Part shown: positions 1-33,800 of the stretch, piece after piece
Position numbering within the stretch: position 1 is the first letter of the stretch
Layout: every line of letters begins with the position of its first letter
Notes under the pieces: model-generated
What the model saw: only the letters and a program-made list of their open reading frames with translations
Databases searched by the model: none
What the model was told of the DNA's origin: nothing
Made by a program: the position numbers and the translations under genes
IMG/VR virus record: IMGVR_UViG_3300028561_000525
Length of the DNA stretch: 33,800 bases
Direction: 5' to 3' (one strand)
Source: a virus
Taxonomy: Duplodnaviria > Heunggongvirae > Uroviricota > Caudoviricetes

Positions 1-208
1 CCGAAAACATCGGATGGTCTGAACCCGCATTGAAATATACTGGTGTATTCGGACGCCAGACATTTTCTTTTTGAAGTTTATATGCTTGATTTAGCTCTGT
101 GTCATTGGTAGCGAATTCTTTTGCCACCCGTTTGAATACATCGTCTATGCTTTCTCCGTTGAGACTGTATAAGTCTTTTATTATCTTTTTTGCGTTTTCC
201 GATAACAT
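1..208 (-). CDS. Ribonucleotide reductase large/catalytic subunit, N-terminus (runs off the window; class I alpha or class II not resolved)
   Basis: Manual translation from ATG at 208: MLSENAKKIIKDLYSLNGESIDDVFKRVAKEF...WRPNTPVYFNAGSDHPMFS, matching the RNR 'PNSPTLMNAG...LSAC' region. Not in the ORF track because it is truncated. Confidence 0.8.
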   Translation of the reverse strand, partial: MLSENAKKIIKDLYSLNGESIDDVFKRVAKEFATNDTELNQAYKLQKENVWRPNTPVYFNAGSDHPMFS

Positions 209-220
209 TTATTTACCCTC

Positions 221-475
221 TCAATGAAGATCATTATTGGTAAACGGTATAACAGGAAATATTTTTTCCGCCACACCGTATTCTATCTTTTCGATAATAT
301 ATTCTGGTTTTATATGATATGGTATTATATTGTAATAAGATTGTGCGTTGAAATAATCATTTGTTATGTAGACATCTGAATTTCCATATCCATATGGAAG
401 ATGTGTCTCTTTCTCAAACCTCGTCCTTTCCGCTTCGTTTATAACCACATACAGCGTCATTGTTAGCCTCCTCAC
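221..475 (-). CDS. Hypothetical protein (84 aa)
   Basis: ORF track; overlaps its neighbour in an operon-like arrangement. Confidence 0.55.
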   Translation of the reverse strand: MRRLTMTLYVVINEAERTRFEKETHLPYGYGNSDVYITNDYFNAQSYYNIIPYHIKPEYIIEKIEYGVAEKIFPVIPFTNNDLH

Positions 476-735
476 GGTCTATTGTTGGGGCCTCCGAGAA
501 TGGATTGAAAAGTGTAATCTGCTCTGATTAGGGCGTCCAATATCAAATTCTCAAGTTTCCCTGCATAATTATCCTTTGAGGTCGCCTTCATCGTGTGTTC
601 CTCATATACATCCTCAAAGCACATACCCATTAGAAAAATAACTTCCTCTGCAGTAAGAGCATCTTTGTCCTTTTTAAGGAGATTGATTTTCTTATCCTTC
701 ATTTTATCTTTGTTTTTCAGAATATCATCAAACAT
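472..735 (-). CDS. Hypothetical protein (87 aa)
   Basis: ORF track; AGGTG SD upstream; tightly packed with neighbours. Confidence 0.6.
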   Translation of the reverse strand: MFDDILKNKDKMKDKKINLLKKDKDALTAEEVIFLMGMCFEDVYEEHTMKATSKDNYAGKLENLILDALIRADYTFQSILGGPNNRP

Positions 736-743
736 TTTAACAC

Positions 744-1616
744 CTAATATAATTTTAATAACTTTTTTTCGAGGTCGTGGAAATTCTCCTGATATAATTT
801 GAACTTATTTTTAGCCAGAAATTCATATAATTGTTCGGGTGGTGGCATAAGATATTTATGGTAATCTTCCAAAACTCGTTGCTGAATTACTTTTGGTATC
901 TCTCTGAAATCAATGAGAATTTTATTTTCCCGAAATCTTTTTTCCAACTTGTTTTTCTTCAACCATTTTTGGTATCCTTCTTCCATCACTTTCTTCACCG
1001 CGGTATCTCCAAAGGCCGGCCGGCGGATATTTGCTGGCCAATCCAGAGGTGTCTTTATGTTCGGAATATCATCTTTTCTCTGACCAAGTAAACATTTTTC
1101 TACTATGAAATTCTCGATATTATCACACTTCACAAATCCTTTTTTGAGGGGATTGTAAATCTTTACATTTTTTGAACAGAGTTGTGAATAATCCTCATCA
1201 GTAGATATAATGACATACTGGTTTTCGGGGTGTTTTAGGCAGATGACACCAATAATATCATCGGCCTCCGCAGACCTTATCTTGATAACCTTGAATGGTA
1301 AATGGTTTTTTATCTCACCAATATATCTGTCCAATTCGAGATGGAAGCCATCCCAATCAACACCACTTTTATCTCTCACGGATTTTCTGGAACGCTTATA
1401 ACCTGACCAGTATTGCTTTCTCCAAGAATTCTTGTAATCTACCGCGAGAATGACTTCTCTTGTATCAAGGTTTCTGACAAGAGATTTTACAATATTGTCG
1501 AATATCAAATATTTCCATAATTGATAATCTGGATGTGGTGAGTGTGCTCCGATCATCTTCAAGAAGAAGATACGGATGGCGAGATTGTTGAAATCAAAAA
1601 CATTTATTTTCATCAC
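744..1616 (-). CDS. rnh: T4-like RNase H / 5'-3' exonuclease (FEN family)
   Basis: Acidic motifs FDFNN, LAVD...WRK, AEADDII, ISTDEDYSQL, GQRKDDIPNI are typical of T4 RNase H / 5'-nucleases. Confidence 0.9.
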   Translation of the reverse strand: MMKINVFDFNNLAIRIFFLKMIGAHSPHPDYQLWKYLIFDNIVKSLVRNLDTREVILAVDYKNSWRKQYWSGYKRSRKSVRDKSGVDWDGFHLELDRYIGEIKNHLPFKVIKIRSAEADDIIGVICLKHPENQYVIISTDEDYSQLCSKNVKIYNPLKKGFVKCDNIENFIVEKCLLGQRKDDIPNIKTPLDWPANIRRPAFGDTAVKKVMEEGYQKWLKKNKLEKRFRENKILIDFREIPKVIQQRVLEDYHKYLMPPPEQLYEFLAKNKFKLYQENFHDLEKKLLKLY

Positions 1617-1638
1617 AAATTCCTTTATAATTATTTAT

Positions 1639-1878
1639 CTATTTCTTATTCCACTTCTTTTCAAGATCTTCAAGAGGCTTCCAGAAATCGGCAATGGCTT
1701 TATTCATTGTCCTCTCAAATTCTTTCCATTCTGCTGTCCTAAGCATTTGTTTTGATTCTGCGGCGCGGAAGAGTATATTATCTACGCTATCTTCAAGATC
1801 GTTCATAAATTCTTCCAAAAATTCTATTTTGTCCATAATTGGAACATCTTCTGTCAATACTTTTCTGATTTTTGTCAT
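1639..1878 (-). CDS. Small acidic helical protein with N-terminal MTKIRKVLTE motif (candidate internal head protein)
   Basis: ORF track; N-terminus nearly identical to the next two genes. Confidence 0.7.
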   Translation of the reverse strand: MTKIRKVLTEDVPIMDKIEFLEEFMNDLEDSVDNILFRAAESKQMLRTAEWKEFERTMNKAIADFWKPLEDLEKKWNKK

Positions 1879-1882
1879 TTTA

Positions 1883-2125
1883 TTATTCCGCCTTGGCTAT
1901 TATTTCTACTATCCTGTCACAGGCCTTTTCTATTTGGCCTGCGGCTCTTCTCAAATCTTTCATATATTCATCTGCCTGATGTTTATATGCTGGTGGAATT
2001 TCGTTTATTGAAATTCCAGCGTCCTCTATTGTCTCATAAATTTGAGTTATCATAACACCGAATTCTTTGAAGAGATGTTTTGCTGTTCCCCGATCTTCCG
2101 TAAGAATTTTTCTTACCTTTGTCAT
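1883..2125 (-). CDS. Small protein with N-terminal MTKVRKILTE motif (candidate internal head protein)
   Basis: ORF track; paralogous N-terminus. Confidence 0.7.
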   Translation of the reverse strand: MTKVRKILTEDRGTAKHLFKEFGVMITQIYETIEDAGISINEIPPAYKHQADEYMKDLRRAAGQIEKACDRIVEIIAKAE

Positions 2126-2373
2126 TTTCTTTCTCCCTTGGCGATGAGATCCGTTATATTATTCATTTCGGCGATGATTGTATCAATATATTTTTCTATA
2201 TTTTTGATTTTCTTCTCCACATCTTTCAAGTCTTTATCTTCGAGATATTTGGGCGTTTCAACTCTCATACTGGAAATTATCTCATCAAAGGAGCCGATAA
2301 TATCATCAAGAACATTTGTATAGTATTTTGCCAGGCCTTTGCTTTCTGTCAGGTATTGTCTTACTTTACTCAT
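2122..2373 (-). CDS. Small protein with N-terminal MSKVRQYLTE motif (candidate internal head protein)
   Basis: ORF track; ATGA overlap; paralogous N-terminus. Confidence 0.7.
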   Translation of the reverse strand: MSKVRQYLTESKGLAKYYTNVLDDIIGSFDEIISSMRVETPKYLEDKDLKDVEKKIKNIEKYIDTIIAEMNNITDLIAKGERK

Positions 2374-2655
2374 TTATTCCTCCTCATCGTCCTCGTCTTT
2401 CCATCCTTTTCCACCCAAGAAAATTTTTGTATCCCCCGCATAACCCAGTTGAACATTTTGTCCTTCTTCCAATTCTATACCGATGACCCTTTTGATGAGA
2501 GCCTTGAAGCCACGCCAGTTCCCGTTGGAAACATATTTTTCCATTTCCTCGATTTCACTATTGGATGCGTTTTTATAAAATCTTACCATCTCCGAGAAGC
2601 CAATGTTCCCGGCATATACTGCTTCTTGGAGCGTAAGAAACGCTCTGTATTTCAT
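2374..2655 (-). CDS. Conserved phage hypothetical protein (..LQEAVYAGNIGFSEM..)
   Basis: ORF track; YAGNIG motif directly after an L-x-E site. Confidence 0.7.
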   Translation of the reverse strand: MKYRAFLTLQEAVYAGNIGFSEMVRFYKNASNSEIEEMEKYVSNGNWRGFKALIKRVIGIELEEGQNVQLGYAGDTKIFLGGKGWKDEDDEEE

Positions 2656-2846
2656 TTTTCCTCTTTGGACAGCCCGTATTCCACGAATATTTTCTTGATG
2701 TGATTTTCGATTTCGTGTGCCGTATCTGATCCCCTGCTTTTTGTTCTGTTATGAACGATGGTGTCACATATTTTAGCCAAACATATTATAGCAGTCATCA
2801 GACCTTTCAATGCTTTAGCTAATCCCTTTTTATTTATCTCGTTCAT
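2652..2846 (-). CDS. Hypothetical protein (64 aa)
   Basis: ORF track; ATGA overlaps on both sides. Confidence 0.6.
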   Translation of the reverse strand: MNEINKKGLAKALKGLMTAIICLAKICDTIVHNRTKSRGSDTAHEIENHIKKIFVEYGLSKEEK

Positions 2847-3154
2847 TTAATTTTACGAATGTAATCCCCGTGTTTAATATAAAACGACTTATTGTATCTT
2901 GATTTTTTCATAAATTGCTGAGCGGACGAGCCAGACTTAAATCTTATTCTTCTTCTACCGTGTGACATATTCTGGTAAAATTCGTCCTTGTCAACATTGA
3001 AAATGGGTAGATTGTCTCTCTGGTTGATACCGTCAGCTGACAATCCCTCAATATCTGGAATTGGAACTTGCTCCATTTTTCCATCAAACTTTGTATCCTG
3101 TTGCGCCGTTTGTTCAGGGGATACTGTTTCCTGACCCATAAATTCTCCGGGCAT
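2843..3154 (-). CDS. Hypothetical protein (103 aa)
   Basis: ORF track; GGAGGA SD upstream. Confidence 0.7.
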   Translation of the reverse strand: MPGEFMGQETVSPEQTAQQDTKFDGKMEQVPIPDIEGLSADGINQRDNLPIFNVDKDEFYQNMSHGRRRIRFKSGSSAQQFMKKSRYNKSFYIKHGDYIRKIK

Positions 3155-3163
3155 AAAATCCTC

Positions 3164-3544
3164 CTACATTCTTTTCTTTGTTTCTTCCTCTGTAAATTCT
3201 CCTGTGAGGAATTTTTTTAATAGCCTTCCAACTTTTTTTATGATACCTACTGGTTTCATTTCTACTGGTATTTCATCTGGAACAATTTCTAATAAAAGAC
3301 TTCCCCTTCCTTTCCCCAATTCGAAAGTGGATCTTCCCATTCTGTATTTTACTCTTATTTGTGGGTTCATTCGGAGGTAGTATGCCAAAAATACTTGCCT
3401 GCATCCTTTTCTCCTCAAAACCTCTATGAGATCGTCAAATTCTTCATTTACTTGATAAGGAACAACATTTTCATTTGTTAATCTATCATAGAAGAAAGTA
3501 GAAACAAAATCTGCGAATTGTGAGCTTGTAAGTTTTAATCTCAT
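3164..3544 (-). CDS. Hypothetical protein (126 aa)
   Basis: ORF track; ATGA overlap with the resolvase gene. Confidence 0.65.
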   Translation of the reverse strand: MRLKLTSSQFADFVSTFFYDRLTNENVVPYQVNEEFDDLIEVLRRKGCRQVFLAYYLRMNPQIRVKYRMGRSTFELGKGRGSLLLEIVPDEIPVEMKPVGIIKKVGRLLKKFLTGEFTEEETKKRM

Positions 3545-4065
3545 ATTATCTGTCTTATAATATCCGGTGTAGTCAATTCAAAAAATGATTTCATATCATA
3601 AAAAGCAATCGAGGGTGTTTCACTCTCAAAAAGAAGATGGACAGATTTTGGTAAATCCACCTTCACAACTTCCTTCAATTGAAATCTCGTATTACAGTTG
3701 ATGCCCACAATAATCGGAAAACCAAGCTTCCTGTATATTAGCATCGGTTTCTTCTCGGCCTTGGTGGCAGCCTCTACACATTGCAGCCAGAATTTCTCTA
3801 TATCAAAATTCTTGTTATCCTTCAAATGCTGATGAAAACTGGCTTTTGGATATCCTGTTTTCAATTCCACACTAAATCTGTCAGTAAAAAATGCTCCCTC
3901 TGGTCTGATGGCTATAATATCTCCGGATATTTCCTTATTCAACTCCGATATCGTTGCCATCCCACCCGATGACGGGGTTCTCCAAAAGACATATGGTTTT
4001 TCCTTACCAGTTAACCAGACCGTGAGAAACTTTGCTATCTCACGTTCAAATGCACCACCTTTCAT
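3541..4065 (-). CDS. Hjc-like PD-(D/E)XK Holliday junction resolvase
   Basis: KGGAFEREIA, SGDII, SVELK motifs of the Hjc/RusA-like phage resolvase family. Confidence 0.8.
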   Translation of the reverse strand: MKGGAFEREIAKFLTVWLTGKEKPYVFWRTPSSGGMATISELNKEISGDIIAIRPEGAFFTDRFSVELKTGYPKASFHQHLKDNKNFDIEKFWLQCVEAATKAEKKPMLIYRKLGFPIIVGINCNTRFQLKEVVKVDLPKSVHLLFESETPSIAFYDMKSFFELTTPDIIRQII

Positions 4066-4499
4066 ACAATTTCCTTATGGTAGTATTCCCATTCCCCTTC
4101 ATCTTTATTTATATCTTCTATGTCATCCAGCTCTTTCATTACATAATTCCAATCACCCGTGAACCTGATTGCCCTATCATCGATATAGGCGTTTGCTGGA
4201 ACCTTTATCATTGTGATAAAGTCATAAGGGATTTTCCACCTCTTGAGCCATTTCTCCATCAATCTGATGGCGCCTTCCGGATTGTCCGAGGCGAGGGGTC
4301 TGGATGTATGCACAAATATACAATAGCCCATATCTTTGAGCTTCAATAGAAATTCCCGTACTCCTTCTGTTGGTCTATCATATATTGAGCCGTCGTGGTA
4401 TTTCCTCGAATATTTGTGTATAACACCGTCAAAATCAATACAAATTCTTTTTCCATTGATGACGGTACTTTCATCGTCATCTTTCAATAACATATTCAT
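4062..4499 (-). CDS. HAD-superfamily phosphatase
   Basis: ICIDFDGVI (DxDG), VHTSR, K..YIDD motifs. Confidence 0.85.
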   Translation of the reverse strand: MNMLLKDDDESTVINGKRICIDFDGVIHKYSRKYHDGSIYDRPTEGVREFLLKLKDMGYCIFVHTSRPLASDNPEGAIRLMEKWLKRWKIPYDFITMIKVPANAYIDDRAIRFTGDWNYVMKELDDIEDINKDEGEWEYYHKEIV

Positions 4500-4651
4500 T
4501 CATTCTCCTTATCATCTTTTATATCAAAAACAATTTTTAATATCTTGGGTATCGGCTTTCCCTTTATTATAAGCCTTGCCGTTACAAGTGTTGAGGTAAA
4601 AAATACCATCATTATGACCCAAACGATAGCGGCAATCGTTGTGTCAGACAT
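4496..4651 (-). CDS. Small single-pass membrane protein (51 aa)
   Basis: Manual: MSDTTIAAIVWVIMMVFFTSTLVTARLIIKGKP...; AGGAGA SD; fills the gap and overlaps the HAD start. Confidence 0.6.
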   Translation of the reverse strand: MSDTTIAAIVWVIMMVFFTSTLVTARLIIKGKPIPKILKIVFDIKDDKENE

Positions 4652-4657
4652 ATCTCC

Positions 4658-4903
4658 TTAGTCGTTTTTAGCTACCGCCTTTTCTGCCTCTTTTCTTGTT
4701 TTACCTTTTCCTCTCCAAAAAGTAGATTTCCACGCCGTATCTTTGATTGATGCACAGTATGCTTCGGGATCATCGACTTTACCCTTCATTCTTCGAACAC
4801 ACGCATCGAAAAATCCCTCGTCTTTTGGAGAAAGACCTTCCTTCTCGGCCTCTGTCAAGAACTTTTCAAAAAAATAATCCCCGATGTATTTCCTCCACTT
4901 CAT
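4658..4903 (-). CDS. Hypothetical protein (MKWRKY...FLTE; two Cys)
   Basis: ORF track; ATGA overlap. Confidence 0.65.
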   Translation of the reverse strand: MKWRKYIGDYFFEKFLTEAEKEGLSPKDEGFFDACVRRMKGKVDDPEAYCASIKDTAWKSTFWRGKGKTRKEAEKAVAKND

Positions 4904-5184
4904 TTTTTCTTCTCCTTATATTTTCTACCACCCGTTTCTTCCGATTCTAACCAAGATTTCCACCCCTGATAGTAAGCGTCAGCGGAGCAATCGGCTTGTC
5001 CATACCAATTATAATCCTTGAAATGAAATTGCCACATCTTTCTGGAACCCATTTTGGTGCCGTGAACCCAGGCTTTCTTTATATCTTCTTTACCGAGAAC
5101 CTCTTTAACCCGTTCCAATACACCGCTTTTCATTGAACGGCAAAAACCGTGGCTATCCTCTGTTAGGTACTCTCTTATTTTCAT
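4900..5184 (-). CDS. Small protein with N-terminal MKIREYLTE motif
   Basis: Start reassigned to the ATG at 5184, which overlaps the stop of the glycosyltransferase. Confidence 0.65.
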   Translation of the reverse strand: MKIREYLTEDSHGFCRSMKSGVLERVKEVLGKEDIKKAWVHGTKMGSRKMWQFHFKDYNWYGQADCSADAYYQGWKSWLESEETGGRKYKEKKK

Positions 5185-5867
5185 TTCAAATAATATGTTT
5201 TTTCCTTTTCGTGACCTATCCTGATTTTCGATGCACACCACAAATCAATTCCAGCTTCTTTCAGTCTTACAAAGAGTGCCATATCCTCCGACATAAAGAA
5301 CACGGGTTTTCTAATCTTTTTATCAATTGAAAATACCGGCATAAACCAAGGATAGTCTATGCTTTCTATTACACCGGATCTCATTATACAGAAACCGAGG
5401 CCGGAGGCATCAACTTTTCCCAGTTCCGGTAATTCATCTACCTCAGCTGCCGTGAGGAGCCTCTGGCTTATAATACCGTTTGGATGTTTTGTAATACTAC
5501 AAATTGTAGACACATCAGACCTATCTTCCGCCACTCTTGGATAAACAGCTGTCAATGCCTTTATTTCTGGCCTTTCCCTCATAATTTGTAGCAGGGCATT
5601 GAAATCCTTTACTCTCCATTCCTGATCGCTATCAAACCACATTATGTAGTCGTATTTGAATTGACCCTGAAAAGGCTTCTGATTGGGCCCCAATTCAGGT
5701 TTGGCGCCTAAACATTGATTTCTCACCTGATACACATTTGCTCCGGTTGCCCAATTGACAATAAAGGGCATTTCCTGTTTACGACATTCTATTATCGTAT
5801 TAGTCCAGCTTCTCATAAATCGGTAGCTGAACTGTTTTCCCGGCACACAAAACACAATTGTTTCCAT
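5181..5867 (-). CDS. Glycosyltransferase, GT-A fold (GT2-like)
   Basis: IVFCVPG, RNQCL, YIMWFDSD (DxD), SGLGFCIMR, MSEDMALF...IGHEK. Confidence 0.75.
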   Translation of the reverse strand: METIVFCVPGKQFSYRFMRSWTNTIIECRKQEMPFIVNWATGANVYQVRNQCLGAKPELGPNQKPFQGQFKYDYIMWFDSDQEWRVKDFNALLQIMRERPEIKALTAVYPRVAEDRSDVSTICSITKHPNGIISQRLLTAAEVDELPELGKVDASGLGFCIMRSGVIESIDYPWFMPVFSIDKKIRKPVFFMSEDMALFVRLKEAGIDLWCASKIRIGHEKEKTYYLK

Positions 5868-5893
5868 TAGCCCTCACATCTGGATTATTCTTT

Positions 5894-6202
5894 TTAGGTG
5901 TAATATTTCTTTATAATCTTATTTACAACTTTGCTCATCGTAAGATTTGGTGGGCCGCCTTTAAGTTTACCGTATTCTTCCGTATCAAATTTCAAAACTA
6001 TTCTTTTGCCGCCCTGTGCTTTTACAAATTTCTTGATATATTTGAACTCGTCACTCTTAGGATTTTCTTCGTATGCAGAAATTATCGCATCTGTAAGTTC
6101 TTTGTTTCCTTCAATCTCGTATGTATCGTGACCAATTTTGTCCGCAGTATATGACGAACCTTCTGTAATATACTTTTCTATTGTTTTATCAATCTTTTTC
6201 AT
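5894..6202 (-). CDS. Small protein with N-terminal MKKIDKTIEKYITE motif
   Basis: ORF track; start overlaps the MazG stop (TGATG). Confidence 0.65.
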   Translation of the reverse strand: MKKIDKTIEKYITEGSSYTADKIGHDTYEIEGNKELTDAIISAYEENPKSDEFKYIKKFVKAQGGKRIVLKFDTEEYGKLKGGPPNLTMSKVVNKIIKKYYT

Positions 6203-6513
6203 CAGCAAGTCTTACCTCCGTGGCGATATGGTCGTGTCATATTATATTTATGTTTCTTTTCGACACTTTCCGATATATCTATACCAAGCGCTCCACACAT
6301 ATCCCATATACGGATAACCAAATCCGAAAGTTCCTCACTCAAACAGCCACTCTCCCCTTCCGGTATCTTGTTCCTGTATGCTTCGAGTGCCTCAGATATT
6401 TCACTATGTAAAAGACATAATAATTCTGGTATCGGTCTGTCCTGATCCCACCATCCCTTTTCCACAGCCAGACTGTGTATTTCTTCCGGGCTAACAATTT
6501 CAATCTTTTTCAT
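6202..6513 (-). CDS. MazG-like NTP pyrophosphohydrolase
   Basis: LLHSEISEALEA...EELSDLVIRIWD...KHKYNMTRPYRHGGK; start trimmed to MKKIEIVSPEE. Confidence 0.85.
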   Translation of the reverse strand: MKKIEIVSPEEIHSLAVEKGWWDQDRPIPELLCLLHSEISEALEAYRNKIPEGESGCLSEELSDLVIRIWDMCGALGIDISESVEKKHKYNMTRPYRHGGKTC

Positions 6514-6880
6514 TACCAAGTCCAATTTTATTTTTAATTTTATCGAAAAATGTCTGTTGCTGTTCCTGTTCTTTCTGAACAAGGAAATTGTACACCAGAT
6601 CGGCATATAAATCGGGGGAAAGAATATGACCAGTATTATAGGGGCTAAATTCTGACAGAAATAACTCCATAAAGTAGGGGTTTTTCCTTGTCCATTCGTG
6701 GAGATATTCAAACCATAACCATTCGGAAAAGTTCGGGGTAATGAACTTATCCGGTCTGAATACGGGCATCATACCACAATGCTTGCAGATGTAGAACATC
6801 TGACCGTCTATTATCATTGTAACTGGTTCGTGCCAGCAAAGGCCCATAGCCTTTGCCAGGTACTTATCTCTTTTTGACAT
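6500..6880 (-). CDS. Hypothetical protein with Cys/His Zn-ribbon-like motif
   Basis: CWHE...CKHCG; directly downstream of a strong promoter. Confidence 0.65.
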   Translation of the reverse strand: MSKRDKYLAKAMGLCWHEPVTMIIDGQMFYICKHCGMMPVFRPDKFITPNFSEWLWFEYLHEWTRKNPYFMELFLSEFSPYNTGHILSPDLYADLVYNFLVQKEQEQQQTFFDKIKNKIGLGNEKD

Positions 6881-6919
6881 ACGCAAAATAATCCCTAAAC
6901 ACGGATACTTTCATACCCA

Positions 6920-6927
6920 TATTTATA
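6920..6927 (-). promoter_or_regulatory. Candidate T4-type late promoter TATAAATA
   Basis: Exact T4 gp55 consensus on the minus strand in an intergenic region. Confidence 0.5.
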
Positions 6928-6932
6928 GGATT

Positions 6933-6961
6933 ATTATACCATATTTTCAGTAATTTGTAAA
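6933..6961 (-). promoter_or_regulatory. Sigma70-type early promoter TTTACA-N17-TATAAT (extended TG)
   Basis: TTTACAaattactgaaaatatggTATAAT; the same motif recurs elsewhere in the window. Confidence 0.75.
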
Positions 6962-6965
6962 GAAA

Positions 6966-7163
6966 CTATCTGTTGCGTTTTTCCCACGCTTCCCTGTACA
7001 ATCTACCGATACAGAGGAAGGCGCCGAGGACAAACAGACCGATAGTGAAGGTGGGTTCCATCTGTAGAGCCTTGTCAATCCACATTCCTACATACAGGAA
7101 GAGGAATGAAGAAATAACCGTGGCGAAACTCCATGCGCTCAATGTCAAGACCTGATGTATCAT
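6966..7163 (-). CDS. AtpZ/AtpI-family small membrane protein
   Basis: Two TM helices with the pattern GMWID..L..EP.FTIGL..LG, typical of the ATPase_gene1 family; AAGGAG SD. Confidence 0.7.
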   Translation of the reverse strand: MIHQVLTLSAWSFATVISSFLFLYVGMWIDKALQMEPTFTIGLFVLGAFLCIGRLYREAWEKRNR

Positions 7164-7211
7164 AATAGCTCCTTTCGGTGGGGCGGGGTCATCCCGCCCC
7201 ATATATAAGGA

Positions 7212-7490
7212 TTAACCAACCAGATTTTTGATGAGCTCAATAACCGGATTGGTGAAAAGTGCAATCAGAATAGCGTAGAGAGCGAAAGAACCTACGGATT
7301 CGCTCAGACGGATTTTGTTATACTTCTGCTGGAGAGAAGTGATAATCAATCCACCAACAATCAATGTTCCAAGGTGGAAGTAGGGAAACTCACCTGCATT
7401 TGCTACCATAACGGATTCTGCATAGGTGAAGGTTCCGGTTACCAGAATAACAAAAATCATTGTAATCAGGGTTGCTAAATTCTTTTTCAT
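7212..7490 (-). CDS. Membrane protein (signal peptide plus 2 TM), host-like
   Basis: Hydrophobic segments; GAGGA SD; paired with the AtpZ-like gene. Confidence 0.65.
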   Translation of the reverse strand: MKKNLATLITMIFVILVTGTFTYAESVMVANAGEFPYFHLGTLIVGGLIITSLQQKYNKIRLSESVGSFALYAILIALFTNPVIELIKNLVG

Positions 7491-7694
7491 CTCATTTTCC
7501 TCACTTTCTATTGGGGGTTCTTGACCCCTCTACCCCTTATACATCAATAAGCATACCAAAACTCGATTTTTTGGGAAATATTTTCTCCAACAATTTCAAT
7601 ATAATAGATTTTTGTTATGATTACTATTGACATTATCAATGGGTAATTTAATGTTTCGTTCAATCATTTCGTTCAATCGTTTAACGAAATATTA

Positions 7695-8063
7695 TTAGAA
7701 TAAGCGCATATTATAGAGGAATAAGTTGCTTTCTAATTCCTCTAATAGACTATTTTTTTGTTTCTGTTTAGATTTGGTGGGATTATTTGTGAAAATTACA
7801 TCGGCATTATAACCGCCCTGAGATTGTTTTGTTTTTAAAACATTGATCCAATTTTTTTCCTTTTTCCCGGCCTCTTTTCTATTATCCGTTTCATCAATTA
7901 TTTGAGAAATGAATTTGTCTTTTCCATATTTCCTTATATCTTCTCCAAGCATCGTTTTTGCTATGGAATGGCCTCTAAATCTGTTTTTTATACCGTTTTT
8001 AGTGATACCTACATATTTTTTCTCATTTACAGTATTTAGTATCACATATATTTTCCATTTCAT
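7695..8063 (-). mobile_element. Free-standing GIY-YIG (Seg-like) homing endonuclease, short
   Basis: KIYVILNTVNEKKYVGIT..RFRGH...E..WI...GYN catalytic module; AT-rich. Confidence 0.8.
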
Positions 8064-8079
8064 ATAATTATTTAGACCC

Positions 8080-8106
8080 AAAAAAGGGGAGCATTTCTGC
8101 TCCCCC
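8080..8106 (-). terminator. Intrinsic terminator after gp32
   Basis: GGGGAGCA-GAAA-TGCTCCCC followed by a U run on the minus strand. Confidence 0.8.
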
Positions 8107-8129
8107 TCTTGCGGATGGGAAATGATGGA

Positions 8130-9080
8130 TTATAGCTCATCGAGTTCTTTTAATAAATCCTGATCGGGCGGCTCCTCATAATCATCAACATCCTCTTCAG
8201 CTGCCGATTTCTTTGGTGGTTCTACTGCTGTTGATTTTGGTGGGGCTACAGGCTCTTCTTTTCTCACATCACCATTCGCTACTTTACCTCTGTATCTTGC
8301 CCATTCGTCTTTCACGATTTCCCACAACATTTCCCCCTTGAGAAGGGAAATGATATCTTCATCTGACATTCTCTGTGAGGAAATATATTCATCTACATCG
8401 AATGCTTGACCCAAAATGGTCTGGATTTCCTTGTCAGTTCTTGCCAGGGCATTTGGTTTTCTGGCAAACTCGGAATCTGCGTAAACAGGCCATTGTTTAC
8501 CATCTCTCGTTGGCTTTGTGGCCTTTACTTTGATGATAAAGTTATAACCTTCTTCGCCCGGATCAAATACGGCTTTTCCAAGACCGTGTTTCATATCTGT
8601 GATTGTTCCCTTTAGCTTCGATTCGACTTCTGCTGGGAACTCATATAATTTTACCGTGTTGGTGAACTTCTCTTCTCTATCTGTATCCCGCGGGTCATCC
8701 ACTACAAAAATATTGCCGACAAATTTCTCTTTTCTCTTTATCGTGGATGCCTGTTGCTTATCAGCCTGTGTTCCTGTATATAATTTACTGGCTGCCGCAC
8801 AGAAAGGACACCAATTATAAAAGTCATAGGTCTTTTCACAAAGAGGGAAGTACCATCTGTCACCGGACTTGAACCCGTGATAGTAAAATCTCTTGTAAAA
8901 TCTTCCCTTGGGATCTGGAAGGTATCTTACCTCATAGACCTTTGGCTTGTCCTGTGTTCCCATTGATGGGGTCTGCCATACTGTTTCAGACCTGCGAGGG
9001 CCAGCTGTTTTCTTCGTTTCCTCTTGTTGTTTTTCTTCTACGAATTGGTCAAATAAATCTTTTTTTATCCATTTACTCAT
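8130..9080 (-). CDS. gp32: Single-stranded DNA-binding protein (T4 gp32-like)
   Basis: VRYLP, YYHGF, CEKT...CPFC Zn site, LYEFP, FDPGEEGYNFIIK, YADSEF, acidic tail ending DLLKELDEL. Confidence 0.92.
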   Translation of the reverse strand: MSKWIKKDLFDQFVEEKQQEETKKTAGPRRSETVWQTPSMGTQDKPKVYEVRYLPDPKGRFYKRFYYHGFKSGDRWYFPLCEKTYDFYNWCPFCAAASKLYTGTQADKQQASTIKRKEKFVGNIFVVDDPRDTDREEKFTNTVKLYEFPAEVESKLKGTITDMKHGLGKAVFDPGEEGYNFIIKVKATKPTRDGKQWPVYADSEFARKPNALARTDKEIQTILGQAFDVDEYISSQRMSDEDIISLLKGEMLWEIVKDEWARYRGKVANGDVRKEEPVAPPKSTAVEPPKKSAAEEDVDDYEEPPDQDLLKELDEL

Positions 9081-9192
9081 CTTCTTCTTCCTCCATTTTC
9101 TTTTCTAATTTTTCGATTTTTTCTATTAGTTGTTTAATCATCCTTTCTAAATCTTCAAGTATTTGTCTGTTTGTTCTGTAGGTTTTATCCAT
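9073..9192 (-). CDS. Small coiled-coil protein (39 aa)
   Basis: Manual: MDKTYRTNRQILEDLERMIKQLIEKIEKLEKKMEEEEDE; overlaps the gp32 start. Confidence 0.5.
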   Translation of the reverse strand: MDKTYRTNRQILEDLERMIKQLIEKIEKLEKKMEEEEDE

Positions 9193-9209
9193 TCATTGAC
9201 CTCATATTA

Positions 9210-9401
9210 TCATTTTACCACTTTTTTCTGCCGATGGAAAGATTGCCTCCTTTTTCTTGGCTTTTCCTTACTTTCGTTTAGGTTGTTTTCCTTATACTTT
9301 TTCTTTATTTCTTCCGGAAAATCCTTATCATATAACATCGTGCCCGACGGTGGTGGTGTTATCAGCAAGTCCTTCCTGTTTATCCTTTTTACCATTCTCA
9401 T
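9210..9401 (-). CDS. Small basic hypothetical protein
   Basis: ORF track; AGGAGA SD. Confidence 0.55.
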   Translation of the reverse strand: MRMVKRINRKDLLITPPPSGTMLYDKDFPEEIKKKYKENNLNESKEKPRKRRQSFHRQKKVVK

Positions 9402-10029
9402 ATCTCCTGTTCAAAGTTACGAACACTCTTTCCATAAACTCCGGAAAATTGTCCACAACCTCAACATACTTTCTGTAATTTTCCACTATGTAAGGTATCT
9501 GTGCCCTGTCATCGTCCGTCAGAGATACAAATCCCTTGTTTATTAACCAGACAAGGATATATTTGTCAATTTTCCCCTCTATGTAATGTTTTATTATTAT
9601 ACTCTGATGACCTTCTTTCTGTTTACAGTAGAATGAGAGGGGCAATATATCATCAAATTTTTCCTTGAACTGCTCAAGATATTTCCTGATGAATTTTGTT
9701 GAAGTTACAATTTCCCTTTTCCCGCCGCGCAATTCCCGCTTCTTATTCTTGTCCTTCTCGATATAATATTTCAACAATTTGATATTGAAAAATCTCACAT
9801 AAGTAAAATTCTTCCCAAACAATTCAAATCCACAGGCCATAAATTTATTGATGTTTATATTTTTCCATTTTGTAGAGAAATACAGGGCGGCCTTGTTCAG
9901 ATATGCCCTGTTCTGCGAGGACATTTTGGTATTGAAATAATATTCAAAATCCTTTGGTAGCTGATACGGTCTTGCGTGATGTAGGGCTTGGGCCCTTCTA
10001 AATGCCTTGTAAACTTCGAAAACTGTCAT
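9328..10029 (-). CDS. gp59: Probable helicase loader (T4 gp59-like)
   Basis: Size, position upstream of gp32, and a C-terminal pattern IIIKHYIEGKIDKYILVWL...YRKYV resembling gp59. Confidence 0.55.
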   Translation of the reverse strand: MTVFEVYKAFRRAQALHHARPYQLPKDFEYYFNTKMSSQNRAYLNKAALYFSTKWKNININKFMACGFELFGKNFTYVRFFNIKLLKYYIEKDKNKKRELRGGKREIVTSTKFIRKYLEQFKEKFDDILPLSFYCKQKEGHQSIIIKHYIEGKIDKYILVWLINKGFVSLTDDDRAQIPYIVENYRKYVEVVDNFPEFMERVFVTLNRRYENGKKDKQEGLADNTTTVGHDVI

Positions 10030-10030
10030 A

Positions 10031-11125
10031 TCAAAATGGAACCTTCTTTCCGAATAATTTTAAATTTGAGTTGATATAATGCCTTACATTATAATAATTG
10101 TTTTCTTCCCACCACAATTGTGCCTTTACTGTTTCGTAATCTTTCTTCCAGCTCTTCGCCCTCAAGTCAATGTCCTTTACAAGATTTTCCAGATTGGAAA
10201 TCAATTCATCATCGTTATTTGCCCTGGCAAAGGCATTTTTATATGGCTCTATATTAGTATACACCGCCGGAACACCAAGGGCAACATACTCCAACATTTT
10301 TATATTGCTTTTACATTCATTGAATATACCGGGCATTAGCGGGGCCATAGCCATATCTACATCGAGCCTCTTCAGGAATGCTGGATACTCAAATATATTT
10401 CTCCACCCGTGGTGCTCTATTTTTCCCTTGAGGTCAATGAGTTCTTTTGGAATACCGCCACAAATCACCCATTGATATTTATCAACTGTGCCACGGATGT
10501 ATTTGAGGAGCTCTTGGCCAAAGTCTCCACCGGATTTTCCCGGCTTGACAGCAAAATGATTTTCTGACCCCGCCCAGAGTATTCGTGGTTTTGTTTCTCT
10601 CGGATTGTTTTCGTGCTTCGGGATAATTTCTCCCCACACAAATTTGGGTAGATGGTTGGGAATGATTTCTATATTGGTATTATATTTAGAGTATACTTCT
10701 TTGAGCTTCTCCGTTGAAACGGTAATACCGTTTACTTTTGTCATCATCTCTTCGATGTTCTTTTCGTTATCCCTATAATAATCAGAGGCATAATTCCAAT
10801 CGGGAATATTGATGAGAAGGTCATCAATCTCGTAGATGATGGGGGTTTTATAGGTCTTTGTTACCTGATTGATAAAATTAGATATGAGGGCAAGATGGGA
10901 TTTGGTTGCGGCCCTTTGAAATATAACAAAACTAAAATTTTTGTAGTAATCAGTCTGCCTTATGAAATACGCTGAATAGAAACCCACGAATCTATAACCT
11001 TGATATCGTAGGTGTGGGAGAAATAGGTGTGGATAGATAACTCGTATCGTTCCACACCCTTGCGTATCTCCTACATAACTAAGTATGTTTACTGAGGCAG
11101 GCTTTGATATAACCTGCAAATTCAT
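10031..11125 (-). CDS. Glycosyltransferase, GT-B fold (GT4-like)
   Basis: GCGTIRV..P, YEIDD, VSTEKL, PNHLP, ILWAGS..H, FNECKSNIKMLEY..LGVP.V. Confidence 0.85.
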   Translation of the reverse strand: MNLQVISKPASVNILSYVGDTQGCGTIRVIYPHLFLPHLRYQGYRFVGFYSAYFIRQTDYYKNFSFVIFQRAATKSHLALISNFINQVTKTYKTPIIYEIDDLLINIPDWNYASDYYRDNEKNIEEMMTKVNGITVSTEKLKEVYSKYNTNIEIIPNHLPKFVWGEIIPKHENNPRETKPRILWAGSENHFAVKPGKSGGDFGQELLKYIRGTVDKYQWVICGGIPKELIDLKGKIEHHGWRNIFEYPAFLKRLDVDMAMAPLMPGIFNECKSNIKMLEYVALGVPAVYTNIEPYKNAFARANNDDELISNLENLVKDIDLRAKSWKKDYETVKAQLWWEENNYYNVRHYINSNLKLFGKKVPF

Positions 11126-11128
11126 TTA

Positions 11129-11995
11129 TTAAGTTGTCCAAGAATCTTCAAGTTCAATGCTTTGGGTGTTGGAGATACCCGCTCTTACATTGGTTGTATC
11201 TACATCCCTTTTCAATTCCTTTCTCTGTATGAGATGTTTATTTAAAATGTGGATTGTGGGGAGTCCAATCGGTGTTCTGTTTGCGATTGATCCCGTATTC
11301 ACATTTTCTAGCACGCCTTCAACTTCCTTTGCTATAGTTAGAATATCTTCAGCCGAATTCCATTTTGGTTTCCACTTCCATTTTCCCCAGCAATCAGGTT
11401 GTGCCTGGTGATAATGTGAGAAGAATCTCAAGCCAATTGGTGTTCTTGTTGAAACAGACTTTACATTATCTCCTTCTGTCGATACTAATATAACAATCGG
11501 TGTAATAAGTTTCTTTTGAAACTTTGTCTCTATCGGTTTTTGGTCTACAAATTTTGGCCAGTAGATACTCCTTATGTACCAATAAATTTCTCCTTTTTTA
11601 TTGCCCGGAGAAATTGAAAGCCCGCGCTCCGCCTGCTGAAAGGAAACCTGAGGCATAATTTGTGAACTTTCGAGTTTCCTCTTTAGCTCTATTTCCTTTC
11701 TCTCATATTCTTCTCTATAGGTTTGAACAAATGACACCATATCAGCCACTTTCTTTTGAATGTTATCCTTTATGGATGCCAATTTCTGGTTGAGAATATG
11801 TTTGTATTCTCTTTTAATCTCATCTATAGAGTCAAGATTTTCGACTTCGATAAGTTTAAGTTTTAAAATTTTATCTCCGGCCCGGAGGGATAAGCCCTTC
11901 AGTTCAACATCATTTATATTGACGGTATCAACCGTGGCAAATATACTTGACATCTCGTTCAAAAGGGTTTCGGAGATATCCCTTGGTGCGGCCAT
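11129..11995 (-). CDS. Coiled-coil plus probable prokaryotic E2 (ubiquitin-conjugating)-like domain
   Basis: Only Cys lies in FFSHYHQAQPDCWG, resembling the E2 H-x-H/N...C active-site spacing; directly downstream of a Ubl gene. Confidence 0.55.
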   Translation of the reverse strand: MAAPRDISETLLNEMSSIFATVDTVNINDVELKGLSLRAGDKILKLKLIEVENLDSIDEIKREYKHILNQKLASIKDNIQKKVADMVSFVQTYREEYERKEIELKRKLESSQIMPQVSFQQAERGLSISPGNKKGEIYWYIRSIYWPKFVDQKPIETKFQKKLITPIVILVSTEGDNVKSVSTRTPIGLRFFSHYHQAQPDCWGKWKWKPKWNSAEDILTIAKEVEGVLENVNTGSIANRTPIGLPTIHILNKHLIQRKELKRDVDTTNVRAGISNTQSIELEDSWTT

Positions 11996-12060
11996 AATTT
12001 CATACCTTTCTTGTTTGTTTTTGAGTGGGGGTAGCTGCTACGCACCCACCCCCTTCTCAA

Positions 12061-12327
12061 TTAGAAACCAGCGACATCGTAAGGTCTGATTTCAACCTTG
12101 TCGCCCTCGTTAAGCACTTCGGGAGCCTGTGAGGGTTTGATTTCGCTGCCGTTGAGGATAATTCTGAATTTTCCGAAACCGGCATCTCTCGCGAGATTCA
12201 TAACGGTATCCTTAAACGGTGTGCCGGGGGTAAGTGGAATAGAAGCATTGTTTACCAGAGCACAAGTCTCTGAAGAAAATTCTGCTCTACGCTCTTCTGC
12301 GCCATTCCATACATCATCTCTATCCAT
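12061..12327 (-). CDS. Ubiquitin-like (beta-grasp) protein ending -PYDVAG-F
   Basis: 88 aa; pattern FRIILNGSEI...LNEGDKVEIRP typical of ThiS/MoaD/Ubl folds; penultimate Gly. Confidence 0.75.
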   Translation of the reverse strand: MDRDDVWNGAEERRAEFSSETCALVNNASIPLTPGTPFKDTVMNLARDAGFGKFRIILNGSEIKPSQAPEVLNEGDKVEIRPYDVAGF

Positions 12328-12392
12328 AAAAAAACCTCCTATCAGGATTTCAACTAATTATATCATATTTCAAATAGTGTGTAAATAAGAAA

Positions 12393-13148
12393 TTATACCT
12401 CTTTTCTTGACATTAGATAATACTTCTCCGTGCCGTCTTTCTTCTCGACAAATACCATACCAAGTTCCTGCTGTCTCACAAAGGCGAAATTCGTTCTGAA
12501 ATTGTCGAAATCATCTTCGATGACGGACATCAGGTTCACAAAGTTCCTGTAATCAAAACATAGGTTCAAATCGTCCTCTTTTATATCCTGTAATAAATCA
12601 AATTTCAGAGTGTTGGAATATGGATTCTGTTTATCTGTAGTCTCCATCGAGAATATCTTGTTTATGACGGTGAAATATATTTTACCGAACCTCATTCCAA
12701 TTTTCTTGATTTTATTGAAATCGGATATGAATGAAGAATTTAAGTCAAACGAGACAAAATATTTTACACTTTCTCTCGGCGCCGTTGCTGAAAAAACAGT
12801 AACGACATTTGGTGAGCAGAAGAAGATATTTGATTTCTGGTTTCCAGATGTAATCGCTATTTTTTCATCGAAAATTCTGATATCCGCCTCTTCATCACCT
12901 TCTATAAGGGCGAGATATGGCATAACAGATATACTTGGTTCCGAAAAGTTCAATGTATATTCGGCTCCCCTCTTTATTTCAAGTACATCATTTGCGACAT
13001 CCAGAATTACGATGGCATCCTTGGAATTTTGCATCAACATTCTGGATTGGATTTTATCTGAAGTTAATTTCAGCTGAACACTCTCTATTGAAAAATTGAG
13101 TGTTGCTTTCTGTAACACAGATTTAAAATTCTCAACATTTAATTTCAT
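12393..13148 (-). CDS. gp45: Sliding clamp (T4 gp45-like)
   Basis: 251 aa, beta-rich, downstream of the clamp loader subunits. Confidence 0.7.
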   Translation of the reverse strand: MKLNVENFKSVLQKATLNFSIESVQLKLTSDKIQSRMLMQNSKDAIVILDVANDVLEIKRGAEYTLNFSEPSISVMPYLALIEGDEEADIRIFDEKIAITSGNQKSNIFFCSPNVVTVFSATAPRESVKYFVSFDLNSSFISDFNKIKKIGMRFGKIYFTVINKIFSMETTDKQNPYSNTLKFDLLQDIKEDDLNLCFDYRNFVNLMSVIEDDFDNFRTNFAFVRQQELGMVFVEKKDGTEKYYLMSRKEV

Positions 13149-13152
13149 ACTT

Positions 13153-13503
13153 TTACTCCACTTTTTTCTTTTTTGTTATTCTTCTTGTGCCAGTTCTCTT
13201 TCTGGTTGGCTTCTTTTCTGACTTGACTAAATTGTCCGGCTTGACCAGCTGGTCAGGTTGGGTAATTTCGTCAAGTTCCTTTTCTTCAACAATAACATCC
13301 TCACTTACGGGTTCTTCTTCAGTTGGTTCTTCTATTACATCTACTACGGGTTCCTCTAATTGTTTTTTCAATTCTTCAAGATCTCTCAACCGCTTTATTT
13401 TTTCATATTGTTCAACATTGATATTGAATCTACACCTGAAGCATATACCATCGTATAATCTTATTCTCACTTTCTGGCACTTTTTGCAAATTCCACCATG
13501 CAT
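13153..13503 (-). CDS. Hypothetical protein with CxxC...CxxC, acidic middle and basic tail
   Basis: ORF track. Confidence 0.6.
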   Translation of the reverse strand: MHGGICKKCQKVRIRLYDGICFRCRFNINVEQYEKIKRLRDLEELKKQLEEPVVDVIEEPTEEEPVSEDVIVEEKELDEITQPDQLVKPDNLVKSEKKPTRKRTGTRRITKKKKVE

Positions 13504-13823
13504 TTCTCCGCCTCTCTCTTTGATACCCCAAATTCGAGCATCAATGATTTTATTTTTTCTCCCTTCTCTTTGTCCTTTTCAGACTTTCGGGGCCATTTTA
13601 TGTATCTTCGGCCCTTGGGGATCTTATTATAATAGTATTTATATACCCATTCGTCCTCAAGGTTGAATAAAATCATATTGACATCGTTCACCATCTCTAT
13701 AAGAGAGGTGTCGTGAGACAACCACAATGATAAGACATAAGCAGACACGATTTTCTTCTCGTAGTCCATACCCGTTTTATAATATATGGAATTGAGAACA
13801 TCGAATATTGTTCTTTCTTTCAT
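13467..13823 (-). CDS. gp62: Clamp loader small subunit (T4 gp62-like)
   Basis: IFDVLNSI..K, WLS.D..LI.MVN.VN, YYY..IPKGRRYIKW, FGVSKREA. Confidence 0.8.
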   Translation of the reverse strand: MKERTIFDVLNSIYYKTGMDYEKKIVSAYVLSLWLSHDTSLIEMVNDVNMILFNLEDEWVYKYYYNKIPKGRRYIKWPRKSEKDKEKGEKIKSLMLEFGVSKREAEKCMVEFAKSARK

Positions 13824-14710
13824 AGAACTCCCTTCTTTATAAGGGAAACAACCATCGTCATAAAATTGATTTCCTTGTTTGCCACAAGGCTGTCTCTATA
13901 AAGGTATTCTCCTATTGCTAGGATGGCGTCGCCAGGACTTTTCAATTTTCCCGCGCTTTCATAGAAATGAAGATACAAATCGGGATAATTGATTGAATGT
14001 CCTCTCAAGAGTTTTCTGATATCATCCAGATTTTTCTCTTGGGCTGCCTTGAATATCTGGAAATGTATCTCTGATACTTCATCCACTTTGATACCATCTA
14101 TTTTACCATCAATAGTATTCATTTGTAAAGTATGAATGATTTTTCTGATATCGGGGTACAATTGCTTGATGATGGTCACAATGGCTTTTGTGTCTCCCAC
14201 CTTCACACCTTCCTTCTTCAGTATATCCATACAATGCTGATAGATTTCTTTGGCGGGTGGATTGGTCAACTCGATAACCTGGCATCTCGATTGGATTTCT
14301 TTTATCATCTTGTGACCGTAGTTACATTGGAAGATGAATCTTGTAATACCTTCCACCTGCTCTATCAAATCCCTTAGCATTGCCTGGGCCGCTGGGCTGA
14401 GATAGTCACTTTCGTTCATTACAACGATTTTCATCTTGGTCACGCCGAGGGCCGTAGCAAATGATTTCACCTTCGTCCTGATACCATCAATTGATGTTTC
14501 ATCGGAACAATTCAATTTGATAAAATCGAGTTTTGTTTCCTTCAGAAAGATATTTGTATAGGTTCCCTTACCAACTCCGGGCGGGCCCACCAACATCAGA
14601 TTGGGTATTTCGGTCAAGGCCTTCTGTAATCTCGGCTTCACCACATCATTCAATATTATATCCTCAAATTTTTGAGGTTCATACGCAAATGTCCAGATTT
14701 TTGTTTCCAT
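13820..14710 (-). CDS. gp44: Clamp loader large subunit (gp44/RFC AAA+)
   Basis: YEPQKFEDIIL, GPPGVGKGT, LNCSDE, NESDYL, QSRC, YPDIRKII. Confidence 0.93.
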   Translation of the reverse strand: METKIWTFAYEPQKFEDIILNDVVKPRLQKALTEIPNLMLVGPPGVGKGTYTNIFLKETKLDFIKLNCSDETSIDGIRTKVKSFATALGVTKMKIVVMNESDYLSPAAQAMLRDLIEQVEGITRFIFQCNYGHKMIKEIQSRCQVIELTNPPAKEIYQHCMDILKKEGVKVGDTKAIVTIIKQLYPDIRKIIHTLQMNTIDGKIDGIKVDEVSEIHFQIFKAAQEKNLDDIRKLLRGHSINYPDLYLHFYESAGKLKSPGDAILAIGEYLYRDSLVANKEINFMTMVVSLIKKGVL

Positions 14711-14713
14711 ATT

Positions 14714-14989
14714 TTACTTATTCAATTCTTTCTTGAGTAGTTTTGATGCTTTGAATTTGATGACTTTCTTGGGCGCAACGGTGATTTGTTCCCCCGTTTT
14801 CGGGTTTCTGATTTTTCTCTCTGGCATATTCAATGTATAGAAAGTGCCCAGACCCATCAAGGAAACCTTTTCGCCTTTCATAAGACCGTTCAGAATACCA
14901 GAAACTACAGAATCAACGGCAAGTTTAGCATCGGTCTTGGTAATACTCATATCATTTGAAACGAAGTCTGACAAAACTTTCCTGTTCAT
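14714..14989 (-). CDS. hup: HU/IHF-family DNA-binding protein
   Basis: GEKVSLMGLGTF...RKIRNPKTGEQI...FKASK; start at ATG 14989 with AGGAG SD. Confidence 0.93.
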   Translation of the reverse strand: MNRKVLSDFVSNDMSITKTDAKLAVDSVVSGILNGLMKGEKVSLMGLGTFYTLNMPERKIRNPKTGEQITVAPKKVIKFKASKLLKKELNK

Positions 14990-15020
14990 ACGGTTTTCTC
15001 CTTTCATAGATTTTTGATTT

Positions 15021-15049
15021 ATTATACCAGAAAAACATTGAAATGTAAA
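15021..15049 (-). promoter_or_regulatory. Early promoter TTTACA-N17-TATAAT for the HU/clamp-loader operon
   Basis: TTTACAtttcaatgtttttctggTATAAT. Confidence 0.75.
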
Positions 15050-15066
15050 CATTTTCGATATTTTTA

Positions 15067-15095
15067 TTTACATCGCCATAAATATGTGATAGAAT
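15067..15095 (+). promoter_or_regulatory. Promoter TTTACA-N17-TAGAAT for tmRNA (divergent from the previous promoter)
   Basis: 17-nt spacing; directly upstream of tmRNA. Confidence 0.7.
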
Positions 15096-15116
15096 ACAAT
15101 CGTTCCTTGAAAATTT

Positions 15117-15479
15117 GGGGGTGCACAGGCTTCGACAGAGGTTTTGGTACTTCAGGCGCACGCCGGAGATAATCATCGGCTCCGTTATCAACTGATTATC
15201 ATATAAGCGCAGACTACAGTTATAGTTACGCAATGGCGGCTTAGTTAACCGCCCACAATTTTCATACTCTCCTCTCCATCGGGGTTGGAAATTGTTCAAA
15301 TCAATGGGGAGCCGGGAAAATAGGTTGTTTCGCCTATTTCACGGTAATAAAGAAACTGGATTTGATGTATCGGTTTTCTGTTAGGAGCATCGAATTGACC
15401 GCAACAAACAGAGAAGCGTGTAATTCACCTGATTTATCGGGGCTTTTGGACGCCGGTTCGATTCCGGCCACCTCCACCA
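15117..15479 (+). ncRNA. ssrA: tmRNA; tag (A)ADYSYSYAMAA*
   Basis: 5' GGGGGTG pairs with 3' CACCTCC-ACCA (G3:U); T arm GCCGGTTCGATTCCGGC; resume context TATAAGC-GCA at 15209; tag ORF 15209-15244 ends AA-TAG. Confidence 0.92.
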
Positions 15480-15540
15480 TAAATAACAATGAGGGGGTCA
15501 TATAATGAAGGGCGAGCGATTCTTTTCATAGAATCTTGCC

Positions 15541-15590
15541 AAAGGGCAGTATAAGCCCCCTACGAAGTAAAGGAGATACTGCCCTTTTTT
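15541..15590 (+). terminator. Intrinsic terminator after tmRNA
   Basis: AAAGGGCAGTAT / ATACTGCCCTTT 12-bp stem plus T run. Confidence 0.7.
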
Positions 15591-15628
15591 ATTGCGTAAG
15601 TCATTGAAATTATTGAGAAACATTTTTC

Positions 15629-15657
15629 TTGACAGGGATACCGTATTATGATATGAT
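15629..15657 (+). promoter_or_regulatory. Promoter TTGACA-N17-TATGAT
   Basis: Near-consensus sigma70 promoter upstream of a structured RNA and tRNA-Asn. Confidence 0.7.
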
Positions 15658-15679
15658 ATGTCGTATTCTTTGAAAATTT

Positions 15680-15870
15680 AGAGGGTAGTAGAGATGAACT
15701 TGTTGCGGCAAGTTGAACGAACTCGTAAGGAACAGAGGAACCGCCATTCCATCTGTTCGCCCTCTTTATTATAATCCGTGGGTTGTCACCGTTTCCTGTC
15801 CTGACAACATCTGGCCTCGCCGCCGTGGAGCCACCCCAGCGAGGGAATAACTGGTGGCCAGCAGGAAACA
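15680..15870 (+). ncRNA. Unidentified structured RNA(s) upstream of tRNA-Asn
   Basis: GAGGG/CCCTC, AACTTG/CAAGTT, GTTGTCA/TGACAAC, GTTTCCTG/CAGGAAAC, CCTCGC/GCGAGG stems; GC-rich. Confidence 0.45.
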
Positions 15871-15873
15871 CAT

Positions 15874-15947
15874 TCCGGTATGGTGAAACGGTATCACGAA
15901 TGGCTGTTAACCATTAGTTATTGGTTCGATTCCATTTACCGGAGCCA
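15874..15947 (+). tRNA. tRNA-Asn(GTT)
   Basis: Cloverleaf; AATGG-CTGTTAA-CCATT; CCA end. Confidence 0.9.
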
Positions 15948-15957
15948 GAAAAAATTG

Positions 15958-15986
15958 TTTACATTCTATGTAAACTGTGTTATAAT
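15958..15986 (+). promoter_or_regulatory. Promoter TTTACA-N17-TATAAT upstream of the main tRNA array
   Basis: TTTACAttctatgtaaactgtgtTATAAT. Confidence 0.75.
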
Positions 15987-16025
15987 TTACATATATAATA
16001 TTGACATATAATTTCAGAGGATTCT

Positions 16026-16121
16026 ATGACGAAATATTTTCTACATAAAGATTGTTGGTTTTATTTAGTGCCGAGCCTTGCGATTGAAACAAAGCCAGCA
16101 GAGGGGGGCACTATAGAATAG
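16026..16121 (+). CDS. Candidate 31-aa leader peptide MTKYFLHKDCWFYLVPSLAIETKPAEGGTIE
   Basis: AGAGGA SD; lies between the promoter and a terminator. Confidence 0.4.
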   Translation: MTKYFLHKDCWFYLVPSLAIETKPAEGGTIE

Positions 16122-16152
16122 AAGAGTCAAATCCTATAGAGTAGAATTATTG

Positions 16153-16188
16153 AAGGGAGATTGGGTTTTGACTCAATCTCCCTTTTTT
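16153..16188 (+). terminator. Strong intrinsic terminator or attenuator before the tRNA array
   Basis: 14-bp stem AAGGGAGATTGGGT / ACTCAATCTCCCTT, TTTG loop, T run. Confidence 0.75.
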
Positions 16189-16210
16189 GTTTTTGTTCTT
16201 TGAAAAATAT

Positions 16211-16286
16211 CGGAGAGTGGCGCAGATGGTAGCGTGCTTGACTTGGGATCAAGAAGTCGCAGGTTCAAATCCTGTCTCTCCGACCA
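16211..16286 (+). tRNA. tRNA-Pro(TGG)
   Basis: Cloverleaf; CTTGA-CTTGGGA-TCAAG; CCA. Confidence 0.92.
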
Positions 16287-16289
16287 GAA

Positions 16290-16363
16290 TGTAGATTGGC
16301 GTCCGGAATTATTACTGTTACAAATGGGGGCGTCACCTCGTAACAGGGTAATGTCAATCTACA
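16290..16363 (+). ncRNA. Structured hairpin RNA, family A copy 1
   Basis: TGTAGATTGGC...GTCAATCTACA closing stem; homologous to 16918-17032. Confidence 0.55.
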
Positions 16364-16368
16364 CAAAA

Positions 16369-16512
16369 TATAGAGGTTGTGAGTGGAAACACTTCATCGA
16401 ATGTCAGCCTGAGGCCGGGCTGACCTGTAGCCTGATTGCAAGGGATACGAAGTAGATAAGAGTTAGACACATATTACATAGTATACGATGTATATGCTAC
16501 AACCTCTTTATA
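16369..16512 (+). ncRNA. Multibranched structured RNA
   Basis: AGAGGTTGT/ACAACCTCT closing stem, GAGTG-GAAA-CACTT, GTCAGCC/GGCTGAC. Confidence 0.45.
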
Positions 16513-16513
16513 T

Positions 16514-16589
16514 AGCCGGTTAGCTCAATTGGGAGAGCATCACGTTTACACCGTGAGGGCCGGGGGTTCAATTCCCTCACCGGCTACCA
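16514..16589 (+). tRNA. tRNA-Val(TAC)
   Basis: Cloverleaf; TCACG-TTTACAC-CGTGA; CCA. Confidence 0.92.
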
Positions 16590-16597
16590 GAAAATAT

Positions 16598-16732
16598 AGG
16601 TGTAAACAAGGTAGTCCGGAACGCCTTGGTCAGTTCGTCTAATGGATAGGACAACTTTGAGGAAGTAAATTCGTCGCGCGGCGGACACTTCCATAAAGGA
16701 AATGTGGGTTCAACTCCCACCTGACAACACCT
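16598..16732 (+). ncRNA. tRNA-like RNA with D and T arms but an extended anticodon arm
   Basis: GTCT-AATGGATA-GGAC D arm, GTGGG-TTCAACT-CCCAC T arm, 36-nt structured insert in place of the anticodon loop, extra closing stem AGGTGT/ACACCT. Confidence 0.55.
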
Positions 16733-16824
16733 CTATGAATTACTCATATAGGCGGTAAGAGCCCTATATGTAATGGTGTGGTAATGAGTGAGGATAACCA
16801 CAACGAAAACACCTTACTCACTAT

Positions 16825-16900
16825 AGAATCGTAGCTCAGTTGGGAGAGCGTTGCCCTGACACGGCAAAGGTCGTGGGTTCAACTCCCGCCGATTCTACCA
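16825..16900 (+). tRNA. tRNA-Val(GAC)
   Basis: Cloverleaf; TTGCC-CTGACAC-GGCAA; CCA. Confidence 0.92.
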
Positions 16901-16917
16901 TCTTTGAAAACAGAATA

Positions 16918-17032
16918 TACAGATTGGCGCTCGAGATTATTTCTGTGACTATATTGAATCTATGACGAGCCGCCGGCCGGAAACCGGGAGTGCGCGGTAG
17001 AGTGATTAGGAATGGGATAATGTCAATCTGTA
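16918..17032 (+). ncRNA. Structured hairpin RNA, family A copy 2
   Basis: TACAGATTGGC...GTCAATCTGTA closing stem with compensatory changes relative to copy 1. Confidence 0.55.
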
Positions 17033-17041
17033 AAAAAATGT

Positions 17042-17113
17042 CGTGGTGATTGCAGAAATGTGAGGAGGAAGCCGGATAAAACTTATGTCCAATACCGGCC
17101 ATCACCACGCCCA
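17042..17113 (+). ncRNA. tRNA-sized RNA with a 9-bp terminal stem and CCA, no canonical loops
   Basis: CGTGGTGAT/ATCACCACG-C-CCA; internal GCCGG/CCGGC. Confidence 0.4.
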
Positions 17114-17123
17114 GAAAAAATAT

Positions 17124-17200
17124 GGGGCGTTAGCTCACTATGGGAGAGCATCTCGCTTGCACCGAGAAGGCAGAGAGTTCGAATCTCTCACGCTCCACCA
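17124..17200 (+). tRNA. tRNA-Ala(TGC)
   Basis: Cloverleaf; G3:U70; CCA. Confidence 0.92.
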
Positions 17201-17204
17201 AAAT

Positions 17205-17284
17205 ATCCCGGTGATGCTGGTATCGAATCCAGCACGATGTATAACATCGTTAGAATAAGGTTCCTTCAATTCCCCGGGCGGGAT
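17205..17284 (+). ncRNA. Permuted tRNA-like RNA (T arm, closed acceptor hairpin, D arm; YrlA-like topology)
   Basis: GCTGG-TATCGAAT-CCAGC, ACGATG-TATAA-CATCGT, TA-GAA-TAAGGTTCC-TTC, closed by ATCCCG/CGGGAT. Confidence 0.4.
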
Positions 17285-17287
17285 TTT

Positions 17288-17360
17288 CGCGGGTAAGATT
17301 GGTATCTCGCCATGGCTCATAACCAAGGTTCAGGGGGTTCGATTCCCTCACCCGCTACCA
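17288..17360 (+). tRNA. tRNA-Met(CAT), atypical (C1:U72 mismatch, shortened D arm)
   Basis: Acceptor CGCGGGT/ACCCGCT, CTCATAA loop, T arm, CCA. Confidence 0.7.
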
Positions 17361-17367
17361 AAAACAC

Positions 17368-17457
17368 GGGAGATGTTCCCCACGGCGGTCTGTAAAACCG
17401 TTGTCTATAATTATGTGGGGCGGCAGACGGGTGGTTCAACTCCTCCATCTCCCACCA
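17368..17457 (+). tRNA. tRNA-Tyr(GTA), atypical (no local D hairpin, enlarged variable arm)
   Basis: GGGAGAT/ATCTCCC acceptor, GCGGT-CTGTAAA-ACCGT, T arm, CCA. Confidence 0.7.
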
Positions 17458-17465
17458 AAATATAT

Positions 17466-17542
17466 GGTGGCAGAAGCCAAATGGTGAGGCACAGGGTTGT
17501 GGCCCCTGTAAGGAGCGGGTTCGATTCCCGTCTGTCACCCCA
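17466..17542 (+). tRNA. tRNA-His(GTG)
   Basis: G-1:C73; CAGGG-TTGTGGC-CCCTG; CCA. Confidence 0.92.
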
Positions 17543-17546
17543 AAAA

Positions 17547-17660
17547 TAGATGGTGATATAGTAGTATCAGTAACGGTTGATAGTATTGTGGGCTTCTACT
17601 AAAGCTTGGTCACACAAGAGGGTAAACACCGTCCAGTAGGGTTGGAAACCTACCCATCTA
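17547..17660 (+). ncRNA. tRNA-like RNA with a non-canonical central arm
   Basis: TAGATGG/CCATCTA closing stem, TATCA-GTAACGGT-TGATA D-like arm, GTAGG..CCTAC T-like arm. Confidence 0.45.
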
Positions 17661-17666
17661 TAGAAT

Positions 17667-17742
17667 GGCCTTGTAGCTTAGTAGCCAGAGCACTTGACTG
17701 TCAATCAAGTAGGCGTGGGTGCAACTCCCATCAAGGTCGCCA
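17667..17742 (+). tRNA. tRNA-Asp(GTC)
   Basis: Cloverleaf; CTTGA-CTGTCAA-TCAAG; A18/G55 variant; CCA. Confidence 0.88.
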
Positions 17743-17873
17743 GAACTTGGTGGTACTCTTCCATCACGCCATAGGGAACGGAACGGGAAATCATAACCGT
17801 TCATCAACCTATGGAAAGAGAGAACCGTGAAAATCGGTTCTGTGTAGATGACTTGCAAGCATCTACACTTAAT

Positions 17874-17949
17874 GGGCTCGTGGCCAAATAGCTAAGGCGA
17901 CGGTCTGCAAAACCGTAGATTGTGGGTGCAATTCCCATCGGGCCCTCCA
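17874..17949 (+). tRNA. tRNA-Cys(GCA)
   Basis: Cloverleaf; ACGGT-CTGCAAA-ACCGT; U73; A18/G55 variant; CCA. Confidence 0.88.
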
Positions 17950-17957
17950 GAAAATAT

Positions 17958-18028
17958 GGGAGATGTGGGTTAAAGCCCCACCGGATGCCGCGGTAATCCG
18001 TAGGTTAATGAGAATAAACCGCCCTCCA
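17958..18028 (+). ncRNA. Degenerate tRNA-like element ending in CCA
   Basis: GGGAG.../CCCTCCA, GGG-TTAAAG-CCC, CGGA/TCCG; no valid anticodon loop. Confidence 0.35.
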
Positions 18029-18034
18029 AAATAT

Positions 18035-18112
18035 AGACCCGTAGGCGAAACGGATTATGCCGCCACCCTTTCAAGGTGGAGATTGCGAGTTCAAATCTCG
18101 TCGGGTCTACCA
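18035..18112 (+). tRNA. tRNA-Glu(TTC)
   Basis: Cloverleaf; CCACC-CTTTCAA-GGTGG; CCA. Confidence 0.88.
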
Positions 18113-18116
18113 TATA

Positions 18117-18230
18117 TGGGATGTGAGCTACGATGTTGGTAAGGCCTGAAGGGGCACTCTATAGGGATGCCAACTTTTTATCCCTATAAAATAGTGATGC
18201 CAGTAGGTATAATCCTACCACATCCCACGA
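18117..18230 (+). ncRNA. tRNA-like RNA with a long central arm
   Basis: TGGGATGTG/CACATCCCA, GTAGG-TATAAT-CCTAC, GGCA..TGCC enclosing TATAGGGA/TCCCTATA. Confidence 0.5.
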
Positions 18231-18235
18231 AATAT

Positions 18236-18310
18236 GAGGTCGTAGCTCAACGGTAGAGCAACTGGCTTTTAACCAGTAGGTTGAGGGTTCAATTCCCTTC
18301 GGCTTCACCA
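18236..18310 (+). tRNA. tRNA-Lys(TTT)
   Basis: Cloverleaf; ACTGG-CTTTTAA-CCAGT; CCA. Confidence 0.92.
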
Positions 18311-18319
18311 AAAATATGT

Positions 18320-18395
18320 GGGTATGTAGCAAAGTGGCAAATGCAATCGGCTCTTAACCGATAGAGCGCAGGTTCAAATCCTGTCATACCCACCA
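18320..18395 (+). tRNA. tRNA-Lys(CTT)
   Basis: Cloverleaf; ATCGG-CTCTTAA-CCGAT; CCA. Confidence 0.92.
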
Positions 18396-18402
18396 AAAAT
18401 AA

Positions 18403-18493
18403 AGTTGTATCAAAGGCAAACGTATGTGCCGATTAGTGGTCTGAAGCTCCGTCATTTGGCGGTGGTGGACGGTTCAATTCCGTTGATACAATT
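18403..18493 (+). ncRNA. tRNA-like element (acceptor, T arm, variable arm) without a valid anticodon arm or CCA
   Basis: TTGTATCA/TGATACAA, GACGG-TTCAATT-CCGTT, CCGTCA-TT-TGGCGG. Confidence 0.4.
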
Positions 18494-18505
18494 TTTATAA
18501 AATAC

Positions 18506-18581
18506 GGGTCTTTGGTGTAAACGCAAACACACTTGTCTCCAAAACAAGCAGATGAGGGTTGAAATCCTTCAAGGCCCGCCA
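18506..18581 (+). tRNA. tRNA-Trp(CCA)
   Basis: Cloverleaf; CTTGT-CTCCAAA-ACAAG; C19/G56 variant; CCA. Confidence 0.88.
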
Positions 18582-18651
18582 TAAAAAGTGTCGAAAGAGG
18601 CACAGAAGGTCGAGAGATTTTCGACATACTATGCCTAATTATACAATTTTT

Positions 18652-18726
18652 GCTCCCATCGTCTAATGGTTAGGACGCTGGCCTCTCACGCCGGAAATAT
18701 GAGTTCAAATCTCTTTGGGAGTACCA
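18652..18726 (+). tRNA. tRNA-Glu(CTC)
   Basis: Cloverleaf; CTGGC-CTCTCAC-GCCGG; CCA. Confidence 0.9.
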
Positions 18727-18737
18727 GAGGAAAGAAT

Positions 18738-19031
18738 ATGTATCACGATTTTTACATATACAAAAATGTAAGACCGAATGGTAACCTCATGAAAATACAA
18801 GTCATCAAGGAGTTGAGGTCTGTGCTTTCTCTTGGTCTGAAAGAAGCAAAAGACATTGTTGACTTTATGGATACTATCACGGGAACCAATAGTTTGTCAT
18901 ACAGGGTAAATATGACGAAGGAACAGGCATTACAATTAAAAGATTTGGGTTTTAGTATCTGGTACGCGAGTACGGGGAAGGTAGTAACTGCTGAGGAATT
19001 TTTACCGGATGAATTATTTGTAATTGAATAG
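18738..19031 (+). CDS. Protein with a ribosomal bL12 C-terminal-domain motif
   Basis: KIQVIKELRSVLSLGLKEAKDIVD matches the bL12 KI.VIK.VR.IT.LGLKEAKDLVE motif; GAGGA SD. Confidence 0.7.
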   Translation: MYHDFYIYKNVRPNGNLMKIQVIKELRSVLSLGLKEAKDIVDFMDTITGTNSLSYRVNMTKEQALQLKDLGFSIWYASTGKVVTAEEFLPDELFVIE

Positions 19032-19034
19032 AAT

Positions 19035-19110
19035 GGGGCGTTAGCTCAGTTGGGAGAGCACAAGGCTGGCAGTCTTGGGGTCGAGAGTTCAAGTCTCTCA
19101 CGCTCCACCA
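19035..19110 (+). tRNA. tRNA-Ala(GGC)
   Basis: Cloverleaf; G3:U70; CCA. Confidence 0.92.
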
Positions 19111-19120
19111 AGGATTGAAA

Positions 19121-19696
19121 ATGGGAAGAACATTTATAACAGCGGATACTCACTTCGGTCACGAAGATATGATTGGTTTCTGCAACAGGCCTTTCAAGAC
19201 CGTGGAAAAGATGGATAGGGTTTTGATAAGGAACTGGAACGAAAGGGTGAAACCAAAGGACACCGTTATATTTGTTGGAGATTTTGCTTTCAATGAATGT
19301 AACAGAGTGGATTATTATATTGAGAGGCTGAATGGTGACAAGGTTTTTATCAGGGGAAACCACGATAAAAACAACGGGCTCAAGACAAAAATTGAGAATC
19401 TCACTTTGAGAAACGGAAATAATCTTTTGTATTGTGTCCACGATCCAAGACACATAAACAGGGATATCAATATCAACCTTGTTGCTCACGTTCACTTGAA
19501 TTGGAGAGCAAAGTGGATAACTTGGAATGATACAAAAAGAGGAAATATCCTCATCAATGTAGGTGTTGATTGGTGGAAATTTTATCCGGTTGAATTACAG
19601 GAGATAATGGCTTTTGTAAATCATATCAAGAAAAATTTTCCAACATTGAATTATAACTACAATGATTGGATAAGACCTTATAAAGAGGAAAGGTAA
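19121..19696 (+). CDS. Calcineurin-like metallophosphoesterase
   Basis: ADTHFGH, VGDF, RGNHD, HDP, AHVH, NVGVD. Confidence 0.9.
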   Translation: MGRTFITADTHFGHEDMIGFCNRPFKTVEKMDRVLIRNWNERVKPKDTVIFVGDFAFNECNRVDYYIERLNGDKVFIRGNHDKNNGLKTKIENLTLRNGNNLLYCVHDPRHINRDININLVAHVHLNWRAKWITWNDTKRGNILINVGVDWWKFYPVELQEIMAFVNHIKKNFPTLNYNYNDWIRPYKEER

Positions 19697-19701
19697 ATAA
19701 A

Positions 19702-20478
19702 ATGTTAGGACTACCAAGTGATTACAAGTTATTGTTCAGGACTGTAGCCGGAAGTCATCTTTACGGAACCGCAACGGAAACTTCTGATGTGGATGAAAGG
19801 GGTGTGTTCCTTGCACCGGAAAGATACTGGCTCGGCTTTCTTGACAGGGTTGAACAGGTTGAGGATAAGAAACAGGACAAGGTTTTTTATGAGTTCAGAA
19901 AGTTCCTGAAACTTACTCTTGACTGTAACCCGAATATGGTCGAGTTGCTTTTTGTTCCTGAAGATAAATGGTTGAACCATTCTGATGAGTGGTTTGATGT
20001 TCTGAAAGTGAGAGATGCTTTTCTTTCCAAGAAAGCAAAACACACTTTCTCAGGATATGCTCATTCTCAGCTCAAGAGGTTGAAGAACCATAAAAGATGG
20101 ATGGACGGTTTTGTTCCTACCGATAAATCCGAAAGGGAAGCATGGGAACTCTGGAAGAAAAACAGAAATCCCGAAAGATTTGCCCTTGAGGAAAAGTTTG
20201 GGTATGATACGAAACACGCTGCCCATCTGATGAGATTGATGTATGAAGGTAAGGAACTGTTACTTACCGGAAATCTTACTTTTCCAAGACCGGAAGCAGA
20301 GTTTCTTGTTTTTTTGAGAAACGGATACTGGTCTTACGATGAGTTGATGGAGAATGTTTCCAAGTTTGATGAGGACTTTGAAAGGTGGTATGAGTTATCT
20401 CCACTTCCTCATTCTCCTGACAGAGTAAGAGTAAACGAACTCTGTATGGATGTTGCAAGGAGACTATTATTGAAATAA
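19702..20478 (+). CDS. Nucleotidyltransferase (Nuc-transf/RlaP-like family)
   Basis: VAGSHLYG...SDVDERGVF, CNPNMVELLF, GYAHSQLKR, GYDTKHAAHLMRL. Confidence 0.85.
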   Translation: MLGLPSDYKLLFRTVAGSHLYGTATETSDVDERGVFLAPERYWLGFLDRVEQVEDKKQDKVFYEFRKFLKLTLDCNPNMVELLFVPEDKWLNHSDEWFDVLKVRDAFLSKKAKHTFSGYAHSQLKRLKNHKRWMDGFVPTDKSEREAWELWKKNRNPERFALEEKFGYDTKHAAHLMRLMYEGKELLLTGNLTFPRPEAEFLVFLRNGYWSYDELMENVSKFDEDFERWYELSPLPHSPDRVRVNELCMDVARRLLLK

Positions 20479-20581
20479 CGGGTTTGAGGGGATGCCCCGC
20501 TGACCATTCCTACAAGGAATGGGGAGGCTCATCAGGTTAGTCCTCATGGCTGCCGTGGATGGGAGCCCGTATAGAACAAAG

Positions 20582-20647
20582 TTCCCGCTCGGGAATAATT
20601 CGGTTCTTTTCGGAAGAAATGTTATCGGTTATTCCCGCTCGGGAATA
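20582..20647 (+). repeat. Two copies of the palindrome TTCCCG-CT-CGGGAATA
   Basis: Identical 16-mers at 20582-20597 and 20632-20647. Confidence 0.8.
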
Positions 20648-20649
20648 TT

Positions 20650-20726
20650 GGAGATGTAGCTCAGTAGGTAGTAGCGCTTGCCTGAAGAGCAAGAGGTCGG
20701 CGGTTCAATTCCGCCTGTCTCCACCA
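20650..20726 (+). tRNA. tRNA-Phe(GAA)
   Basis: Cloverleaf; CTTGC-CTGAAGA-GCAAG; CCA. Confidence 0.92.
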
Positions 20727-20728
20727 AT

Positions 20729-20804
20729 GCCGGAATAGCGCAACTGGAAACGCAGGTCTTTCGTAAGGACAAGATTATCGGTTCAAATCCGATTTCCGGC
20801 TCCA
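20729..20804 (+). tRNA. tRNA-Thr(CGT)
   Basis: GCCGGAA/TTCCGGC acceptor; TTCGTAA loop; CCA. Confidence 0.85.
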
Positions 20805-20812
20805 ATAAATAT

Positions 20813-20889
20813 ATGGGGTCTGGTATGGACTGGCTATGAGAAGCAAGGCTCAAATGCCGAAGCCCGTTAGATTCGGGCGCCCCATTCCA
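20813..20889 (+). ncRNA. tRNA-like element with CCA and a non-canonical anticodon arm
   Basis: ATGGGGT/GCCCCAT-T-CCA, GCCCG-TTAGATT-CGGGC. Confidence 0.45.
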
Positions 20890-20896
20890 GAATAAT

Positions 20897-20979
20897 GCCG
20901 ATGTCGCCTAATGGTATGGCAGCTGATTTGTAATCAGCCGGAGAAATCTGTGGGGGTTCGATTCCCTCCATCGGCTCCA
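20897..20979 (+). tRNA. tRNA-Thr(TGT) with a long variable arm
   Basis: GCTGA-TTTGTAA-TCAGC; 13-nt variable region GGA-GAAA-TCT; CCA. Confidence 0.88.
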
Positions 20980-20987
20980 GAAAATAT

Positions 20988-21062
20988 GCGGATGTAACTC
21001 AACGGTAGAGTATCTCGTTGCCATCGAGAAGGTTGACGGTTCAAATCCGTTCATCCGCTCCA
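20988..21062 (+). tRNA. tRNA-Gly(GCC)
   Basis: Cloverleaf; U73; CCA. Confidence 0.92.
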
Positions 21063-21070
21063 AAATTTAT

Positions 21071-21148
21071 GCCGGTGTGATGGAACTTGGCATACATACT
21101 GCGCTTAGAACGCAGGTTTTCGGGGTTCAACTCCCTGCACCGGCACCA
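21071..21148 (+). tRNA. tRNA-Leu(TAG), short variable loop
   Basis: CTGCG-CTTAGAA-CGCAG; A73; CCA. Confidence 0.88.
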
Positions 21149-21172
21149 TAAATATATAGAAGTAAAACAGAT

Positions 21173-21748
21173 ATGGCCGAGACAAGAAAAGCAAGAAAGA
21201 GAAGGCACGAAGAGGGATTTTTCCAGAAGTATTGTAATGGAAGAGGTATTGATATAGGTTGTGGTAATGACCCCATTCTTCCGGATGTGGATATGTGGGA
21301 TCTATCCATCAGTAAAGATCACGATGCAACTTATATGAAAGGTATTCCGGACAATACTTATGACTTCGTATATTCGTCACATTGCCTTGAGGATTTGGAA
21401 AAACCGGATGTGGCAATAAAGAACTGGTGGAGAATATTGAGAGATGATGGATATCTCATTATTTTTGTTCCTCATCGTGATTTATTCGAATTGAGAAGGA
21501 CACTACCTTCTGCTGGTAATGCAAATCACAAATGGTTCTTTGTGATTGATAAAAATGAGCCGCCAGTTACAATAGGATTGATACCATTTATTATTGACAA
21601 TCTTACGGATTATGATATAATTTATGTGAAGAAGTGTGACGATAACTACAGTTATTACATAAAAGATAACAGATATGTAATAGCGGCCGGGGAGTTTTCC
21701 ATCGAGGCGGTTATCAGAAAAGGAAATAAAACAAAGTTTATAGATTAG
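21173..21748 (+). CDS. Class I SAM-dependent methyltransferase
   Basis: GIDIGCG, YDFVYSSHCLEDL, WWRILRDDGYLIIFVP. Confidence 0.88.
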   Translation: MAETRKARKRRHEEGFFQKYCNGRGIDIGCGNDPILPDVDMWDLSISKDHDATYMKGIPDNTYDFVYSSHCLEDLEKPDVAIKNWWRILRDDGYLIIFVPHRDLFELRRTLPSAGNANHKWFFVIDKNEPPVTIGLIPFIIDNLTDYDIIYVKKCDDNYSYYIKDNRYVIAAGEFSIEAVIRKGNKTKFID

Positions 21749-21826
21749 CCGGAGTGAAGGGAATTAGGCATACCTTCCTGACTTAAAATTAGGAGTGTGG
21801 GAGTTCGACTCTCCCCTCCGGCACCA
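21748..21826 (+). tRNA. tRNA-Leu(TAA), short variable loop
   Basis: CCTGA-CTTAAAA-TTAGG; A73; CCA. Confidence 0.88.
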
Positions 21827-21828
21827 AT

Positions 21829-21914
21829 GGGGAAGTGGTGTAATAGCAGCCACGCAAGTCTGAGGGGCTTGTGCTCGAAAGGGCGTGTAGGTGCAAATCC
21901 TACCTTCCTCACCA
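21829..21914 (+). tRNA. tRNA-Leu(GAG)
   Basis: CAAGT-CTGAGGG-GCTTG; long variable arm; A18/G55 variant; CCA. Confidence 0.88.
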
Positions 21915-21919
21915 GAAAT

Positions 21920-22033
21920 ATCGGGGTATCGTGTCAGCGATAATGGAAGTGGGTTTCATAGACCGCCTTGACCTGACAGAAAAGAGGATGGTTGACCCTA
22001 ACCTATGAAACGGGCGTGACCCCGTTCCCCGAT
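21920..22033 (+). ncRNA. tRNA-like RNA with a long central arm
   Basis: ATCGGGG/CCCCGAT, TATCG/CGATA, GTTTCATAG/CTATGAAAC, AACGG/CCGTT. Confidence 0.45.
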
Positions 22034-22042
22034 TGAAAATAT

Positions 22043-22117
22043 GGCCGGGTAGTTCAATGGTAGAACGTGCGACTTATAATCGCTTGACGGTAGGTTCAAC
22101 TCCTCTCCCGGCTACCA
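22043..22117 (+). tRNA. tRNA-Ile(TAT)
   Basis: GCGA-CTTATAA-TCGC; A73; CCA. Confidence 0.88.
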
Positions 22118-22131
22118 ATATTGGAGTTATT

Positions 22132-22401
22132 ATGAAGCAGTTGACACAAAAAAATCTGGATGAAATCCTGTCGAAGATGTTTGAAATGGTTGGTGCCATT
22201 TATGATCCTTCCGTAGTAAAGAAAGAGAGATGGTATCTGAAATACAGATGGACAAAGATGCAGGAAGAACAATTCAGAAAGTGGTTGGTTTCTTATCTGA
22301 AGAAAAATAAGTTCTGTTTGAACACAAAGATTGCCGAAAAAGAAGCCAATTATTTTCTTCTTTGGACGGGATTTCCAACATCGGATTTTGAGAAAAAATA
22401 A
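22132..22401 (+). CDS. Hypothetical protein (89 aa)
   Basis: GGAG SD; MKQLTQKNLDEILSKMFEMVG... Confidence 0.65.
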   Translation: MKQLTQKNLDEILSKMFEMVGAIYDPSVVKKERWYLKYRWTKMQEEQFRKWLVSYLKKNKFCLNTKIAEKEANYFLLWTGFPTSDFEKK

Positions 22402-22475
22402 GCGGGGTTCGTATAGTGGTAATACCTCAGCCTTCCAAGCTGATGCCGAGGGTTCAATTCCCTTACCCCGCTCCA
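22402..22475 (+). tRNA. tRNA-Gly(TCC)
   Basis: Cloverleaf; TCAGC-CTTCCAA-GCTGA; CCA. Confidence 0.92.
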
Positions 22476-22479
22476 GAAA

Positions 22480-22680
22480 ATGTGTGATATGAGTTTGTTT
22501 TTTTATTTAATATTAGTTTTTATTGCGGGTGTTTTGATTGATGTGGTCATAACCGTGTATACACAGGCCGTGGCAAATAAAAAGGTATGGTCTGCTACAA
22601 TCACGGCCATATTGATTACATTGATCAACTTTATTTTCATCGTGTCAATTTTACAGGGTAAGCTGTGGGTAACGGTATAG
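22480..22680 (+). CDS. Small two-TM membrane protein
   Basis: Hydrophobic ORF. Confidence 0.55.
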   Translation: MCDMSLFFYLILVFIAGVLIDVVITVYTQAVANKKVWSATITAILITLINFIFIVSILQGKLWVTV

Positions 22681-22714
22681 GAACTTTCTTCACGATGAAA
22701 AGAAAGGGTGCATA

Positions 22715-23632
22715 ATGGACTACAGGATTTTCCGAAAACTCGATGAGCTAACTCCTGTAGATTGTGTCAGTAATGTGGGAGATTTTGATGAAGTCCTTTT
22801 CAAAAGGGATGACTTGTTTCTTCCCTTCGAAGATACTCCGAGATTGGGTGGGGGGAAAGTAAGACAAGCCATTTCCCTTTTTTGTTCTTTGACAGACAAA
22901 TTGAAACGGTATAACGGAATATCCAGTTATGTTTCTGTTTCTTCGCCTCAGGCAATGGTCGTGACAAGGACGGCTAAGGAATTTGGGTATAAGACACATC
23001 TGGTGATTGGTGTAAACTCTCCCGTCAAGGATGTGATAAAGAAGCATCGCCCAATCAGGGAATGTCACAGGGCAGGAGCAGAAATTCATAACCTTGCCAA
23101 AATCGGGTACAATACTGTAATCAAAAACAAGGCACAGAAGTTTTCCGCAAAACACAATTTATATCTTATTAATTTCGGAATTAATGTGGATGAGAATACC
23201 GAGGCTCTTGTGGGTTCTGTGGCTGATCAGGTTAAAAATATACCTGATAAATTAACCGCGATTGTCGTACCCGTTGGAAGTGGAATACAATTCGCCTCGA
23301 TTATTGCCGGCGTAAAGAAATATCGAAAGGATATTGACAGGATTATCGGTATACAGATATCGGGATATGACAGAAAAAAAGATATCAATCACATATTGGA
23401 TAAACTGGATATAAAATGTGACTATGAGTTCTATATTGACAAGACTTATCCATACACAAAACATATAACGGCCAAGATAACCAATACCGATGATTATAGT
23501 AAGAGTTTTGAAATGAATGTTGTATATGAATCGAAAGCCTGGAAAGCACTCTTGAGAGAGAGATATGGTTTGAAGAGAAAGGACACAATCCTATTCTGGA
23601 TAGTGGGAAATAATAATTATCTTTATACATAA
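22715..23632 (+). CDS. PLP-dependent fold-type II enzyme (ACC deaminase/D-cysteine desulfhydrase-like)
   Basis: FKRDDL...GGGKVRQ (PLP Lys), SVSSPQ, IVVPVGSG. Confidence 0.8.
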   Translation: MDYRIFRKLDELTPVDCVSNVGDFDEVLFKRDDLFLPFEDTPRLGGGKVRQAISLFCSLTDKLKRYNGISSYVSVSSPQAMVVTRTAKEFGYKTHLVIGVNSPVKDVIKKHRPIRECHRAGAEIHNLAKIGYNTVIKNKAQKFSAKHNLYLINFGINVDENTEALVGSVADQVKNIPDKLTAIVVPVGSGIQFASIIAGVKKYRKDIDRIIGIQISGYDRKKDINHILDKLDIKCDYEFYIDKTYPYTKHITAKITNTDDYSKSFEMNVVYESKAWKALLRERYGLKRKDTILFWIVGNNNYLYT

Positions 23633-23633
23633 T

Positions 23634-23710
23634 GCTACCGTAGCTCAGTTCGGTGGAGCACATCCTTGGTAAGGATAAGGTCGGCAGTTCGACTCTGCCC
23701 GGTAGCTCCA
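23634..23710 (+). tRNA. tRNA-Thr(GGT)
   Basis: Cloverleaf; ATCC-TTGGTAA-GGAT; CCA. Confidence 0.9.
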
Positions 23711-23719
23711 AGAAAATAT

Positions 23720-23795
23720 AGCCGGGTAGCTCAACTGGTGGAGCATTCGACTGATAATCGAAAGGTCGTGAGTTCAACTCTCACCTCGGCTACCA
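23720..23795 (+). tRNA. tRNA-Ile(GAT)
   Basis: Cloverleaf; TTCGA-CTGATAA-TCGAA; CCA. Confidence 0.92.
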
Positions 23796-23801
23796 TAATA
23801 T

Positions 23802-23881
23802 GGCGGTGTGAAGGGAATTTTGGCATACCTTGGAAGCTCAAACCTTCCAGCTTGTGAGTTCGAATCTCACCGCCGCCACCA
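23802..23881 (+). tRNA. tRNA-Leu(CAA), short variable loop
   Basis: GGAAG-CTCAAAC-CTTCC; A73; CCA. Confidence 0.88.
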
Positions 23882-23913
23882 TATCTCTCTGGTTTTCTTG
23901 GATATATTTACAC

Positions 23914-23942
23914 TTTACGAGTTACTTGAAATATGATACAAT
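23914..23942 (+). promoter_or_regulatory. Early promoter TTTACG-N17-TACAAT
   Basis: Spacer almost identical to the promoter at 25721. Confidence 0.7.
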
Positions 23943-23958
23943 ATGTTATGGTGATATT

Positions 23959-24378
23959 ATGAAAATAGGTTTTACTGGAACGAAACGGGGAATGACCCGT
24001 GATCAGAAATGTTGCCTTATAGGCATCCTTGCCGTTTCATCACCTGATGAATTTCATCACGGTGATTGTGTGGGGGCAGATGAACAGGCACATTCGATTG
24101 CGACGAACCTTACAGAAAATGTAATTATACATCCACCTATAAAGGATATACTGAGGGCTTTCTGTGAGGCCAAAACTATTTTACCACCAAAAGATTATCT
24201 TGATAGAAACCACGATATTGTGGATGCCTGCGACCTACTGGTGGCGACACCGTGTACAAGATATGAAGTCACAAGAAGTGGAACTTGGGCAACCATCAGG
24301 TATGCGAGAAAAAGAAATAAACAGATTATTATAATTTGGCCGGAAGGTGATTATGCTAAAGAAAATGTTGAAAAATAA
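23959..24378 (+). CDS. SLOG-superfamily (DprA/YpsA-like) Rossmannoid protein
   Basis: IGFTGTKRG, HHGDCVGAD, RNHDIVD, SGTWATIRYA. Confidence 0.8.
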   Translation: MKIGFTGTKRGMTRDQKCCLIGILAVSSPDEFHHGDCVGADEQAHSIATNLTENVIIHPPIKDILRAFCEAKTILPPKDYLDRNHDIVDACDLLVATPCTRYEVTRSGTWATIRYARKRNKQIIIIWPEGDYAKENVEK

Positions 24379-24571
24379 GAAGGTGAATTTTTCGGGCAAA
24401 ATGGATGATGATTGTCTTGTTGTCCATATTGTTGCTGACGAAAACGGTAAAAAGATTTGTGACTTGAAACTTTCAACGCAGGAAGTTCTCAATCTTGTCG
24501 AATACGCGATAAAGGACATATTCGGCCGGCTTGAAAAGGATTTGAAGGAGGGAAAAGAAGATGTACTATAA
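24347..24571 (+). CDS. Hypothetical protein (74 aa)
   Basis: ORF track; overlaps neighbours. Confidence 0.55.
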   Translation: MIMLKKMLKNKKVNFSGKMDDDCLVVHIVADENGKKICDLKLSTQEVLNLVEYAIKDIFGRLEKDLKEGKEDVL

Positions 24572-25364
24572 TTATAGAAGGGGAGTTATAAATCCATTCT
24601 TTCGGATTAAAAAGGAAGCTATTAAAACGGAAAGTGGAGTAAAAATCCCAGGCAGATGGGCTCTCTTAAATGCCAAGACAAATTCCCTTTTGGGGATAAT
24701 GTCGGCAGACTATGAAGTTGTTCTCAATTCACAAGTGGCTAAACTTTTTGATGAGGCTTTGAGAGATTATGAAATTGATAAAGTTGGAGACCATCTTGAT
24801 AATCTACAACGAAGATGGAAAAGAAGGATTATTCTCAAAGGTGAGAAAGTTACTTTTGAGGTGGATAGAGATGATCCTGTAACTATCGTCGTGGAGATAT
24901 TCAATGGCTACGATGTGAGGTCTGGTTTCGGATATGAGCTTCTTGCGTGCAGAAGTGTCTGTGAAAACGGATTACTGATGGCCAGAAGAAAAATCTTCAA
25001 GGAAAGTTATTATCACTTTACGGATAACCCGAAGAAACTCCAGCTTTCCATCGAAATGAAGTTTGACTATTTCAGGGAGAATGTTAAACTGTGGCAGAAG
25101 TGGGTCAGGGAAAGACAAACAAAAGATGATTTTATTCTCTTTGTAAATAAGAGGGAGTACCTCTCGGAGAAAATCAAGGAAGAAGTTATTGAAGGATATG
25201 ACTTGGTAATGTCCAAATCCGGTGTGGATAACAAATGGGGTCATTTTAATATTTTGACTTATCTTGCCACACACCAGACAAAAGCAAGAACTGGTTCACA
25301 TCTATTTTCGAATAGGTATAAGCTCTTTGAAAGGATGATAGAGGATTACTATACAGAAAAATAA
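24561..25364 (+). CDS. DUF932-like protein
   Basis: LLGIMSADYEVVLNSQ, FNGYD, RSVCENGL, W..FNILTYLATH. Confidence 0.75.
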   Translation: MYYNYRRGVINPFFRIKKEAIKTESGVKIPGRWALLNAKTNSLLGIMSADYEVVLNSQVAKLFDEALRDYEIDKVGDHLDNLQRRWKRRIILKGEKVTFEVDRDDPVTIVVEIFNGYDVRSGFGYELLACRSVCENGLLMARRKIFKESYYHFTDNPKKLQLSIEMKFDYFRENVKLWQKWVRERQTKDDFILFVNKREYLSEKIKEEVIEGYDLVMSKSGVDNKWGHFNILTYLATHQTKARTGSHLFSNRYKLFERMIEDYYTEK

Positions 25365-25365
25365 T

Positions 25366-25439
25366 TCACGGGTCGGCTAACGGTAGGCCGTCTGACTTTG
25401 GATCAGAAAATGGTGGTTCGATTCCATCTCCGTGAACCA
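25366..25439 (+). tRNA. tRNA-Gln(TTG)
   Basis: U1-A72; TCTGA-CTTTGGA-TCAGA; CCA. Confidence 0.9.
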
Positions 25440-25442
25440 TAT

Positions 25443-25517
25443 ACACGGGTCATCTAATCGGTAGGATATCTGGCTCTGAACCAGAAAATGCAGGATCGTG
25501 GCCTGCCCCGTGTTCCA
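25443..25517 (+). tRNA. tRNA-Gln(CTG)
   Basis: TCTGG-CTCTGAA-CCAGA; atypical T loop ATCGTGG; CCA. Confidence 0.82.
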
Positions 25518-25520
25518 GTA

Positions 25521-25656
25521 TAGGTAATAGGTACGGGATATTGTCTCACACTCTCACCGTTATGCACATCTCACCGAGCCTGCAGTAATCGTGTGAAAGG
25601 CCTATGTCGGACATTGTGATGGGATGAAAAGCTGGCAATCCCGTATTTATTGCCTA
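25521..25656 (+). ncRNA. Unidentified structured RNA
   Basis: 17-18 bp closing stem TAGGTAATAGGTACGGGA / TCCCGTATTTATTGCCTA. Confidence 0.5.
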
Positions 25657-25662
25657 AATAAT

Positions 25663-25696
25663 AGGGGGGTTATTTATGGTAACTCCCCGTTTTCTT
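25663..25696 (+). terminator. Intrinsic terminator
   Basis: GGGGGGTTAT/GTAACTCCCC plus T run. Confidence 0.65.
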
Positions 25697-25720
25697 TATA
25701 TTTTTTGTTGTTTTTTCTAC

Positions 25721-25749
25721 TTTACAAGTTACTTGAAATATGGTATAAT
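25721..25749 (+). promoter_or_regulatory. Early promoter TTTACA-N17-TATAAT
   Basis: TTTACAagttacttgaaatatggTATAAT. Confidence 0.8.
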
Positions 25750-25786
25750 ATATCAGTTATACTATAGAAAATAGAAAGGGGCTTTT

Positions 25787-26587
25787 ATGATTTTGAGATT
25801 TTCCGATAAGGGTTCTCCGTATGTAGAATTGGATGACCACAATAGGTTCATTTTTTCCAGGCTTACGGCGAACGAGAGGGGAATAAAGTATCTTCTGTAT
25901 ACCAATACTCCCCTGAACAATGATAAACTTACGGTCAGGGCCAGAGATAATTGGTTCACCACGATGTTTTTTAAAAATCCCACAAATGGGAAGATGAACG
26001 GAACAACGGGAACAAATCTCGGTATTCCCCATTCCTTCAAAACCAATGTCTTTTGGAAGAATGGTACTGTTTCTCTTTTGAGGAAAATGATTGGTAAACA
26101 TCTTCTTCCTACTGGTGAGTTTCCGGAAACTGCCTTTCCGGCTCTTGCGGAAGATATCGTGAAATATAACAGATTGGCTGACGGAGATAAAAAGAAGCTC
26201 GCACAACTCGTAAAGGATGAGGAAAAGAAAGAGGGAGAGAAGCCGGAGAAGAAGTCTACACGAAAACAGAAAAAGGAGAAAAAAGAAAAGCCCCTAAAGG
26301 AAAAGAAACAAAAACCGGAAAAGAAACAAAAACCGGAAAAGAAACAAAAACCGGAAAAGAAACAAAAACCGGAAAAGAAACAAAAACCGGAAAAGAAAGA
26401 GAAAACCAAGAAGGTCATAAAGAAAAAGGCCAAAAAAGTAAAGACCAAGGCAAAACCAAAAAAGAAAACCAAGAAGGTCGTGAAGAAAACCAAGAAGGTC
26501 GTGAAGCCTTCAAAGAAAAACAAAAAAAGAAGCAAAAAGGCAAAATCTAAAAAGATGAAAGTCGGGAAAAAATCAAAGAAAAGATAA
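25787..26587 (+). CDS. Protein with a globular N-domain and a histone H1/HC2-like Lys-rich tail
   Basis: C-terminal ~120 aa is about half Lys; (EKKQKP)x5 and KTKKVVK repeats. Confidence 0.75.
   Translation: MILRFSDKGSPYVELDDHNRFIFSRLTANERGIKYLLYTNTPLNNDKLTVRARDNWFTTMFFKNPTNGKMNGTTGTNLGIPHSFKTNVFWKNGTVSLLRKMIGKHLLPTGEFPETAFPALAEDIVKYNRLADGDKKKLAQLVKDEEKKEGEKPEKKSTRKQKKEKKEKPLKEKKQKPEKKQKPEKKQKPEKKQKPEKKQKPEKKEKTKKVIKKKAKKVKTKAKPKKKTKKVVKKTKKVVKPSKKNKKRSKKAKSKKMKVGKKSKKR
26300..26389 (+). repeat. Five perfect 18-bp tandem repeats GAAAAGAAACAAAAACCG
   Basis: In-frame coding repeat. Confidence 0.9.
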
Positions 26588-26599
26588 CTATGGTGATAT

Positions 26600-26944
26600 A
26601 TGATGATTTATGATCCTCCTCTCGATGGAATAAAAAGAGTATCTTTGGGTAAGTATGGTCTTTGTTCCAGATGTAAACATTTGAAGGTACAAATAACAAG
26701 ATTGCATGATGAATGTGTAATCTGTATGGCAAATAATGATAATCGTGGAACTTTACGGCCGAGCCGATATGATCCGGTTGTTATCTGCTCAGATTTCTAT
26801 CACAAGAACCAACCGGATTTGTGGGAAATGGAAAGGATGGCGACAATAATTGATGTAAATGTAAGAAAGCCCGCGGGTTTTGAGTTGAGCAGCACGGACG
26901 AAATAAGAGAAGTAACTGTTAAAAAACCAAAATGTGAGGATTAA
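26600..26944 (+). CDS. Cys-rich hypothetical protein
   Basis: CSRCKH, CVIC, CSDF. Confidence 0.65.
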   Translation: MMIYDPPLDGIKRVSLGKYGLCSRCKHLKVQITRLHDECVICMANNDNRGTLRPSRYDPVVICSDFYHKNQPDLWEMERMATIIDVNVRKPAGFELSSTDEIREVTVKKPKCED

Positions 26945-27137
26945 AATGAGAAAGCAGAAAGTTGTTGCTTACAAATATGTAGGAATTATTGACCGCTTAA
27001 AAAAGGATTTGTCGGGGAGAGAAGATATTTTCTGTCTCCATACAATGACAGATACTTTTGAGCAGACAAGAGCCTTGGATGATCGCCAATTCCCGTTCAA
27101 GAGGATTGTGAGGGTAAAAATCACAGAAATGAAATAA
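26934..27137 (+). CDS. Small basic hypothetical protein
   Basis: ORF track (start may be ATG 26946). Confidence 0.55.
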   Translation: MRIKMRKQKVVAYKYVGIIDRLKKDLSGREDIFCLHTMTDTFEQTRALDDRQFPFKRIVRVKITEMK

Positions 27138-27178
27138 TTCCTATTTCCACCTACATAAATACAATAAACATTATATAG

Positions 27179-27391
27179 GTGGGAACAATGGAAAAGAAAC
27201 CAATAATCGAAAAATGTGTGGGGTGTAAAAAAGTAACAGAGGATGGCTTCTGTAAGGTATATACCAATCCGGAAGCCAAGTGGTCTATAGGGGGTTGTTT
27301 TATAGCGACGCATATCTCCAAAGAGAAATCCTTTATGGCCAAGATGATGAACCCGTTGAAAGCATCCAAAAAGATGAAAAGAAAGAAATAG
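27179..27391 (+). CDS. PxxKW-family Cys-rich protein, copy 1
   Basis: IIEKCVGC...CKVYTNPEAKWSIGGCFIATH...MNPLKASK. Confidence 0.8.
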   Translation: MGTMEKKPIIEKCVGCKKVTEDGFCKVYTNPEAKWSIGGCFIATHISKEKSFMAKMMNPLKASKKMKRKK

Positions 27392-27404
27392 AAAGGAAAG
27401 TAAA

Positions 27405-27662
27405 ATGTTGAAAATGCCTGTAATAGAAAAGTGTGGTAACTGTGAAAAGATAAAGGACGGCTTTTGCACGGTGTATAGCTCCAGCCGATTTCTCGCACCA
27501 GTGGTGCGAGAAATCGGCTGGGTGAACCCAGCTGGTAAGTGGGCTGTCGGCGGTTGCTTTATCGCCACACATATCAAGAGGACAATGGTTGAGAAGAAGA
27601 AAGTCAACCCATTGAAGGCTTCCAAGAGGGGGGCAAGTGTTATAATTCCCCCAATGAAATAA
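27405..27662 (+). CDS. PxxKW-family Cys-rich protein, copy 2 (with insertion)
   Basis: VIEKCGNC...CTVY[insert]NPAGKWAVGGCFIATH...VNPLKASKRG. Confidence 0.8.
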   Translation: MLKMPVIEKCGNCEKIKDGFCTVYSSSRFLAPVVREIGWVNPAGKWAVGGCFIATHIKRTMVEKKKVNPLKASKRGASVIIPPMK

Positions 27663-27668
27663 GATAAT

Positions 27669-27756
27669 GGAGAGGTGGATATTTTGGCATATCAAGCGGT
27701 CTTGAAAACCGTCGCTTCGAAAGGGGTTGCAGGTTCGAATCCTGTCCTCTCCGCCA
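27669..27756 (+). tRNA. tRNA-Ser(TGA)
   Basis: GCGGT-CTTGAAA-ACCGT; long variable arm; G73; CCA. Confidence 0.88.
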
Positions 27757-27761
27757 AGTTT

Positions 27762-27855
27762 GGAAGGGAGCCGAATATTGGTTAGTCGGGGCTGCCTGCT
27801 AAGCAGTTGATTCTTTTTATAGGGTCTGAGGGTTCAATTCCCTTCCCTTCCGCCA
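27762..27855 (+). tRNA. tRNA-Ser(GCT)
   Basis: GCTGC-CTGCTAA-GCAGT; long variable arm; G73; CCA. Confidence 0.9.
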
Positions 27856-27865
27856 AAAGGTTTAT

Positions 27866-28144
27866 ATGTGGAAACGAATTATAAAATATCCGGTGGCAAC
27901 ATTACTGGCCACCATTGCGTATTTTTATACTTGGTTTGAACGCTTTGTAAAAAATAGAGGAAGTATGGCGCCAAAATATTTTGTTGTCTGTGAACATTGT
28001 AAACACAAATTCGACTATCTGGAATATCCGGAAGTCGCAATGGGATATAAGTTATGCCCGAAATGTGGTTGGGCAATAGATCAATCCGGCCAGGCTTGGC
28101 CTCCACCGGAACAACCACCAATAAGATTTGGAAGCGTGCGATAA
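27866..28144 (+). CDS. Zn-ribbon protein
   Basis: CEHC...CPKC; true start may be the internal MAPKY; 3' end overlaps tRNA-Ser. Confidence 0.6.
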   Translation: MWKRIIKYPVATLLATIAYFYTWFERFVKNRGSMAPKYFVVCEHCKHKFDYLEYPEVAMGYKLCPKCGWAIDQSGQAWPPPEQPPIRFGSVR

Positions 28145-28223
28145 TTGGTAGTCGGCACGATTGGAGATCGTGTGGGGGTGTGAACAGCATCCCCTGTAGG
28201 TTCAAGTCCTATCGCTTCCGCCA
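28130..28223 (+). tRNA. tRNA-Ser(GGA)
   Basis: CACGA-TTGGAGA-TCGTG; long variable arm; G73; CCA. Confidence 0.9.
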
Positions 28224-28236
28224 AGGGAGAAAGGAG

Positions 28237-29106
28237 ATGGAAACAAAACTAAGACGATATCTAACAGAAACATTCAGGGGTAGAATATTGATGATCTCTA
28301 TGAAAAGCACGGTGGTCGATTTTCTGAGAGAACATTTTGAAAATATAGTTGACTGTAAATGGACTGATATTGTCTTTGAAGAGGATATATTGATCCGGGG
28401 CGAGAGTTTGGGGAGTTATAATTTTGTAATAGTCGGCTACGGGGATCATATTAATATGGCATCTACCGTTATAAATTATTTGAAATTACATAACATAAGA
28501 TATCTCTGTTACGGAAAAGGCTCGAATGAAACCAGTAAGATTTCTCAGAACTCAAAATTTGAGGAGATGTCAATTCCACAACCTAAAACTATTATTTCTT
28601 CAAAAATGAAAACATCGTCCGAGGAACTATTCTCAAAATTGGGTTTGCCGGTTGTGGTCAAGTCTCTTGATACTGCACGAGGAGAAGGTGTGTCAAAGAT
28701 AGATAAGAGGTTTCAACTTGACAAATTTCTTTCTATGGGTAATAAAGAGGACTTTTTCATATTCCAAGAATTTATACCCAATGATGGGGATATTAGGGTC
28801 TTTTTCTTCAGAGGTCAAATACTCTACTCTATAAAAAGAAAAAGTTCCTCGCCAAAGGAATTCAGAAATAATATTTCTTTGGGCGGGAAACAGGAATATA
28901 TTGACAAACTTCCACCGGAAGTAGAAGATCTTGCTATTAAAGTCGATAGGATATTCAATCTCGATTTCGCCGGGGTTGATATTGTACAGAATAAGAAAAC
29001 TGGTGAATGGTTGGTATTCGAAATTAATCCCGCTCCCCAATTTTTTGGTGATGAAAAATATGTAATTCCTGTAATCATTGATTATATCAATAGAGGAAAT
29101 ATATGA
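28237..29106 (+). CDS. RimK-like ATP-grasp ligase with N-terminal METKLRRYLTE motif
   Basis: PVVVKSL...RGEGV, FQEFIP..GDIRV, EFRNNISLGG, FAGVDI, FEINPAP; AAGGAG SD before ATG 28237. Confidence 0.9.
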   Translation: METKLRRYLTETFRGRILMISMKSTVVDFLREHFENIVDCKWTDIVFEEDILIRGESLGSYNFVIVGYGDHINMASTVINYLKLHNIRYLCYGKGSNETSKISQNSKFEEMSIPQPKTIISSKMKTSSEELFSKLGLPVVVKSLDTARGEGVSKIDKRFQLDKFLSMGNKEDFFIFQEFIPNDGDIRVFFFRGQILYSIKRKSSSPKEFRNNISLGGKQEYIDKLPPEVEDLAIKVDRIFNLDFAGVDIVQNKKTGEWLVFEINPAPQFFGDEKYVIPVIIDYINRGNI

Positions 29107-29420
29107 AAGACATTTTGAAAAATATCATCTATAAGATAACTTATTTTATGATGAATGTTGTCTGGTTATCCCCGTGGGGAAGAGCTATCATTCACAAGGC
29201 AGTTGATCTCTATTTATCGAGTGCGCTCTTTAGTGAAAGAGCTAAAATCTTTGGAAAGATGGAAGCGGCCAAAATGTTTTCGTATCGGGAATATAAATTT
29301 TTTCGTGATATGGCAATCAGGGATATTTTGTTTTTGTTGTCGATATTTCCCAATCCCTATTGGTCTTTGAGAGAATTGGAAGAAAAGAATTATCCGCATT
29401 GCACATATATGAAAGTATAG
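29103..29420 (+). CDS. Hypothetical protein (105 aa)
   Basis: ORF track; ATGA overlap. Confidence 0.55.
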   Translation: MKDILKNIIYKITYFMMNVVWLSPWGRAIIHKAVDLYLSSALFSERAKIFGKMEAAKMFSYREYKFFRDMAIRDILFLLSIFPNPYWSLRELEEKNYPHCTYMKV

Positions 29421-29426
29421 AAAGGG

Positions 29427-30221
29427 ATGATTATGATACGGGGAGAAATCAGAAAGGTTCTCCAAGACCCCAAAGTACAAGTGGGGTTTGAAATAGAATG
29501 TATCTTTCCGTCTGTTTTTCGGAATGAGGGGTATAAAACGAAACCCGATATATCCAAAATTGCGTATTCCTATTTCAAGGCGCCAAGATTACCATTCGAT
29601 TATGTAATAAAGGACTATCATCACTATTACAATAAGAAGAAATGGATTATCAAGAGTGATAATAGTGTGGGTGATGCCGGATTGGAGTTGGTTTCGCCTG
29701 TTATGCCGCTAAAAGAATATCTTGAGATTTGTCCGTTTATATTTTCTCATATGAAAAAGGTGGGGGCCGTAACTGATAATAAATGTGGTTTTCACTTGGG
29801 CATTTCCTTGAAGGATAGAGGATGGTATAATAAGATAGATGTTATGAAATTGGGTCTTTTTGTGGATGAGAACGAGATATATGAGTTCTTTCCGATGAGA
29901 AAGAATAATACTTTTTGTGAGAGTGTTCATAAGGACATAAAGAAAGTATTCAGGAAAAGAGTGGGAGATTTCATTGTTGAAAATTATAAAGTGAAGCCCG
30001 TTTTCAGCGAAAATCACTATATGGGGATAAATCTACAGCATCTCAAGGGAAAAAACAAGTATATTGAATTCAGATATATCGGGGGCCGGGATTACCACAA
30101 GAAGTGGAAGGAAATAAAATATCTGACAGCGAAATTTATTCTGGCTATAAGAAAAGCCTGTGATGAAAATACTGATTATGAATATATCCTGAAGGTTCGG
30201 GATTTAAGAAGGGGTAATTGA
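29427..30221 (+). CDS. Putative amidoligase (COOH-NH2 ligase type 2, Amidoligase_2-like)
   Basis: VGFEIE, SDNSV, GLELVSP, CGFHLGIS, HYMGINL, IEFRY. Confidence 0.85.
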   Translation: MIMIRGEIRKVLQDPKVQVGFEIECIFPSVFRNEGYKTKPDISKIAYSYFKAPRLPFDYVIKDYHHYYNKKKWIIKSDNSVGDAGLELVSPVMPLKEYLEICPFIFSHMKKVGAVTDNKCGFHLGISLKDRGWYNKIDVMKLGLFVDENEIYEFFPMRKNNTFCESVHKDIKKVFRKRVGDFIVENYKVKPVFSENHYMGINLQHLKGKNKYIEFRYIGGRDYHKKWKEIKYLTAKFILAIRKACDENTDYEYILKVRDLRRGN

Positions 30222-30222
30222 A

Positions 30223-30480
30223 ATGCCGTTATGTGAGAAATGTAGAAAATTTTATCCGCCCGGATTTGTCGAGAGGCGGCCAGAAGGTAAATTATGTATC
30301 TTCTGTGAAAAGGGTGTAGAGGAAATCCGTTACGGAGAAAATAATGAACTGGTTGCTAAAAGAGTGGATATAATTCTTGAGTATCAGAAATATCTTCGAT
30401 TGGTACGGGAGAAAAATGAAAATATAGAGCTTTTGAAAAGAGGCAAACTGGAAATTCCAGAAAAATTCAGAAAGGAGTGA
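30223..30480 (+). CDS. Zn-finger hypothetical protein
   Basis: CEKC...CIFC. Confidence 0.6.
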   Translation: MPLCEKCRKFYPPGFVERRPEGKLCIFCEKGVEEIRYGENNELVAKRVDIILEYQKYLRLVREKNENIELLKRGKLEIPEKFRKE

Positions 30481-30485
30481 TTTAT

Positions 30486-31010
30486 ATGAGGTCGCTGGAA
30501 AGCGCGAGGGTTCTTCTTTTGAACGCTGACTACACTCCATTGGGTGTAATCGGTGGTAGGAAGGCGGTAAAATTGATGGCGAAGGGTAAGGTAGAGGTTG
30601 TCAAAGCAACTGATATCTTGATCCATAATATGGAAAAGACTGTGAAGTTTCTCTTACCAAAGATCCTTCGTTTGATCAAGTTCATCAGAACCTTGTTCAA
30701 AACAAAAGTTCCCTTCAACAAGAGGCACGTTCTTCTTCGTGACAACTATACTTGTGCCTATTGCGGTAAAAGGAGCACAACTCATATGTCACTCGACCAC
30801 ATCGTTCCAAAGGCGAAAGGTGGTAAGTCCACATTTGAGAATGTCGTAACTTCTTGTGTTCCTTGTAACCAGAAGAAGGATAACAGGCTTCCTTCACAGG
30901 CAAATATGTTTCCAAGATACAGGGCTTACGAGCCAACCATAATGGAGTTCATCAGGATGCAAATTAAGCGTCTTGGTATGGAAGAAGCCCTGAAGGAATT
31001 GGGTTGGTAA
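30486..31010 (+). CDS. HNH endonuclease (McrA/HNH_5-like)
   Basis: LLLNADYTPL, RDNYTCAYCG, DHIVPKAKGG..TFENVVTSCVPCNQKK. Confidence 0.9.
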   Translation: MRSLESARVLLLNADYTPLGVIGGRKAVKLMAKGKVEVVKATDILIHNMEKTVKFLLPKILRLIKFIRTLFKTKVPFNKRHVLLRDNYTCAYCGKRSTTHMSLDHIVPKAKGGKSTFENVVTSCVPCNQKKDNRLPSQANMFPRYRAYEPTIMEFIRMQIKRLGMEEALKELGW

Positions 31011-31017
31011 ACAACGG

Positions 31018-31104
31018 GGATTGTAATGTGATGGCTGAAGAGGCTCTGTCGAGTGCGTCATACAGTAAGGCACCTCTGCTTGTATGATTATCACATTACA
31101 ATCC
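31018..31104 (+). other. Long stem-loop (15-bp perfect stem) with internal pairings
   Basis: GGATTGTAATGTGAT / ATCACATTACAATCC. Confidence 0.7.
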
Positions 31105-31114
31105 TTTATCTTTA

Positions 31115-31143
31115 TTTACCTCGTATCAAAAATATGGTATAAT
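31115..31143 (+). promoter_or_regulatory. Early promoter TTTACC-N17-TATAAT for the E1-JAB operon
   Basis: TTTACCtcgtatcaaaaatatggTATAAT. Confidence 0.75.
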
Positions 31144-31171
31144 ATATAATAATTTGTGAAAGGAAAATGTA

Positions 31172-31762
31172 ATGGACAATTTGTATACCAGACAAAGTTC
31201 TCTTGACCTGAACATCAATCAATCAATCACCGTTGTTGGTTGTGGTGGTATCGGATATTGGGTGGCAAAATTTGCCGCTATGTCCGGTATAGAAAAGATG
31301 TATCTGTTTGACCCCGATGCCTTTGAGGAACACAACTTGAACAGGATTGATATTCCGGTGGAGGCTCTCGGTGTAAACAAGGCTCAGGTAACCAAATCGG
31401 TTATCAACCGTATCAGGCCAAGTGCAACAGTTCTTGCCTTTCCTTTCATCCTTCAGGAACACACATTTCCCCATTCAGATTGGATTGTGGATTGTACTGA
31501 CAAGTTCGCCTCACAGCAGACAAACGAAGAAATAGCCCGGAAATTTGGGGCCCGTTATATGAAGGCCGGTTATAACGGTGAGGATATGAGTATACACAAT
31601 GTTGTAGCGGAGTGGGGAGAAGCACAGGACGGTTATACAATTGTTCCTTCTTGGATTGTTCCTGCTACTATTGTGGCGGCCCTTACTGTCGCAAAAATAC
31701 TGAAATACAATAACGCTGAGGTAGCAACGACTGTAGAGAAGTTATTCAGATGGAGAAGATAA
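31172..31762 (+). CDS. E1/ThiF-family adenylating enzyme
   Basis: VVGCGGIG, FDPD.FEEHNLNR, NKAQ, IVDCTD; AAGGA SD. Confidence 0.92.
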   Translation: MDNLYTRQSSLDLNINQSITVVGCGGIGYWVAKFAAMSGIEKMYLFDPDAFEEHNLNRIDIPVEALGVNKAQVTKSVINRIRPSATVLAFPFILQEHTFPHSDWIVDCTDKFASQQTNEEIARKFGARYMKAGYNGEDMSIHNVVAEWGEAQDGYTIVPSWIVPATIVAALTVAKILKYNNAEVATTVEKLFRWRR

Positions 31763-32589
31763 TAATGATTATAAAGAGACTTATCGGTGGTAGGTGGGTT
31801 GAGCAGAAAATTCCCAACACGAAAATTATATCCGCAGCAACATCCAATGAACCAGATGAATGGGAGACAAAGGTAGAGTGTGTTACGGAATGCAGTAAGG
31901 CCCCAAAGGAAATAATTGTATACTTTGACCCGATTGTAATGGCCAAGGTCGAAACCCTGATGAAAAAGTATACCAGTAGGGAATGGCTCGGTTACCTGAT
32001 TGGTAAACCGGATAAACCTCATCATATACTGGATTTGGTCATTCCCGTGCAGACGGCGACCTCGGTTCACATTGATGAAGTGGTTTTTCCTCAACTGGAA
32101 GATGGCTACAAGGTTATCGGTGTTATGCACTCTCATCACAATATGGGTTGTGGGTTTTCCGGTACGGACGATAAATGGATAAATCAGAACCACGATATTT
32201 CCGTTCTTGTCACCCATTCTGATATGAAAATCCAAGTCAGAATATCCGTTCCCTGTGGAGCCAAGAAAATTATGGATGCCAAGGCTAAAATAAATTACAA
32301 TCTTGACTACGATGACGAGGCTTTTATCAAACAGGCTGAAGAGAATATCCGTGACAAGAAATACAGTTCACCAACTACTTATCAGGGTGGGGATAGCTGG
32401 TATCACCGCTATTGTGGTAACGAGGATGATTATTTTGATGGGTACTACGGTATTAGCAGACATAATGAAAGAAGGCAGCCTCAACCATCTCTTCCCTTGG
32501 AAACAGCTGAAAAGGAATTATCTCTGGAAGATGAGCTGATGAAAGAGTTTTTTGAAAATAGTGATGAAAATACATCTACAATCCTGTAA
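31750..32589 (+). CDS. JAB/MPN+ metalloprotease (deubiquitinase-like) with acidic C-terminal tail
   Basis: EWLGYL...HSHHNMGCGFSGTD (JAMM E-Xn-HxH-X7-S-X2-D); start may be ATG 31765. Confidence 0.9.
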   Translation: MEKIIMIIKRLIGGRWVEQKIPNTKIISAATSNEPDEWETKVECVTECSKAPKEIIVYFDPIVMAKVETLMKKYTSREWLGYLIGKPDKPHHILDLVIPVQTATSVHIDEVVFPQLEDGYKVIGVMHSHHNMGCGFSGTDDKWINQNHDISVLVTHSDMKIQVRISVPCGAKKIMDAKAKINYNLDYDDEAFIKQAEENIRDKKYSSPTTYQGGDSWYHRYCGNEDDYFDGYYGISRHNERRQPQPSLPLETAEKELSLEDELMKEFFENSDENTSTIL

Positions 32590-32611
32590 AACTGTAAAAT
32601 ATAGATAAATG

Positions 32612-32648
32612 AAAGGGGTTATTGATTTGATGGTCATAACCCCTTTTT
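32612..32648 (+). terminator. Intrinsic terminator closing the E1-JAB operon
   Basis: AAAGGGGTTAT / ATAACCCCTTT plus T run. Confidence 0.8.
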
Positions 32649-32813
32649 TCTGCATAAAAAATCATAAATAATTTTGATAATAAAACTTGTATTTTACAAA
32701 AATCTATATATTCCTCAACCTCACAAGTAATTTGTATTTTATCACATAATTTTTGGATTGTAAATACGGATGGATTTTTGTATGGAAAAAATGATAGTTT
32801 TGGGGGAAGATAT

Positions 32814-33101
32814 ATGTCAAGAATAGAAAAGAGGCTCGATGAGGCCAGAAAGATGATTACCGACAGGATGGTGGACAGACTTGCGGCGGGGATCCAAGAT
32901 TTCTATGAAAAAGAAGCGAAAAAGATTGATGCCAAGATAGTAGCAATGGTTCACAAAGCCAGGAAAGAGCTCGGTCTGAAGAAAACGCCATATCTGGAAA
33001 TGGATTATTATGGCTCTTTATTTGAACTTGCCAATTCACAGGATGTAAGGCAAGAGTTGAGAAGTATGATTTATGACGAAGTGGAAGATGAGGAATATTG
33101 A
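32814..33101 (+). CDS. Small acidic protein, paralog A (MSRIEKRLDE...)
   Basis: Shares VHKARK.LGL, YYGS and SQDVRQ.LR.MI with the next gene. Confidence 0.75.
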   Translation: MSRIEKRLDEARKMITDRMVDRLAAGIQDFYEKEAKKIDAKIVAMVHKARKELGLKKTPYLEMDYYGSLFELANSQDVRQELRSMIYDEVEDEEY

Positions 33102-33112
33102 GGAGAGAATAT

Positions 33113-33379
33113 ATGCCAAAAGGACGAGAAATTACAGAAAGAGAGATAGATGATTACGCGGCTGATATTCAAGAGGCCTTTGAAGAAATGGCTCAGGTAC
33201 TCGATGATAAGCTGGTAAAACTGGTTCACAAAGCGAGAAAACAACTTGGACTTCCAAGAAGGGATATGGAAGTGGGTTATTATGGTTCTGCATACGAGCA
33301 CGCGACTTCACAGGATGTAAGACAGGCGCTAAGAGATATGATTTTTGATGAAATGGAAGATGAACAGGACGAGTATTGA
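33113..33379 (+). CDS. Small acidic protein, paralog B (MPKGREITE...)
   Basis: AGGAG SD; paralog of the previous gene. Confidence 0.75.
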   Translation: MPKGREITEREIDDYAADIQEAFEEMAQVLDDKLVKLVHKARKQLGLPRRDMEVGYYGSAYEHATSQDVRQALRDMIFDEMEDEQDEY

Positions 33380-33800
33380 TGAGGCTCAAAAGATATCTCA
33401 AAGAAGAGTTTATTGGTACATACAAATATGGTGGGAAGTTTACGGAGGTCTACAGAAACCCAAATCCCAATGAAATAAGGTTTATGCCCACCATATATCA
33501 GGAACCAAATCATCCGGAACTTATGGATTGTTCCATCAGGTTTCTTGCCCTCGGCTCAAAACAGAAACTCTTTATATGGGCATCTGAAGGCGGTGTTCAT
33601 TATTATGTCCTTGAATGGCTAATGAAAAAAGGTGAAATACCGGAGGATGTGTATGGTCAGGAACCGGCCGACATTGTTTCTGGATATGCCTCACCACAGG
33701 GTAGCAGGATGAAATTTGAGAGGGGATACGGTCTTGGAACCCGTGGCTACGATATTTCCAGAGATGTATGGCATTGGCTCGGAAAATATTTCGTCAATAT
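33379..33800 (+). CDS. Hypothetical protein with N-terminal MRLKRYLKE motif (runs off the window)
   Basis: Manual translation: MRLKRYLKEEFIGTYKYGGKFTEVYRNPNPNE..., open to the window end; TGATG overlap. Confidence 0.7.
   Translation, partial: MRLKRYLKEEFIGTYKYGGKFTEVYRNPNPNEIRFMPTIYQEPNHPELMDCSIRFLALGSKQKLFIWASEGGVHYYVLEWLMKKGEIPEDVYGQEPADIVSGYASPQGSRMKFERGYGLGTRGYDISRDVWHWLGKYFVN

Follow-up and report, generated by a model that had tools for sequence, protein, structure and literature searches.

The internal proteins of phage T4 carry a capsid-targeting sequence (CTS) in which residues 4 and 7 serve targeting and residues 8 and 10 serve processing (PMC9026906). IPII and IPIII start with MKTYQEFIAE-A (the hyphen marking the cut), IPI is cut at ..TITE-A and gp24 starts with MAKINELLRE-S. 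The consensus of the maturation protease gp21 is [L/I]-x-E (PMC9026906), and the first 65 residues of the capsid protein gp23 are removed in maturation (PMC9958956). The T4 ADP-ribosyltransferase Alt is likewise packaged, processed by gp21 and injected (PMC9958956, PMC9026906). In phiKZ, SPN3US and 201phi2-1, ejection or inner-body proteins are cut at S/A-x-E by a gp21-related protease (PMC9026906). A literature search, incomplete in its coverage, found no paper tying a CTS to uncultured or cyanophage-type T4-like phages.

Here we describe a leader shared by about nine unrelated small proteins encoded in a window of 33,800 nucleotides (the whole stretch of DNA analysed) from an uncultured phage, with the consensus M-(x)-K-[ILV]-[KR]-x-[YVI]-[LI]-[TK]-E. 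We consider it likely that this leader is a capsid-targeting, protease-cleaved propeptide of the T4 type. Similar to the CTS of IPII, IPIII and IPI, it lies at the extreme N terminus, falls within 9-19 residues, has an MK start and places [L/I]-x-E before the putative cut; by inspection only, the spacing of its hydrophobic and aromatic residues also resembles that of CTS positions 4 and 7. As in T4, the proteins it heads are mostly small and otherwise unrelated, and its genes lie around the tRNA cluster; the phage itself is T4-like and has a gp21-type protease. The leader is, however, basic (K/R-x-Y-L-T/K-E, with K/R at -5/-4, the Glu being position 0) where the T4 CTS has Q-E, and it is too short for any homology test. 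The carriers, all of them putative cargo, number about 25-30, compared with 3-4 in T4, and some are enzymes (a RimK-like ligase, a cupin and a nucleotidyltransferase-DUF6267 fusion). Alt is a T4 precedent for the packaging, trimming and injection of an enzyme. Alt is also trimmed C-terminally, and the carriers tested included no detectable ADP-ribosyltransferase. T4 gp23 and gp24 are structural shell proteins, whereas the motif here heads non-structural putative cargo. The phages phiKZ, SPN3US and 201phi2-1 similarly process many head-internal proteins after Glu, but their propeptides have S or A rather than L or I at -2 and are long and non-uniform, and no short shared leader has been described for them.

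The leader and the genes that carry it

Six-frame ORFs of the entire 97-kb contig that contains the window (98,551 residues) hold nine matches to the strict core of the leader, [KR]-x-[YVIF]-[LI]-[TKR]-E, eight of which fall 2-4 residues past the initiator Met. This pattern was replicated in 117,595 further, independent residues from the linked half of the genome (see below), where 7 of 11 core matches were N-terminal. In a position-matrix scan, the ten highest scores were all N-terminal and included one sequence absent from the training set of the matrix. All accepted leaders fit [L/I]-x-E, with L or I in position -2 and E in position 0. The main form has I, V or L at -6, Y, V, I or F at -3 and its Glu at residue 9-11; two variants place the Glu at residue 14 or 18.

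Seven of the window's leader genes, all on the minus strand, encode small ORFans. The first three form a tandem trio: a 79-aa protein with the leader MTKIRKVLTE-D (1639..1878) and no Pfam family, an 80-aa protein with MTKVRKILTE-D (1883..2125), and an 83-aa protein with MSKVRQYLTE-S (2122..2373), the best matrix score. They are followed by a 93-aa protein (2374..2655) whose variant leader, MKYRAFLTLQE-A, departs from the strict core while keeping [L/I]-x-E. Three basic proteins lie further along: one of 81 aa (4658..4903) with an 18-residue leader, MKWRKYI...FLTE-A, comparable to the 19-residue leader of T4 IPI; one of 94 aa (4900..5184) with the strict-core leader MKIREYLTE-D, whose gene start and the stop of the gene upstream overlap in ATGA; and one of 102 aa (5894..6202) with a 14-residue leader ending in KYITE-G. 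On the plus strand, a 289-aa RimK-like ATP-grasp ligase (28237..29106; Pfam PF08443, 4.9e-21) starts with METKLRRYLTE-T, and a 154-aa ORFan with the strict-core leader MRLKRYLKE-E (33379..33800, extending 43 nt past the window) opens a further array, some eight leader genes long, past the right edge; homologues of this array family were found only within this phage population. PHROGs and Pfam searches gave no function for most of the putative cargo.

A T4-late-promoter-like box, CATAAATA, lies at 6245..6252 on the minus strand, 42 nt upstream of the start at 6202, and could drive the gene run 6202-5184-4903. Boxes of this sequence or AATAAATA were found 17-42 nt upstream of five leader genes; these ATAAATA boxes, defined by a consensus without experimental calibration, precede only those five. 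In the linked half of the genome, head and tail genes are preceded by the same box.

All 11 starts named in the original prediction are present, in position and strand as it gave them, and nine hold as leaders. The other two belong to small genes of 95 and 88 aa on the plus strand (32814..33379) that are paralogues with 55% identity and probably lack the leader. Their weak motifs (..KRLDE-A at 32814 and ..REITE-R at 33113) are missing the aromatic/basic core, and the latter reads ..EITD in a 98.7%-identical strain, with Glu replaced by Asp. The proposed minimum of 11 candidates therefore included two that we dropped, but the family as a whole is larger, with roughly 25-30 carrier genes across the whole ~210-kb phage genome.

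The suggestion that otherwise unrelated ORFs start alike was borne out. In all-against-all comparisons of the bodies without the leader, BLAST found no similarity apart from the 32814/33113 pair and a marginal match between the 1883 and 2122 proteins (E = 0.008), and the recognizable carriers have different Pfam folds (ATP-grasp, cupin and nucleotidyltransferase-DUF6267). In an AlphaFold2 model of the ATP-grasp ligase, the leader lies outside the fold (pLDDT 46), residues 1-10 forming a helix that stands apart and has low confidence, and strand 1 beginning at residue 17. Cellular ATP-grasp homologues begin at strand 1, without a leader, and homologues within the phage clade bear [L]-x-E leaders of their own. 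Alignment of the ATP-grasp protein with PDB sequences did not by itself make an N-terminal extension evident; the extension emerges from the N termini of homologues together with the model. Cyanophage P-HM2 encodes homologues of the DUF6267 and nucleotidyltransferase carriers, again without a leader. The leader is an add-on, missing from the cellular and cyanophage homologues of these enzymes.

The linked head module and the predicted capsid maturation site

The phage of the window is T4-like, as its contig encodes homologues of gp32, gp44, gp45 and an exonuclease. It is also distant: gp44 is about 34% identical to that of cultured T4-like phages. A Megablast search of the region against cultured phages returned no match. 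The 97-kb contig is about half of the genome (a 47% fragment), which explains why searches of this contig for gp21 and gp23 were negative and head genes are absent from it. We read the head module from near-identical strains in other samples rather than from the window's own contig; the phage is present in the IMG samples 3300036951, 3300036958 and 3300028561. A walk from a JGI contig (98.7% identity to the window region), through a second contig of 60.5 kb, to a 102-kb IMG/VR record (overlaps 99.98-100% identical) joined the leader-gene array beyond the window to a record that bears head genes. This linked record encodes, in a T4-order head module, a portal (phrog_213, 2e-101), a 211-aa gp21-type protease of the Peptidase_S77 family (PF03420, 4e-28; phrog_207, 7e-58), a scaffold and a gp23-type capsid protein. 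Genes between the portal and the protease carry leader-like starts themselves (MKFRNFVKE-N, ..MKRYLME-A and ..DMYLKE-G).

The capsid protein reads ..ENEYKYLTE44-AGNW directly before its conserved core, and YLTE44 is the last [L/I]-x-E ahead of that core. From this position relative to the core, we predict that the capsid protein is cut after YLTE44. The predicted maturation site, K-Y-L-T-E-A, matches the end of the leader ([KR]-Y-L-T-E), which in turn is nearly identical to the T4 gp23 site cut by gp21, GSFLTE65-A. Across five genomes, there was no strict covariation between the -1 residue of the leader and the capsid-protein sites. Collectively, the T4-like head module, the gp21 consensus, the matching capsid site and the modularity of the leader lend support to the earlier reading of these N termini as T4-type capsid-targeting propeptides.

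By analogy with the T4 internal proteins, it is probable that the carriers enter the capsid, are trimmed and are injected along with the phage DNA. In such a scheme, the short amphipathic helix of the leader would dock the cargo on the scaffolding core during prohead assembly, with the hydrophobic residues at -6, -3 and -2 corresponding to T4 CTS residues 4, 7 and 8. The gp21-type serine protease of the phage would then cut after the leader Glu, following the same [L/I]-x-E rule as for the capsid protein, and the trimmed proteins would stay beside the DNA inside the head until, on infection, they pass into the host, where they may act as early effectors. We infer each of these steps (docking, cleavage, packaging and injection) and the effector role.

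Alternative explanations of the leader

Some observations count against a capsid-targeting function. Putative cargo proteins include large ones of 596 and 831 aa, most leader genes sit among early or replication genes, and an N-terminal tag could in principle be read by ClpP and by several peptide-ligase or Ubl-like enzymes, all encoded by the phage. The linked genome contains ClpP (PF00574), two ATP-grasp ligases, Amidoligase_2, ThiF and JAB proteins, so the leader might instead be an address for other machinery, either a degron for ClpP or a host protease or a recognition site for a peptide-modifying enzyme (one of the ATP-grasp ligases, the amidoligase or the E1/JAB-like pair), leading to timed destruction or modification. 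We consider this unlikely, as the leader ends exactly like the predicted capsid maturation site, fits the gp21 rule and is present on genes inside the head module, and one of the supposed modifying enzymes, the ATP-grasp ligase, bears the leader itself. In addition, five leader-bearing IMG/VR records reach at least 85% completeness, and every one of these encodes the gp21 family PF03420. In five more records with leader hits gp21 was not found, but each is only a 28-70% fragment and so is uninformative on this point.

Common descent or recombination, through tandem duplication and leader-mediated gene shuffling, could also have left the leader as a relic with no present targeting or cleavage role. 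Several carriers do form tandem runs (1878/2125/2373 and, past the window, the MRLK.. array) and some are true paralogues. Even so, conservation of the leader far exceeds that of the bodies, with 8-9 of 10 residues identical as against no detectable similarity; it is restricted to N termini, heads enzymes of unrelated folds and recurs in distant phages of 28-45% GC, which makes a relic quite improbable. An RNA-level signal at the coding start, such as a translational operator or enhancer, is very improbable: A-rich codons follow the ATG in all carriers, and T4 translational repressors bind initiation regions, but the upstream regions of the leader genes are dissimilar, the leader Leu is written in five synonymous codons (TTG, CTT, CTG, CTA and CTC), indicating conservation at the protein level, and variation at the Thr, Glu, Ile and Val positions is synonymous or conservative.

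Possible injected cargo and leaders in other phages

Proteins that a phage injects with its DNA are at work ahead of all phage gene expression, and T4 IPI is an injected counter-defence against GmrSD. Injected proteins are thus prime counter-defence candidates, and proteomics cannot find them in uncultured phages. If the leader is a capsid-targeting propeptide, such a sequence-readable loading tag would list candidate injected proteins from metagenomes, would lead to ORFans with new anti-defence or host-takeover activities and would supply alternative loading tags for protein delivery by phage capsids. More tentatively, the leader may mark an injected set of about 25-30 proteins, enzymes included, through a code, MK-[FLI]-[KR]-x-Y-L-T-E, that is shared by many uncultured T4-like lineages. 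If this is true, the injected set would comprise an order of magnitude more types of cargo than that of T4, and the injected proteome of a phage could be deduced straight from metagenomic sequence.

Pattern searches for further carriers also returned unrelated sequences. Matches from a first DNA pattern scan came mostly from an unrelated 42-aa family, and some of those from a second scan were ordinary HTH/XRE proteins with an MKLKxYLTE start by chance. Leader proteins of other phages with a ..DCxPYLKE..LYRG pattern were considered as ADP-ribosyltransferases and set aside, as Pfam gave no support. The flanks of six gp44 relatives contained no strict-core leaders, and a relative with 63% identity carries variant leaders such as MRLKSYIIE. 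The same type of leader heads unrelated proteins in dozens of IMG/VR contigs, and in one uncultured lineage it heads a protein of the SAM-lyase family.

A recurrent N-terminal leader

Otherwise unrelated open reading frames of this phage share a 9–11-residue N-terminal peptide (14 and 18 residues in longer variants) that ends in [L/I]-x-E. All 11 starts listed in the original prediction are genuine ATG starts of open frames, and nine (1878, 2125, 2373, 2655, 4903, 5184, 6202, 28237 and 33379) were retained as leader genes. The other two, at 32814 and 33113, match the motif weakly, are paralogous to each other and were dropped; a near-identical strain has Asp for Glu in the second. In a scan of every six-frame ORF of at least 40 residues across the whole contig, the strict core [KR]-x-[YVIF]-[LI]-[TKR]-E occurred nine times in 98,551 residues, with only one match lying elsewhere than 2–4 residues past the initiator Met. 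The ten best scores of a position matrix built from nine leaders were likewise all N-terminal, with a sharp drop thereafter, and included MKMKKYLSE, which was outside the set used to build it. Beyond the window, the contig has five further members (MKMKKYLSE at 16120, MKLKQYIKE at 16410, MKIKRYLTE at 18761, MKFEHYLNE at 51521 and MKLQQYIRE at 52447, in whole-contig coordinates). Seven of 11 core matches were also N-terminal in the genome half that was not used to define the motif.

Beyond one marginal match (E = 0.008) between the 1883 and 2122 genes, BLAST found no similarity among the leader-stripped bodies of the retained genes, including those of the tandem trio at 1639–2373, and the motif was absent from genes adjoining the leader genes. 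The N-terminal core matches and dissimilar bodies bear out the claim that unrelated proteins share one start.

A T4-like phage and its head genes

The window makes up the right-hand third of a 97,322-bp IMG/VR viral contig (47% complete according to CheckV), with genes on the minus strand in its left half and on the plus strand in its right half. The minus-strand block encodes T4-type replication proteins: a clamp loader (phrog_168, 3e-65), a sliding clamp, a gp32-type single-strand DNA-binding protein, an exonuclease and a RusA-like resolvase. Because the clamp loader reaches a best identity of only ~34% to cultured phages, all of them T4-like, we place the phage, itself uncultured, as a deep-branching member of the T4-like group. 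Between the two divergent gene blocks (15117–28223) lie 31 tRNA genes and a tmRNA (tag peptide ADYSYSYAMAA); the internal protein (IP) genes of T4 likewise flank its tRNA cluster. Within the tRNA array, a 97-aa ORF (18738–19031, plus strand), annotated as Pfam Ribosomal_L12 on a near-identical contig, would be a phage-encoded bL12-like protein, and other strains have a class-I aminoacyl-tRNA synthetase gene (tRNA-synt_1c) just upstream of it.

No homologue of the T4 head protease gp21 or capsid protein gp23 was found on the 97,322-bp contig. A look-up by the exact ATP-grasp protein showed that the phage has been assembled in many samples. A 111.5-kb JGI contig matches the window region at 98.7% identity over 12.8 kb and 77% over the last 2.8 kb, and both it and a second, 60.5-kb contig run into the IMG/VR record G010 (101,855 bp) at 99.98–100% identity. 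The 60.5-kb contig physically connects the leader genes MRLKGYLVE and MKLKDYIRE with the portal gene, and G010 itself carries the same leader. Because this chain of contigs joins the two halves, we estimate a genome of about 210 kb. Over ~18237–31010 the window shares 98.7% identity with a strain from a different sample, falling to only 77% over the E1/JAB genes and the next small genes; 31100–33800 is a segment of local hypervariability where the leader-gene array starts.

The head genes of G010 stand in T4 order: portal (phrog_213, 2e-101), small core-position genes, gp21-type protease (PF03420, 4e-28; phrog_207, 7e-58), scaffold and gp23-type capsid protein (PF07068, 1e-83). An IS605/OrfB (TnpB-like) element with a resolvase/MerR-like gene lies between protease and scaffold (L144:6800-8820, a stretch at G010 42.8–44.8 kb). 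In another strain, a similar IS605/OrfB-type element breaks the amidoligase region beside the ATP-grasp gene (stretch L134:3268-5122). A further stretch (L138:14264-18136) has a family-B DNA polymerase split by a GIY-YIG homing-endonuclease gene, followed by a phage ClpP gene (PF00574) and a second ATP-grasp ligase (454 aa).

Leaders and head-protease sites

In T4, gp21 cleaves after L/I-x-E, releasing IP propeptides of 10–19 residues (PMC9026906), a 65-residue gp23 peptide and a 10-residue gp24 peptide (PMC9958956). The T4 record agrees: gp23 reads GSFLTE65|AE, gp24 starts MAKINELLRE|S, IPI is cut after ..TITE|A, and IPII and IPIII begin MKTYQEFIAE|A, the capsid-targeting sequence to which the leaders had been likened. 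Residues 4 and 7 of that sequence serve targeting, and residues 8 and 10 processing (PMC9026906); in the leaders, position -6 is hydrophobic, -3 aromatic or aliphatic, -2 L or I and 0 Glu. The phage's own capsid protein has a site, predicted by position, at ..ENEYKYLTE44|AGNW, the final [L/I]-x-E ahead of the conserved ..VRR..P.LIA.D core, and it is identical to the last five leader residues, [KR]-Y-L-T-E. Genes between portal and protease begin MKFRNFVKE|N (831 aa), ..MKRYLME|A and ..DMYLKE|G; these leader-like genes sit where T4 has gp67 and gp68.

The capsid-site match, the head-module carriers and the gp21-type protease support the original reading, and we consider the peptide probably a T4-type capsid-targeting/propeptide leader of a new, distant T4-like phage, with a predicted cargo set much larger than that of T4. 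Other machinery might instead read the tag, as ClpP is encoded in the genome, along with several enzymes of peptide-ligase or Ubl-like type; this is unlikely, and would leave both the capsid-site match and the head-module carriers unexplained.

On the contig, five leader genes have a CATAAATA or AATAAATA box 17–42 nt upstream, one of these boxes (6245–6252) standing ahead of the 6202-5184-4903 run. In G010, TATAAATA and CATAAATA boxes are found before head and tail genes. These placements suggest that at least some carriers are transcribed late, with a promoter consensus that is uncalibrated.

Cargo proteins and distribution

The window's last gene is the first of about eight leader genes, all in one orientation, that form an array extending past the window end (stretch L130:15095-20868), with leaders MRLKRYLKE, MRLKKYLQE, MRLSGFINE, MRLKKYLKE (twice), MRLKGYLVE and MKLKDYIRE. 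The array is broken by two other genes, one CCA-adding/poly(A)-polymerase-like and one for a Peptidase_C39. In G010, a cupin and a 596-aa cytidylyltransferase-like/DUF6267 fusion are among the further carriers.

Comparison with homologues, and structural modelling, indicate that the leader is an add-on to its cargo. Phage-clade homologues of the ATP-grasp ligase (41–44% identity) have their own 9–16-residue starts, such as MKLRNFLAE, MRFKDLLLE and MKHLSLFLE; cellular homologues start at the first strand, without a leader. In an AlphaFold2 model of the window's ligase (mean pLDDT 85.9), residues 1–10 form an isolated helix (pLDDT 46) and the first strand begins at residue 17. Cyanophage P-HM2 homologues of the DUF6267 and nucleotidyltransferase cargo lack a leader and open directly with the conserved core, and leader variants occur on those of Methylophilales phage Melnitz-3 and on many environmental copies. 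Paralogy or common descent alone is a quite improbable source of the shared start, which is common to ATP-grasp, cupin and nucleotidyltransferase folds and to distant phages. The leader is conserved as a peptide: its Leu codons vary (TTG, CTT, CTG, CTA, CTC), which makes an RNA-level signal at the coding start very improbable, and upstream regions are dissimilar. The same 15 nt, CGCCAAGGGAGAAAG, precede the starts at 2125 and 28237 (2126–2147 and 28215–28236), overlapping the CCA end of tRNA-Ser at the latter; this repeat may be a coincidence combined with a common ribosome-binding site, or the scar of a recombination event.

A literature search of limited coverage returned no account of leaders of this type beyond the T-even group. 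In IMG/VR, 68 loci matched a degenerate DNA pattern for MK-x-[KR]-x-YLTE, most of them ORF starts of unrelated proteins and a few of them chance HTH proteins. PF03420 and PF07068 were both encoded by all five leader-hit records at least 85% complete (one being the present phage; five fragmentary records were left out of the count). A relative at 63% identity has MRLKSYIIE-type variants. On unrelated low-GC phage contigs, MSKIRNYLTE and MKIREYLTE head S-AdoMet lyase and DUF3293 family proteins (stretches L022:388-1029, minus strand, and L058:4985-5542, plus strand), which would be candidate injected anti-restriction enzymes.

Follow-up and report, generated by a model that had tools for sequence, protein, structure and literature searches.

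The window, by which we mean the whole 33.8 kb stretch of DNA analysed here, comes from an uncultured T4-like phage. Two minus-strand reading frames downstream of its sliding-clamp gene encode a ubiquitin-like (Ubl) precursor of 88 aa and an E2-like protein of 288 aa (E2L). Both are present where the initial annotation had placed them, and the single Cys that it ascribed to the larger protein is C202, in FFSHYHQAQPDCWG. The genes considered here are the following.

12393-13148, minus strand: sliding-clamp gene, directly upstream of the Ubl gene (phrog_223, 5e-8)
12061-12327, minus strand: Ubl precursor gene, a reading frame of 88 aa whose product ends EIRPYDVAGF
11129-11995, minus strand: E2L gene, a reading frame of 288 aa with exactly one Cys
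10031-11125: glycosyltransferase gene, between the E2L gene and that of the 233-aa protein
9328-10029: gene of a 233-aa protein without any family match
8130-9080, minus strand: gp32 gene (PF08804, 2.9e-17)
22715-23632: gene of a divergent PLP enzyme with weak likeness to the ACC-deaminase/D-Cys-desulfhydrase families
31172-31762, plus strand: E1 gene (ThiF PF00899, 1.8e-20; 73.6 bits against a cut-off of 28.1)
31750-32589, plus strand: JAB gene (Prok-JAB PF14464, 1.8e-7; 31.4 bits against a cut-off of 25)

The distant E1 and JAB genes that had been proposed as the other half of the system are real by these family matches; the pair begins 18.8 kb from the Ubl gene, and its two members overlap by 13 nt. 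Among the neighbours named at the outset, the clamp and gp32 hold, while the 'gp59' is not confirmed, the 233-aa protein matching no family. This protein was also considered as a paralog of an extra gene in one related locus (L004), to which it has no similarity; the extra gene is a second E2L. Among 50,697 deposited phage genomes, searched at the DNA level and by tblastn, no relatives of the region or of E2L turned up, and the E1 found distant MoeB-like genes only. No cultured phage has a clamp loader more than 34% identical to the one of this phage.

Both gene pairs are accompanied by candidate expression signals:

12357..12385, minus strand: putative promoter TTTACA-N17-(TG)-TATAAT, immediately ahead of the Ubl gene (11/12 consensus, extended -10)
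12021..12060, minus strand: stable RNA hairpin without a U-run, right behind the Ubl stop codon (-25.3 kcal/mol, z -4.9)
31018..31104, plus strand: perfect inverted repeat of 15 nt with a T-rich run behind it, located between an HNH gene and the E1 promoter
31115..31143, plus strand: putative promoter TTTACC-N17-(TG)-TATAAT, immediately ahead of the E1 gene (consensus match)
32615..32649, plus strand: intrinsic-terminator-like hairpin GGGGTTAT...ATAACCCC followed by T6, behind the JAB gene, read from the sequence

The exact promoter class occurs at six sites in the 33.8 kb, against none expected from 100 shuffles, and the same rare promoter-like class precedes both halves of the split system. 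The Ubl gene has a ribosome-binding site, AGGAGG, 8 nt upstream. The hairpin behind it, which none of 200 shuffles matched in folding, may stabilise the transcript or take part in its processing, so setting the ratio of Ubl to E2L, and the inverted repeat ahead of the E1 promoter probably acts as a terminator, insulating the E1-JAB unit. The hairpin behind the JAB gene does not figure in the list of the automated scan, whose limit on loop size it may exceed.

Predicted folds and invariant residues

The Ubl precursor has a disordered N-terminal tail (about residues 1-19) and a domain (20-87) that had been called β-grasp-like, a description that the predicted structure supports. The AlphaFold model (pLDDT 71.5) has the topology β-β-α-β-β-β, and all of its 50 best second-look PDB matches are β-grasp proteins (MoaD, SUMO, ISG15, ThiS, TtuB and ubiquitin), with 61-69 residues aligned, rmsd of 2.4-3.5 Å and Z of 5.7-6.8. 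Foldseek gave matches with probabilities of 0.75-0.99 and E-values of 0.02-0.1, and none at E ≤ 0.001 for either the Ubl or the E2L model. The curated Ubl/ThiS/MoaD sequence models of Pfam, PHROG, NCBIfam and PADLOC do not match the Ubl, and a profile of its family found nothing meaningful among PDB sequences. A search of the AFDB clusters yielded an uncharacterised homologue only, and an Atlas shape search gave nothing useful.

In the model, Gly87 occupies the place that the C-terminal Gly has in MoaD, ThiS, SUMO and ubiquitin. An alignment of 18 Ubl sequences shows Y83, D84, V85, A86 and G87 to be invariant, with 0-3 variable residues after G87; across further loci 0-6 variable residues follow the terminal Gly, the window's Ubl having one, Phe. 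One relative carries an extension of 186 aa beyond ...YEVAG, and the Ubls of some relatives end in Ala-Ala instead of Gly. Gly87 models as the reactive C-terminal Gly, capped by Phe88.

E2L is made up of a poorly modelled N-terminus (1-54), a long helix (56-110), a UBC-like domain (109-256) and a disordered tail ending EDSWTT; the coiled coil formerly attributed to this protein is predicted as that single helix of 55 residues. The model has a pLDDT of 73, falling to 67-70 in the loop that carries the Cys (residues 191-210). For the segment 109-256, E2 enzymes make up 47 of the 50 best second-look matches in the PDB, with Z of 5.3-6.4 and 112-121 residues aligned, at rmsd of 4.3-5.3 Å and, for one match, 7.2 Å; in an unbiased search, that is, one not leaning on Foldseek, UbcH10 (5a31_Q) reached a Z of 6.5. 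The C-terminal domain models as a UBC/E2-like fold, the match being moderate at a Z of about 6, in a range (Z < 8) where, by the search tool's own caution, a match can mean a common arrangement. C202 lies 18 residues past the fourth core strand (177-184) and 13 ahead of the next helix (215-229), a spacing that we take to be comparable to that of Cys85 in UbcH5, and it is on this order of secondary-structure elements that the putative correspondence of Cys202 to the catalytic Cys of E2 enzymes rests.

The motif around this residue reads HYHQxxPDCWG, with HYHQ 6-8 residues ahead of the Cys. H194, Y195, H196, D201, C202, W203 and G204 are invariant in 20 E2L sequences, and the Cys with its flanking His, Asp and Trp is unchanged in 23 or more loci as well as in distant relatives. 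The proposal of an E2-like partner is upheld in the modelled fold; the model places the single Cys in the loop between strand 4 and the next helix, and the motif is an HxH, the canonical HPN being absent. Sequence models do not make the connection: none of 20 family members matches the Pfam E2 models (UQ_con, Prok-E2) at E up to 5, searches of NCBIfam, PHROG, PADLOC and PDB sequences linked E2L to no E2 family, and Pfam scans of ten distant relatives showed DUF4314/SH3-like N-terminal domains only, with no E2 link. The one lead is an Atlas cluster of structural look-alikes (score 0.84), which carries Prok-E2_D in 39% of its members. Co-folding of the Ubl (15-87) with the E2L domain (105-262) scored 0.40, 0.00 and 0.00 where the mark is 0.32, and so favours binding no more than its absence.

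The E1 is a minimal ThiF-type adenylating enzyme of 196 aa with a single adenylation domain. Its RQ (7-8), GxGGxG, D47, N55-R58, K70 and DCTD (107-110) are invariant in 16 sequences, in which the Cys of DCTD is the sole invariant one; the protein has no catalytic Cys of the kind carried by a crossover loop or Cys domain, no Cys at all beyond residue 108 and no CxxC zinc site. It scores equally well against ThiF/MoeB models and against models of defence-system E1s. Candidates for all four parts of the Ubl-E1-E2-JAB pathway first proposed are present; the textbook relay of a thioester from E1 to E2 does not apply to an E1 without a catalytic Cys. The JAB protein is a JAB/JAMM metalloprotease of 279 aa whose E78, H127-x-H129, S137 and D140 (E...HxHx7SxxD) are kept without exception in 16 sequences. 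The trimming role foreseen for it is consistent with this complete JAMM motif and with the variable tails past the Ubl Gly, from which we infer that the JAB would trim the precursor.

An E1 that has no Cys with which to pass the Ubl on could also point to conjugation by an E1 without an E2, of the kind established for archaeal SAMPylation, in which the E1 UbaA suffices for attaching the SAMPs of Haloferax. On that reading Ubl, E1 and JAB would do the work, and E2L would carry no thioester, acting instead as a UEV/RWD-like adaptor without catalytic function, as a substrate, or as a scaffold by which the Ubl reaches its target; RWD and kinetochore RWD-like domains do occur among its weak Foldseek matches, one RWD is found among its second-look matches, and the silence of the E2 sequence models fits as well. 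A non-catalytic adaptor would, however, hardly explain an invariant Cys with invariant flanks. Further, the best second-look matches are, but for three, catalytic E2s, and the gene between Ubl and E1 is always E2L. We regard E1-only conjugation as unlikely.

Gene order in related viruses

The strongest line of evidence for the Ubl system is gene order. A ThiF of 192-203 aa and then JAB come directly behind E2L (or its paralog) on 25 distinct viral contigs; all but one of these contigs (L026) extend upstream, and in all 24 the Ubl and clamp genes precede E2L, so that the usual order in the relatives is an unbroken clamp - Ubl - E2L - ThiF E1 - JAB. Distant E2L relatives (profile E of 1e-7 to 1e-17) occur in small phages that are not T4-like, and there too ThiF and JAB come next, while the small Ubl ahead of them ends YDIAG, YDTAA or EDKAA.

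The co-occurrence of the four genes that had been anticipated for related genomes is thus observed, and because they are adjacent in most of these, 'split system' is the correct description of the present one. The split layout is seen in the window, in seven close relatives and in one further locus (L034). Another locus (L011) has the neighbours of both halves together, in the order E2L-E1-JAB-...-amidoligase-p85-HNH-GT-p233, and the in-cassette E1 of L004 shares 58% identity with that of the window. Judged from these gene orders, the split layout is the derived one, the ancestral form being a single Ubl-E2L-E1-JAB operon after the clamp gene, which a rearrangement would have divided. The phage has kept all four genes without their being adjacent, and since adjacency is not needed, searches based on gene neighbourhood will miss such cases.

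Weak structural scores, and the fact that two of the four proteins match no family model, might suggest that we are looking at unrelated neighbours or decayed remnants with a superficial likeness to a Ubl cascade. This we find scarcely credible, as the conservation data already contradict it. The four reading frames are intact, and the terminal Gly and the Cys motif persist at overall identities of 35-80% throughout the family alignments of Ubl and E2L (18 and 15 sequences, extended to at least 20 loci), which argues that these features are not due to chance. The gene order, too, is kept in the 25 contigs and on unrelated phage backbones. Nor is the family rare: the E2-like domain alone accounts for 255 sequence clusters in public metagenomes. 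The four genes probably constitute one phage Ubl conjugation system, ancestrally a single operon after the clamp gene and here two units with the same type of promoter.

A candidate conjugation pathway

Taken together, the tag, carrier enzyme, activating enzyme and trimming protease of the window look like a complete, stripped-down ubiquitin-style system. In such a system the JAB would remove Phe88 and so expose Gly87 of the Ubl, much as the Ubl of the Bil systems has one capping residue (Ala98, past Gly97) that is cut off by its DUB (PMC10557695). The minimal ThiF-type E1, probably a homodimer, has the motifs to adenylate Gly87 with ATP and may do so. With no conserved Cys in the E1 outside DCTD, a direct attack on the Ubl-adenylate by the Cys of E2L is the probable next step; Cys202 would thereby form an E2L~Ubl thioester, and the Ubl would be handed to a target lysine without a separate E3. 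By analogy with other JAB enzymes, this protease may also undo the conjugates. The variable N-terminal part of E2L, namely the long helix and the small N-terminal region, could, speculatively, serve oligomerisation or the choice of target.

As candidate targets, the replisome or the clamp of the phage come into question, as do host proteins. That the phage runs this cascade for itself during infection, charging the E2 Cys from the adenylate and tagging its replisome or clamp, in an analogue of PCNA ubiquitination or SUMOylation, or else host proteins, for takeover or for disarming Ubl-based defences, is a tentative proposal that we consider rather unlikely as it stands. To our knowledge, experiments have so far demonstrated prokaryotic Ubl conjugation in no setting other than host defence (type II CBASS, Bil and Bub), and we found no description of a phage-encoded Ubl conjugation cascade in the literature. 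If the reading is true, a conserved phage-encoded cascade would place the same chemistry on the attacker's side and would bring with it an E1 smaller than any known so far, along with a new family of E2-like proteins whose Cys is invariant. It would also offer a handy minimal system in which to study E2 charging without an E1 thioester, and would raise the question of what a phage tags.

Comparison with known systems

A small E1 of the homodimer type beside a small β-grasp protein with a C-terminal Gly recalls MoeB-MoaD and ThiF-ThiS, and MoaD in its complex with MoeB (1jwb) is among the top structural matches of the phage Ubl. The phage E1 differs from MoeB and ThiF in having no zinc-binding CxxC pairs, and the conserved partners are an E2-like protein and a JAB, with no sulfur-transfer or cofactor genes seen. 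The Ubl might nonetheless be a thiocarboxylate carrier like ThiS, MoaD, CysO or TtuB, activated by the E1, with the Cys of E2L relaying a persulfide and the JAB releasing the product like Mec+, for instance in the thiolation of phage tRNAs or in cofactor or amino-acid synthesis. MoaD, ThiS and TtuB are indeed among its best structural matches, and the E1 is as close to ThiF/MoeB models as to those of defence systems and, like MoeB-type enzymes, is without a catalytic Cys. The window also encodes 31 tRNAs, among them Lys-UUU, Glu-UUC and Gln-UUG, and the divergent PLP enzyme.

We nevertheless find a sulfur-carrier role quite improbable. As the initial annotation had pointed out, sulfur-transfer genes are not at hand: ThiG, MoaE, rhodanese and desulfurase were not seen among the window ORFs scanned, nor was a rhodanese, cysteine desulfurase, PP-loop thiolase (TtuA/Ncs6), ThiG, MoaE or CysM-type partner in or beside the cassette at the loci examined. 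The PLP enzyme is missing from all related loci, on which ground a link of the CysO/CysM type was rejected. The conserved partner has instead a predicted UBC-like fold, and the Ubl tail consists of Ala-Gly plus capping residues, as against the Gly-Gly typical of carriers.

For the preferred reading, a conjugation system, the closest parallels are bacterial. The Bil systems, reportedly described by Hor et al. in 2024, are bacterial anti-phage ubiquitination systems. Bil (BilABCD) resembles the phage set in its Ubl with a capped Gly, trimmed by a JAB-type DUB, its E1, its E2 with a catalytic Cys and its JAB, and does not need an E3 (Chambers et al., PMC10557695). The Bil E1, however, is large, with an inactive and an active adenylation domain, a mobile Cys domain and a Zn site, none of which the 196-aa phage E1 has. 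The E2s differ also: that of Bil has CEHH, with the key His past the Cys, whereas the phage motif has its His residues ahead of the Cys and the protein a long N-terminal helix. No sequence model links the two systems, of which one is host-encoded and the other virus-encoded.

Type II CBASS shares a similar E1 adenylation core (PADLOC E1-E2 models at about 3e-14; NCBIfam 6A-MBL cap2_3 at 4e-14) and a JAB that acts as antagonist or trimmer. In CBASS Cap2/Cap3, either Gly or Ala may stand at the conjugated C-terminus. Cap2, however, is an E2-E1 fusion that conjugates the CD-NTase, with no free Ubl, while the phage E1 and E2L are encoded by separate genes; neither a CD-NTase nor an effector was found among the window ORFs scanned.

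The uncharacterised operon type 6d of Iyer, Burroughs and Aravind (2006, PMC1779556) is similar in its stand-alone Ubl, E2-like protein, small ThiF-type E1 and JAB, and in its association with mobile DNA. Its E2-like proteins have no His ahead of the Cys and one past it (PMC1779556), the opposite of E2L. With the PRTRC cassette (NCBIfam TIGR03734-03742) the resemblance is confined to weak matches of the phage JAB to PRTRC_A (2.5e-4, 20.7 bits against a cut-off of 101.8) and of the E1 to PRTRC_ThiF (0.0077, 15.6 bits against 144.75), the NCBIfam PRTRC models giving no match for Ubl or E2L; a ParB-related gene did not turn up among the window ORFs scanned. Finally, the Bub (6E/DUF6527) pathways function with E1 and E2 proteins without a catalytic Cys (Ye et al., PMC11601596), and so resemble the phage set as a ubiquitination-like cascade that runs on such an E1. 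The Bub E2 has no Cys and uses Ser/Tyr oxyesters, whereas E2L keeps its invariant Cys, and a DUF6527 serine protease stands in Bub in the place of the JAB of the phage system (PMC11601596).

The ubiquitin-like and E2-like proteins

The initial annotation proposed a ubiquitin-like protein with an E2-like partner and, at a distance, an E1 and a JAB protease. All four proved to be genuine genes with the expected boundaries:

11129-11995, minus strand: E2-like protein (E2L), 288 aa; its sole Cys, C202, lies inside FFSHYHQAQPDCWG
12061-12327, minus strand: ubiquitin-like protein (Ubl), 88 aa, C-terminus EIRPYDVAGF
31172-31762, plus strand: ThiF-type E1, 196 aa
31750-32589, plus strand: JAB metalloprotease, 279 aa

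None of the sequence models searched matched the Ubl. Its AlphaFold model (pLDDT 71.5) shows the anticipated beta-grasp topology, and the best 50 second-look structural matches are all beta-grasp proteins (MoaD, SUMO, ISG15, ThiS, TtuB, ubiquitin; Z 5.7-6.8, 61-69 residues aligned). In many rows, those of MoaD 1jwb_D, ThiS 1zud_2 and several SUMO entries among them, Ubl residue 87 or 88 pairs with the final residue listed for the partner. The sequence YDVAG near the C-terminus is invariant in 17 metagenome relatives, where it is followed by nothing or by F, R, C, A, N, I or GRS; in further viral loci 0-6 residues follow the Gly, and one relative (P0185) carries a 186-aa Cys-rich extension fused after YEVAG. 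Several variants end in Ala-Ala instead of Ala-Gly (L018:1845-2138; L031:5640-5915; L033:2252-2587). A conserved Gly under a variable, removable cap has the look of Ubl precursors; in Bil, a single residue caps the Ubl and is removed by the DUB (PMC10557695).

The E2L family likewise matches no Pfam model (0 of 20 members, UQ_con and Prok-E2 families included). The E2L model (pLDDT 73) starts with an N-terminal part of poor definition, continues with a 55-residue helix and then folds into a compact domain (109-256) ordered as helix, four main strands, long loop and helices. Cap2, RWD-like kinetochore domains and several E2s appeared among the weak Foldseek matches; after re-alignment, E2 enzymes made up 47 of 50 rows (Z 5.3-6.4), in alignments of 112-121 residues that span almost all of the UBC core, and in a Foldseek-independent search the E2 UbcH10 (Z 6.5) was the sole match near the top that was not a coiled coil. 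The predicted fold is thus UBC-like, as the initial annotation had anticipated, and since the scores are moderate we hold this assignment with reasonable but not high confidence. By the order of secondary-structure elements rather than by superposition, and in part by comparison with the numbering of UbcH5, C202 would occupy the loop that follows the fourth core strand and precedes the next helix, the position of the catalytic Cys of E2s. The residues H194, Y195, H196, D201, C202, W203 and G204, and an ENxN further downstream, do not vary among 20 E2L sequences (38-60% identity).

In one lineage a second E2L paralog is found between E2L and E1 (L004:10961-11707; also L024 and L025). It is N-terminally shorter (248 aa, 41% identity to E2L over 176 residues) and keeps HYHQ..DCWG. 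The two paralogs may form an E2 pair.

E1, JAB and the predicted conjugation route

The E1 retains the N-terminal Arg-Gln, the GxGGxG loop, the ribose Asp, NxxR, the Lys and the DCTD Mg site, and lacks the CxxC zinc site. Its one invariant Cys lies inside DCTD, and no Cys follows residue 108. Because the motifs are kept and no Cys exists beyond DCTD, we predict that this E1 can adenylate with no obvious thioester residue of its own; the Bub pathways offer a precedent for Cys-less E1s (PMC11601596). The E...HxHx7SxxD site of JAB is complete and invariant. From the genes, motifs, folds and linkage we infer a route without an E3, in which JAB would trim Phe88 off the Ubl, E1 would adenylate Gly87, Cys202 of E2L would attack the adenylate directly, and the Ubl would move on to a lysine of a target, in a conjugate that JAB could reverse. 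Conjugation by E1 alone, with E2L acting as an adaptor, is rather unlikely.

This E2L-mediated route would operate much as in the Bil and type 6d/PRTRC operons, but by the tests run the phage system belongs to neither: the E1 domains of Bil are missing from the phage E1, the E2L motif is unlike those of Bil and type 6d, and the PRTRC models score the phage proteins far below their cut-offs. No counterpart of the CBASS CD-NTase was found among the ORFs scanned. We found no paper describing the cassette.

The C-terminal extension of JAB varies from about 40 to 400 residues across relatives. That of the window contains an acidic amphipathic stretch, LSLEDELMKEF (residues 258-268; 32521-32553, plus strand), and many relatives have similar ones (LTLAEELELM, QTLEEEMDLM, KTLKEELEIL, MSLQSELEML), often just after EL(N/D)F.

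Gene order in related viruses and the split layout

A search of IMG/VR with the E2L profile and E1 gave 32 loci. The order clamp, Ubl, E2L, E1, JAB is uninterrupted in 25 distinct contigs, save for the second E2L paralog in one lineage. The E2L-domain profile reached 255 sequence clusters, with distant members in contigs of small, non-T4-like phages (carrying terminase, YopX and AAA_25 genes), where ThiF and JAB genes come next and a small Ubl relative ending in YDIAG, YDTAA or EDKAA lies 5'. The association of Ubl and E2L with E1 and JAB is therefore clear: a lack of co-occurrence, which the initial annotation had named as grounds for refutation, plainly does not apply. This comparison of gene content decides for a linked four-gene system; a gene neighbourhood without meaning is highly improbable. 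Throughout the T4-like clade the cassette adjoins the clamp gene, which may be mere inherited synteny; in the small phages it has no clamp gene beside it.

The window and its seven closest contigs instead run clamp, Ubl, E2L, glycosyltransferase, p233 (a 233-aa protein), gp32; the label gp59 initially given to p233 could not be confirmed. The other half of the window's system, HNH-E1-JAB, recurs in L034, a further close relative as judged by its E1 and HNH. In L011, E2L-E1-JAB is followed a few genes on by amidoligase, p85 (an 85-aa protein), HNH, glycosyltransferase and p233, the neighbours of both halves. Given this locus and the contiguous order in 25 contigs, the split is a derived rearrangement. 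Between the window (30477-31010, plus strand) and L034 (2-406) the HNH is 95% identical, compared with 79% for the adjacent E1 and 64% for JAB, which suggests a recently mobile homing endonuclease at the rearrangement junction. The window's glycosyltransferase (10031-11125) has an orthologue in L001:10905-13103 and in L002:1145-3343 that is split by an intein carrying a LAGLIDADG endonuclease.

Genome context and expression signals

The window, from a distant T4-like phage, belongs to a 97-kb IMG/VR record with inverted terminal repeats and an estimated completeness of about half. Its minus strand encodes HU, both clamp-loader subunits (large and small), clamp, gp32 and RNase H, and no cultured phage has a clamp loader that shares more than 34% identity with this one. 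The following features accompany the two halves:

just 5' of the Ubl gene: promoter-like site (consensus match)
just 5' of the E1 gene: promoter-like site (consensus match)
flanking E1-JAB: 15-nt inverted repeat upstream, terminator-like hairpin downstream
12021-12060, minus strand: very stable hairpin directly after the Ubl stop (-25.3 kcal/mol, z -4.9, no U-run)
22715-23632, plus strand: divergent PLP-dependent enzyme inside the tRNA array (PALP 2.4e-12; weakly similar to ACC-deaminase/D-Cys-desulfhydrase)
28054-30480, plus strand: RimK-family ATP-grasp ligase (TIGR00768, 1.5e-31), 105-aa protein, Amidoligase_2 enzyme and p85, just 5' of HNH-E1-JAB

The promoter consensus, TTTAC(A/C)-N17 with TGnTATAAT, occurs six times in the window, where none would be expected by chance. 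With such a site before each half and E1-JAB bracketed, the halves look like two units, each with its own promoter of one shared class, and this split, separately promoted layout is the new point for the window. The hairpin after the Ubl stop may stabilise the mRNA or be a site at which the transcript is processed between Ubl and E2L.

The halves are separated by a stretch with a tmRNA gene and 31 tRNA genes (15117-28223, plus strand). These RNA genes lend some appeal to a sulfur-carrier pathway, but the loci examined hold no conserved sulfur-transfer partner, and we regard such a pathway as distinctly unlikely. Relatives showed no such PLP-dependent enzyme in the vicinity of the cassette. As tRNA-Ser (28130-28223) overlaps the longest ORF call of the ATP-grasp gene (28054-29106), that gene probably starts at 28237. 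Relatives also carry an amidoligase (L011) or ATP-grasp gene (L018, L019), which lies downstream, within a few kb of the cassette; ligase genes such as these and those at 28054-30480 in the window may constitute a second peptide-ligation system.

Finally, an acidic-x-Trp-small motif is common to the disordered N-tail of the Ubl (DDVWNG, residues 4-9; 12301-12318, minus strand) and the C-terminus of E2L (EDSWTT, residues 283-288; 11132-11149, minus strand). About 20 divergent loci retain it (for example DVWDG, EYWDQ and ETWNG in Ubls; DVWGS, DFWTS and DIWGN at E2L ends), and it may be a shared docking peptide, for which E1, the clamp and the Ubl itself are candidate partners.
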